DNA of 38,978 nucleotides from a virus (lineage: Duplodnaviria; Caudoviricetes): the IMG/VR virus record IMGVR_UViG_3300040733_000052, positions 1-38,978 of that record. The stretch is one strand, 5' to 3'. This document shows positions 1-38,978 of the stretch, piece after piece. Position numbers and translations under genes: made by a program. A model generated the notes under the pieces. The model worked only from the letters and a program-made list of their open reading frames with translations, had not been told where the DNA came from and did no database searches. The first letter of the stretch is position 1; each line of letters opens with the position of its first letter.

Positions 1-101
1 CAGTCAAACCAAGCAAATTCATATTCGAAACTATTATTTAATTACGGAGATGGTTGTATGAGCATAAGCGACGGCGTTCGCTACTGGGGGAGGTGATCCG
101 G

Positions 102-1031
102 ATGACTTACATCGATTTGATCAATCGTTTCTGGAATATGGACATAGAATATCATTTTACCGCTTCCGAAACAAGGCTATATTTCAAACTGCTGGAAATA
201 GCGAATAGAGTAGGGTGGAAAGTGTCGGTGTCCGTGCCTAATATTCGGTTGGTTTCAGATGTCGGTATCTCGGAAAAGCACCTCATATCAAGTCGGCAAC
301 GCCTTCACGACGTTAATCTTGTAGTATGTATAAAAGGAAACACGCGAACCGCATGTAAGTATATCGTTGATCCGGATAATTTCAAAGCCGATTACTTACC
401 TAATAAGGTAATAAAGGTAAGTAATACTGAACCTGGTAATAACGATTCCTTACCTTATGCGTACGATGAGGTAAGTAATCAGGTAAGTAATCAGGTAAGT
501 AATCAGGTAAGTAATCAGGTAAGTAATCAGGTAAACATATATAAGAATAGACTAGAAGAGACTAGAGAAGAGAAGACTTTATCTTCTTCTCTTTTAGATG
601 AGAAAGATTCTAAAAGAGAAGAAGAACACATAGGATCCGAAGGGAAAAAAAGTTTACCTGCCAAACCCGCCACTCCGTATCAAGATATATACGAAATGTT
701 TATATCCATCTGCTCAACGTTGCCTCGAATTCAAGCCCCGTCTTTGTGGGCTAAGTCTCGACGAGAAGCCGTAAACGCCCGATGGCGTGAGCATCCGGAT
801 GTTGGATTCTTTTACGATCTATTTCACCGGGTGCATGATTCCGATTTCCTGTCCGGCCGAGTTAAGTCGTTCAAAGCGGGATTCGATTGGATATTCAAAC
901 CAACGAATATGCAAAAGATTATCGAGGGCAACTACGAAAACCAGGACGAAAAACAACAGAAGTTTGCGGGGCTCAAGGCGTTCTGGGAAGAAGCAAAAGT
1001 GGAGGAGATGGTTAAAAATGGCATTAAGTAA
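102..1031 (+). CDS. Phage replication initiator (N-terminal winged-HTH, DnaD/replisome-organizer-like)
   Basis: ATG at 102 follows GGAGGTGA. N-terminal HTH-like region (LYFKLLEIANRVGW...RQRL), internal (VSNQ)n repeat encoded by iterons, C-terminal 'AGFDWIFKPTNMQKIIEGNY' typical of phage initiators. Followed by a loader-like gene. Confidence 0.85.
   Translation: MTYIDLINRFWNMDIEYHFTASETRLYFKLLEIANRVGWKVSVSVPNIRLVSDVGISEKHLISSRQRLHDVNLVVCIKGNTRTACKYIVDPDNFKADYLPNKVIKVSNTEPGNNDSLPYAYDEVSNQVSNQVSNQVSNQVSNQVNIYKNRLEETREEKTLSSSLLDEKDSKREEEHIGSEGKKSLPAKPATPYQDIYEMFISICSTLPRIQAPSLWAKSRREAVNARWREHPDVGFFYDLFHRVHDSDFLSGRVKSFKAGFDWIFKPTNMQKIIEGNYENQDEKQQKFAGLKAFWEEAKVEEMVKNGIK
390..534. repeat. Iteron cluster / probable replication origin inside the initiator gene
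   Basis: AGGTAAGTAATC x5 perfect tandem copies at 469-528 plus a partial copy to 534. Exact inverted copy GATTACTTACCT at 390-401. 11/12 matches at 415-426 (direct) and 444-455 (inverted). Confidence 0.8.
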
Positions 1032-1575
1032 GCAGGTGTTCACCGAGGCGATGATGCTCCTGGGTACAGTTTACGAAAAACTTCGCGGAGTAACGAGCGA
1101 CATGGAAGTTCTAAAGATATGGTTCTCCGTGCTTGATGGGATGACGGATGATGAACTCAAAGCCGTTACCTCCGATTACGCCAGAACGAGCAAATTCGCT
1201 CCAACGCCCGCCGATCTCTGGGAACGGGTGAACGCCATGCGCGAAGCGCGTAATCCGCAACTTACCGCCGAGGAAGCATGGGGGATCCTTTACCGCGACA
1301 TCTCCAGGCTCGGATATTATGCTGAACCCACCTACGATGATTGGCGGCTCGAAGCGGCCAAGAATTCAATCGGTTGGGGCACGTTATGCGGCCTTACCGA
1401 TAACACGCTCATGCCTACACGCGCGCACTTCTTGCGTATTTTCGCAAGCTTCGCGCAACGCGAAAAAACCGCGCTGCAAACCGACAGCCCGAAAGCGGTA
1501 GAGTTCGTTAATCGGCTTGCTCAAGAGCTCGCTGGGAAAAGCGCGGTACCAGTTAAGGAGTTGGAAAATCGATGA
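1018..1575 (+). CDS. Replicative helicase loader/inhibitor (SPP1 G39P-like)
   Basis: Likely start MALSKQ at 1018, overlapping the initiator stop. Motifs 'IWFSVLDGM', 'SKFAPTPADL' and 'TAEEAWG'; position directly after the initiator. Confidence 0.7.
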   Translation: MALSKQVFTEAMMLLGTVYEKLRGVTSDMEVLKIWFSVLDGMTDDELKAVTSDYARTSKFAPTPADLWERVNAMREARNPQLTAEEAWGILYRDISRLGYYAEPTYDDWRLEAAKNSIGWGTLCGLTDNTLMPTRAHFLRIFASFAQREKTALQTDSPKAVEFVNRLAQELAGKSAVPVKELENR

Positions 1576-1976
1576 TCATTGAAATCCCGGATCTTCAGCC
1601 GACGGTAAATCACTGTTACAAAAGACGGAAAAACAAAAGATTATATCTAAGTGACGAAGGGGAGAGCTACAAAGACCTTGTAAAAAGTTGCGCATTATCG
1701 GTGGCAAGACGCGAAAAGTGGCAAATGATAAAGGCTGGGAAATTTATCCATATTGCTATCTCCTTCGAGTTGATCAATCGTAAATTTTCTGATCCAAACA
1801 ATCTCGTAAAACTAACGATCGATGCGTTTCAGGGGATATTGTACGAAAACGACAAATGGGTCCTACCTCTTATCTGGGACGCACGTATTACCGGAAGAAT
1901 GTACACTCATGTAATGATCAAGCGAGAAGGCGAATATTTTACGATTCCCGAGCTTATGGATAGTGGAATAACATGA
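1572..1976 (+). CDS. rusA: RusA-family Holliday junction resolvase
   Basis: 'PTVNHCY' and 'DPNNLVKLTIDAFQGILYENDKWV' resemble the RusA DxDNxxK...D...DD motif; 134 aa. Confidence 0.8.
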   Translation: MIIEIPDLQPTVNHCYKRRKNKRLYLSDEGESYKDLVKSCALSVARREKWQMIKAGKFIHIAISFELINRKFSDPNNLVKLTIDAFQGILYENDKWVLPLIWDARITGRMYTHVMIKREGEYFTIPELMDSGIT

Positions 1977-2698
1977 ATAGTTATTTTATCTGCGATGCCC
2001 TTGCGAGAAAGCATTATATGGATTATTTTCTAACCGAGTGCAAAAACGGGCCTACTTATACGGTATACCACCATCTGCGGTTTGACGCGGTTGCAATAAA
2101 AAAATCGTGGGTTAACCCGTGTATAACGATTTATGAAATAAAAACCTCACGCTCAGATTTTTTGCGGGATAAAAAATATGTCAAATATCTCAACTACTGC
2201 AATCGGTTCTTTTTTGCATGCCCAAAAAACATGATAAAGAAAGAGGAGTTATCGGACCCGCGTGTTGGTTTAGTATATATTGCTGATGATAAGACGGTAT
2301 ATACGAAAAAATCCGCTCATATCATGAAAAACGATATACCATCAAGCTTCTATCAATACGTTATATATAGCAAACTCAATGATGACAGGGCTTTCTTCTA
2401 CTGGAACAAAGAGGAATTTCTAAAGCAGTGGTTAGCCAAAAAGATAAGCAACCGAGAGTTAGGTCAACGGGTGAGCTCAAAGCTAATTGACGAACTGTCG
2501 CGTGTATCAAACGAGTTATATGCAAGGGAAACGGTTTACAGTATTAAGCACACACAAGAAAAGATGCAAGATTATGAAGAGATAAAAAAAATTTTGGAGT
2601 ATTACGGGTACGGCTACAAAGTAGGGATATATCCAGTTGCAGCAATTGTAAGCGAAATTTTAGAAAAAATAAAACAATTGCGAAGGGAAAACATATGA
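1973..2698 (+). CDS. MmcB-like PD-(D/E)xK nuclease-fold protein
   Basis: 'RFDAVAI...IYEIKTSRSDFLRDKKY..YLNYCNRFFFACP' matches the MmcB/DUF1052 pattern. Confidence 0.7.
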   Translation: MNSYFICDALARKHYMDYFLTECKNGPTYTVYHHLRFDAVAIKKSWVNPCITIYEIKTSRSDFLRDKKYVKYLNYCNRFFFACPKNMIKKEELSDPRVGLVYIADDKTVYTKKSAHIMKNDIPSSFYQYVIYSKLNDDRAFFYWNKEEFLKQWLAKKISNRELGQRVSSKLIDELSRVSNELYARETVYSIKHTQEKMQDYEEIKKILEYYGYGYKVGIYPVAAIVSEILEKIKQLRRENI

Positions 2699-2770
2699 GA
2701 TTATTGCCCGGCTTTGTTGAGTTGATTATTAAATGACTCGTAAAGTTACAGGAACTGGGAGGGAGATCAA

Positions 2771-3187
2771 ATGAACAAAATAATTATAAGCGGCTACATT
2801 GGCCGCGACCCAGAGATAAAATACGCGACAAATGGGGATCCGGTAGCTAGTTTCAGCTTCGGCGTGAGCCGCCAAAAGACGAAAAACAATGATAACCCCG
2901 GTACAGACTGGCTCCGCGTAGTCGCGTTCGGTAAGGTGTGCGATACGATCAGCAACTACTTCGAAAAGGGAACAGGACTGATCATCGAAGGCCATATCCG
3001 CACTAACACGTACGAGGCGCAGGATGGGACTAAAAAATATACCACAGATATAGTCATGGATCGATTCGAGTTCTTGCCGAAGGGTACGAGAGAACCGAGA
3101 TCGGATACCGTGAAAACCGATACAGGCAACGGGCAGGAACCAACGCCACCGATTACATCTGGCGATGACGATGAAGTCCCGTTTTAA
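2771..3187 (+). CDS. ssb: Single-stranded DNA-binding protein
   Basis: MNKIIISGYIGRDPEIKY OB-fold start and acidic C-terminal tail 'DDDEVPF'. Confidence 0.97.
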   Translation: MNKIIISGYIGRDPEIKYATNGDPVASFSFGVSRQKTKNNDNPGTDWLRVVAFGKVCDTISNYFEKGTGLIIEGHIRTNTYEAQDGTKKYTTDIVMDRFEFLPKGTREPRSDTVKTDTGNGQEPTPPITSGDDDEVPF

Positions 3188-3200
3188 AGGGGGATGAAGA

Positions 3201-3755
3201 ATGAAGGTACTATGCGTTCCGGATTATGCGTTTGAATATGAGCTGATAAGAGAACATATTAACGGCATGGGGCTTTACCTCGATAGAGATGTTTTAGAAT
3301 CGAACTTCGCATATCGGCAAATTATTCCGTATGTCGTTTTGAGAGACTCTGAAGGAAAAATCCTTACTTATCAGCTTCAAAATACGAGTAACGAAGAACG
3401 ATTGTGCGGACAATATACGATCGGAATAGGCGGTCATGTGGAAGAAAAGGACGGAACCGGTTGGATGGCTGTTCACAAAGCAAGCGAGAGAGAAATACGA
3501 GAAGAAATCGGCGTGATACCGCTTCTGATGGATGGCAAAATAACGATAATACGATTGCATGAAACGGAAGTAGACCGCGCTCACCTCGGGATTGGGATGG
3601 TATTAAAAAAATGGGCTGGAAAAATTATACCTTCGAAAGAAGTCCCGAGTTGGGAATGGAAAACTATCGAAGAGTTAAAGGCCATGGAGCTCGAAACATG
3701 GGCGAGATACATGCTCGAATATCGTTTAGGTTACGAGGAAAATAAAGAGAGGTGA
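3201..3755 (+). CDS. NUDIX hydrolase
   Basis: Nudix box 'GGHVEEKD...ASEREIREEIG' and the 'RQIIPYVV' motif. Confidence 0.85.
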   Translation: MKVLCVPDYAFEYELIREHINGMGLYLDRDVLESNFAYRQIIPYVVLRDSEGKILTYQLQNTSNEERLCGQYTIGIGGHVEEKDGTGWMAVHKASEREIREEIGVIPLLMDGKITIIRLHETEVDRAHLGIGMVLKKWAGKIIPSKEVPSWEWKTIEELKAMELETWARYMLEYRLGYEENKER

Positions 3756-3764
3756 TTGACGGTC

Positions 3765-3863
3765 ATGTTCACCGGCATACTCATAGGACTATTCATAGGA
3801 ACAGCGTTAGGAATGTTCATTTCGGCATTGTTTAAATCAGCAGGAGGCAGCGATGAACAATGA
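3765..3863 (+). CDS. Small membrane protein, 32 aa (MFTGILIGLFIGTALGMFISALFKSAGGSDEQ); not in ORF track
   Basis: GAGGTGA RBS upstream, a single Gly-rich hydrophobic helix, and it fills the gap between neighbouring genes. Resembles common small phage proteins. Confidence 0.6.
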   Translation: MFTGILIGLFIGTALGMFISALFKSAGGSDEQ

Positions 3864-4170
3864 AAAAAACTTAGCGGCTCAAGAGAAAGAAACAGGAAGC
3901 CTAAGCACGCTTAGTGAACAGGAATTTCGAACCGCGTTTACACATTACCAATGCCTCGAGAAAGAGGTATGGAATGTAAAAACAGGCCTCGAAGCGATTA
4001 TGCGGATCGCTTCAAGGCTGAAACCGTTCAAAGCGTTTGCAACGGATATTGAGAGTATATCAGAAATAGGAAAATCCCTGGCTCAAGTCGAAGCACTCGA
4101 AGCGACAATCGACAAAACAAAAACGGCCCTCATCCACGAGACCAATGCGAGATATACCAAACGAGAGTAA
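3853..4170 (+). CDS. Hypothetical coiled-coil protein
   Basis: AGGAGG RBS; helical 105-aa ORF in operon order. Confidence 0.65.
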   Translation: MNNEKNLAAQEKETGSLSTLSEQEFRTAFTHYQCLEKEVWNVKTGLEAIMRIASRLKPFKAFATDIESISEIGKSLAQVEALEATIDKTKTALIHETNARYTKRE

Positions 4171-4615
4171 TTCCCGCGTTAACGCCGGTGACGTTGTACG
4201 GATGCTCCAGAATTACAAGGCAAACGTGCAGCGTTACCTCGGTTGTCGCGTGCATTTATCTCTCCTGCCATCCGGGGAGATCGACTGGTACCTGAGCGAT
4301 AGCCCGAACGAGCACGCATGTCTCAATGATCAGGTGCGTGCCGGGTTGTTTATCAAGTATTTTGAACACTGGTACAATCAATTATCGCTGGAGTGCCGTG
4401 GGATCCTGTTCCACTGCTACATCAACCACGATTTCGAACTCGCAAACACGATGAGCGCGTGGCTCGAGTTCGAGTGGGGACGAATGAAGTATAAGACATT
4501 GCCTGTTAGGCGCTTGGCCGTGCTCTTCGATTGCTCGACGGCGAGATTGTATAAGATGAAGCATTATAGTTTGGAGAGATTAATGGTTATAATAAACGGA
4601 GAAATAGAAAAATAA
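4145..4615 (+). CDS. ArpU/RinA-like late transcription activator
   Basis: C-terminal sigma-region-4-like HTH ('LSLECRGILFHCYI...VRRLAVLFDCSTARLYKMKHYSL'); sits at the end of the replication module. Confidence 0.6.
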   Translation: MRDIPNESNSRVNAGDVVRMLQNYKANVQRYLGCRVHLSLLPSGEIDWYLSDSPNEHACLNDQVRAGLFIKYFEHWYNQLSLECRGILFHCYINHDFELANTMSAWLEFEWGRMKYKTLPVRRLAVLFDCSTARLYKMKHYSLERLMVIINGEIEK

Positions 4616-4628
4616 AAGGAAACGTGTT

Positions 4629-5513
4629 ATGGGGGTGACAACAACGATATATGTGGGATTGGAACGCTCAGAAAAACAAAAAATAATACAGGAATATTTG
4701 CAAAACAACAAAGTTCGAAAGGTATTTGTAATTAGCTCTGAGAAAAGCGAATACGACACAGGGTATATAGAAAAAGAAAGCTTGGGTTGGTCTGATGTCA
4801 TTATGTATAAGTTTTTTTATCGATTGCTCGAGGAAATAGATTCAACATGTCTTGTTGTGATAGATGAAATGATGAGAACTCAGAACAGAAGCGAATTAAC
4901 GTATAACTGTGCGCATCATTATCTTAATCAAACCCCACATCGACTCATATTTGAGTATTTTCCTTTTATTGAACAAAAAGACGATTTTATGATTTTGCTT
5001 GATTTTCAAGATAAGCCTAAATATCGTGGAAAAGGCTTCTCGTGGGAGATGTTAAAAGAGCAAGATTTAAGAATAAAAAAAACAGAAATGAAGTTCGAAA
5101 TACTGCCGGTTCAAATAAGCACTAAAGAAAAGGCAGAATATTTTCAAAAGAAAGAAGCGTTGTTTGCCGAACTCGGTAGTAAAAACCCAGACACGATCCC
5201 GCGGAATCTTCACGTTTTTGTTGGGAAATACAAAAAGAGGAACTTGTATACCGGGAAAATTTACGTTGCGAGAAACTCCCGTTTTAATATGCTTAATGTG
5301 ATTACGTATAAAAATAAGTCAACTATTTCAGCGATTATTATCGACTTTCCGCACAGAAGAATAGACTTCAACGATTATCTCAAACGAGTGACGCCCCCCA
5401 TAGTATCTTTTTTATCTACCGGTTTGCCCGTTGACAATTATTATGCTGAAAGTTTTCGAAAATGGCTCGAGCGATTGGAGGAGTTTTATGATCAGGCAAG
5501 TATATCAGAATGA
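4629..5513 (+). CDS. Hypothetical protein, possibly a degenerate SF2 helicase/ATPase-like fold
   Basis: Walker-B-like 'CLVVIDEMMR' and only a vestigial Walker A ('YVGLERSEK'). Overlaps the ibrA-like gene. Confidence 0.45.
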   Translation: MGVTTTIYVGLERSEKQKIIQEYLQNNKVRKVFVISSEKSEYDTGYIEKESLGWSDVIMYKFFYRLLEEIDSTCLVVIDEMMRTQNRSELTYNCAHHYLNQTPHRLIFEYFPFIEQKDDFMILLDFQDKPKYRGKGFSWEMLKEQDLRIKKTEMKFEILPVQISTKEKAEYFQKKEALFAELGSKNPDTIPRNLHVFVGKYKKRNLYTGKIYVARNSRFNMLNVITYKNKSTISAIIIDFPHRRIDFNDYLKRVTPPIVSFLSTGLPVDNYYAESFRKWLERLEEFYDQASISE

Positions 5514-6606
5514 AACCGTGTTAAGCGCCGCAAAACGTAGGATTAGCTATGTGTTTGATGAACGCGAAAATATCGTTGTGTCTATAAGCGGGGGCAAAGA
5601 CTCAACGGTATTGGCGCACCTTGCCCTTAAAGAAGCGAACAGACGTGGAAGAAGGATTGGACTGTTTTTTCTCGATGAAGAAGTAGTCTATGATAGCACT
5701 ATACGCCAAATAGAGTATCTTATGAACTTGTATCCTACCAATACCATTAAATTATGGTATCAGATAGAGTTTAGGCTGACGAATGCAACGAGTTTGAAAG
5801 AGGGGCAGTTGATTTGCTGGGAGGCCGGAAAGCATAAATTATGGATGAGGCCTAAAAATAATGAATCAATACAGCATAAATCATGGGATAAAGAAAAAGA
5901 AACAATAAGAGACAAAAACAAAGGTTTTGGGTTTTATGATGTGCTCGATAATTTTCAGAACAATCGGCCAAACACTGCGTTTATGGTTGGATTGCGGGCG
6001 GTTGAAAGCATGAACAGATGGCGTGCTGTTTCTAAAAACCCTGGATACAAGAGGTGCTTTTGGAGTACAAAACTTCAGAACGGGAGTGCTGCTTTCTATC
6101 CGATATATGACTTTAATTTTCACGATATTTGGAAGTACATTTACGATGAAGGGCTCAAATACAGCAAAATTTACGATTATATGTGGAAAAAGGGGACACC
6201 TTTGAACGAGATTAGAGTGTCAAGCTTGATTCATGAAAAATCGTTTAAAGCGCTGGTTGATCTTCCGGAGTTCGAACCAAAAACATATGATCGGCTTCTT
6301 AAAAGAATCGATGGCATTTCTATTGGAGCTATTTATGGGAAAGATCGCGCAATGTTAAAAGCCCAAAAGCTGCCTAAAAACTATCGCAACTGGCGTGAGT
6401 ACAGAAATTTTCTTTTGGTAACTTATCCGGATGCTGATAAGAAAACCATATTCGAAAAAAGGTTTGCGCATCAGCTTGATAATGATTATGTTGCTCGGCA
6501 ACAGTGCAGGCAACTCATTCTTAACGACTATGAAAATAACCTGCCAATTGATAACAAACCAGATCCAAGATCCGAGGAAATAGAAAAATGGAGGGAGATA
6601 TTATGA
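5488..6606 (+). CDS. ibrA: IbrA-like PAPS-reductase-family (PP-loop, DUF3440-type) protein
   Basis: ATG at 5488 after GGAGGAG. 'VVSISGGKDS' PP-loop, 'FLDEE', 'VGLRAVESMNR', 'YPIYDF...DIWKY', 'RVSS', 'CRQLILNDY'. Followed by a ParB-like gene as in ibrAB loci. Confidence 0.8.
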   Translation: MIRQVYQNETVLSAAKRRISYVFDERENIVVSISGGKDSTVLAHLALKEANRRGRRIGLFFLDEEVVYDSTIRQIEYLMNLYPTNTIKLWYQIEFRLTNATSLKEGQLICWEAGKHKLWMRPKNNESIQHKSWDKEKETIRDKNKGFGFYDVLDNFQNNRPNTAFMVGLRAVESMNRWRAVSKNPGYKRCFWSTKLQNGSAAFYPIYDFNFHDIWKYIYDEGLKYSKIYDYMWKKGTPLNEIRVSSLIHEKSFKALVDLPEFEPKTYDRLLKRIDGISIGAIYGKDRAMLKAQKLPKNYRNWREYRNFLLVTYPDADKKTIFEKRFAHQLDNDYVARQQCRQLILNDYENNLPIDNKPDPRSEEIEKWREIL

Positions 6607-7127
6607 TCCTTGAAAGCAAAATAGGCCCGATTCCGGCTCCGTGCATGGATGTGGTTTTAATCCCGGCAACCAAGCTGAGAGCCAATAACTATAACCCGAA
6701 CAACGTCCCCAAAAATAATATGGAACTCTTAAAACAATCCATCATCGATAACGGCTTTTGCTTTCCGATAGTCACGATCTATGATAAAGAGGTTGACGAG
6801 TACGTTATCATTGATGGATTCCATAGATATACCATACTTACGGAATACCTGGGAATTTCCACTATACCCATCGTGGTATTAGATCATGACATTAACAAAA
6901 GGATGGCAGCAACTATACAATTCAACCGCGCGCGAGGAGTACATCAAGTAGAGCTTATGGGCGACTTGGTACAAGCCTTGATAAGTCAGGGTATGAGCGA
7001 TGAGGACATCAGCAAACACCTCGGGATGGAAATGGAGGAAGTATATCGGTTAAAACAAATTACTGGTATCGCCGAATTGTTCAAAAACCAGATATATTCT
7101 AAGGCTTGGGAAATGGAGGAAGCTTAA
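6603..7127 (+). CDS. ibrB: IbrB-like ParB/Srx-domain protein
   Basis: 'ANNYNPN', 'GFCFPIV', 'IIDGFHR', 'MAATIQFNRARG.H' and a C-terminal HTH ('ISKHLGMEMEEVYRL'). ATGA overlap with ibrA. Confidence 0.85.
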   Translation: MILESKIGPIPAPCMDVVLIPATKLRANNYNPNNVPKNNMELLKQSIIDNGFCFPIVTIYDKEVDEYVIIDGFHRYTILTEYLGISTIPIVVLDHDINKRMAATIQFNRARGVHQVELMGDLVQALISQGMSDEDISKHLGMEMEEVYRLKQITGIAELFKNQIYSKAWEMEEA

Positions 7128-7762
7128 TGGCGGACTGGAATTATGGCGATTCTTTCAAACGTTATCCAATACCCGATGATGGATGGTGTTTTGAAGATGG
7201 CAGCATGATAAAAACACATAACATATTTGATCCTCTGCCGGAATTTATGAAACAATCCGATATCATATTTACAGATTCACCATGGAATCTCGGAAATCTC
7301 AATACATTCTATACTAAAGCACAAAGAACAGACTACCAAAAGAGTTTTGAGACATTTTATAAACGCTTATTTGAATGCCTTAACGAAATAAATCCGAATC
7401 AAGCCTTTTTGGTTATAGGGAAGCAATACCTCGCGGAATACATAATCGAAACGAAAAACATGTTCAAACATACGACGTTTTATAATAGCACTTATTATCA
7501 CAAACGAAATAACGTATGTTATATAGTCCACGGTTCCAATCTAACATCGAAACGTTTACCGTTGGAGTACGCAGATGAAGAAGATGCGATAAGGTGGATA
7601 TGCGATAACATTAGTTTCTCGTGTATCGGAGATATATGTATGGGGCGTGGAAGCGTTGGGTATTATGCCTGGAAAGCCGGGAAAAAGTTTGTCGGTACAG
7701 AGTTAAATCACAAGCGCCTTTCCGTATTAGTGGAAAGAATTAAAAACGCCGGGGCGAAGTAA
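7127..7762 (+). CDS. Compact amino-DNA-methyltransferase-like protein (beta-class motif order)
   Basis: Motif IV variant 'IIFTDSPWN' precedes SAM-binding motif I 'DICMGRGSVG...GTELN'. TAATG coupling to ibrB. Confidence 0.7.
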   Translation: MADWNYGDSFKRYPIPDDGWCFEDGSMIKTHNIFDPLPEFMKQSDIIFTDSPWNLGNLNTFYTKAQRTDYQKSFETFYKRLFECLNEINPNQAFLVIGKQYLAEYIIETKNMFKHTTFYNSTYYHKRNNVCYIVHGSNLTSKRLPLEYADEEDAIRWICDNISFSCIGDICMGRGSVGYYAWKAGKKFVGTELNHKRLSVLVERIKNAGAK

Positions 7763-7763
7763 T

Positions 7764-8519
7764 ATGTTGGTCGCGAGCTTTTTGTATTCGATTTCCGGAT
7801 CTCAAAACGAACACGCTAACATAACTTGTAATGTCAATGATATTTGCGCATTATGCGGTTCAAAAATCTCCGAAGGGATCTTAAAGAAAAAGATCATATC
7901 CGAAGCCTTTACAAACTGGGACTTTATATCCCAATCCGATTACCTTTGCGTTCCTTGCGCAAACATCCTTAAAGGCGAACTTGCGCGCTCAATTCGCACG
8001 TCTTCGTTCTACGCAACTGCCGGAGGAATACAGCTGTTCAAATTTCACGATCTATCGCATATGCTCTTCATGAAGCATGATACGCCGTTCGTATTGTGTT
8101 TTACGAGCAGCTTCAAAAAACACAATGCGTTCCGGGCCGTGCTCAACGATTCTGATGAGCGGTTTACGGTGCGCTGGGAAGACCGTGCGATAGAGGTTGA
8201 CCGGAATGCATGTACGTCGCTTTTCCGGGGATGCGTGCATCTGTATTTCGGAGGATTTACAAAGGAAGAGATATCCAATAACACGTTCGCGCTTCACCGG
8301 TGCATGAAGTACGGTATCGGACGATTCAACGAGCACTACGAGATTATCAAGCCTTATTTCCGGACAAATCTGCTGGAATTTATATGTGAAGCCCTACCAT
8401 CCAGGAAACGGGAAACATACGTTAAGATAATTGCTGAACGCGAAAAATCCGCTAAAGCAGCGAAGGGAGCGAGTAATGGAAGAAATACGGGAACTAACAA
8501 ACGAGGAAAAAGCGGTTAG
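7764..8519 (+). CDS. csf1: Type IV CRISPR large subunit Csf1 (Cas8-like, Zn finger)
   Basis: CALCG...'AFTNWD'...CVPC zinc finger and 'PFVLCFTSSFKKH' motif; lies upstream of a small helical gene and csf2. Confidence 0.75.
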   Translation: MLVASFLYSISGSQNEHANITCNVNDICALCGSKISEGILKKKIISEAFTNWDFISQSDYLCVPCANILKGELARSIRTSSFYATAGGIQLFKFHDLSHMLFMKHDTPFVLCFTSSFKKHNAFRAVLNDSDERFTVRWEDRAIEVDRNACTSLFRGCVHLYFGGFTKEEISNNTFALHRCMKYGIGRFNEHYEIIKPYFRTNLLEFICEALPSRKRETYVKIIAEREKSAKAAKGASNGRNTGTNKRGKSG

Positions 8520-8880
8520 ACTGGCCTATTTTCTTTGGAAAAGCATTGATCACGAGGGGATGAGTGCTTCCCGCCGAATGGGGATATGGGATGAGTTCCA
8601 GCAAAAAATAATATATGCGGCAATGCAACAAACACCGGAAGCAATGATCGAGGTGTTTGCCAAGAAGTTTTCGATCATGAGTTACAAACATAGCGCTATT
8701 CTTGCGTTCATGACGCCAGAGGCAGTTGATCAAATCCGCCGGAATCCGAGGAAAATTGTACTGATGTTACGCGCAACTATTGAAGAGGAAAAGGTGGAGT
8801 ACAAGGCGAAAGTAGAGGAAAGAGCAGAGAAAGAAAAAGCTAAAGAACGGATGAAGCTCATGAACTCGGATTGGGAGTAA
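8476..8880 (+). CDS. cas11: Type IV-B small subunit (Cas11-like)
   Basis: Small all-helical protein between csf1 and csf2 ('LWKSID...IWDEFQQKIIYAA'); start MEEIRE at 8476 after GGGAG. Assignment is mainly positional. Confidence 0.6.
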   Translation: MEEIRELTNEEKAVRLAYFLWKSIDHEGMSASRRMGIWDEFQQKIIYAAMQQTPEAMIEVFAKKFSIMSYKHSAILAFMTPEAVDQIRRNPRKIVLMLRATIEEEKVEYKAKVEERAEKEKAKERMKLMNSDWE

Positions 8881-8893
8881 TTCATCAAAGGAG

Positions 8894-9706
8894 ATGAAAA
8901 GAATGAATAAAAGTTACACGTTCCGATACGAAGCGTTGACTCCAATCAGTCACGGGGATGAAGGCGCGCTATCGACAATTATGCCTTTCCGAAGGCAGCG
9001 CGTGTACTGGGAAGGCGAATATTACGATATCCCGGTTGTGAGCGGGAATTCATTCCGGGGTGGAGCACTGCGGCGGAAAGGCATGAAACGTTTCTGCGAT
9101 CTCCTTGGACTCAAGAAAGAAAGTCTGCGGGCGAAGCCTTACTATCTGCTATTCAACGGTGGCGCGTTATCGAAGGGAGATTCGGATGTCTCTATTGGTG
9201 CGAAGAAAGAGTTCAGGAGGATTCTCCCGCTCGTATCCATCTTCGGCGGTGGTATCGACAACATGCTCCTTGAAGGGCGGATGCAGATCGGATTCATCTA
9301 CCCAATAGGCAAAGAAACGCAGGCAATTACGGGGATCCACTCGGATCGAAGCGTGTTTGAATTTTTGAACACTGTATTTTATACGCGCCGAGATGACTAT
9401 ATTCCGGAAGACCCCACGATGAAAGAGATGACGGTACAGATGAAGTATGAATGCGAGATTATGATACCGGGTACCAAATTCATCCAGCAGGTATCCGTTA
9501 CAACCGATGAGGAGCTCGAACTATCCGCGTTCGGCTTTTTGATGAAAATATTCCAGGAAGAACCGCATATCGGGTCTAAAGCGAACGTTGGGCACGGGTT
9601 CGTAACGTTCGAATCGAGCGGAAAACTTCCTGATAGTAAACCGTTCGAAGACTATGTAGAGAATAACAAAGAGATGATCATATCCTATATACGAAACTTA
9701 GCATAA
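8894..9706 (+). CDS. csf2: Type IV CRISPR backbone Csf2 (Cas7-family RAMP)
   Basis: RAMP motifs 'EALTPISHG', 'IPVVSGNSFRG', 'LLFNGG', 'PLVSIFGG', 'GRMQIG', 'TRRDD' and G-rich loop 'IGSKANVGHG'. Confidence 0.9.
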   Translation: MKRMNKSYTFRYEALTPISHGDEGALSTIMPFRRQRVYWEGEYYDIPVVSGNSFRGGALRRKGMKRFCDLLGLKKESLRAKPYYLLFNGGALSKGDSDVSIGAKKEFRRILPLVSIFGGGIDNMLLEGRMQIGFIYPIGKETQAITGIHSDRSVFEFLNTVFYTRRDDYIPEDPTMKEMTVQMKYECEIMIPGTKFIQQVSVTTDEELELSAFGFLMKIFQEEPHIGSKANVGHGFVTFESSGKLPDSKPFEDYVENNKEMIISYIRNLA

Positions 9707-9719
9707 GGAGGTGATATGA

Positions 9720-9812
9720 GTGGCTGAAAGAATTCTTAAATCAGGGAAGCTAACCCCTAACGCCAAATTCAAAGCAGCCAGTAGCGGTGGCGGAACAGTA
9801 ACAGGGAGATAG
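9720..9812 (+). CDS. Unannotated 30-aa basic peptide (MAERILKSGKLTPNAKFKAASSGGGTVTGR)
   Basis: AGGAGGT Shine-Dalgarno 7 nt before GTG 9720. The ORF fills the csf2-cysH gap, and its TAG lies 2 nt before the cysH ATG. Confidence 0.6.
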   Translation: MAERILKSGKLTPNAKFKAASSGGGTVTGR

Positions 9813-9814
9813 CT

Positions 9815-10582
9815 ATGGTCTCAAATGCAGAACAAAAGGAAGAAGACTTGTTATATGCGAAATTACCTATTTATAGAAAGCGGATAAATCAGGCCCGGGA
9901 GTACGTCTCCCGGTGTCTGGCCGCATCACATAAACCATGTGTATCCTTTTCCGGGGGTAAAGATTCCTCCGTATTACTTTCCATGGTTATCGAGCAACGT
10001 CCTGACGCGATGGTCGTTATGTATGATTCCGGCGCCGAGTTCCAGGAGACATTCGATATTATCGAACAAACGGAAAAGCGTTTAGGTATAACGATATACA
10101 TCCTTGAGCCGGAAATGAGTATGCTGGAGCTCAAAGCCTATTCGGATGCGTACGGGCCGATACATATTAGCGAGTACAAACGGGTGTTGATAGAGGATCC
10201 GTCGAGGCGAATAGCAAAAGAATACGGATGCGATATGTTCTTTATCGGATTACGAAAGGAAGAAAGCAATCATCGCCTGTTTGCCTTGTCACGGATGAAA
10301 GAACCGTACTATTACAGCGAGAAGATGAAATTTTTTATGGCTTACCCACTTATGAATCTCAAGGGGGAAGACGTCTACGCATACATTGCCGAAAACGATC
10401 TACCGTTGCATCCTTACTATACCGATCCTCGTATACACGTTGAACGGAATCTTCGGAGAGTATCTGGGTGGGCTGGGGATACAGCGGCGAGTCAAGGGCG
10501 GTGGTTGTGGCTCAAACTAACGCATCCGGGATTGTATGAACGGCTGTATGCAGCCGATGAAAGGGTTGGGTGGTATATATGA
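9815..10582 (+). CDS. cysH: Type IV-B-associated CysH-like PAPS-reductase-family protein
   Basis: 'VSFSGGKDS', 'YDSGAEF', 'IGLRKEES..R', 'YPL...DVYAYI...LPLHPYY'. Embedded between csf2 and csf3. Confidence 0.85.
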   Translation: MVSNAEQKEEDLLYAKLPIYRKRINQAREYVSRCLAASHKPCVSFSGGKDSSVLLSMVIEQRPDAMVVMYDSGAEFQETFDIIEQTEKRLGITIYILEPEMSMLELKAYSDAYGPIHISEYKRVLIEDPSRRIAKEYGCDMFFIGLRKEESNHRLFALSRMKEPYYYSEKMKFFMAYPLMNLKGEDVYAYIAENDLPLHPYYTDPRIHVERNLRRVSGWAGDTAASQGRWLWLKLTHPGLYERLYAADERVGWYI

Positions 10583-11289
10583 GGAACTTTAGAATAGAAG
10601 CTTTATTAATATCACCCGTAATTATTTATGAACCCCTGCATCTAGATTCGCTCTTATCATATGCGAAGAACATTATTCAAGGGCGAAGAGAAATCCCGCA
10701 ACGGATGGAAGACGCTACAATATTCGATGATTTACCGTTAGCAAGGGTTAACGACGTATGGTGTTCTAGCGCCGGCTTCGTTGTCGGGCGTGATTCGAAA
10801 GAAATAATTCACAAAAAATTCGAATATGCTTACGAAAACTTGATCGACTTCGAAGGTAAACGAGAAGTGATTTTTACGGGAGGACTATATTTTAAGAACA
10901 ATGCCAGACCTTTGATTGTTACAACGGCTGAGAAGATCATTTGGTTTGCAGTAGGGAATCAATCGGAGGTTAAAAAAATGCTGGATACGGTAATTCAAAT
11001 AGGGCGCGGGAGGGCTGTCGGGTACGGGGCAATCAAAGAATGGCGATATTACGGGATAGCAAAAGACAAGTCGTTTTTCTCTGGAAACAAAGCCATGCGA
11101 AAGATACCGATAGAAATGGCGCATTGCATAACATCGAAAATAGAACGTTGCGGATATAAACCCCCATATTGGGACAGAAGTACATATAAACCATGCTACG
11201 TGCCAATTTGGAAGCATCGTGAGCCGAAAGAGTTTGAGGCCTATACTGAAGAGTATTTCTGTTTGAGTGAGGAGAGTGAGATCGCATGA
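10579..11289 (+). CDS. csf3: Csf3 (Cas5-family RAMP), copy 1
   Basis: 'LISPV...LHLDSLL', 'VWCSS', 'IWFAVG', G-loop 'IGRGRAVGYG', C-terminal 'YKPPYWD'. ATGA overlap with cysH. Confidence 0.85.
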   Translation: MRNFRIEALLISPVIIYEPLHLDSLLSYAKNIIQGRREIPQRMEDATIFDDLPLARVNDVWCSSAGFVVGRDSKEIIHKKFEYAYENLIDFEGKREVIFTGGLYFKNNARPLIVTTAEKIIWFAVGNQSEVKKMLDTVIQIGRGRAVGYGAIKEWRYYGIAKDKSFFSGNKAMRKIPIEMAHCITSKIERCGYKPPYWDRSTYKPCYVPIWKHREPKEFEAYTEEYFCLSEESEIA

Positions 11290-11987
11290 TAAATCTTAGG
11301 ATAGAAGCGACACTGCAATCGCCAATTGTATTATATGACCCAATATTTTTAGATAGCATTTTAACGTTAGCAGTACATATTAGCCAAGGGCGGTATGAAT
11401 CCCCTATTAACTTCGAAGATATCATATACGTGGATATCCCGCTCGAAAAGTGCAGAGATGTCTGGTGCGCCAGCGCTGGGATGTTCGTCTCTCGGGAATC
11501 GAAAGAGGTCTGGCACAAGAAATTCGCATCGGAATACGAAGAGATGATAGATTTCGCGGGGAATAAAGAAGCAATAGTAACCGGTAACGGGCCGTATAGG
11601 TCATATGCTATGCCCCTGATAGTTAGTTCTACCCCGAGAGTAATTTGGTTTGCGCGGGGGGATAAAGTAGAAGTAGAAAAGTTGTTAACCTATATCACGG
11701 CATTAGGTAAGAAGCGTGCGATCGGGTACGGTCAGATTGCGAAATGGGTAGTAACCGAAATAGAGAATGACCGCTCGATAACGATGCCAGGTGGAGTATC
11801 AAGGCATATACCTACAGATTATGGGGATTATCCTAACAATAAACGAAGCGTATCGTATAAACCTCCATACTGGGATCGCAGATATTTCGTGGAATGTTAT
11901 CTCCCGCGGTGGCGGTTCCAGAGTGCCGAAGAATTCGAAGCGTATACCGGCGAACCCGCGGAATTAGCTCGGCACTGTGGCGCGTAA
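11286..11987 (+). CDS. csf3: Csf3 (Cas5-family RAMP), copy 2
   Basis: 'LQSPI...IFLDSIL', 'VWCAS', 'IWFARG', 'LGKKRAIGYG', 'YKPPYWD'. Colinear paralog of the preceding gene. Confidence 0.85.
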   Translation: MINLRIEATLQSPIVLYDPIFLDSILTLAVHISQGRYESPINFEDIIYVDIPLEKCRDVWCASAGMFVSRESKEVWHKKFASEYEEMIDFAGNKEAIVTGNGPYRSYAMPLIVSSTPRVIWFARGDKVEVEKLLTYITALGKKRAIGYGQIAKWVVTEIENDRSITMPGGVSRHIPTDYGDYPNNKRSVSYKPPYWDRRYFVECYLPRWRFQSAEEFEAYTGEPAELARHCGA

Positions 11988-11996
11988 GGAATCCTT

Positions 11997-12266
11997 ATGG
12001 TCTTTGTTACAGACCACGCAATACGCCGGTTCATAGAGCGAATCGCGCCGTACATCACATATGATCAGGCTAAGGAGATCATACTTGACGATCTCAAAAC
12101 GATACAACGTGAAGACGTTAAACAGGCGAAAAGCAACTATTATGTGCGCGTGCGATCGAAGTGGTTTGGGAAGCACGGCACACCATATAAGTATCGGCTG
12201 TTTATTGCTCCGCAAGAAAAGACTCCAGAAAAGGGCTTCCTCATAGTTACGATCCACCGAGGATAA
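11997..12266 (+). CDS. Small basic protein with an HAxxRxxER motif (DUF4258/RelE-like fold, possible RNase)
   Basis: 'VTDHAIRRFIERI' at the N-terminus and 'LIVTI' C-terminal strand; AAGGA RBS. Confidence 0.5.
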   Translation: MVFVTDHAIRRFIERIAPYITYDQAKEIILDDLKTIQREDVKQAKSNYYVRVRSKWFGKHGTPYKYRLFIAPQEKTPEKGFLIVTIHRG

Positions 12267-12290
12267 AGAGGCGCGAAAGCGCCTTTTTTT
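12265..12290 (+). terminator. Rho-independent terminator ending the accessory operon
   Basis: AGGCGC-GAAA-GCGCCT stem-loop followed by a T run. Confidence 0.9.
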
Positions 12291-12415
12291 ATTACATTGC
12301 ATACGTAATAGTGCGAAATACCGCGGAAAAACGAGTATATTTTAGTATCGTTTAGTATAGCATGTATAACTTATAACTATCAACTATTACTATCGATAAT
12401 CATTAGGATATAGCA

Positions 12416-12444
12416 TTGCAATACCAACCGAATCGGATTATACT
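12416..12444 (+). promoter_or_regulatory. Sigma70/SigA-type promoter
   Basis: TTGCAA-17 nt-TATACT; the spacer contains the palindrome CCGAATCGG. Confidence 0.7.
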
Positions 12445-12468
12445 ATTACTGTAGTAGATGAGGATGAG

Positions 12469-12489
12469 GGTCTTTGAAAAAGTGAATAG
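12469..12489 (+). promoter_or_regulatory. boxA-like antitermination element
   Basis: GGTCTTTGAAAAAGTGAATAG just downstream of the promoter resembles the boxA (TCTTTGAAAA) of Firmicutes-type rRNA leaders. Confidence 0.5.
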
Positions 12490-12523
12490 GAGCGAAGAAA
12501 AAAAAGCAAAGGAGGAGAAAGGA

Positions 12524-13180
12524 ATGCTTACGAAATGGTCTAAAACGATACTAACAAAAGGAGACAGCATAGAATACGGCTGTTACGACGCCCCGAACGG
12601 GACTCGATACCTGGCGCGATATCAAAGTCACTATTATCTGATCAATGACGATGGCACGGGTAATGGTTTTTTTGACTCCGGGGAGCCCGTATACATAACA
12701 AAAAAAGAAGCCCAAAGGCTTATTTTGCTTAAAACTTACAATAACATGACTTATTGGGATAAAGTAATTGAAGACGCAAACGCTGCCTTCGGGTGGCATT
12801 TATCCTCTTCAGTGCGTGAAGAATTGATAGAAAGCGAGAAGCCAACCCCTATGACAGCCATAGATATAGCTGATGGCTGTGGAATTGATGAATGGGGGAC
12901 GTTTGAAAGCGGTTATGAGGATTGTGAAAAAACATTCAAGCAGTTCCTCGATGAAGGCTGCAAAGTAGTAGTCTTGCGAGAAAAATGGTCAAACGGGGAT
13001 AAATACATAGGATTCAAGTTAATCACCTCAAATGGGGAATACCTTGCCGATATTATAATGCAACGTATCGACGGGGAAATCAGAACCTCTTTTACGTGTC
13101 TCGCAGGGTTAGGGCATCTCAAAAAAGATTTTGAAGCCTCTATAAAAGAATATTTTGTAAAAAAGAAGATGGAAATATAA
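12524..13180 (+). CDS. Hypothetical protein (moron-like)
   Basis: Likely start MLTKWS after AAGGAGG/AAAGGA. No recognisable family. Confidence 0.7.
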   Translation: MLTKWSKTILTKGDSIEYGCYDAPNGTRYLARYQSHYYLINDDGTGNGFFDSGEPVYITKKEAQRLILLKTYNNMTYWDKVIEDANAAFGWHLSSSVREELIESEKPTPMTAIDIADGCGIDEWGTFESGYEDCEKTFKQFLDEGCKVVVLREKWSNGDKYIGFKLITSNGEYLADIIMQRIDGEIRTSFTCLAGLGHLKKDFEASIKEYFVKKKMEI

Positions 13181-13205
13181 GGAAACAAAAAACGGGAGAG
13201 ATAAT

Positions 13206-13280
13206 ATGCGTTGGGACGACTTGCCACGCGAGGAGCTGGAAAGAATGACTATCGGCGAGTACGCCGGCGAAGAAGAATAA
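13206..13280 (+). CDS. Putative 24-aa acidic peptide (MRWDDLPREELERMTIGEYAGEEE)
   Basis: GGGAG RBS; stop codon immediately precedes a terminator. Confidence 0.4.
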   Translation: MRWDDLPREELERMTIGEYAGEEE

Positions 13281-13282
13281 TC

Positions 13283-13304
13283 AGGGCGCAGATGCGCCCT
13301 TTTT
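13283..13304 (+). terminator. Rho-independent terminator
   Basis: AGGGCGCA-GA-TGCGCCCT followed by TTTT. Confidence 0.8.
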
Positions 13305-13315
13305 GAGGTGATGAT

Positions 13316-13507
13316 ATGCTTATTACGGCTACGGATTACGCGAAGAAAAATAAGGTAGACAAACAGATGCTGATGCGCATCATCAAGCATCTGAAGGTTG
13401 ATCCGGTTCAGACGATCGGGAACGCGCAGATGTTCCCGGAAGAGTTGTTCGATCGGATGATCGAGGCGATAAATTCTATTCCACTTGACAAAAAAACAAA
13501 AACGTGA
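13316..13507 (+). CDS. Small HTH-type DNA-binding protein
   Basis: GAGGTGA RBS; 'ITATDYAKKNKVDKQMLMRIIK...IGNAQMF' resembles an excisionase/MerR-like winged HTH. Confidence 0.6.
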   Translation: MLITATDYAKKNKVDKQMLMRIIKHLKVDPVQTIGNAQMFPEELFDRMIEAINSIPLDKKTKT

Positions 13508-13513
13508 TATTAT
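13485..13513 (+). promoter_or_regulatory. Near-consensus promoter upstream of the packaging operon
   Basis: TTGACA-17 nt-TATTAT with extended TG. An alternative extended -10 (TGGTACAAT) lies at 13514-13522. Confidence 0.75.
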
Positions 13514-13581
13514 TGGTACAATAGCCGTAGGTATGAGATTATACCTGCGTGGATGGAAACGAATGTCTCGCCGCATAAATC

Positions 13582-13606
13582 AAAAAGGGCCTCCGGGCCC
13601 TTTTTT
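13582..13606 (+). terminator. Intrinsic terminator in the terS leader
   Basis: AAAAAGGGCC-TCCG-GGCCCTTTTTT perfect inverted repeat; could act bidirectionally. Confidence 0.85.
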
Positions 13607-13638
13607 GTTGGGGATTTACAGGGAATGGAGGTGATATC

Positions 13639-14004
13639 GTGGCAAAAACAAAATACGATCCGTCGCTAATTCCGGCTATAGAGATGTGGGCGCGTGATGG
13701 CCTCATCGAGTCCGAAATCGCTAAAAAATTGGGGATAGGATATTCCACGTTATCCCTCTGGAAAACTAAGCATGTGGAAATTGTAGAAGCCTTAAAAACG
13801 AACAAAGAAGCGGCAGATGCGCATGTAGAAAAAGCACTATACACCAAAGCCTTAAACGGCGATACCACCGCGCAAATCTTCTGGCTCAAAAACCGGCAGC
13901 CCGGCAAGTGGCGCGATAAGCGCGATATCGGCGTCGAAGGGCAGGTCGTAATAGATGCGTCGTTCGAGGACCTCGACGAAGAACCTGACACAGATAAAGA
14001 ATAG
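13639..14004 (+). CDS. terS: Terminase small subunit
   Basis: N-terminal HTH ('WARDGL...IAKKLGI..STL..WK') and 'AQIFWLKNRQPGKWRDK'; precedes terL. Confidence 0.85.
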   Translation: MAKTKYDPSLIPAIEMWARDGLIESEIAKKLGIGYSTLSLWKTKHVEIVEALKTNKEAADAHVEKALYTKALNGDTTAQIFWLKNRQPGKWRDKRDIGVEGQVVIDASFEDLDEEPDTDKE

Positions 14005-15208
14005 ACGTCTTCCTGACGCGATAATCAAATTAGGGAAAGCCTCCGACTGGATCAACGCGGCGTACATCCCGTACCTATCTGTGCGTGACCGATACGAGAT
14101 ATATTATGGTGGTGCCGGATCGGGTAAGAGCCACTTCATCGCGCAAAAGATTATCTACCGCACACTCCGGGAACGCGGGCACCGTTATCTCATAGTACGT
14201 AAGGTTGCGCGTACAAACCGACATAGTACGTATGATCTGTTCCGCAGCGTCATCGCCTCTTGGAAACTGCAATCGGTATTCAAAATCGACAAAACGGAAT
14301 TGGATATCACATTCACCGTACACGGGAAAGCGGACAACCAGATATTGTTTACCGGGCTCGACGATGTTGAGAAATTAAAATCGATCGCAGGCATAACGGA
14401 CATATGGATCGAAGAGGCATCGGAAATATCACCAGAAGATTTTACGCAACTTGACCTTCGACTCAGAGCCAAGACCCGTTACCCTAATCAGATAATACTG
14501 TCATTTAATCCGGTATCGGCTTACAGTTGGCTAAAGAAACGATTCTTTGACTCACCAGTAGAAAACACTTCTATCCTTAAGACGACCTACAAAGATAACC
14601 GGTTCGTCGATGACGCATACAAACAGGTAGTCGAAGGGCTTAAAGAGCAAGACCTAACCTATTATCAGATATATGCTCTCGGAGAATGGGGATCCCCAAA
14701 AGGGCTTATCTACAATAACTGGCGACTTACGAACGAGATTCCGGTATCCAGTACGGTAACTTACGGCCTCGATTTTGGATTCAACAATCAAACGGCGCTC
14801 GTAGAGATACGTGAGCACGACGGTGAAATATACCTGCGCGAACTTCTCTACCAAACGCATATAACCAATTTTGAGCTGATAGAAATAATGAAATCTATGC
14901 ACTTAACCGGCCGTCGCATCTATTGTGACAGTGCGGAACCAAATAGGATCCGAGAGCTGAGCGCGTCAGGCTTTATAGCATTATCCGCACACAAGGATGT
15001 ACTCAAGGGGATCGATCATGTGAAGAGCTTGAAGCTTCGAGTGTACGCTGAGAGTGTGAACCTTATTAAAGAATTACAATCGTACAAGTGGCGGGAAGAC
15101 AAAGACGGACGCGTACTGGATGAACCTGTGAAGTACCAGGATCACCTATGCGATGCGATGCGGTATGCGTTGTATACCGGCACAAAATCCGAATATGCGG
15201 CGTGGTGA
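13955..15208 (+). CDS. terL: Terminase large subunit (PBSX/SPP1-like)
   Basis: Walker A 'YGGAGSGKS', Walker B 'IWIEEA', 'SFNP', nuclease 'GLDFG' and 'DHLCDAMRYA'. Exact start uncertain. Confidence 0.95.
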   Translation: MRRSRTSTKNLTQIKNRRLPDAIIKLGKASDWINAAYIPYLSVRDRYEIYYGGAGSGKSHFIAQKIIYRTLRERGHRYLIVRKVARTNRHSTYDLFRSVIASWKLQSVFKIDKTELDITFTVHGKADNQILFTGLDDVEKLKSIAGITDIWIEEASEISPEDFTQLDLRLRAKTRYPNQIILSFNPVSAYSWLKKRFFDSPVENTSILKTTYKDNRFVDDAYKQVVEGLKEQDLTYYQIYALGEWGSPKGLIYNNWRLTNEIPVSSTVTYGLDFGFNNQTALVEIREHDGEIYLRELLYQTHITNFELIEIMKSMHLTGRRIYCDSAEPNRIRELSASGFIALSAHKDVLKGIDHVKSLKLRVYAESVNLIKELQSYKWREDKDGRVLDEPVKYQDHLCDAMRYALYTGTKSEYAAW

Positions 15209-15212
15209 TGAA

Positions 15213-16436
15213 ATGGCAGAAAAAATGAAAGTGGACACGAAGCAATACGTTGACCTATTAGATAGATTCTGGGAAATCCTCGGCGTGATCCTCAACGAAG
15301 ATGATCTCGATAACGAAGACAAAGAAAAGATGCTCACGCGTGACGAGACGATCAAGGCCGGGCTCAAGTATACGACAAATAACATCTACTCAGCGATCGG
15401 CAGGTATACGCATCCCAATGAACGAATCGATGAGACGATTAACCTGGCGCTCGATTTCTCAAACACAACTATCAGCAACGTGTTACAACGGATGATCTAT
15501 GAAGCACAAGGATACGGGTATGCGGTAGGTGAGATCATCTACATAATCGACAACGGCGTTGTCAAGGTATCGGATATCACGCGACTCGCCCCAATACAAT
15601 GCGCATTCAAAATCCAGCCCGACAAATCTCTTGCGGTTGAATACACGACAGTAAAATACGGGAAGATCATTCTACCACCAGAAAAATGCCTAATCCTACG
15701 TAACGGCGAAGGTATCTACGGGGAGAGCGTGTTACGTTCTGTGTTCTCCAGTTGGCAGTTCAAGACCGCTTTAAAAAAATGGTGGGCTGTGGCAATGGAG
15801 AAGTTTGCAATCCCAACGGTAGTAGTCGAGAGTGCGGACCCAAACGCTGCACGGGCAATATTCGCGTCGTGGTTTTCTAAGGCCGGTGTATCAGTACCGA
15901 TCGGTGACAAGATATCCACGTTACAGCCTGGGAGTGATATGGCTCACAGTTTCCAGGATTCGATCGAATACCTTAACACGTTGATCTTCCGGGGGTTACA
16001 GGTACCGCAACTTATATCCTCTGCTTCGGATACTGGGGCTTACGCAATGAGTAAGACACACATGCAACTCTTCCAGGATACGATGCGGGCACAAGCCACG
16101 AACTATGCGAACCAAATCCTAGACCAACTTGTTACGCGACTCGTTGAGTACAACTTCGGTGTACAAGAGGATTACGGTGAGTTCACGATCAATGTGCAAC
16201 CCAGCGTAGAGGATAAAGCGGCAATGGCTGGATACATAACCACGCTAATCAACGGTGGTGTAGTGGATCCAACAGAACCGTGGATCCGCGATATGCTGTC
16301 TATCCCTGAATACGAAGGGGCGGTGATACCGGATGCCGACAGCGGTAATGACAAAGACAGCGCTCAGTTACGCGGAAAACAGGATAACACATTACCTGAT
16401 GAGTCCGTGGAAACGGCTACGACAGGCGGTAATTGA
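15213..16436 (+). CDS. Portal protein (Mu gp29/DUF935-like)
   Basis: Follows terL; 'GYGYAVGEIIY', 'YGESVLR', 'EKFAIP', 'GAYAMSKTH', 'LVEYNFG'. Confidence 0.85.
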   Translation: MAEKMKVDTKQYVDLLDRFWEILGVILNEDDLDNEDKEKMLTRDETIKAGLKYTTNNIYSAIGRYTHPNERIDETINLALDFSNTTISNVLQRMIYEAQGYGYAVGEIIYIIDNGVVKVSDITRLAPIQCAFKIQPDKSLAVEYTTVKYGKIILPPEKCLILRNGEGIYGESVLRSVFSSWQFKTALKKWWAVAMEKFAIPTVVVESADPNAARAIFASWFSKAGVSVPIGDKISTLQPGSDMAHSFQDSIEYLNTLIFRGLQVPQLISSASDTGAYAMSKTHMQLFQDTMRAQATNYANQILDQLVTRLVEYNFGVQEDYGEFTINVQPSVEDKAAMAGYITTLINGGVVDPTEPWIRDMLSIPEYEGAVIPDADSGNDKDSAQLRGKQDNTLPDESVETATTGGN

Positions 16437-17265
16437 CAACAGGGCTATAACCTATGATATCATTCCGGATTTCCAGAACGCGATCATGAGTGGCGTGATG
16501 ACGGCATACCTATACGGCCGTATCAGCGGGTATGGAGATGTTGTAAAGCAAACTCGCGGCAAACATATACGGGCACCGAACCTGAGATTCGCTACTCCCG
16601 ACTGGAGCCAGACGGTCGCCGTGCTTAAAATCATTCTGCGAAACGATTCTAAACTCGTGAAAGGGTTGCTCGGGATTATCGGTACGCGGCTTATAAAAAA
16701 CGAAGCAGAAGCGTTTGATGAATACTTCCGACCGAGTGAAAAGGCAATGAGCTTCATGAGCCAGTACACCGTAAAGCTCGCGGGGATCGAAGCGCAGGAT
16801 ACGCTACGATACGTGTCGGGACTTGTTAAGGATACGATCGAGACTGGGATGAGCGCACAACAGGCAACGAAATACCTCAGCGAAAAGCTTACGGAGTTTG
16901 CACGTAACCGGGCGAAAGCAATCGCCGTAACGGAAGCGACGCGTGCGTATAACGTAGGAACCCTCGAAGAGTGCCAGAGCAGCACGATTCTCGATGGATA
17001 TCGTTTCAACGCGGTACTTGATATGCTCACAACAAAAATATGCCGAGAACGCGATAACCTATTCATCCCTGCTCATGATACGAGTGCGATCGCAACGAAT
17101 ACACCACCGCTGCACGTAAACTGCCGATCGAATCTCGAACCTGTTACGAAATATTCCAAGCGGAAGGATCAGTATAAAAACATCAATGATACGTATCTCA
17201 CAACACAATCGAAACAGCGCCCGGAGGATATCGCGACGATACTCTCAGTGCTGAATCAATACTGA
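16333..17265 (+). CDS. Minor head/head morphogenesis protein (Mu gpF/SPP1 gp7-like)
   Basis: 'RAKAIAVTEATRAYN', 'AVLD..TTKIC', 'PPLHVNCRS'. Confidence 0.9.
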   Translation: MPTAVMTKTALSYAENRITHYLMSPWKRLRQAVIDNRAITYDIIPDFQNAIMSGVMTAYLYGRISGYGDVVKQTRGKHIRAPNLRFATPDWSQTVAVLKIILRNDSKLVKGLLGIIGTRLIKNEAEAFDEYFRPSEKAMSFMSQYTVKLAGIEAQDTLRYVSGLVKDTIETGMSAQQATKYLSEKLTEFARNRAKAIAVTEATRAYNVGTLEECQSSTILDGYRFNAVLDMLTTKICRERDNLFIPAHDTSAIATNTPPLHVNCRSNLEPVTKYSKRKDQYKNINDTYLTTQSKQRPEDIATILSVLNQY

Positions 17266-17286
17266 AACTGGAGGTGGAATTAAACC

Positions 17287-17634
17287 ATGTGGATGAAATT
17301 CATACAGCCAAGTAGTGCAGAGTTAGAAAGCACGCATTACGTAAATATTGAAAATAGAAGTGGTTTCGTTATCGAATATCGTAATGGCGCCAGTATATTG
17401 CTAATTATCTTTACCGGGAAAGAAATCATGCTAGATGACGCTAAATATTCTTATCTGTTAGCGCATAGAGATATTCACGAGGATATATCCGAAGATATGC
17501 TCGATGAGCTATACCAAAAAATCATAGGACAGATCGACTTACTTCTAAATAGCAAAGTTGAACTTATCGATTTTTCTGATATTTTAACAAAATTAGTAGC
17601 AAAGGAAAAGAATAAACGTAACGAGGTTATGTAA
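17287..17634 (+). CDS. Hypothetical protein (AT-rich insert)
   Basis: GGAGGTG RBS, 115 aa, followed by its own terminator. Confidence 0.65.
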   Translation: MWMKFIQPSSAELESTHYVNIENRSGFVIEYRNGASILLIIFTGKEIMLDDAKYSYLLAHRDIHEDISEDMLDELYQKIIGQIDLLLNSKVELIDFSDILTKLVAKEKNKRNEVM

Positions 17635-17660
17635 CAAACAATCGAATAATACTCACAAAG

Positions 17661-17683
17661 AAGAGCCGAAAGGCTCTTTTTTT
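17661..17683 (+). terminator. Rho-independent terminator
   Basis: AAGAGCC-GAAA-GGCTCTT followed by a T run. Confidence 0.85.
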
Positions 17684-17704
17684 ATTGGGAGAGTGATAAC
17701 ACGC

Positions 17705-17830
17705 ATGTATTTCGTAGTGTTTGTTTTAAGCGCCGGGTTCGGTCTGGCATTAGGGTTCTACGCCGGGTTGACTGCAAAGGATACGGTTAAGAAAGAGCGT
17801 GGGGAAACATGCAGGAAAAGGCGCCGTTAG
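17705..17830 (+). CDS. Small membrane protein, 41 aa (MYFVVFVLSAGFGLALGFYAGLTAKDTVKKERGETCRKRRR); not in ORF track
   Basis: GGGAG RBS, one TM helix plus a basic tail; overlaps the GT2 start. Confidence 0.5.
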   Translation: MYFVVFVLSAGFGLALGFYAGLTAKDTVKKERGETCRKRRR

Positions 17831-18714
17831 TATCTATCCTAATCAACAACTATAACTACGGGCGCTATATTGCGCGTTGTATCGATTCTATGCTTGAGCA
17901 AACGTATCCGAACATCGAGATTATCGTATATGACGATTGTTCGACGGATAACTCCCTGGAAATACTATCACGGTATGACAGCAAAATAACGGTTATTGTC
18001 TCGGAGATAAACGCCGGTCGGGTGTTCGAAGGAACGAACCGGATGATAGAGCAGGCGCGCGGGAAGTACATATACACATACGACTCGGACGACTGGTTAG
18101 AGCCGAACACTATTGAAGAATCGGAAAAGATACTCGAATCGGATCCCAAAATCGATTACGTGTACTCCGCGGCGTATGTGCACTACGATGACGGGCGATG
18201 CACGGAAATCTGGCCCGTAAGGGATTATACAGTCGCGGAAGCCGTCCGGGAAACGTTTCAAAGGCAAGGCAGTGGGGTTATCGCAACAAAAGGCTTATTC
18301 CGGGCATCTTTCCTGAAAAAGCATGGATACATCCAATACCTCGGCAGTGATGTAGATACCGTATCGTTTCTCCATTACCTGAAGCACGGGCTGCGAACGA
18401 AAGCGTTGAATGTTCCGTTGAGACATTACCGGGTGCATTCTTCAAGCCATACGCGCTACGTTGCGTTGAGGGTGAAAGCTATCAATTCAATCCTGAGATA
18501 CATCGTAGCCAACTTCGACCCGCGAATATACCTGCCGGAAATGCCAGAGAACATGCGGCCTAAATACCTGAATCGTTTCTTTCTCGAAGTTGCAGACAAC
18601 TATCTTAACAACAGATTACCGGCGTTTGTAGCGCATCACGTAACGCGAGAAGAGATGCTGCACTGCTGCGCGCCGTTGTTCGAATCAGCACGAATCTATT
18701 CGAAAGGAGCATGA
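17809..18714 (+). CDS. Glycosyltransferase family 2 (GT-A)
   Basis: 'PLVSILINNYNYGRYIARCIDSMLEQTYPNIEIIVYDDCSTD' and DxD motif 'YDSDD'. Confidence 0.95.
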   Translation: MQEKAPLVSILINNYNYGRYIARCIDSMLEQTYPNIEIIVYDDCSTDNSLEILSRYDSKITVIVSEINAGRVFEGTNRMIEQARGKYIYTYDSDDWLEPNTIEESEKILESDPKIDYVYSAAYVHYDDGRCTEIWPVRDYTVAEAVRETFQRQGSGVIATKGLFRASFLKKHGYIQYLGSDVDTVSFLHYLKHGLRTKALNVPLRHYRVHSSSHTRYVALRVKAINSILRYIVANFDPRIYLPEMPENMRPKYLNRFFLEVADNYLNNRLPAFVAHHVTREEMLHCCAPLFESARIYSKGA

Positions 18715-20888
18715 ACATTATGTTAGTTAGCGTTGCAATGATTGTAAGGGACGAGGAGAAAAACATAGAAAGAGCGCTTCGAAGCGTTCTACCGGTAGCG
18801 GATGAGATAGTGATACTTGACACAGGATCCGCCGATCGGACAAAAGAGATTATTACTGGACTCAATGAACCAAAAATCAAACTTAGCGATCACGAATGGA
18901 AAGACGATTTCAGTGAAGCGAGAAACGCGTCGATTGCGTTATGTACCGGCGATTGGATATTTGTCTACGACGGAGATGAAGAGCTTACCGAAGAGGCGCA
19001 GAAAGAATTACGCCCGTTGCTCGAATCGCAACCCCCAGAAGTAAACACTGTCTCGATGATTACAAGAAACATCATTACGGATACGCTAAGTGACACACTC
19101 ACACTGCCAAGGATATTTCGACGCGGCACGATTGCTTATAAATTCTCGGTACATAACCATCCGCAATACGAGCAGGAAGTCATCACAACGAACCTGACAT
19201 CGAAACACTACGGATATCAATGGACTCCGGAACTGCGTGAGAAGAAACGTAAACGTCTCCTGTCGATGATGGAAAAGATACTAAAAGACGGGACTCTCAA
19301 TGAGATGGAACAGCTCTACTACAAAGCCCAATACTATAAGACCCTACTGGTATGTGAACGAAAAGAGGAAGCGTACGCTTACGGCAAGGCCTTGTTCTCA
19401 GAGATACAGGCTGGGAAACCCATCCCGGTAATGATGCATGATATGTTTATTCTCCTGGGGCTTCAAGCGCTCGAATACTGCGATCCGGACGTCATGCGTT
19501 CGTGTATCCAGGCTGCGCGTGGATTGTCTCCAGATTGCCCGGATTCGTTCATTATCGAAGAACTGCTGTACAACACACTCAAACAACCCCTTAATACGAA
19601 TAAGGCGTTCGATGCGTACATGAGCAAAATGGAAACGTACGACAAGAGCGAATGCCCATTCACATTACAGTATGAAAAGTACAACGACATAGCAAAGATT
19701 ATCGGCGCGAAAGCCGCAGTCGAAACCGGGATAACCAGTCAAGGATTCGGTATTCTCCGGAGTGCAAAGCCAACAACCATTACTACGTGGGCGGTGGATG
19801 AACTTATAACGACTCTCGCGAAAACACAACACGTAAAAGTGCTCAAACGATTCGAACCGGCTGTTCTCAAGCTTGCGGATCGCGAACGGATCAATCTTTC
19901 CCCGTACTACTCACGGTTGTATAGCGAACTCAATCACGAAATGGCGACAAAGCGGAAAAAGATAGCGATTATCGTTGCGCCAGGACTTGCTTCGTTCCTT
20001 CACGGCGCCCGGCACGAACTTGCCCTGGATTATATCGTGCAAACGGCAATGGTTAGCGATATAGAACATGCAAAGAAATTCATCGAGTGGGCGGATCTCG
20101 TATGGTACGAATTTGGAAACGAACTCGCGATAGCCGGTACAAACAAATACCCGGCTAAGAAGACTATCATTCGCGTACACGCGTACGAAGCGTACAGCGG
20201 ATTCTTGAAACTAATTAACTATAACAACGTAGATTGCATGATGTTCGAAGCCAATCATATCTACGAGCTTGCGAAAGATATAGTGCCTGCGGATAAAGTT
20301 GCGCTCGTACCAATGGGCGTGGATACGAAGAAGTTTGTTTACGGGCAGCATGGAGCCGGTTACAAGATCGCTTACGCCGGACATATCAACGCGCTTAAAA
20401 ACCCGATGATGATGGTACAAATCATGAGCCAGCTCGTGCGATTGGATTCCCGATATGAATTGTATTGGGCCGGTGAGATCCAAGATATTAGGCTATGGCA
20501 ATACCTCACGCATATCATTACACAACTCGGTTTAGAACGGAACATTCACTTCGTAGGGTACCAAAAAGACATGAACGCTTTCTTCGAAGACAAAAACTAC
20601 TTCCTCTCGACATCCTACACCGAAGGAACAGGAATGGCAATCCTTGAAGCCGAAAGTAAAGGGATTAAGCCAATCATCCATCACTTCTGGGGCGCCACTG
20701 ATATATACCCCAATGAATATCTCTACAACACCGTGGATGAAGCGGTAAGGATGATCCTTGAAGATAGATACGATTGTGAAGCTTACAGGTTACACGCCGA
20801 AGGCCACGGCGAAGCAACACAACTACAAGCAATCAACGAAATAATCAAGAATCTATTAGCTGAACCACAGGAGGTGAAAGTGGTGTGA
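18711..20888 (+). CDS. Bifunctional glycosyltransferase: GT2 + TPR-like helical region + GT4-like (GT-B)
   Basis: N-terminal 'SVAMIVRDEE...DTGSAD.T...DFSEARN...DGDE'; C-terminal 'PMGVD', 'KNP', 'STSYTEGTGMAILEA' (ExxxxxxxE). Confidence 0.9.
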   Translation: MNIMLVSVAMIVRDEEKNIERALRSVLPVADEIVILDTGSADRTKEIITGLNEPKIKLSDHEWKDDFSEARNASIALCTGDWIFVYDGDEELTEEAQKELRPLLESQPPEVNTVSMITRNIITDTLSDTLTLPRIFRRGTIAYKFSVHNHPQYEQEVITTNLTSKHYGYQWTPELREKKRKRLLSMMEKILKDGTLNEMEQLYYKAQYYKTLLVCERKEEAYAYGKALFSEIQAGKPIPVMMHDMFILLGLQALEYCDPDVMRSCIQAARGLSPDCPDSFIIEELLYNTLKQPLNTNKAFDAYMSKMETYDKSECPFTLQYEKYNDIAKIIGAKAAVETGITSQGFGILRSAKPTTITTWAVDELITTLAKTQHVKVLKRFEPAVLKLADRERINLSPYYSRLYSELNHEMATKRKKIAIIVAPGLASFLHGARHELALDYIVQTAMVSDIEHAKKFIEWADLVWYEFGNELAIAGTNKYPAKKTIIRVHAYEAYSGFLKLINYNNVDCMMFEANHIYELAKDIVPADKVALVPMGVDTKKFVYGQHGAGYKIAYAGHINALKNPMMMVQIMSQLVRLDSRYELYWAGEIQDIRLWQYLTHIITQLGLERNIHFVGYQKDMNAFFEDKNYFLSTSYTEGTGMAILEAESKGIKPIIHHFWGATDIYPNEYLYNTVDEAVRMILEDRYDCEAYRLHAEGHGEATQLQAINEIIKNLLAEPQEVKVV

Positions 20889-21823
20889 CAAAAGAGATAC
20901 TCATCCTGCCTTTCCAGACGTTCTACGATTCCCGCTTTGGCAGGGTTGAACACTCAAAGAGAATCGCGGAACAACTCATAAAGAACCTTGAGCGAAGGCT
21001 AGTGCCTTATCCGATACCAGTTCTGCTTTCGCATAAGAGCGATAGCGGGAAGTATGGGGAGGTAAAGACCTTACGAATGAAAAGCGAAGGGCTTGCGGCA
21101 GATATCGAATTCAACGAAGAAGGCGAGAAGCTTATTAAATCTGGGCGGTACGATTTCCTAAGCCCAGCCTATCACGAAAACTATGTTAACAAGGCGACCG
21201 GACAGGGCGAAGGCGAAACGCTTGTAGAGGTATCGCTTACCCCTATCCCAGCACAACCCGGGATGCAACGGATAACGTTAACGGATGCGGATGGAGACAA
21301 AGAACTCGTTACCTGGAATGTTGAGATTGACATAGAGGCGGATGAAAAAACTAACAAAGGAGCGAAGAGAATGCCACCTGATACGACGGAATTTAGTGTT
21401 ATCAAGCGCTACGAAGAAGAGCTCGCAGACTTGAAAACACAAAACAAACAGTTTGAAGAGAAGCTGGAAGCTCAAGCCGAAACACTTACAAAGCAATTCG
21501 GTGAGCAGATGAAGGAAAAAGACGGCCAGATCAAGAAGTTAACCGATGATCTCGGAGCAATTAAAAAAGAAAAACACGCGCTGCACGTGAAGCAATGGGC
21601 TGACGGATGGTTAGCAAAGAATAAAACTCCGGCACTCATAAAAACATTATCTGATAAGTTACTCGAAGACGAGACGCAGGAAACGTTCTTCGATTCTATT
21701 CTTGAGGCAACAACCGGGATCCCGACGAATCGATTGATCGGGTATTCCGAGGCAATAACACCACCGGAAGGGCTCGATATAGATAAACTGGCTAGAACAT
21801 TAGCCGGTGTGGAGGTGAAATAA
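20885..21823 (+). CDS. Prohead protease/scaffold (Mu gpI-like)
   Basis: Catalytic His 'LLSH', 'YDFLSP' Ser, 'VSLTPIPAQPGM', and a C-terminal coiled coil. Confidence 0.85.
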   Translation: MTKEILILPFQTFYDSRFGRVEHSKRIAEQLIKNLERRLVPYPIPVLLSHKSDSGKYGEVKTLRMKSEGLAADIEFNEEGEKLIKSGRYDFLSPAYHENYVNKATGQGEGETLVEVSLTPIPAQPGMQRITLTDADGDKELVTWNVEIDIEADEKTNKGAKRMPPDTTEFSVIKRYEEELADLKTQNKQFEEKLEAQAETLTKQFGEQMKEKDGQIKKLTDDLGAIKKEKHALHVKQWADGWLAKNKTPALIKTLSDKLLEDETQETFFDSILEATTGIPTNRLIGYSEAITPPEGLDIDKLARTLAGVEVK

Positions 21824-22347
21824 TGAGTGTAAAGACTAAGGGATTTGAAAACGGGTACGAACAGCTCGTATCCGTTGCAACCGCCGCAACGCTCGAGGCG
21901 TTTCAGGTTATGGGGTGGGATAACCTTACAGGAATGTATAAGCCAACACCGACGGCGGTTACTGTAACGACAACGATGGCTACAACAGCCAATACGGCAT
22001 TATCCGCGGCATCCTATGCTATCGAATACGGTTCGCCGGAAATACTCTCAGTATCCGTAGGGACGGCCGCTACAAAAATAAGCACTAACTATGCAACAAA
22101 GGTCATAACCATCTCGAGCCAAACGTTGTCCGCAGTTATTTCGATTGGCTATAACATGTACACGTATGACCCTTGTGCGATGCTGTCCGAAGGCGTTGAT
22201 AAAGCTCAAACGCCGGGATACGCGAAGATGTTGCTTAATGGCGTAGTGAATGATTCAGATTTATACGGTACGTTAAGCGCCGATACGAAAGCGAGACTCG
22301 CAAAGAACGGAGTAATCGTATTTGAACGAGAAGAGGTGACCGGATAA
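21823..22347 (+). CDS. Head decoration protein (lambda gpD-like position) with Thr/Ser/Ala-rich insertion
   Basis: Between protease and capsid genes; C-terminal 'LLNGVVNDSDL...ARLAKNGVIV'. Confidence 0.65.
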   Translation: MSVKTKGFENGYEQLVSVATAATLEAFQVMGWDNLTGMYKPTPTAVTVTTTMATTANTALSAASYAIEYGSPEILSVSVGTAATKISTNYATKVITISSQTLSAVISIGYNMYTYDPCAMLSEGVDKAQTPGYAKMLLNGVVNDSDLYGTLSADTKARLAKNGVIVFEREEVTG

Positions 22348-23408
22348 TGGCTACGTTTAATAGTGCTACTTGGTCTATATTATTGACTAAAGTATTTCAA
22401 CAGATGCGAGATGAACCGTTCTTCCTGACGCAACTACTCGGTTCGAACAAAGTATACAGCCCTGCGACTACTATAAAATGGCGGCAGATTACGACCTCCG
22501 GCAAGATGAGCTCCATCGGATTGCGTGACGACCCCGCACGACAAATCGACTACAAGAATACTGCCGAAGATATTACGGTTACACCGCCTCAAATCTTCGA
22601 ACGTGATGGTATTGAATCGACAGAAGCATTAACGAATTCTTTTAATCTTAACGAGCTTGCGAACCTCGCATCCGGATCGGATATCTCCCGCTCGTTCAAT
22701 TATTCATACGGGGTTAAGTTGCAAGGTTTGAGAGACAGGATGAAACGAAGGATCGAATACATGTACTCGCAACTCCTATTAACAGGGAAGATATCATTCT
22801 CAACTACCGAACGGACATTTGAGCAGGATTATTCGACCGTAATTTCCGGTACGCTTGCTGTAAATTCGGGTACTGACCCGTTGCAATTGATTCGAAGAGA
22901 ATGTCAAGCGTTTTCGCAGGCGCTTGGAATGTGGCCAGACGTAATCTTGATGACTCCTTATCTCGCAGACGCGATTATGATACATGCGAAAACGGAAAAG
23001 TACCTCAACAAAAATACCTACGATATGATGAGAGTCACACCCCGGTACCAGAACCCCGGTGTTTATTACGTGACGCGCGTCCCGGCGTTGGGGATTCCGG
23101 ATATCTATGTGTATTCCAGCACCTACGTAAACGATTCTAATGTAGCCACGGAATATATCCCGGAATCATCGAGTACGAGCGGTAAGATGATATTACTGAA
23201 CACAAGCCAATTCGCATTGGGTTACGCTGCGGTAATCGATTTTGAGCTTAAACCCGATGGGTCCCCAATAATAACGGACGTTATCGTAAAAGAAAGAATC
23301 CCCGAAGCCTCCGAAGGCCACGCGAAAACGTTATCGCTTCTTTCTTATCCTCTCCCGATTCTGTACAACGCTAACGCGTGTAAGACGTACACGACTACTA
23401 TCTCATAA
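22347..23408 (+). CDS. Major capsid protein (lambda gpE-like, HK97 fold)
   Basis: 353 aa; 'RRIEYMYSQLLLTGK', 'DPLQLI', 'PDVILM', 'SYPLP'. Followed by a terminator. Confidence 0.85.
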   Translation: MATFNSATWSILLTKVFQQMRDEPFFLTQLLGSNKVYSPATTIKWRQITTSGKMSSIGLRDDPARQIDYKNTAEDITVTPPQIFERDGIESTEALTNSFNLNELANLASGSDISRSFNYSYGVKLQGLRDRMKRRIEYMYSQLLLTGKISFSTTERTFEQDYSTVISGTLAVNSGTDPLQLIRRECQAFSQALGMWPDVILMTPYLADAIMIHAKTEKYLNKNTYDMMRVTPRYQNPGVYYVTRVPALGIPDIYVYSSTYVNDSNVATEYIPESSSTSGKMILLNTSQFALGYAAVIDFELKPDGSPIITDVIVKERIPEASEGHAKTLSLLSYPLPILYNANACKTYTTTIS

Positions 23409-23441
23409 GAGCTTGCCGGGTAACCGGCTCGCTCTCTTTTT
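23408..23441 (+). terminator. Terminator after the capsid gene
   Basis: AGAGC..GCCGG-GTAA-CCGGC..GCTCT followed by a T run. Confidence 0.7.
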
Positions 23442-23454
23442 GAGGTGACAGAGT

Positions 23455-23799
23455 ATGACAGTAGCACAACTAAAAGCGAAATTCCCGCAAGACCTTATCA
23501 ACAGTTTGACGGAATCTGACGACAGCATTATCACGACGCTAATAACGGAAGCGGAAACTTTTATCAACTCGATTATAGCCATCACTGACGCAACGCTCAA
23601 AGAAATACACGAGACATCCTACGTGATCTACCGCCTGTATGAACGGCATGGATACGAGGAACAGGCGCAAGCGTACTACGATCGGTTGATGAACGCACTA
23701 AAGCGTACGACAGGCTTGGATACCGCGGCACCTTCCGCCCAGCACTATATCACCGCGGGCACTCAAGTATTCACAACGACAGTACTGGACAAGTGGTAA
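23455..23799 (+). CDS. Head-tail adaptor (Mu gp36/DUF1320-like)
   Basis: Position after the capsid gene; 'ITEAETFINS', 'IYRLYER', 'YDRLMNALK'. Confidence 0.7.
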   Translation: MTVAQLKAKFPQDLINSLTESDDSIITTLITEAETFINSIIAITDATLKEIHETSYVIYRLYERHGYEEQAQAYYDRLMNALKRTTGLDTAAPSAQHYITAGTQVFTTTVLDKW

Positions 23800-23805
23800 T
23801 GATAT

Positions 23806-24273
23806 ATGGCTGTAACCTTTACCTACAACGACAGAGAGCTTACAGAAGCGTTTAAGACATTAAGAAATAACGTACACGACTTGTCGAAGCCGATGCGGGA
23901 TATAGCGGTATATATGAAAGAGGAAGTACTCGAGAACTTTGAACAGGAAGGCAGATCGAAACGTTGGGCCCCGCTTAGCCCTAAGACAAAGGAAATAAAG
24001 GAAAAGAAAAAAGGTACTACCGGAAAAATTCTCGAGTTCCATGGGCGACTTATACAATCCATCAATCTTCGATCGGACAAGAACGAGGCCTCGGTGTTTA
24101 CTGGGGTGTTTTACGGTGTGTATCACCAAACGGGAACGCGAAAGATGCCACAACGCGCGTTCATGCCCTATGATTCGGCAAGCAATATCCCTCCGTTTGA
24201 TAAAGAGGGGCTGGAGAATATCAAATCAATCATGTCCGATCACTTGGCGAAGGCGGCGAATCAAAATGTATAG
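23806..24273 (+). CDS. Virion morphogenesis / tail completion protein (Mu gpG-like)
   Basis: 'ENFEQEG...WAPLSP.T', 'GRLIQSI', 'YHQTGT.KMPQRAFM'. Confidence 0.85.
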   Translation: MAVTFTYNDRELTEAFKTLRNNVHDLSKPMRDIAVYMKEEVLENFEQEGRSKRWAPLSPKTKEIKEKKKGTTGKILEFHGRLIQSINLRSDKNEASVFTGVFYGVYHQTGTRKMPQRAFMPYDSASNIPPFDKEGLENIKSIMSDHLAKAANQNV

Positions 24274-24688
24274 CTCGGTTATGTTAGATATCAAAAGCGC
24301 GCTTATGCAAGAATTCCAAACCATTAGAACTGTCATAGGCGCGTTAAATTGGGAAAAGAACGTGATTTACCCACTAATCGAAATACTCCCAGGAAATGCT
24401 GATAGAGCCGTATACGTAGGGACCGGCGGAGTCGCTAAGGAAAAGATGGCATTTACGGTTATCTACGCTAATCGCGGCGTGTTTTCGCAGGCCGAAGAGC
24501 TCGAAAAAACTAACGCCGAAGCCGCAGATCAGATCGTTACATTGTTCAGAAACCGCAACGCGACAATAGAAGGTAGGCGAGTTATATACCAGGTTCCCGG
24601 TTACTCTTTAGAGCGGGTACTGGTTGAATCGAAAGACCACTACGTAGTGGCAGCGGCAATCGAAATACAAATAGAAACGGTGAGGTGA
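24266..24688 (+). CDS. Putative tail terminator
   Basis: Start MYSSV at 24266; 140 aa with 'YPLIEI'; immediately precedes the tail tube gene. Confidence 0.6.
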   Translation: MYSSVMLDIKSALMQEFQTIRTVIGALNWEKNVIYPLIEILPGNADRAVYVGTGGVAKEKMAFTVIYANRGVFSQAEELEKTNAEAADQIVTLFRNRNATIEGRRVIYQVPGYSLERVLVESKDHYVVAAAIEIQIETVR

Positions 24689-24692
24689 TAGA

Positions 24693-25490
24693 GTGTCAAC
24701 TTTGCAAGGTTCACAGATGCACGTAATGGGTAGGCAAGAATCCGTAAGCACGCTTGTACACTTAGGCTTACTCAAAAGCCTTTCCCCGCAAATATCGACT
24801 GAATCGATGCAGGAAAAGGGAATAGGCGGCTATACAAGGACACGGATGACGAAATATGATTACGCAATAAGTTTAGGCGGGCTCGTTACAAACAAGGACG
24901 TGCTCGATATGGCTAAGGTTGTTTCCGGAACCGGATTACCTCCAGCATGTGTACTCAGGTTGCATGATATGACTTTAAATTCGGTGTACTTAGGCAATAT
25001 GAGTATCAGCGGTGGAGAAAATGCCCCTCTTGAGTATTCGGTAGATGGTAAGTTTTTATCGTTAACCACGGGAGTAAGTGCTCCTACCCTCATCGCGCCT
25101 GAGGATTTCTTCGTATTTTCAGATGCGACGATTACATGGGGGAGTGAGACGGATACGATTAAGTCGTTTGTAGTTAATAAGAATCAAGATGTCGGGCTTA
25201 TCTACGGAACATCCATGGCCCCTATTGAACCCGAGATAGGTACCGCAGCCTACGACGGAGAATTCGTATTAGCTGCTTCAACGGTAAGCAAGATAGCTTC
25301 CGGCGCGTGGGACCCGTCAAAAGCTGCAATAACATTTAACATCGCGTTTGTTGACCCGTCAAGTGCCTCGCACACAGTGACATTAGCGGGTACCGGTGCA
25401 AAAATATCTGGAGCGGCGGGATCGGTAGACCCTGATTCAGATTTCGAGGTTACGCAGGGGTTTACGTTCGATACATTGACAATATCATAG
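24693..25490 (+). CDS. Major tail (tube) protein
   Basis: 265-aa beta-rich protein before a terminator, chaperone and TMP. No sheath-sized gene is present. Confidence 0.75.
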   Translation: MSTLQGSQMHVMGRQESVSTLVHLGLLKSLSPQISTESMQEKGIGGYTRTRMTKYDYAISLGGLVTNKDVLDMAKVVSGTGLPPACVLRLHDMTLNSVYLGNMSISGGENAPLEYSVDGKFLSLTTGVSAPTLIAPEDFFVFSDATITWGSETDTIKSFVVNKNQDVGLIYGTSMAPIEPEIGTAAYDGEFVLAASTVSKIASGAWDPSKAAITFNIAFVDPSSASHTVTLAGTGAKISGAAGSVDPDSDFEVTQGFTFDTLTIS

Positions 25491-25493
25491 GTG

Positions 25494-25516
25494 GCGCGGG
25501 GTTCCCCCGCGCTTTT
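25494..25516 (+). terminator. Terminator after the tail tube gene
   Basis: GCGCGGGG-TTC-CCCCGCGC followed by TTTT. Confidence 0.8.
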
Positions 25517-25542
25517 ACTTTATTTGAAGGGAGAGAAAAAAT

Positions 25543-25887
25543 ATGAATTTATTTATTGGCCCGCAAGATACCTATACGATAAAGGTGGCGGATACGGAGA
25601 TCACTTTGAAACCGTTATACGCAGATGATTATTTTATGAGCGTAGGTTTGTTTCGAACGATCGCGAAACTGTTTACTACCGGGCAAAATATGGATAAGCA
25701 GGATATTGAGAAGACTTATGACCTTCTCGCAAAACACATCGAAAAGATTGACGGGGTAACCGAAATTACACGCGACATTATCAAAACGATGAACCCGGCG
25801 GCAATGACCGAAATTGTGATGGAGATTGCGAAGCATACGCAGCTAGAAGGCAAGGATAAATCCTTTCGTCAAGGCTCAGATACTTAA
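25543..25887 (+). CDS. Tail assembly chaperone (gpG-like)
   Basis: Position between the tail tube and tape measure genes; 114 aa. Confidence 0.75.
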   Translation: MNLFIGPQDTYTIKVADTEITLKPLYADDYFMSVGLFRTIAKLFTTGQNMDKQDIEKTYDLLAKHIEKIDGVTEITRDIIKTMNPAAMTEIVMEIAKHTQLEGKDKSFRQGSDT

Positions 25888-26065
25888 AGGAGATATACCT
25901 ATCGAATATAGTTTATATCGAAGAATAGGAACGCTTCCCTGGGGATGGAAAACGCCGATGAGAACGGTATTCGCACTATGCGAATATGATAGGCAAATAA
26001 ATAGTATGACTCGCAGCGGAGGCGAGAACTATAAGGCGGTGAAAAATGTCAGAACCCAAAGTTGA
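25865..26065 (+). CDS. Frameshift extension of the tail chaperone (gpT-like, +1 frame)
   Basis: 66 open codons (FVKAQILKG...TLPWGW...RTQS) starting at TCC TTT CGT and reaching the TMP start. The -1 frame stops at 25928. Confidence 0.6.
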   Translation, partial: FVKAQILKGDIPIEYSLYRRIGTLPWGWKTPMRTVFALCEYDRQINSMTRSGGENYKAVKNVRTQS

Positions 26066-28745
26066 GATTAAGATAACGGCCATAGATGAAGCTACAAAAA
26101 AGATTGAAGAGATAAAAAAATCTTTCGAAGGGTTCGACAAAATTGGGAGCCTTTTACAAAACGTAGGAGGTCAATTAGCTGGAATAGGGGCGGCTATATC
26201 CGCTCCTATTATGGCTGCAACAAAGTCGTTTGCTGACTTTGAGCAATCGATAATATCGGCCGGAAATTATGCCAAGGCAACAGCATCGGAATTCGAAGCG
26301 ATGGAAAAAGCCGCGTCAGCCATAGGGAACGCACCACAATATTCTTCAACGCAAGTTGCCGAAGCAATGAACTTAATAGCACAAAGCGGGAATAATGCCG
26401 TATCAACGATGAAAGCAGTAGAAGCCGCAACTACTCTCGCAACAGCTTCACAAAAAAGCTTAACAGAATCAGCGGGAATCGTTGCCGAAATGATCGACAA
26501 ATTCGGTCTATCAGCAGATGAAGCCGCATCAGGGGTAAATACGTTGTACGCGGCGGCGCAAAACTCATCGGCATCGCTGGACGATATAACTGAATCCATG
26601 TTATCAATAGCTCCGACGACCAAAGCGCTTGGTTTGTCAATGACAGACACGGCCGCAGCACTTATGAAAATGTCAGAAAGAGGGGTTGCCGGTACGGAGG
26701 CCGCTACGGCATTACGCATGGCGTTATCGACGTTAGCTGCTCCTACAACGGAAACAATTGCCGTCCTTAAGGAAATGGGGGTATCTGCCGAGCAGGTAAA
26801 CCCTCAAATGAACTCGTTAGCCGATATTATAAAGGTTTTGCAGGCCGCAGGAATTGACGGGGCAAAAGCCATCGAACTATTCGGGAATAGAGTAGGGTCA
26901 TACGTAGCACCACTATTCGCTACGGGGGCTCAATCGGTAGATTATTATACACAATCGCTAAAGAATTCTGCAACTGCGGCAGAAGATGCCGCTGACAAAA
27001 TGGATAATACACTCGGCGGAGTTTTTAAGCGGATAAAAGCAACGTTCAGCACGATAGCCGCTGATATCGGTAAAGCAGTCGTGCCTATCGTACAGAAATT
27101 CGCGAGTGTTATACAAAATGTACTTTCCTGGTGGAAAAACCTCGATGACGGATTAAAAGACGGGATAGTCAGATTCGGGTTAATAGCAGGAGCGGTTGCA
27201 ACTGTAGCTGGTGGGTTAACGGCTATGGTAGGAACGATCATGAAGCTTGTTGATACTTGGAAATCATTCGCCGTTATCATGAACACGGCATTCAACAATA
27301 TACCGGGCATTATTACTTCAATAACTACTAAACTCGTTTCGATGGGTGCGACAATAACCGGTGTGAGCTCTACTGCGTCTACTGCTGGGAAAGCTATAAA
27401 CCTGGCTTTCGGTGCCGGAGCGGTATCATTAGTAACGGCCTTAGGCGGGTATATCGTTTGGCTTACGGCGAAATTCGTTGATGCCATTGCGCAAATTCGG
27501 AATATAAGCGATGAATGGAACAAAATGTACAATATGGATTTCGGCGGAAATAATGACGTATTCGCCGCATGGAATAAATCTTCTAACGAACTACAGCAGA
27601 GCATATCACTTACTCAAGCCGCCTTTGGGAAATTAAGAAAAGAAGCCGGCGGATTATCGACAGATAATGTTGAAGAACAAATAGCGGTATTAAGTAATAC
27701 CATGCTCGAGCTTGCAGAAAGAGCAATAGAAGCCGGTGGAGGTATAAAAGCATTTGGAGATTCGGCGCGCGGTGGAAGGCTGGACGAAGTTACAGAACAA
27801 ATAGCGGCGATAATCCTCGAAATGGAGAAGTTCGGCGTATCGGCAAGCTTAATAGACGAATGGCGAACTAAGTGGGGACAAGCACTTCCGGATTTAGATA
27901 AAACGCTAGACAAATCGAAAGACTTATCTAAAGCGATGGAAGACATTGGTATTTCCGCCAATAGCGCTACCGAAGAAATTAGCGCAGCTATGGCCGGCTT
28001 AACTGGCGACACGGGATTAGTTATAGATAATTTAAAGAAAATCGATTTCACTTCGATAAGCAATAACGCGTCCGAAACAGCAGACGCCGTATATAAAGCC
28101 TTTAGAGATGCCGGTATGTCATCGGCAGATGCGCTGAAGGCAATAAACAACCTTAATTTTAACCCGTTGAGTATTCGAGGCAATGAAATCGCTAAAGCGA
28201 TAACAGGAATATTTGAATCTACTGGGAAAGATGCTGCGCGCAGCCTTGGGGTTATCAATGAGCTGGAATTTTCTTCGTTGGATGACAAGGTAACGAACTT
28301 ATCCGAAAGCATATTTCGTACTTTAACCGATCTCGGGATAGATTCGAAAGTCGCGCTCGAAGCGATAAATAAAGTCAATTACGATCCGCTTAAGCAGACA
28401 ACAGAGGAAGCTCGACAATCTCTTATCGAGATATTCGAAGCAGCAGGATATTCCGCAGAAGAAGCTCAAAAGGAAGTTAATAAATTCGATTTAAAAAAGA
28501 TGAAGACCGAATCCGAATCGGCATCGAGCGCATTGAAAACTGAATTTTCCGACGTTAAAAAAACTGCTATAGAAGAATTCAATGAAATAAACTCAATATC
28601 ATTTGATAGGCTCAAATACAGCCTGTCGTCAGCCGTTGAATCTGGCGTCAATGCCGCCACTCAAAAACTCCAGGCACTTCTTGACATGATTAAAAAAGTA
28701 AACGACTCCGAAATAAAAATAGTCATAGACGCGGGAGGCGTGTAA
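26046..28745 (+). CDS. Tape measure protein (TP901-family core)
   Basis: Ala/Ser-rich 899 aa, TP901-like core ('YSSTQVAEAM', 'GVAGTEAATALR', 'ELFG'), hydrophobic segments, C-terminal 37-aa repeats. Confidence 0.92.
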   Translation: MSEPKVEIKITAIDEATKKIEEIKKSFEGFDKIGSLLQNVGGQLAGIGAAISAPIMAATKSFADFEQSIISAGNYAKATASEFEAMEKAASAIGNAPQYSSTQVAEAMNLIAQSGNNAVSTMKAVEAATTLATASQKSLTESAGIVAEMIDKFGLSADEAASGVNTLYAAAQNSSASLDDITESMLSIAPTTKALGLSMTDTAAALMKMSERGVAGTEAATALRMALSTLAAPTTETIAVLKEMGVSAEQVNPQMNSLADIIKVLQAAGIDGAKAIELFGNRVGSYVAPLFATGAQSVDYYTQSLKNSATAAEDAADKMDNTLGGVFKRIKATFSTIAADIGKAVVPIVQKFASVIQNVLSWWKNLDDGLKDGIVRFGLIAGAVATVAGGLTAMVGTIMKLVDTWKSFAVIMNTAFNNIPGIITSITTKLVSMGATITGVSSTASTAGKAINLAFGAGAVSLVTALGGYIVWLTAKFVDAIAQIRNISDEWNKMYNMDFGGNNDVFAAWNKSSNELQQSISLTQAAFGKLRKEAGGLSTDNVEEQIAVLSNTMLELAERAIEAGGGIKAFGDSARGGRLDEVTEQIAAIILEMEKFGVSASLIDEWRTKWGQALPDLDKTLDKSKDLSKAMEDIGISANSATEEISAAMAGLTGDTGLVIDNLKKIDFTSISNNASETADAVYKAFRDAGMSSADALKAINNLNFNPLSIRGNEIAKAITGIFESTGKDAARSLGVINELEFSSLDDKVTNLSESIFRTLTDLGIDSKVALEAINKVNYDPLKQTTEEARQSLIEIFEAAGYSAEEAQKEVNKFDLKKMKTESESASSALKTEFSDVKKTAIEEFNEINSISFDRLKYSLSSAVESGVNAATQKLQALLDMIKKVNDSEIKIVIDAGGV

Positions 28746-28747
28746 GC

Positions 28748-30001
28748 GTGGAAACGAGATATCCCGCCACTAAACAAGTTGAAAACCTTATTGCCAAAAT
28801 AAAGGAAGCTAATTCAGAAGTTCTCGAAATAAAAGTAGACAGTACCGCAGTAACTAATGTGAAAGAAACGGTAACTGGCCTTATTACGGCTGTACGTGAC
28901 GCATTAGGATCGATCGGGGTAAGCGCAAATGATACCCAAAAGATTATTGATAATATCGATTTCGAAACGTTAAAAGTTACCGTGGAAGATGCTGCTACGA
29001 CGATATATGAAGCGTTTAAGAATGCAGGATATTCTGCGGTAGAAGCACTGTCTGAGGTAAATAAGATGGGATTCGGCGACTTAATGTCAAATGCAAAAGT
29101 CGCTGCGGAAGTAGTAGAAGAAACTATCGGGAAGCTTGGGGATAGGATAGCCGAGGATGTTGGGAGTGCTCTTAATGCCGTAGACTTTACGACGATAGAT
29201 GACAAGGTAGAAACTCTTTCTCGTACTTTAATAGAAGCGTTTGCGGATACAGGAGTAGATATTAAGGAAGCGCTCAATAAGATAACAGAAGTAGATTTTA
29301 TGCCTATCGCGAACTCCGCCAGGGATGCTTCTGATAGAGTGTATAGTGCTTTTAAAGAAGCCGGATATAGTTCAACAGAAGCATTGCGCGAAATGCAAAA
29401 TTTAAACTTCGATACTACGGCACAAAAAGCGGAGTATGCGTCAGAAGTTATCGAATCTTCATTTGTTGAAGCTGGGGAGAAGGCAGCCGTAGGATTAGGT
29501 GTAGTAAACGATCTCAAATTTGCGGAACTCGATGATAAAGTTATGAAAGCCTCCTCCGATATTTATACGGCTCTCTCAGACGCAGGAGTCGATTCTAAAA
29601 CCGCGCTCGAAGCTATTAAAAACGTAGATTGGTCTTCGCTCAAACCTTCCGCCGATGATACAAAAAAAGCGATATACGAAGCGTTCGTTGCTGCCGGATT
29701 AGATTCTAAAACCGCGTTAGAAAAAACGAACGAAGTGTCATTCGCGACGCTTGAAAAAAACGCAGGTCGCACGCGCGAAATTATCGGGGCTGAGTTTGAA
29801 GCATTAGGGCGAGTAATAAATACTGAAATCGGGCAAATAAACGAAAAAAACTTTACGCAATTCGAGAATAGCGCGTCCGGAAATTTCGAAGCAGTTGCAA
29901 AAACAGCGAAAGAGCAGATCGAAGCTATAAACGCGAAGCTTAACGCTCTGGACGGTAAGATCGTGAATGTGACTGTAGTTGTAACTGAAAAGAAAGGGTG
30001 A
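28748..30001 (+). CDS. TMP-like helical repeat protein 2
   Basis: GGGAGG RBS and GTG start; made of the same 37-aa repeat as the TMP C-terminus (e.g. 'YEAFKNAGYSAVEALSEVNKMGF'). Confidence 0.75.
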   Translation: METRYPATKQVENLIAKIKEANSEVLEIKVDSTAVTNVKETVTGLITAVRDALGSIGVSANDTQKIIDNIDFETLKVTVEDAATTIYEAFKNAGYSAVEALSEVNKMGFGDLMSNAKVAAEVVEETIGKLGDRIAEDVGSALNAVDFTTIDDKVETLSRTLIEAFADTGVDIKEALNKITEVDFMPIANSARDASDRVYSAFKEAGYSSTEALREMQNLNFDTTAQKAEYASEVIESSFVEAGEKAAVGLGVVNDLKFAELDDKVMKASSDIYTALSDAGVDSKTALEAIKNVDWSSLKPSADDTKKAIYEAFVAAGLDSKTALEKTNEVSFATLEKNAGRTREIIGAEFEALGRVINTEIGQINEKNFTQFENSASGNFEAVAKTAKEQIEAINAKLNALDGKIVNVTVVVTEKKG

Positions 30002-30005
30002 TGGT

Positions 30006-31019
30006 ATGGCGGAAAGTGTAATCGATTCTCTATCTAAAAAGATAGACCAGCTCGAAACCGAAAGAACAATCACCATACGCGCAACTACGACTGACGCGAT
30101 TAACGCTATTGATTCTTTAGAAGAACGCTTAAAAATGATCGTTACATTAAGTAACGCTCTTGACAATACGTTTATAAGGTTAAGCGAGGACTTATCCGCA
30201 AAGTGGGCTGAAGCAAAGCAAAAAGCGATAGACGAATTCGCACAAACCGTGCAAGCCATAACCGGTATGATCCCATCCGAAAAACTCCAAAAATCTCTCG
30301 AATTTGAAGTAAGGATCGACACTTCGGTTGCTGGAAATCTTCTTTACGAGGCCGTGTACGACTGGGAAGCAATTATGGCAGACGCGGCGCAACAGATTGA
30401 GGATAAGTTCACAGAGGCTTTTACCAACATCCGAAGGCAATTCGTTAACACGTTTATGGATGGGTTCTCACAGGTCGCCGATGAAGCGGAAGCGTTCGCT
30501 ACACAACTAACCGCGATACTAGTAGACGCCGGGCTCGAGGCCAACGCTATATTAAACGCTTTAGCACTTATGGACTTCTCCGCTTTAGCGGATTCTGCGG
30601 AAGAGACCGCGCAAAAGCTTGTAGACCTTTTCTATAACGCCGGATTTACGATTGAACAGATGTTTAAAAACTTGTCTTATGTAGATTTATCCGATGAGAT
30701 CATGGATTGGATAAACAAACTTTGGTTATTGAAAGAGGCGGGCGAAGAAGTAAGAGATGCGTTTGACAATGGTAACTGGGTAGACGCGGTATTGCCTTAT
30801 GATGAAACAGAAAAAGACGGCGAAGTCATTAAGGCTACGCTCGAGGATGTTAAATCTCGCTTGGAAGAGTTAAACGATTCTAGAGCTACGGTGTCATTAG
30901 AAACACAAACCACGGTACAGGAAACTCATGACTTGCTTAACAATATCTCCGAAATACTTGAAAGAATTACGACTAAAAATCATCTGATTAACTTAACGCT
31001 GAGCGAGAAGGTGAGTTAA
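30006..31019 (+). CDS. TMP-like helical protein 3
   Basis: Acidic helical protein containing two degenerate repeat units ('ILVDAGLEANAILNALALMDF', 'LFYNAGFTIEQMFKNLSYVDL'). Confidence 0.65.
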   Translation: MAESVIDSLSKKIDQLETERTITIRATTTDAINAIDSLEERLKMIVTLSNALDNTFIRLSEDLSAKWAEAKQKAIDEFAQTVQAITGMIPSEKLQKSLEFEVRIDTSVAGNLLYEAVYDWEAIMADAAQQIEDKFTEAFTNIRRQFVNTFMDGFSQVADEAEAFATQLTAILVDAGLEANAILNALALMDFSALADSAEETAQKLVDLFYNAGFTIEQMFKNLSYVDLSDEIMDWINKLWLLKEAGEEVRDAFDNGNWVDAVLPYDETEKDGEVIKATLEDVKSRLEELNDSRATVSLETQTTVQETHDLLNNISEILERITTKNHLINLTLSEKVS

Positions 31020-31204
31020 TGATACTTGAAAGGTTAGAAAATATTGCTAATGCTCTTAAAGAAATAACTGATCAAAAACAAAAGGCAATAGATAGGCGTT
31101 CAGAGTCCCGATCCGATGTCGATATAAACAAACTCACGCAACGCATGGCTTCTCTCGAGCGCGAAGTCAAAGACCTTCCACTTCGATTCTTAAGGAGACA
31201 GTAA
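31019..31204 (+). CDS. Small coiled-coil protein
   Basis: TAATG-coupled on both sides. Confidence 0.65.
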   Translation: MILERLENIANALKEITDQKQKAIDRRSESRSDVDINKLTQRMASLEREVKDLPLRFLRRQ

Positions 31205-32877
31205 TGGGGCTACCAACAATAACACATGGTGAGGCTTATACCAGCAAGATAAAGTGTTCTGGAGTGAATGCGAAAATCGAGAGCTTTAACGCGACACTTA
31301 ACAGAGGATATACGCCTAACACGGCAAACCTCACATGCGTGACTAAAAATACGGAGTCGTGCCCGTTTACGCTAGGAACAGAATACGTTTTTACAACGGA
31401 TTACGAAAGTGCCACACCCGGTTCTGACACAACGATATTTACGGGATATGCGTACAAATTCAATTATGAAAATATTGCTCAAACAACGCATAAACGATGG
31501 ATGGTATCGCTTATCGACGCACTCGGAGACCTCGAGGCTTACGATGTCGATATCAAACCAATAGAAGGCGTTACGCCGGTACTCCAGAGTTACTATAAAA
31601 CCACGCTCCCGTTCGCGTATGCGGCGCTTCCTACTGAGGGATTCACCTATTCTGGTAACGCTCTACAAGGGCTCAAAGCCTACGACATGTGGCGCGGATA
31701 TTGCCCGTACGGAGGAGACGGGGACGAAGAAGGCGGGAGTTCGTTCGACCTGAACGCCGCGGGAATAAGAAAAGCATCTGGAGGCGAGAGTTTACCTGGA
31801 TCGTATGCGATAAAAGTTACTGCGCCTTATCACTCGGACACAGCCGAAGAACTGTCGTTGGCTTATTCTACAGCGAGTCAACAGTGGTGGATAGCGATGG
31901 CCGTAAAGAACGAAGATACGGGCAAGGTATTCGTGCTATTCATGACTTATGTAAAACACGCAGATATATCGGTTGAAGAAGGAAGTATACAGTCCGTTTA
32001 TTTTGACGAGAACGTCGAACCCGTGCATATATACACGCAAAGCCAGTACGAAACCTACATTGAGGGGAATCTACTATCAAGCCTCGGGCTCTCGTGGAGT
32101 GAAGGAGGGTACCCGTTTTTCGTTATCCCCGAAGACGACGATATCTACCTTATACTGGCTATCCCTAAGGTGTATTCGTTACCAGAAGAGGCTATTGAAG
32201 ATGAAGATGAGGACGCAATCAACATACAGCCCGATACCGCTGCGGCGGCAACATTCCTAACTAAATTCAAGGCCGAGTTACCGGACTTTATCACGATACA
32301 TCTAATATCCAGTTCGGCGGAATATACACTCACGTATCTCGTAGGTGATGAAGAAGAAGCAGATATCGTAGAGCTTTCACAAATACAAGACGAAGCAAGC
32401 TTAATAGCTTACGCAAATCATGAATATAATGAGCGCGTATACAACACTACGACTGCCTACGAATACGAATACGGAATGGTACAGATTCTCCCTATCGCCG
32501 TACATTATCCGCAGGCAACTACCAACCATACTTTTCAGGGGGCTGATCGGATATTAACGCAGACGATCGTTGATTATTCAGTTGATGACGGGATTAACGT
32601 TAGGCTCACATTCAAGGAGAAATCATCGTTATCCGGAAGCAAGCGCGTATTCCCGTCCGGGCTAACGATGCAGCGTGTTGCGGATTCGTATAACAGCACA
32701 CCTTCGATCATAATGAACATCCAATACGTGCACTATGACGCAGACGGGAATATATCTATATGCTGGAATGATGACACAATATCGACGTATACATCGAAAG
32801 AAATCGTTATCGGTGAAAACGGGATTCTCGTATGGAAAGCGCCACTGACGCGAAAGGAGAAGTTTAATTACGCATGA
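31204..32877 (+). CDS. Putative tail tip / baseplate hub protein
   Basis: Acidic beta-rich 557 aa after the TMP region; hub-like N-terminus ('PNTANLT...TIFTGY'). Confidence 0.55.
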   Translation: MGLPTITHGEAYTSKIKCSGVNAKIESFNATLNRGYTPNTANLTCVTKNTESCPFTLGTEYVFTTDYESATPGSDTTIFTGYAYKFNYENIAQTTHKRWMVSLIDALGDLEAYDVDIKPIEGVTPVLQSYYKTTLPFAYAALPTEGFTYSGNALQGLKAYDMWRGYCPYGGDGDEEGGSSFDLNAAGIRKASGGESLPGSYAIKVTAPYHSDTAEELSLAYSTASQQWWIAMAVKNEDTGKVFVLFMTYVKHADISVEEGSIQSVYFDENVEPVHIYTQSQYETYIEGNLLSSLGLSWSEGGYPFFVIPEDDDIYLILAIPKVYSLPEEAIEDEDEDAINIQPDTAAAATFLTKFKAELPDFITIHLISSSAEYTLTYLVGDEEEADIVELSQIQDEASLIAYANHEYNERVYNTTTAYEYEYGMVQILPIAVHYPQATTNHTFQGADRILTQTIVDYSVDDGINVRLTFKEKSSLSGSKRVFPSGLTMQRVADSYNSTPSIIMNIQYVHYDADGNISICWNDDTISTYTSKEIVIGENGILVWKAPLTRKEKFNYA

Positions 32878-33905
32878 GTAGAGCTACTAATCCTTATGGA
32901 TTCGTACCGTACATGAATGGGCCTTTAAGTACAGGATTAACCGGGATATGTCTATTAGGGATAAGACCTACCGGGGCGGAAGGAGAAATTTATCTAGAAG
33001 ATAACATTAAATGGTCAACTGACCCGACGGTCTCTTGGAACGATGCAATAAAATCCTCAGATGGTGATGAAGAATTAGGAAATAAGCTGCCACCTATTTG
33101 GGGATTCGAACAAAAGACAAGCTCAGAAATCGTCGCACATTCAGACAGTTTAAACAAACTGTATAAGAGCACAGATTACGGTAAAAATTGGAAATTATAT
33201 AGAACAATCCTTGTTGAAGGTTATGGCGTAACCGCATGTTGGAGTCTCGCATATTTGAAAAACGGAATATTCCTCGCGGTAGTAGAAACAACGAGTACCC
33301 CGATAATCGTTAAAAGCACAGACTACGGGGAAACGTGGTATAGCGTTCTGACTCTTCCTGCTGATGGGTCTCCTATTGCTACTGTGCTTAACTTTGGTAG
33401 CGGAATATGTATAGCCCACGACAGAAATAAAAAAATATATAAAACTGTCGATTACGGCGAAACATGGGTTCAGATAAATACCACCACCGATTATTTTGAT
33501 TGCAAACTTGTAAAAATAAATAACACTGACGCAATATCGGCCTGTGGTTATCGGTTCATTAAGTTAAGTAATTACGGTGAATTATTGTCTTACTTAGCCG
33601 TCGGACCGGAATACGGGCAAATCACTTCGATAAAAGCCGTTGAAATTAATGGGAATACCATTATGCTTGCTGGAACAGTTCCTACCGGGAAAGTTCTGAT
33701 ATCAACGGATTATTTCCAGACTTATACGGTATTAGCAAGTACCGGAGCCGTATACGTTACGGACATCGATTATCGCAACGGTATATTGCTCGTAGCACTC
33801 TGGTACCCCTCAAAACTGGTTTATTCCGATAATTTTGGCGAAACATGGAACGATGTAATGGATTTGAATTCGAACTGTTTTATATCAAGCATAAAAATAT
33901 TATAG
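32874..33905 (+). CDS. BNR/Asp-box beta-propeller protein (sialidase-like fold), probably tail-associated
   Basis: Asp boxes STDYGKNW, STDYGETW, TVDYGETW, STDYFQTY, SDNFGETW. Confidence 0.8.
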   Translation: MSRATNPYGFVPYMNGPLSTGLTGICLLGIRPTGAEGEIYLEDNIKWSTDPTVSWNDAIKSSDGDEELGNKLPPIWGFEQKTSSEIVAHSDSLNKLYKSTDYGKNWKLYRTILVEGYGVTACWSLAYLKNGIFLAVVETTSTPIIVKSTDYGETWYSVLTLPADGSPIATVLNFGSGICIAHDRNKKIYKTVDYGETWVQINTTTDYFDCKLVKINNTDAISACGYRFIKLSNYGELLSYLAVGPEYGQITSIKAVEINGNTIMLAGTVPTGKVLISTDYFQTYTVLASTGAVYVTDIDYRNGILLVALWYPSKLVYSDNFGETWNDVMDLNSNCFISSIKIL

Positions 33906-33915
33906 GAGGAACGAC

Positions 33916-34296
33916 ATGGCATATCTGGAAAGTTTGGCAGTCACGCTCTTTACGGCTTTATCAATCTCCGCTGGGAGTGTGTTTTCATCTGCGGTACAAA
34001 ACGAAGACAAAGCAATTTACGGAATATTACAAGCGTCAGTTACTTTTGCGACATCGGCCGCATCCGGAGCCGTGGTTATCGATGTCCTTACGAGCTCAGA
34101 TAACGTGAACTATGACACGAAGGCCGAAAGCGATTATTCATTCTCTCTCAATCCTTCGGATATGGATGACGCGTTTCTTCTCCGGCGCACCTTCGGGTTC
34201 AATTTACAAGGAATAAAGTACATGAAAGCGCAGGTAGCCAACAACGATTCATCCGCGGTAGCCTTGACCCTCAAACACGTGAAAGCGACGATCTAG
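33916..34296 (+). CDS. Putative virion structural protein (beta-sandwich)
   Basis: AGGAGG RBS; beta-rich 126 aa in the tail region. Confidence 0.6.
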   Translation: MAYLESLAVTLFTALSISAGSVFSSAVQNEDKAIYGILQASVTFATSAASGAVVIDVLTSSDNVNYDTKAESDYSFSLNPSDMDDAFLLRRTFGFNLQGIKYMKAQVANNDSSAVALTLKHVKATI

Positions 34297-34300
34297 TATT

Positions 34301-34483
34301 ATGATGGACGTAGCTCTTATCGATTCAGTCGAAAAACGGAAACCAGCGTTACTTAATTCGGCATCGGAGCTGCTTGATCAGGCATTTATTACTTCATTCA
34401 CGTGTGAGCAAATAGAAACGGCTGTATGGGGCATCGGGCTGAAGGTCACGCGCGATTTCAGGAGAGTGATACGCAATGATTAA
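34301..34483 (+). CDS. Hypothetical protein
   Basis: Fills the gap and overlaps the next gene; weak RBS. Confidence 0.4.
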   Translation: MMDVALIDSVEKRKPALLNSASELLDQAFITSFTCEQIETAVWGIGLKVTRDFRRVIRND

Positions 34484-34769
34484 GCTATTGCAGGGAGATA
34501 CCGGTACACTCGAATACATATTTACGTATAACGACGAACTTACGTCGCTCTCTTCGGTCATATTCAATCTTTATAACTCCGCTGCGTCGGTCGTAGATAC
34601 TCTAACGCTTGGCGTAGATGCCAAGATTACCGAGTCAAGCACAGGTACATACGAAATCGTACTCGAGACACAAGAATTGCAAATCGGATCATATTATGCC
34701 GAATTGTCTGGGTACTATGGTGGATATAAACAACTCAAACGCGAGCCTATGAGGCTCTCGTTCGTATGA
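34476..34769 (+). CDS. BppU-N/Ig-like small tail protein
   Basis: 'LLQGDT.TL.Y', 'GTYEIVL.T..L..GSYYAEL' pattern. Confidence 0.6.
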   Translation: MIKLLQGDTGTLEYIFTYNDELTSLSSVIFNLYNSAASVVDTLTLGVDAKITESSTGTYEIVLETQELQIGSYYAELSGYYGGYKQLKREPMRLSFV

Positions 34770-34785
34770 GGAGCGGTGATAAGCA

Positions 34786-35394
34786 ATGGCGCTAAAACTA
34801 TGGAAAGATGAAGCGAAGACAACAGCGCTGCGCTCAGAACTCGGTAAAATTACCGGGAACGGTTCGCTGGCAACGGTATCATGTGCTACTCCAGATCACG
34901 TGCGGAGGTATACCGCTACCGAGGCGTTCGGGAAGCTCTTAACGGAGACAACGCAATACACATTCGCGGATGGCGTGTTAACAATGGTGACGACGCCGGT
35001 CACGGGTGAAAGCGTTGTTGCTTTAAGTTCCGGCGAGTACATCTTTGAGACCCTTGACGCCGCCGGAAACGACTCGCTTGAGGCTAACCGCGTATTGGAA
35101 CAGATCGTATACGTTGAATCCGCCGATGCGGATGCAGTTAATGTAGTAATATCTCTGAACGATTACTACTCCGGCGGTGGTTTATCCGTAGCGCATCACT
35201 TTCTCTCGCTTGACTCCGGGGGAGTCGCACAGGGATATTTATCCGGAGGTTCGGCCCTATCGATCGGTACGATCTCTTCAGGATCGGTTATCCCGTTCTG
35301 GTGCAAATCGATCATCCCGTTAGGCACCGCAATGCTAAATTACAACGATATTTATTTCAAAGGCGATTCGAAGAATTACAGCACGGAGCCTTAA
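34786..35394 (+). CDS. Putative tail/baseplate structural protein
   Basis: 202 aa beta-rich; 'ALSIGTISSGSVIPFW'. Confidence 0.55.
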   Translation: MALKLWKDEAKTTALRSELGKITGNGSLATVSCATPDHVRRYTATEAFGKLLTETTQYTFADGVLTMVTTPVTGESVVALSSGEYIFETLDAAGNDSLEANRVLEQIVYVESADADAVNVVISLNDYYSGGGLSVAHHFLSLDSGGVAQGYLSGGSALSIGTISSGSVIPFWCKSIIPLGTAMLNYNDIYFKGDSKNYSTEP

Positions 35395-35399
35395 CGGTA

Positions 35400-36212
35400 A
35401 TGATATACGGCAACCGTATATACGGTCAGGATATCTACGAAAAGGACCGTGGAAGTGTTGAGAGCATCGCCTATGTTGCGAAAGAAAGAGTCGCGCGTAC
35501 CGATGAAGAATCTGCGCTATTGCTTAGAGAACTGGTAACTGATAATACTCCGATGTCTGTTGCCGCTCGTGAACAAATAAGTGAGATAGCACGGGAAAGC
35601 TCGATAGCACGGGAAGCGGTATATGCGCTCGAAGCACTCGATTTACCAACGCGTGAAATGATCGCCAGGATAGATACGCTCATCGGGGGCGCGAGAGAAC
35701 CCGTATACGAGAGTGTATCGCTGCGGAATATTGTACGCGAGGTCGTACATGAAACATTAGCGGCAATCGGATTAGCGCGCGAACGGGTGTATACCAGTGC
35801 GGAGATAGTTGGCGTATTGCGTGACGTTATCTCGGATATCATAAGTATTATCGGAACAACAAGGGAAAAGATTGGGAAAATAATAGAAACATCAGGAGTG
35901 GCTCGCGAACGCATTTCTGAACATGGCGAAATGATGTTAAGCGTTATGCGGGAGAACATCGCGAGCATAGAACATACGGTTAATCCCTTGCGCGAAATTA
36001 TAAGCGAGTTAGTAGTAGCCGTAAATTCCCCCATGAATGAAGCGGTGACTTCAAGCTTAATAGAAGGGCTTCTATCATACGCAGAACGAATCAATTATCT
36101 GTTTGTTCATTCCCCGCGTGGTAATTATCATGAAACTAAAAGTGGCAACGCTTACTTGACTGCTAACGGCGAAACCTACTATCGAACAGTAAATCGACCT
36201 TACACGGAATGA
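35400..36212 (+). CDS. Fibrous repeat protein with 14-aa 'RE' periodicity
   Basis: Start MIYGNRIYG at 35400; R-E recurs every 14 residues. Confidence 0.65.
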   Translation: MIYGNRIYGQDIYEKDRGSVESIAYVAKERVARTDEESALLLRELVTDNTPMSVAAREQISEIARESSIAREAVYALEALDLPTREMIARIDTLIGGAREPVYESVSLRNIVREVVHETLAAIGLARERVYTSAEIVGVLRDVISDIISIIGTTREKIGKIIETSGVARERISEHGEMMLSVMRENIASIEHTVNPLREIISELVVAVNSPMNEAVTSSLIEGLLSYAERINYLFVHSPRGNYHETKSGNAYLTANGETYYRTVNRPYTE

Positions 36213-36218
36213 GGTGAT

Positions 36219-36548
36219 ATGTTGCCTAACAATGAAGAAATAAGAAAAGTAGAATGGGGATCGACATGGGGAGAGGTTATCGATACTCAGATACGCGTCG
36301 ATGGTGCGTATACGAACGTTGACGCGGACAGTTATTCCGCACAACTCGAGACGTACGATACACAACCAGCAAAGGTAGCCGATCTCTCGTGTACGAAGGT
36401 CGGTACAGGCGAATATGTAATGTGGTTCTACGCGGATACATCATTATATGATCCACTTTCTAACTATTATCTCGCGTTCACGTGGGTGTACGGTGGTAAG
36501 ACACAGATCAAACGGGTGCCGGTACGGATTGAGGTGGGTGTGAAATGA
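36219..36548 (+). CDS. Small Ig-like tail protein
   Basis: GAGGTGA RBS; 'VGTGEY...DT..Y....YYLAFTW.YGGKTQIKR.P' parallels the 34476-34769 protein. Confidence 0.6.
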   Translation: MLPNNEEIRKVEWGSTWGEVIDTQIRVDGAYTNVDADSYSAQLETYDTQPAKVADLSCTKVGTGEYVMWFYADTSLYDPLSNYYLAFTWVYGGKTQIKRVPVRIEVGVK

Positions 36549-38548
36549 GCGTAACCTATCTCAACTACAGCGCAAGCGGCACAGAGATTACGGATGAACC
36601 GATCGTTATAAACACCGCAGGGTCTCAACAGCTCGTACATGATCATATTATGTCGATCGAGGTGTGGACGGGCGAGGGTAAGACGGGTTCGCAGTTGGTT
36701 GCGAGTACGGATTACGTGCTCGGGGATTACGACAGTTTCTACAAGACATACAATACGATCACGTTCCTCACGCATAACGGTGAGACTGTATATAGCACGT
36801 ATCTCACGAAAGGTGATAAGAACTCAGCGGATGACGTAAATTCAAAAGCGGATAAGTTATCCGAGTACGCTAACAGTATTCGCGGGAATCCTACAGGCAG
36901 CGTTGCGAACGTTTCCGACATCCCAATCGCGGCGAATCAATTACTAGCCCGCTCAAGTTCCGGTAATCTTGCGCCTAAAAGCATTACCGATTTCGGGCTC
37001 GGTCTCATTGCCGCAGCAGACGCGGCCGCAGGACGTACCGCGTTGGGTTCGATTGCGTCGTCGGCACTCGTACAAACAATAAGAAATGGATATACGACAT
37101 CATTTCCGTCGGAAGATGCTGTATATGACGGGTTAGCAGCAAAATTAAGCTTAAATACTGCGTTTACGGAAATTAATCATTATTATAATCTCGCCTCTGC
37201 GTATTTCGGTATATCAACAGGAATATTAAAAATCGGATTGCCGTTCGGTTTAACGGGTACTACGTGTATGTTTGAATTGCGTATATCCGGGTTTAAATAT
37301 CGAGCAACGTTTGACGATTTAGACCAAGATCAATTAGATATACGTGTTCACTGTTATATAGGATATGGGAATGTATATAGCAGAAGAGCATATGTAGTGT
37401 GTGGTTCAAAGCTTATTACAAATCCTGATGATGTACGTCTAGGGTACGATTCCGTAAATGACAAATTTTATATTCTGATTGGTAACGTATCAGCACTATG
37501 GAGTTATTCGCGCGTTGTTATACCGGAGGTCTATTCTCCTTCAGCAAGGTCTTATTTTGAAGGTATAACATTTTCGATAACTACCGATATTTCAGATTTG
37601 AGCATAACACTTTTGAACACGGTTATTTATTCTGCGGCAAAAAACCCTATATTTTCTGGCGTTATATCGCATGCACTTAATCAAGATTCTTTCGTAACTT
37701 GCACTGACCTAAAAAATATATCTGAAGGGTCAAATGTTGGATATGACTTTACTATAAACACTGGGCTTAACGCCGCAAATAAAAGAGGATTTTCGATAGG
37801 GGTACTTGGGGCATTTAATACCGGATATTCTTCGTACGGTTCTGCGGGATATGCTTATTTCAGGAGTGCAGGATATACTCCAGGTTTAAATTTTATCGTT
37901 CCAAAAGCTGAAGGGATATTCAATTTATTCGCCGGGCATAGTGCGGCTTCTCAAGCTGAACTTACAGCAATAAGCGGAAAGGTTGGAATCTTAAAATCTT
38001 CTCCTACTGAACCGCTACACGTTGGCGGGAATATCAAAACCGAAGGATATGTCGAATTTAACGAAATATCTATACCTTCGGCTGGTGCCGCGGACACGCT
38101 CAGAGTTCTCGCTGTAGATAACGGAGGGCTCACGGAGTTACATGTAAGAGCTTACGGCGAATCTGCACAGAAAATCCCGTTCTGCGCGCGAGAGAACTCA
38201 TACAGCAAAACGCAAGGTTTCGCGATGGTGGACAACGGGAATTCGGGTACATCGAAGACGATCGACTGGCGTGCGGGTAATAAACAAAAGTTAACGCTCA
38301 CAGGGGATTGCACTATTTCGTTTACCGATCCATCTGAATCAACCGGATTAACTCTCATACTGATACAGGATGGAACCGGGAACAGGGTTATCACCTGGAA
38401 CGGGATGACTATAAGATGGGCGGGCGATGGCGCGGTTCCGGTATTGAGTACAGCTGCCAATTCGCACGATTTGGTTATGTTCGTTTATGATGCGAGCGCA
38501 GACCTGTACTACGGCTCGTACAGCAGTAATCACGCGGTGGCGAGTTAG
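36545..38548 (+). CDS. Tail fibre / receptor-binding protein
   Basis: 667 aa mosaic with fibre motifs 'AADAAAGRTALG', 'GKVGI..SSP..PLHVGGNI', and C-terminal 'IDWRAGN...LILIQDGTGNRVITW'. Confidence 0.85.
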   Translation: MSVTYLNYSASGTEITDEPIVINTAGSQQLVHDHIMSIEVWTGEGKTGSQLVASTDYVLGDYDSFYKTYNTITFLTHNGETVYSTYLTKGDKNSADDVNSKADKLSEYANSIRGNPTGSVANVSDIPIAANQLLARSSSGNLAPKSITDFGLGLIAAADAAAGRTALGSIASSALVQTIRNGYTTSFPSEDAVYDGLAAKLSLNTAFTEINHYYNLASAYFGISTGILKIGLPFGLTGTTCMFELRISGFKYRATFDDLDQDQLDIRVHCYIGYGNVYSRRAYVVCGSKLITNPDDVRLGYDSVNDKFYILIGNVSALWSYSRVVIPEVYSPSARSYFEGITFSITTDISDLSITLLNTVIYSAAKNPIFSGVISHALNQDSFVTCTDLKNISEGSNVGYDFTINTGLNAANKRGFSIGVLGAFNTGYSSYGSAGYAYFRSAGYTPGLNFIVPKAEGIFNLFAGHSAASQAELTAISGKVGILKSSPTEPLHVGGNIKTEGYVEFNEISIPSAGAADTLRVLAVDNGGLTELHVRAYGESAQKIPFCARENSYSKTQGFAMVDNGNSGTSKTIDWRAGNKQKLTLTGDCTISFTDPSESTGLTLILIQDGTGNRVITWNGMTIRWAGDGAVPVLSTAANSHDLVMFVYDASADLYYGSYSSNHAVAS

Positions 38549-38550
38549 AT

Positions 38551-38978
38551 ATGAACACGGGATGGAAACTACCCGGAACCGTAGAAACCTCTGGGGAAGG
38601 CGTCGGGTTCAATAATACCTCTAATCTCCTGATTGCCGGGGAGTATGCTTATACGGGCTCGGCTTCAGAGGCGTCTTTCTTTCACTACGTTCAATATCTC
38701 TACAACAGCGGGATTGTCGGCAACGACAATGAGAACACCGACGCAATTACGAGCACAACCCCGGTCACCTACACGTTTGGATCGGCCAACAATCAATGGG
38801 GTAACGCACTCACATGCGCGCAGGTAGAAGCCGCGACATTCGGTGTTGCTTTAAAGATACGATTGCACGCAGCGGAGGATACCTACACGACGTATCTTAT
38901 CGGGAGGAATTTCGGATTCAGCATACCCACCGGGGTACGGATAACCGGTTACGAGGCGAAGATAGACGCGCGATACTC
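38551..38978 (+). CDS. Tail-associated protein, truncated by the window end (MNTGWKLPGTVETSG...NFGFSIPTGVRITGYEAKIDARY...)
   Basis: ATG 2 nt after the fibre stop; open frame to the window end. Absent from the ORF track because no stop is reached. Confidence 0.7.
   Translation, partial: MNTGWKLPGTVETSGEGVGFNNTSNLLIAGEYAYTGSASEASFFHYVQYLYNSGIVGNDNENTDAITSTTPVTYTFGSANNQWGNALTCAQVEAATFGVALKIRLHAAEDTYTTYLIGRNFGFSIPTGVRITGYEAKIDARY

What the first reader, a model, noticed from the sequence alone, without database searches (positions are those of the whole stretch)
4629..12290. Phage-encoded operon joining an IbrAB/methylase module to an array-less type IV-B CRISPR effector
Seen: 12 ORFs that overlap or are separated by 13 nt or less, closed by one terminator: helicase-like, IbrA-like PP-loop protein, IbrB/ParB, MTase-like, csf1, cas11, csf2, 30-aa peptide, cysH-like, csf3, csf3, small RNase-like. 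Known: type IV-B loci (Csf1/Cas11/Csf2/Csf3 + CysH-like) occur on mobile elements, generally lack cas6, cas1/2 and arrays, and have no established function. PAPS-reductase-family proteins include DndC of DNA phosphorothioation, and DndB is ParB-related. Inference: the operon may be one machine, e.g. an RNA-guided nucleic-acid modification or anti-defence system in which a Cascade-like RNP positions adenylating/sulfur-transfer and methylating enzymes. It sits in the accessory slot between the late activator and terS.
Basis: partly seen in the sequence, partly recalled or inferred. Interest (0 to 1): 0.92.

Follow-up and report, generated by a model that had tools for sequence, protein, structure and literature searches.

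The report
Phage type IV-B with swappable enzymes
A phage carries a guide-less type IV-B CRISPR-Cas gene set joined to a four-gene enzyme cassette that in related phages sits beside a DNA motor instead, and to a small conserved peptide gene, which suggests these Cas proteins likely serve as a scaffold for enzymes predicted to chemically modify nucleic acid.

Summary
The gene run is real: 12 tightly packed ORFs, csf1-cas11-csf2-csf3-csf3 and two PP-loop enzymes by HMM, a conserved terminator, no array or known RNA found. The link to the Ibr cassette is more than chance but not obligate. Of 32 well-flanked IbrA clusters, 22 sit beside an SNF2 motor, 8 beside csf genes, 1 both, 1 neither; 9 of 44 well-flanked Csf2 clusters carry ibrAB; sister phages hold a minimal IV-B at the same slot. 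ORF1 is an SNF2-fold protein without Walker A. New here: the 30-aa peptide is under protein-level selection and belongs to a Gly-rich family found just before cysH (9 of 109 genes), in two relatives followed by a C39-like peptidase; and 7 Csf2 clusters replace cysH with a possibly TGT/DpdA-like enzyme. Best reading (about 50%): Csf is a scaffold that presents nucleic acid, likely phage DNA before packaging, to interchangeable modifying enzymes. Sulfur transfer and RNA guidance are unsupported. The scan noted the IV-B/IbrAB/SNF2 link before on other DNA (three findings); I found it in no paper searched.

The parts
4629..5513 (+). ORF1: degenerate SNF2-fold protein without Walker A, likely a non-catalytic nucleic-acid-binding adaptor of the Ibr cassette
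   Evidence: AlphaFold2 pLDDT 93; Foldseek best hits are SNF2 ATPases, E 4e-7, TMq about 0.6; Walker A-like motif in 0 of 81 aligned members; fused to an SNF2 in L302; 467 homologues
5488..6606 (+).
   Evidence: phrog_2302 1e-82; PP-loop kept, no invariant Cys in 9 aligned
6603..7127 (+). IbrB-like ParB/Srx-fold protein
   Evidence: ParB_N 5e-7; SerK-like 2.5e-6, far below cut-off; phrog_2159 8e-59
7127..7762 (+). small amino-methyltransferase-like protein; family motif DPPW, DSPW here; SAM-binding motif C-terminal
   Evidence: 1e-5, 26.0 bits against cut-off 26.7; alignment of 20
7764..8519 (+). csf1 with two CxxC pairs
8476..8880 (+). cas11 (type IV)
   Evidence: PADLOC 8.5e-8
8894..9706 (+). 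csf2 (Cas7)
9720..9812 (+). 30-aa Lys-rich peptide with Gly-rich C-terminus; member of a small-ORF family placed just before cysH
   Evidence: frame, RBS and stop kept in L002 with GTG to ATG start change; 13 synonymous against 11 non-synonymous codon changes; relatives in L020, L038, L090 and others
9815..10582 (+). CysH-like PP-loop protein (CasCysH), no conserved Cys
   Evidence: PAPS_reduct 3e-26; model pLDDT 95; Foldseek best hits PAPS/APS reductase, CysD, FAD synthase; invariant columns
10579..11289 (+). csf3 (Cas5) copy a
   Evidence: 45% identical to copy b, closer than to any other lineage
11286..11987 (+). csf3 (Cas5) copy b; local duplication, seen in 1 of 98 Csf2 clusters
11997..12266 (+). 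89-aa protein of unknown function; travels with the phage slot rather than the Ibr cassette
   Evidence: present in L173-L178, which lack Ibr genes; atlas structure hits to DUF4258/MqsR under the naming bar
12269..12292 (+). intrinsic terminator-like hairpin plus T run

Best explanation
The locus is an array-less type IV-B Cas gene set with a CysH-like enzyme, a small peptide and an ORF1-IbrA-IbrB-methylase cassette, and the Csf proteins likely act as a nucleic-acid-binding scaffold that would present the substrate, probably phage DNA late in infection, to interchangeable modifying enzymes, taking the place that an SNF2 motor holds in most Ibr cassettes. Shown: gene identities, folds of ORF1 and CasCysH, the SNF2-or-csf pattern, the swapping of enzyme genes on near-identical Csf2, selection on the peptide. 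Inferred: (1) Csf2/Cas11 form a filament on single-stranded nucleic acid with Csf1/Csf3 caps, as for the Mycobacterium IV-B complex; (2) CasCysH and IbrA use ATP to adenylate a phosphate or base (PP-loop, CysD/FAD synthase branch, no catalytic Cys), after which a nucleophile is attached, for CasCysH possibly from the co-encoded peptide; (3) IbrB activates or fuels the IbrA and methylase step, and ORF1 couples the cassette to whichever DNA-handling partner is present; (4) the mark protects packaged genomes from host nucleases.
For: IbrA search (best 80 of 168 confirmed loci; scan stopped at 37 of 64 parts): 63 clusters at 90% identity; of 32 with at least 6 kb on both sides, 22 SNF2 only, 8 csf only, 1 both, 1 neither (Fisher p 7e-6, not corrected for kinship). 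Csf2 is absent from 23 of 23 SNF2-type whole records (control 5 of 5). At least 7 label changes among 50 IbrA rows; six csf-linked IbrA rejected as one clade, p-AU 6e-10. ibrAB lies between csf genes in L009, L011, L043, L103, L106, L189, L295, L321 and others, and follows csf2 directly with no cysH in L043. Csf2 proteins 88-96% identical carry CysH alone (L185), CysH plus IbrAB (L189) or a third enzyme (L188). That third family excludes CysH in 15 of 15 loci and has weak TGT/DpdA likeness. Other inserts among 68 scanned gap ORFs include SpoU and class I methylases, GNATs, GT2s, a QueT transporter. Precedent: a phage ParB activates a post-replicative DNA dioxygenase on dsDNA only (PMC13229309, abstract).
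Against: No binding or activity data. 35 of 44 well-flanked Csf2 clusters lack ibrAB, and the full four-gene cassette was in 1 of those 44. Sister phages L173 and L178 hold a minimal IV-B in the same slot. Five of 11 csf-type records have an SNF2-family match somewhere in the record (L288 adjacent; L277, L296, L317, and L313 under cut-off, elsewhere), so the exclusion is local, not always genome-wide; the 100%-complete twin of the window has none. The window's pairing may share one origin with L260 and L264 (p-AU 0.21). The Ibr genes are lower in GC (0.36-0.42) than the csf genes (0.42-0.47), and this slot before terS gathers accessory genes anyway. The TGT/DpdA call failed Pfam (0 of 89), PDB sequence search and a DpdA profile (0 of 5 records). 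The solved IV-B complex holds RNA (PMC7937560 passages) and SpoU inserts point to RNA, so the substrate may not be DNA. Only 7 of 40 well-flanked csf2 loci showed a terminase hit, with a narrow profile.
Confidence: 0.5

Rival explanations
1. Two independent accessory cassettes, an Ibr DNA-modification cassette and an ordinary IV-B locus, share a swap-prone slot before the terminase and merely share a transcript.
For: Each half occurs mostly without the other; sister phages swap the slot content; GC differs; upstream genes are packed just as tightly.
Against: Does not explain why csf-linked Ibr cassettes lack the adjacent SNF2 (8 of 9 well-flanked), why ibrAB lands between csf genes in several lineages, or why 0 of 23 SNF2-type records carry csf2.
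Confidence: 0.25
2. A Cascade-like complex with a specific guide RNA (borrowed host crRNA or an unrecognised phage RNA) aims the enzymes at chosen sites, as an anti-defence or gene-silencing device.
For: Complete Csf1/Cas11/Csf2/Csf3 set; some related operons contain a cas6 (L111, L288, L295); a mini-array is reported in an archaeal virus IV-B (PMC10848311 passages); two Csf3 copies could read two RNA ends.
Against: No array, Rfam RNA or tRNA in the window, no spaced repeats in the twin record, no cas6 in this operon; the solved complex bound heterogeneous RNA.
Confidence: 0.12
3. CasCysH mainly modifies the small peptide, as in a ribosomal peptide pathway (double-Gly leader, peptidase, glycosyltransferase), and the product is a signal, inhibitor or assembly factor, with no nucleic acid modified.
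For: Gly-rich small ORF before 9 of 109 cysH genes against 0 of 135 csf2 and 0 of 78 cas11; invariant last 11 residues after a GG in L020 and L038; C39-like peptidase and GT2 right after cysH in those two.
Against: About 100 of 109 cysH genes have no such ORF; no C39-like hit in the window's twin (two-sequence profile); no transporter beside it; the Gly-rich rule was set after seeing the peptides.
Confidence: 0.09
4. A Dnd-like sulfur-transfer (phosphorothioation) system.
For: Weak DndC and SspD profile hits confined to PP-loop stretches; TtuA-type thiolases among fold matches; a short Gly-rich partner recalls sulfur carriers.
Against: No invariant Cys in CasCysH (90 sequences) or IbrA (9), while DndC has a Cys-bound Fe-S centre and a Cys dyad (PMC10853773 passages); no desulfurase or DndD/E in the operon; the peptide does not end in GG. 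PMC8175902 reached the same view.
Confidence: 0.04

Closest known systems
Subtype IV-B CRISPR-Cas (csf1-cas11-csf2-csf3 plus cysH-like; Mycobacterium sp. JS623 complex, PDB 7JHY)
   Same: Same five gene families, no array, no cas6/cas1/cas2/dinG in the operon, on a mobile element.
   Different: Duplicated csf3, a selected peptide gene before cysH, and a four-gene Ibr cassette in the same run; phage late region rather than plasmid.
SNF2-ORF1-IbrA-IbrB-methylase cassette of phages (IbrA/IbrB named in phage genome papers as prophage regulators)
   Same: Same four genes in the same order; IbrA up to 77% identical to SNF2-linked copies.
   Different: No SNF2 here or in the complete twin record; csf genes follow instead.
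Dnd/Ssp phosphorothioation (DndC/SspD with DndB)
   Same: PP-loop enzyme paired with a ParB-fold protein.
   Different: No conserved Cys, no desulfurase, no DndD/E; profile hits only to PP-loop stretches.
Phage post-replicative DNA modification with a ParB activator (5mYOX-ParB, PMC13229309)
   Same: ParB-fold protein without a clear DNA-binding domain beside a predicted modifying enzyme.
   Different: Enzymes here are PP-loop and methylase types; activity untested.
Type IV-A/IV-D (DinG or RecD helicase with an array)
   Same: Csf core working with an SF-family nucleic-acid motor fold.
   Different: ORF1 lacks Walker A; no array; here Csf appears to replace a motor rather than recruit one.

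Membership tests
Type IV-B CRISPR-Cas | csf2 (type IV Cas7), csf1, csf3 and cas11 genes together | tested here: met
Type IV-B CRISPR-Cas | adjacent cysH-like PP-loop gene without catalytic Cys | tested here: met
Type IV-B CRISPR-Cas | no array, cas6, cas1/2 or dinG | tested here: met
   no array in window or by a 14-mer spacing scan of the twin record; none of these genes among the 14 operon-region proteins; the twin's other 16 kb were not scanned for cas genes
Type IV-B CRISPR-Cas | assembles a Csf2/Cas11 ribonucleoprotein filament | not testable with these tools
   known for JS623 only
DndC / DNA phosphorothioation | conserved Cys for Fe-S centre and sulfur transfer | tested here: not met
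   definition from PMC10853773
DndC / DNA phosphorothioation | dndA, dndD, dndE partners in the operon | tested here: not met
PAPS/APS reductase (true CysH) | conserved C-terminal catalytic Cys | tested here: not met
   Cys only at 34, 42, 139 in CasCysH, none invariant; definition from PMC8175902
Active SNF2 ATPase (ORF1) | SNF2 two-lobe fold | tested here: met
Active SNF2 ATPase (ORF1) | Walker A motif | tested here: not met
   0 of 81 members
N6A/N4C amino-methyltransferase | catalytic D/N-P-P-Y/W motif and SAM-binding motif (motifs recalled) | tested here: inconclusive
   family consensus DPPW, window DSPW; SAM motif kept; Pfam score just under cut-off
Double-glycine-leader peptide pathway | GG-containing precursor with C39 peptidase | tested here: inconclusive
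   GG in the peptides; C39-like gene in L020 and L038 only, not in the window's twin
TGT/DpdA base-exchange enzymes (cysH-replacing ORF of related loci) | family profile match and TIM-barrel catalytic Asp motifs (motifs recalled) | tested here: inconclusive
   invariant DSG, D83, H-x-G, D196; atlas 0.94 to a cluster with 17% DpdA; phrog_887 E 0.04 and 1.2e-4 in 1 of 5 records; no Pfam, PDB or DpdA hit

The most novel reading that the evidence does not exclude
Type IV-B is a Cas7 filament repurposed as a universal loading platform for nucleic-acid hypermodification, with a plug-in enzyme slot (CysH-like, IbrAB, or a TGT/DpdA-like base exchanger); in this lineage CasCysH adenylates the nucleic acid and ligates a co-encoded, Gly-Gly-processed peptide to it, giving peptide-tagged phage DNA or RNA.
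Probability: 0.15. Interest if true: 0.93.

Novelty: new variant of a known kind. Interest (0 to 1): 0.72.

Why it matters
The function of type IV-B is an open question, and reviews name CasCysH as the key to it. This locus and its relatives supply three concrete handles: a candidate partner or substrate for CasCysH (the peptide), a natural substitution of Csf for an SNF2 motor in a modification cassette, and a second enzyme family that replaces CysH on near-identical Csf cores. Each turns 'unknown function' into a defined LC-MS or pull-down experiment, and a positive result would show a CRISPR effector reused as a nucleic-acid-modification scaffold.

Tried and rejected
Guide RNA: Rfam 0, tRNA/tmRNA 0, no array-like repeats; the region after the terminator aligns among sister phages as terminator plus promoter-like DNA. 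Expression: no RNA holder listed, which is no evidence either way. The wide structural search was busy and gave nothing. Programmed frameshift from peptide into cysH: rejected, the relative frame differs between the window and L002. Two merged IV-B loci as the source of two csf3: rejected, the copies are each other's closest relatives. Lasso-type precursor: no matching protease or recognition gene seen in the operon; not pursued. (single SNF2 protein against 5 records, 0 hits) had no positive control and missed matches that one search found, so it was set aside. Annotated phages: Csf2 matches only Skermania phage SPI1, all genes hypothetical; ORF1 and the cysH-replacing protein match none. Broad Csf2 alignments could not seed locus scans, so the locus sets are motif-biased samples. 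TGT/DpdA identity could not be confirmed.
Full report
Observation. The window is a phage record with replication genes upstream and terminase, portal and head genes downstream. Between 4629 and 12266 lie 12 ORFs on the plus strand with junctions of -44 to +13 nt. Profiles identify Csf1, Cas11, Csf2 and two Csf3, two PP-loop proteins of the PAPS reductase family, a ParB-fold protein and a methylase-like protein. A hairpin with a T run follows at 12269-12292 and is conserved in five related loci with one compensatory change. The genes upstream from 2771 are packed just as tightly, so packing alone does not make this block a unit. No array, Rfam RNA or tRNA was found, nor spaced repeats in a 54.9-kb record identical to the window.

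What the enzymes are. ORF1 folds confidently (pLDDT 93) and its best structural matches are SNF2 ATPases, yet 0 of 81 members have a Walker A-like motif; in L302 it is fused to a full SNF2. Distant ORF1 homologues also accompany the more remote IbrA loci. I read it as a non-catalytic adaptor (inference). CasCysH (pLDDT 95) matches PAPS/APS reductases, CysD and FAD synthase best and TtuA-type thiolases less well; neither it (90 sequences) nor IbrA (9) has an invariant Cys. That fits adenylation without sulfur chemistry, as PMC8175902 argued for CasCysH (passages). The methylase family has DPPW and a C-terminal SAM motif; the window has DSPW, so its activity is uncertain. The two csf3 genes are 45% identical, closer to each other than to other lineages, both intact in L002, and unique among 98 Csf2 clusters.

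Is the Ibr-csf link real? From the csf side: 162 csf2 loci form 98 clusters at 90%; 44 have at least 5 kb on both sides, and 9 of these carry ibrA and ibrB, several of a more distant IbrA type without detected ORF1 or methylase. From the Ibr side: the 80 best of 168 confirmed loci (a partial scan) plus the window form 63 clusters: 38 SNF2 only, 11 csf only, 1 both, 13 neither (one of these, L302, proved to be an SNF2 fusion; many others are cut short). Among the 32 with at least 6 kb each side: 22, 8, 1 and 1 (two SNF2 calls rest on short, weak ORFs). Six sampled neighbours were confirmed as SNF2 by Pfam. Csf2 was absent from 23 of 23 SNF2-type whole records (25 asked, 2 not held; control 5 of 5). 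The reverse is weaker: 5 of 11 csf-type records have an SNF2-family match somewhere, 1 of them adjacent; the window's complete twin has none. On the IbrA tree the label changes at least 7 times among 50 rows (13 clusters that were 'both' or 'neither' left out); on 24 chosen rows six csf-linked proteins are rejected as one clade (p-AU 6e-10), but the trio L002, L260, L264 is not (p 0.21). In several loci the cassette sits between csf genes (L106, L295, L321, L009, L011, L103). So the pairing arose more than once and goes with loss of the adjacent motor. It is not obligate: L173 and L178 share the window's flanking genes and terminator but hold a different, minimal csf1-cas11-csf2-cysH-csf3 set.

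The peptide. The 30-codon ORF keeps its RBS, frame and stop in L002 while the start changes from GTG to ATG; 17 of 30 base changes are at third positions, 13 codons synonymous and 11 not. Similar Lys-rich, Gly-tailed ORFs precede cysH in L020, L038 and L090; shorter or different Gly-rich ones in L084, L204, L219, L221, L223. In L090 the previous gene is csf3, and L019 and L020 share 96% identical Csf2 but only L020 has the peptide and its CysH type, so the peptide follows cysH, not csf2. L020 and L038 differ at 4 of the last 12 codons, all silently. A scan found a Gly-tailed small ORF before 9 of 109 distinct cysH genes (three are the window's close kin), 0 of 135 csf2, 0 of 78 cas11, 0 of 20 csf3, 0 of 23 ibrA, 0 of 12 ibrB and 4 of 101 csf1 (rule set after the fact; for L020 it picked an overlapping frame). 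The peptide-linked CysH proteins are only partly grouped on a quick tree. In L020 and L038 cysH is followed by a C39-like peptidase (PF03412 3e-5, over cut-off, in L038; Cys, His and Asp kept in both) and a GT2 weakly like an HMC glucosyltransferase. The window's twin has no such peptidase by a two-sequence profile. Binding could not be modelled.

The enzyme slot. In 15 of 15 csf loci (7 Csf2 clusters) that carry a 220-250-aa unknown protein, cysH is missing. A search for that family gave 13 viral loci: 7 were mapped and all sit in csf operons; the other 6 are records already mapped as such. The family has 181 homologues, invariant DSG, Asp, His-x-Gly and Asp columns (likeness to TGT motifs is recalled), a QueT transporter beside it in L027, and weak TGT/DpdA signals that Pfam, PDB and the DpdA profile did not confirm. 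It is a lead. Csf2 proteins 88-96% identical carry CysH, CysH plus IbrAB, or this protein.

Mechanism. The simplest account of these swaps is that the Csf complex does a general job, holding or opening nucleic acid, for whichever modifying enzyme is plugged in, and that the Ibr cassette can use it in place of SNF2. DNA is the likelier substrate (SNF2 partner, amino-methylase, position before terS, glucosyltransferase and DpdA-like inserts), RNA the alternative (the solved complex holds RNA; SpoU inserts). All chemical steps are inferred. I put this at 0.5, independent cassettes at 0.25, true RNA guidance at 0.12, peptide-only chemistry at 0.09 and sulfur transfer at 0.04.

Literature. I saw passages of PMC8175902, PMC10848311, PMC12669027, 10.1101/780106 (94), PMC7937560, PMC8813620, PMC12704722, PMC10853773 and 10.1101/270033 (142), and the abstract and outline of PMC13229309. 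They establish IV-B on plasmids, prophages and viruses, its tie to cysH, and proposals of nucleic-acid modification; a figure legend in 10.1101/270033 lists an N6 methylase and its text an ADP-ribosyltransferase-family neighbour. Searches listed no paper whose title, abstract start or read passages link IV-B to IbrAB, SNF2 exchange, a peptide or DpdA. Supplements were not read and may list such neighbours; subscription papers are not held. Three earlier notes of this scan report the IV-B/IbrAB/SNF2 link on other DNA; I tested that claim here. Look-ups for the peptide, this sequence and the cysH replacement returned nothing.

Verdict. A true type IV-B locus and a new variant of it. Interest 0.72.

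Noticed in passing
L027 3069-3752, L007, L012, L013, L044, L188, L200, L333, L334, L339: A 220-250-aa family replaces cysH in IV-B operons (15 of 15 loci lack cysH); weak TGT/DpdA likeness; QueT transporter next to it in L027.
   Followed up: partly
L038 10820-13499 and L020 10817-12849: Peptide, cysH, C39-like peptidase and GT2 glycosyltransferase between csf2 and csf3; the last 11 peptide residues are invariant between the two.
   Followed up: partly
L302 7756-10026: SNF2 helicase fused to an ORF1 homologue in one 756-aa frame.
   Followed up: yes
L004 9998-15474; also L279, L281, L290, L304: Tandem duplication of ORF1-ibrA-ibrB (or ibrA-ibrB) behind an SNF2, without csf genes.
   Followed up: partly
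L111, L288, L295: cas6-family genes inside phage IV-B operons; arrays not looked for.
   Followed up: no
L062, L067, L096, L047, L056, L071, L106, L317, L241, L019, L039: Other inserts in IV-B operons: SpoU methylase, class I methylase (Pfam hit for L071 only), GNAT, dual-specificity phosphatase, solute symporter, HD and PD-(D/E)XK proteins.
   Followed up: no
L049, L064, L092, L106, L117 and P0079, P0100 and similar: Csf2 frames of 400-480 aa with an N-terminal extension, probably cas11-csf2 fusions.
   Followed up: no
L173 2759-3115, L178 520-876: Sister phages have a 118-aa unknown gene where the window has the Ibr cassette.
   Followed up: no
window 17809-20888: Two glycosyltransferase genes (301 and 725 aa) between head morphogenesis and head protease genes.
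   Followed up: no
window 454-546: 12-nt tandem repeats inside the replication initiator gene, likely origin iterons.
   Followed up: no
window 3201-3755: NUDIX hydrolase upstream of the operon, also in sister phage L173.
   Followed up: no
L005 (KR011061.1, Skermania phage SPI1) 5843-9476: An isolated phage whose csf2, csf3 and cysH-like genes are annotated as hypothetical; a possible source of virion DNA for modification analysis.
   Followed up: partly

Follow-up and report, generated by a model that had tools for sequence, protein, structure and literature searches.

In PMC7038947 and PMC8175902, the lack of an array, cas6, adaptation genes and a helicase-nuclease is given as the textbook state of subtype IV-B. 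The function of IV-B is named in PMC8175902 as an open question with two unknowns, the RNA that is bound and the job of CasCysH. The IV-B proteins Csf2 and Cas11 assemble on heterogeneous RNA, and an RNA-bound complex has been demonstrated for a single case, the JS623 system (PMC7937560). CasCysH is described in the literature as having the pyrophosphatase motif and lacking the cysteine of PAPS reductases.

A phage-borne Csf operon and its neighbors

The whole stretch of DNA analyzed, called here the window, has 38,978 nt and a genome completeness of 86%. It is contained at 100% identity in a record of 54,909 bp (G001; CheckV 100%, ends classed as linear). The carrier of the Csf operon is a temperate tailed phage, and the only cultured phage found with a related module was Skermania phage SPI1 (27% identity). 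The features considered are summarized in Table 1.

Table 1. Features of the window at and around the Csf operon
Feature	Positions	Strand	Remarks
294-aa protein, no assigned function	4629..5513	+	accompanies IbrA/IbrB cassette; also in L021, L055
IbrA-like PP-loop protein	5431..6606	+	PAPS_reduct and DUF3440
IbrB-like ParB-N protein	6588..7127	+	domain match
DNA methyltransferase-like protein	7106..7762	+	Pfam N6_N4_Mtase, E 1e-5, just below cut-off
csf1, Cas8-like large subunit	7764..8519	+	profile matches; no C-terminal clamp-binding motif
cas11 small subunit	8476..8880	+	likely start ATG 8476 after ribosome-binding site; listed ORF from 8431
csf2, Cas7-like backbone	8894..9706	+	profile matches
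30-aa Lys/Gly-rich micro-gene	9720..9812	+	strong ribosome-binding site; ends Gly-Arg; abuts cysH-like start
CysH-like (CasCysH) PP-loop enzyme	9815..10582	+	SGGKDS motif; no C-terminal catalytic cysteine
csf3a, diverged Cas5-like paralog	10579..11289	+	PADLOC; ORF from GTG 10570
csf3b, more canonical Cas5-like paralog	11286..11987	+	PADLOC
89-aa gene of no assigned function, with conserved terminator hairpin	11997..12292	+	closes operon
sigma-70 promoter, near-consensus (predicted)	13485..13513	+	11/12 consensus match, extended -10; kept in 4/4 aligned phages
Solitary type I-C-repeat-like unit	13524..13560	+	2 nt followed by a stem and a tail of 11 nt that differs from array repeats at one position
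Spacer-like segment of 24 nt, with a strong terminator	13561..13606	+	just 5′ of terminase small subunit gene

The locus 7764-11987 is almost certainly a subtype IV-B operon with the order csf1-cas11-csf2-cysH-like-csf3: these five genes are present on a mobile element, while array, cas6, dinG and adaptation genes are absent. The PADLOC profiles matched Csf1 (E 1.5e-30), Cas11 (Cas11_1_IV, E 8.5e-8), Csf2, the type IV Cas7 (E 2.6e-54), and two Csf3 proteins (E 1.6e-37 and 6.3e-48); the NCBIfam csf matches all fell under their family cut-offs, among them that of Csf2 to TIGR03115 (E 9e-13). Assignment to type IV-A was rejected because dinG, cas6/csf5 and array were all not found, and assignment to type IV-D because there is no array and no RecD helicase in the locus. 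The sole clear helicase is a UvrD-type gene of the replication module, about 8 kb from the locus.

The csf3 gene is duplicated in the window, and one copy has lost conserved residues. The model of Csf3a superimposed on type IV Csf3 with Z 20.1 (rmsd 3.2, 213 residues aligned) and on type I-C Cascade with Z 4.1; a Cas5c-like nuclease was therefore rejected, the predicted fold being that of Csf3. Concerning Csf1, a C-terminal motif of the clamp-binding type was found in 20/58 loci, compared to 0/183 Csf2, Csf3 and Cas11 proteins, pointing to a putative link of these relatives to replicating DNA. The motif is absent from the window's own Csf1.

The cassette upstream encodes an IbrA-like and an IbrB-like protein. 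An IbrB/ParB-like gene occurs in the fetched stretch of 12/60 loci, in some of them within the operon, along with methylase, GNAT or glycosyltransferase genes; 48/60 have none nearby. IbrA/IbrB/PAPS genes are also common in Cas-less phages (68 of the 85 loci obtained with CysH queries gave no Cas match). The 294-aa protein gave no Pfam, NCBIfam, PADLOC or PHROG match, and its model is poor (TM about 0.4 to SF2 helicases), suggesting at most a weak helicase-like fold. Its identification as DinG or Cas3 was rejected.

The CysH-like enzyme and the micro-peptide

The CysH-like protein of the window matched Pfam PAPS_reduct (E 3.4e-26) and contains the SGGKDS PP motif; its model (pLDDT 96) displays the PAPS-reductase/PP-loop fold common to TtuA and TilS. 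The catalytic cysteine is not conserved in CasCysH (over 65 aligned sequences, no column exceeded 49% Cys). A CysH-like gene was present in 54/60 non-redundant csf2+csf3 loci, a proportion that is inflated because up to 17 of them came from CysH queries. In loci without CysH, a different protein occupies its slot, even between near-identical Csf2: a B12 radical SAM protein in L056 versus CysH in L059, and an unrelated 220–250-aa protein in L010, L017 and L043 versus CysH in L014 and L015. The latter replacement had no Pfam, PHROG or PDB sequence match; a DpdA/TGT-like identity was a language-model lead only (one cluster, 17% DpdA) and was not retained.

The first-pass annotation saw almost no intergenic room near the locus. 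One gap does exist inside the operon, the 108 nt between csf2 and cysH, but it holds a coding micro-gene of 30 codons, rich in Lys and Gly. Compared to L003, its dN/dS was 0.09, with synonymous sites near saturation (pS 0.73), and by this substitution pattern the micro-gene is judged to be under purifying selection. A guide RNA in the gap was rejected on these grounds, namely its coding content and the near-saturated synonymous positions. Similar micro-genes lie 5′ of 9/57 Cas-linked CysH genes versus 0/367 other genes, as counted with a filter tuned after the peptides were seen; a stricter version gave 7/57 and missed the window's own. The nine peptide-linked CysH correspond to about six lineages, and no single clade with good support united them. 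By the same filter 48/57 CasCysH have no peptide, which thus cannot be a general substrate. A literature search found no report of a IV-B peptide, a duplicated csf3 or a Csf1 clamp motif, and the locus tables of PMC7038947 and SRU tables of PMC10651486 may list cases. On balance, we lean slightly towards the peptide being a partner of CasCysH.

We give an even chance to a reading in which the RNA-bound Csf filament is a scaffold for a CysH-like enzyme that modifies nucleic acid. The Csf proteins would form the filament on RNA, and this would bring the enzyme, predicted to adenylate with ATP, to phage nucleic acid; the 30-residue peptide would be its likely donor or substrate. The target would be DNA rather than RNA, and the purpose protection from host nucleases. 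This scaffold role is supported by the CysH slot and its enzyme swaps, the IbrB and methylase neighbors, the Csf1 clamp motif of relatives, the CysH fold and the constraint on the peptide. Against it stand the window's own Csf1 without the motif, the many loci without peptide or IbrB, and the frequency of IbrA/IbrB/PAPS genes without Cas.

The peptide could alternatively be the end product, CasCysH modifying or cyclizing it (RiPP-like) or ligating it to protein, with the Csf filament only regulating or housing the reaction. In all 11 aligned peptides the N-terminus is rich in Lys, a Gly-Gly pair stands close to the end and an Arg occurs within the final three residues, and a C39 peptidase-like gene lies 3′ of CysH in L045 (Pfam E 3e-5), with a similar-looking one in L032. 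However, no peptidase or exporter lies beside the window's operon, the peptide is missing from most IV-B loci, and the peptide sequences are of low complexity and poorly conserved. We consider this alternative unlikely.

Solitary repeat-like units and candidate guides

The unit in the window is identical at 21–22/32 positions to six array repeats, with the same stem and tail, and a second, near-canonical unit outside the window reaches 25–28/32; one of the six matching arrays flanks cas5c/cas8c/cas7c. Array finders do not report the solitary unit 13524-13560. Rfam gave 10 weak matches in 12200-13800, none to a CRISPR repeat family. The 30 other IV-B records contained 0 exact and two one-mismatch, stem-less matches, and 35 non-IV-B records contained five; as far as these records go, only this phage lineage carries the units.

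The first-pass annotation had also considered a non-canonical guide encoded by the phage, for which 13524-13584 is a concrete candidate. As the 30 other IV-B phage records lack this segment and it gave no target in the window and loci, it is not a general IV-B guide. In a version specific to this phage, the Csf complex would take up, as an invariant guide, the RNA of a solitary repeat (either 13524-13606 or the second unit) after its cleavage by host Cas5c, and the 11-nt handle would be read by the extra Csf3. The crRNA-like anatomy lies downstream of the best promoter match within 1-18000, the repeat-like match occurred once in the real sequence and in none of 100 shuffles, both complete phages of the lineage carry 2–3 units, and type I-C requires no Cas6 (PMC10651486). 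On the other hand, the other IV-B records are no richer in units than the non-IV-B ones, G205 carries units yet a single csf3, L003 and L008 have a shortened tail and miss the spacer-like part, searches of the window and loci with the spacer-like segments gave chance-level matches and no convincing target, and the fold of Csf3a is that of Csf3. Such a guide is improbable. A role as RNA anti-CRISPRs or regulators is more probable for the units than one as guide of the complex, and they may be new RNA anti-CRISPRs of type I-C.

About equally improbable is an anti-CRISPR sponge, a filament sequestering host crRNAs, as the first-pass annotation had suggested. The I-C-like units suggest a type I-C host, and IV-B is negatively correlated with I-C and other types in PMC7038947. 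The same paper calls crRNA sequestration by IV-B, an old published idea, unlikely; co-expressed crRNAs showed no enrichment within the IV-B complex, at about 0.12% of reads (PMC7937560); and the CysH slot (PMC8175902), peptide and enzyme swaps would be left unexplained. A composite machine, guided by the phage's own I-C-like repeat RNA (matured by host Cas5c and read by the second Csf3) and whose CysH-like ligase tags DNA or RNA either with the ribosomally synthesized Lys/Gly-rich peptide, which ends in Arg, or with the last residue of this peptide, is very unlikely.

The absence of a repeat-spacer array, cas6, adaptation genes and DinG/Cas3 from the window, noted in the first pass, was borne out by repeat finder, Rfam, PADLOC and Pfam. 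The only regular repeat in the window was a 12-nt coding tandem (454-546); Rfam gave 0 matches at gathering score; a two-repeat mini-array scan of the window and G001, whose positive control worked, gave 0 matches; and PADLOC on 46 further ORFs of the window and flanks found no Cas and no DinG. All-against-all blastn of 500-nt operon flanks, searched for a shared non-coding element, yielded mostly matches of close relatives and a few short ones. The additional 16 kb of G001 contain no array, no Cas6 (PF10040) and no Cas1 (PF01867), so that the proposal of an array outside the window fails for the complete record, where DinG/Cas3 is also absent. A canonical array with cas6 elsewhere in this genome, for which the incompleteness of the window and the two-repeat mini-array immediately 5′ of csf1 in the relative L076 could be adduced, is refuted by G001 unless its linear ends miss a few kb, and is hardly credible.

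Comparison with known systems

The absence of an array is the defining state of IV-B and not news; the extras here are the micro-peptide gene, the second csf3 and the solitary repeat units. For each of the two IV-B unknowns this phage supplies one compact candidate, a conserved peptide beside CasCysH and a crRNA-like small RNA, and if either were true the IV-B mechanism would open up.

CasCysH shares fold and SGGKDS motif with TilS and TtuA, which belong to the PP-loop adenylating ligases and thiolases, and with DndC/SspD, but has no conserved catalytic cysteine. According to PMC10651486 and 10.1101/2024.10.29.618823, RacrIC1 and the viral crRNA-like regulatory RNAs are likewise lone, type I-C-repeat-like phage units preceded by a promoter or immediately by a gene; the window's candidate unit has a longer stem and doubles as the leader of the packaging operon. 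The Fuxivirus IV-B locus (PMC10848311) is also virus-encoded with a CysH-like gene, but has a two-repeat mini-array, whereas the window has just solitary repeat-like units. The Csf complex of Mycobacterium sp. JS623 (PDB 7JHY; PMC7937560) has the five genes in common with the window, on a mobile element, and both are without array, cas6, adaptation genes and helicase-nuclease. In contrast to JS623, the window belongs to a temperate tailed phage and carries two csf3 genes, a micro-peptide gene 5′ of cysH and, directly upstream, an IbrA/IbrB/methylase-like cassette.

Subtype of the operon and absence of an array

The window makes up most of the genome of a temperate phage of the tailed type, with genes for terminase, portal, capsid and tape measure. 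It is contained at 100% identity in G001, a complete record (54,909 bp, CheckV 100%) whose additional sequence includes repressor and recombination genes and one for a serine integrase. The csf operon belongs to subtype IV-B CRISPR-Cas. The first-pass annotation had described a Cascade-like complex with no array, cas6, adaptation genes or DinG/Cas3, and this was borne out in the window and in G001. Across the window and the additional 16 kb of G001, neither an array nor a two-repeat unit was found, by a scan that recovered its positive control and gave 0 matches in 20 shuffles. Cas6 and Cas1, both detected in control genomes, had no match in G001, and 46 further ORFs gave 0 matches to Cas, DinG or Cas3; the sole clear helicase is of the UvrD type, in the replication module. 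Therefore, the suggestion of an array outside the window is ruled out, and the canonical array and cas6 that could have contradicted the annotation are both missing from G001. These absences are ordinary for IV-B, which is defined, in PMC7038947, PMC8175902, PMC12669027 and PMC11656645, by a missing array, Cas6, adaptation genes and helicase; PMC7937560 gives the array as missing from 97.8% of IV-B operons. A two-repeat match occurred in 2/68 related Cas loci, with one convincing case, L076.

Features of the window and of related records
Record	Positions	Feature
Window	379-404	inverted copy of 12-nt repeat
Window	454-546	12-nt tandem repeat inside replication initiator gene; with inverted copy, likely replication origin
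Window	7764-11987	csf1, cas11, csf2, cysH-like gene, two csf3
Window	9707-9814	sole operon gap: ribosome-binding site, 30-codon ORF (micro-gene)
Window	9815-10582	CysH-like gene
Window	10579-11289	csf3a
Window	11286-11987	csf3b
Window	11997-12266	89-aa gene after csf3, purifying selection; shared by lineage members L003, L007, L008
Window	13485-13606	unit cassette: sigma-70 promoter match, hairpin with 11-nt tail, 24 nt, terminator
Window	17809-20888	head morphogenesis module interrupted by two glycosyltransferase genes, between Mu F-like and protease genes
G001 (L004)	208-1631	unknown, HTH and PD-T4-9_C-like genes before integrase, resembling a toxin-antitoxin-chaperone module
G001 (L004)	4605-4635	second, near-canonical unit, outside window, behind 460-aa gene
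L049	1648-2859	Csf2 ORF of ~400 aa
L056	2534-3949	B12-dependent radical SAM enzyme in CysH slot
L076	124-217	mini-array: two 31-nt repeats, 32-nt spacer, directly 5' of csf1 in IV-B locus
L177	~1490-1515	near-canonical unit
L188	~3001-3025	near-canonical unit

Enzyme slot, micro-peptide and second Csf3

Related loci were gathered by Csf2 and CysH searches, with removal of 17 near-duplicates. Among the 60 with csf2 and csf3, a CysH-like gene is present in 54, an IbrB/ParB-like gene in 12 and two csf3 genes in two (the window and L003). The six loci without CysH are L056, L010, L017, L043, L021 and truncated L060. The radical SAM enzyme takes the CysH slot in L056 and L058, while in L010, L017 and L043 an unrelated 220–250-aa protein with a DSGA motif, possibly DpdA/TGT-like according to a language-model lead, lies between csf2 and csf3. 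These swaps occur between near-identical Csf2 proteins, so different enzymes are interchangeable at this slot. Using a consensus that we take to be that of clamp binding, a clamp-binding-type motif was found at the Csf1 end in 20/58 loci; it occurred in 0/68 Csf2, 0/63 Csf3, 0/52 Cas11, 5/134 PAPS-family and 5/37 IbrB proteins, and is not present in the window's own Csf1. Gene context, that is, the swaps, the Csf1 motif and upstream IbrA-like, ParB-like and methylase-like genes, favours a complex that would serve nucleic-acid modification, a role proposed for IV-B in general terms in PMC8175902.

The L044-L061 group has Csf2 ORFs of ~400 aa and no separate cas11 match, suggesting Cas11-Csf2 fusions. 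Three Methanobacteriaceae contigs (L066, L067, L068) carry IV-B loci plus methylase, GNAT and IbrA/IbrB genes.

The micro-gene keeps length and frame in L003, with pS 0.73, pN 0.20 and dN/dS 0.09, similar to neighbouring operon genes (0.02–0.12). It is thus a protein gene, and the gap was rejected as a hidden guide RNA. A Lys/Gly-rich ORF ending at the CysH start accompanies 9/57 Cas-linked CysH genes (about six lineages) versus 0/367 other genes, with a filter set after the peptides were seen (24–38 codons, Lys/Gly-rich, Arg within the last three residues); looser scans add two, L072 and L073. The CysH model (pLDDT 95.7) has a PAPS-reductase/PP-loop fold. In CysH-like proteins SGGKDS is invariant, GxRxxE is present and no catalytic cysteine is conserved, which, with the modelled fold, fits adenylation chemistry. 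We infer that the peptide is a candidate substrate or donor of this enzyme.

Csf3a and Csf3b share 45% identity, form sister branches inside the lineage (support 99) and are both under purifying selection (dN/dS 0.07 and 0.06). Out of 39 family-conserved columns, Csf3a retains 24 and Csf3b 30 (single-copy Csf3, 20–39); a 96%-conserved glycine and both lysines of the Gly-rich loop are gone from both Csf3a copies, and the predicted Csf3a fold is that of type IV Csf3 (Z 20.1). Subfunctionalisation of the duplicated csf3 is likely.

Solitary repeat-like units and known systems

The promoter of the unit cassette is the top sigma-70 match within positions 1-18000, and the final 14 nt of its unit show one mismatch to array repeat ends in many of the 201 genomes searched. 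Six fetched arrays have a common layout (2 nt, stem, 11-nt tail), one of them adjoining cas3, cas5c, cas8c, cas7c, cas4, cas1c and cas2. The real sequence gave 1 repeat match versus 0 in 100 shuffles, and the complete relative G205 holds three such units. The unit could be linked to the Csf complex as a candidate crRNA-like RNA. Against this link, the exact unit is found in 0/30 other IV-B records searched with I-C-type tails, the units are not associated with the csf3 duplication, the unit of L003 and L008 is degenerate, with promoter, hairpin and terminator kept, and no target was found for the spacer-like segments in the window and the related loci, where matches were at chance level. Alternatively, the cassette may simply be an attenuated leader of the packaging operon. 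Beside the integrase region, three phages (L004, L177, L188) carry a near-canonical type I-C solitary repeat with common sequence after the tail and differing left halves; this repeat may act as an RNA anti-CRISPR, or it may be the attachment site through which the phage integrates into a CRISPR repeat of its host.

The phage combines a peptide-CysH pair without peptidase, a diverged second Csf3 (Csf3a) and the candidate crRNA-like RNA; because all three sit in one small genome, the open question of IV-B function is directly testable here. The nearest viral precedent is the IV-B locus of PMC10848311, with nothing relevant in PMC10853773. The units of the window and G001 match either the solitary repeat units of PMC10651486, which act as RNA anti-CRISPRs, or the crRNA-like RNAs with a regulatory role of 10.1101/2024.10.29.618823.
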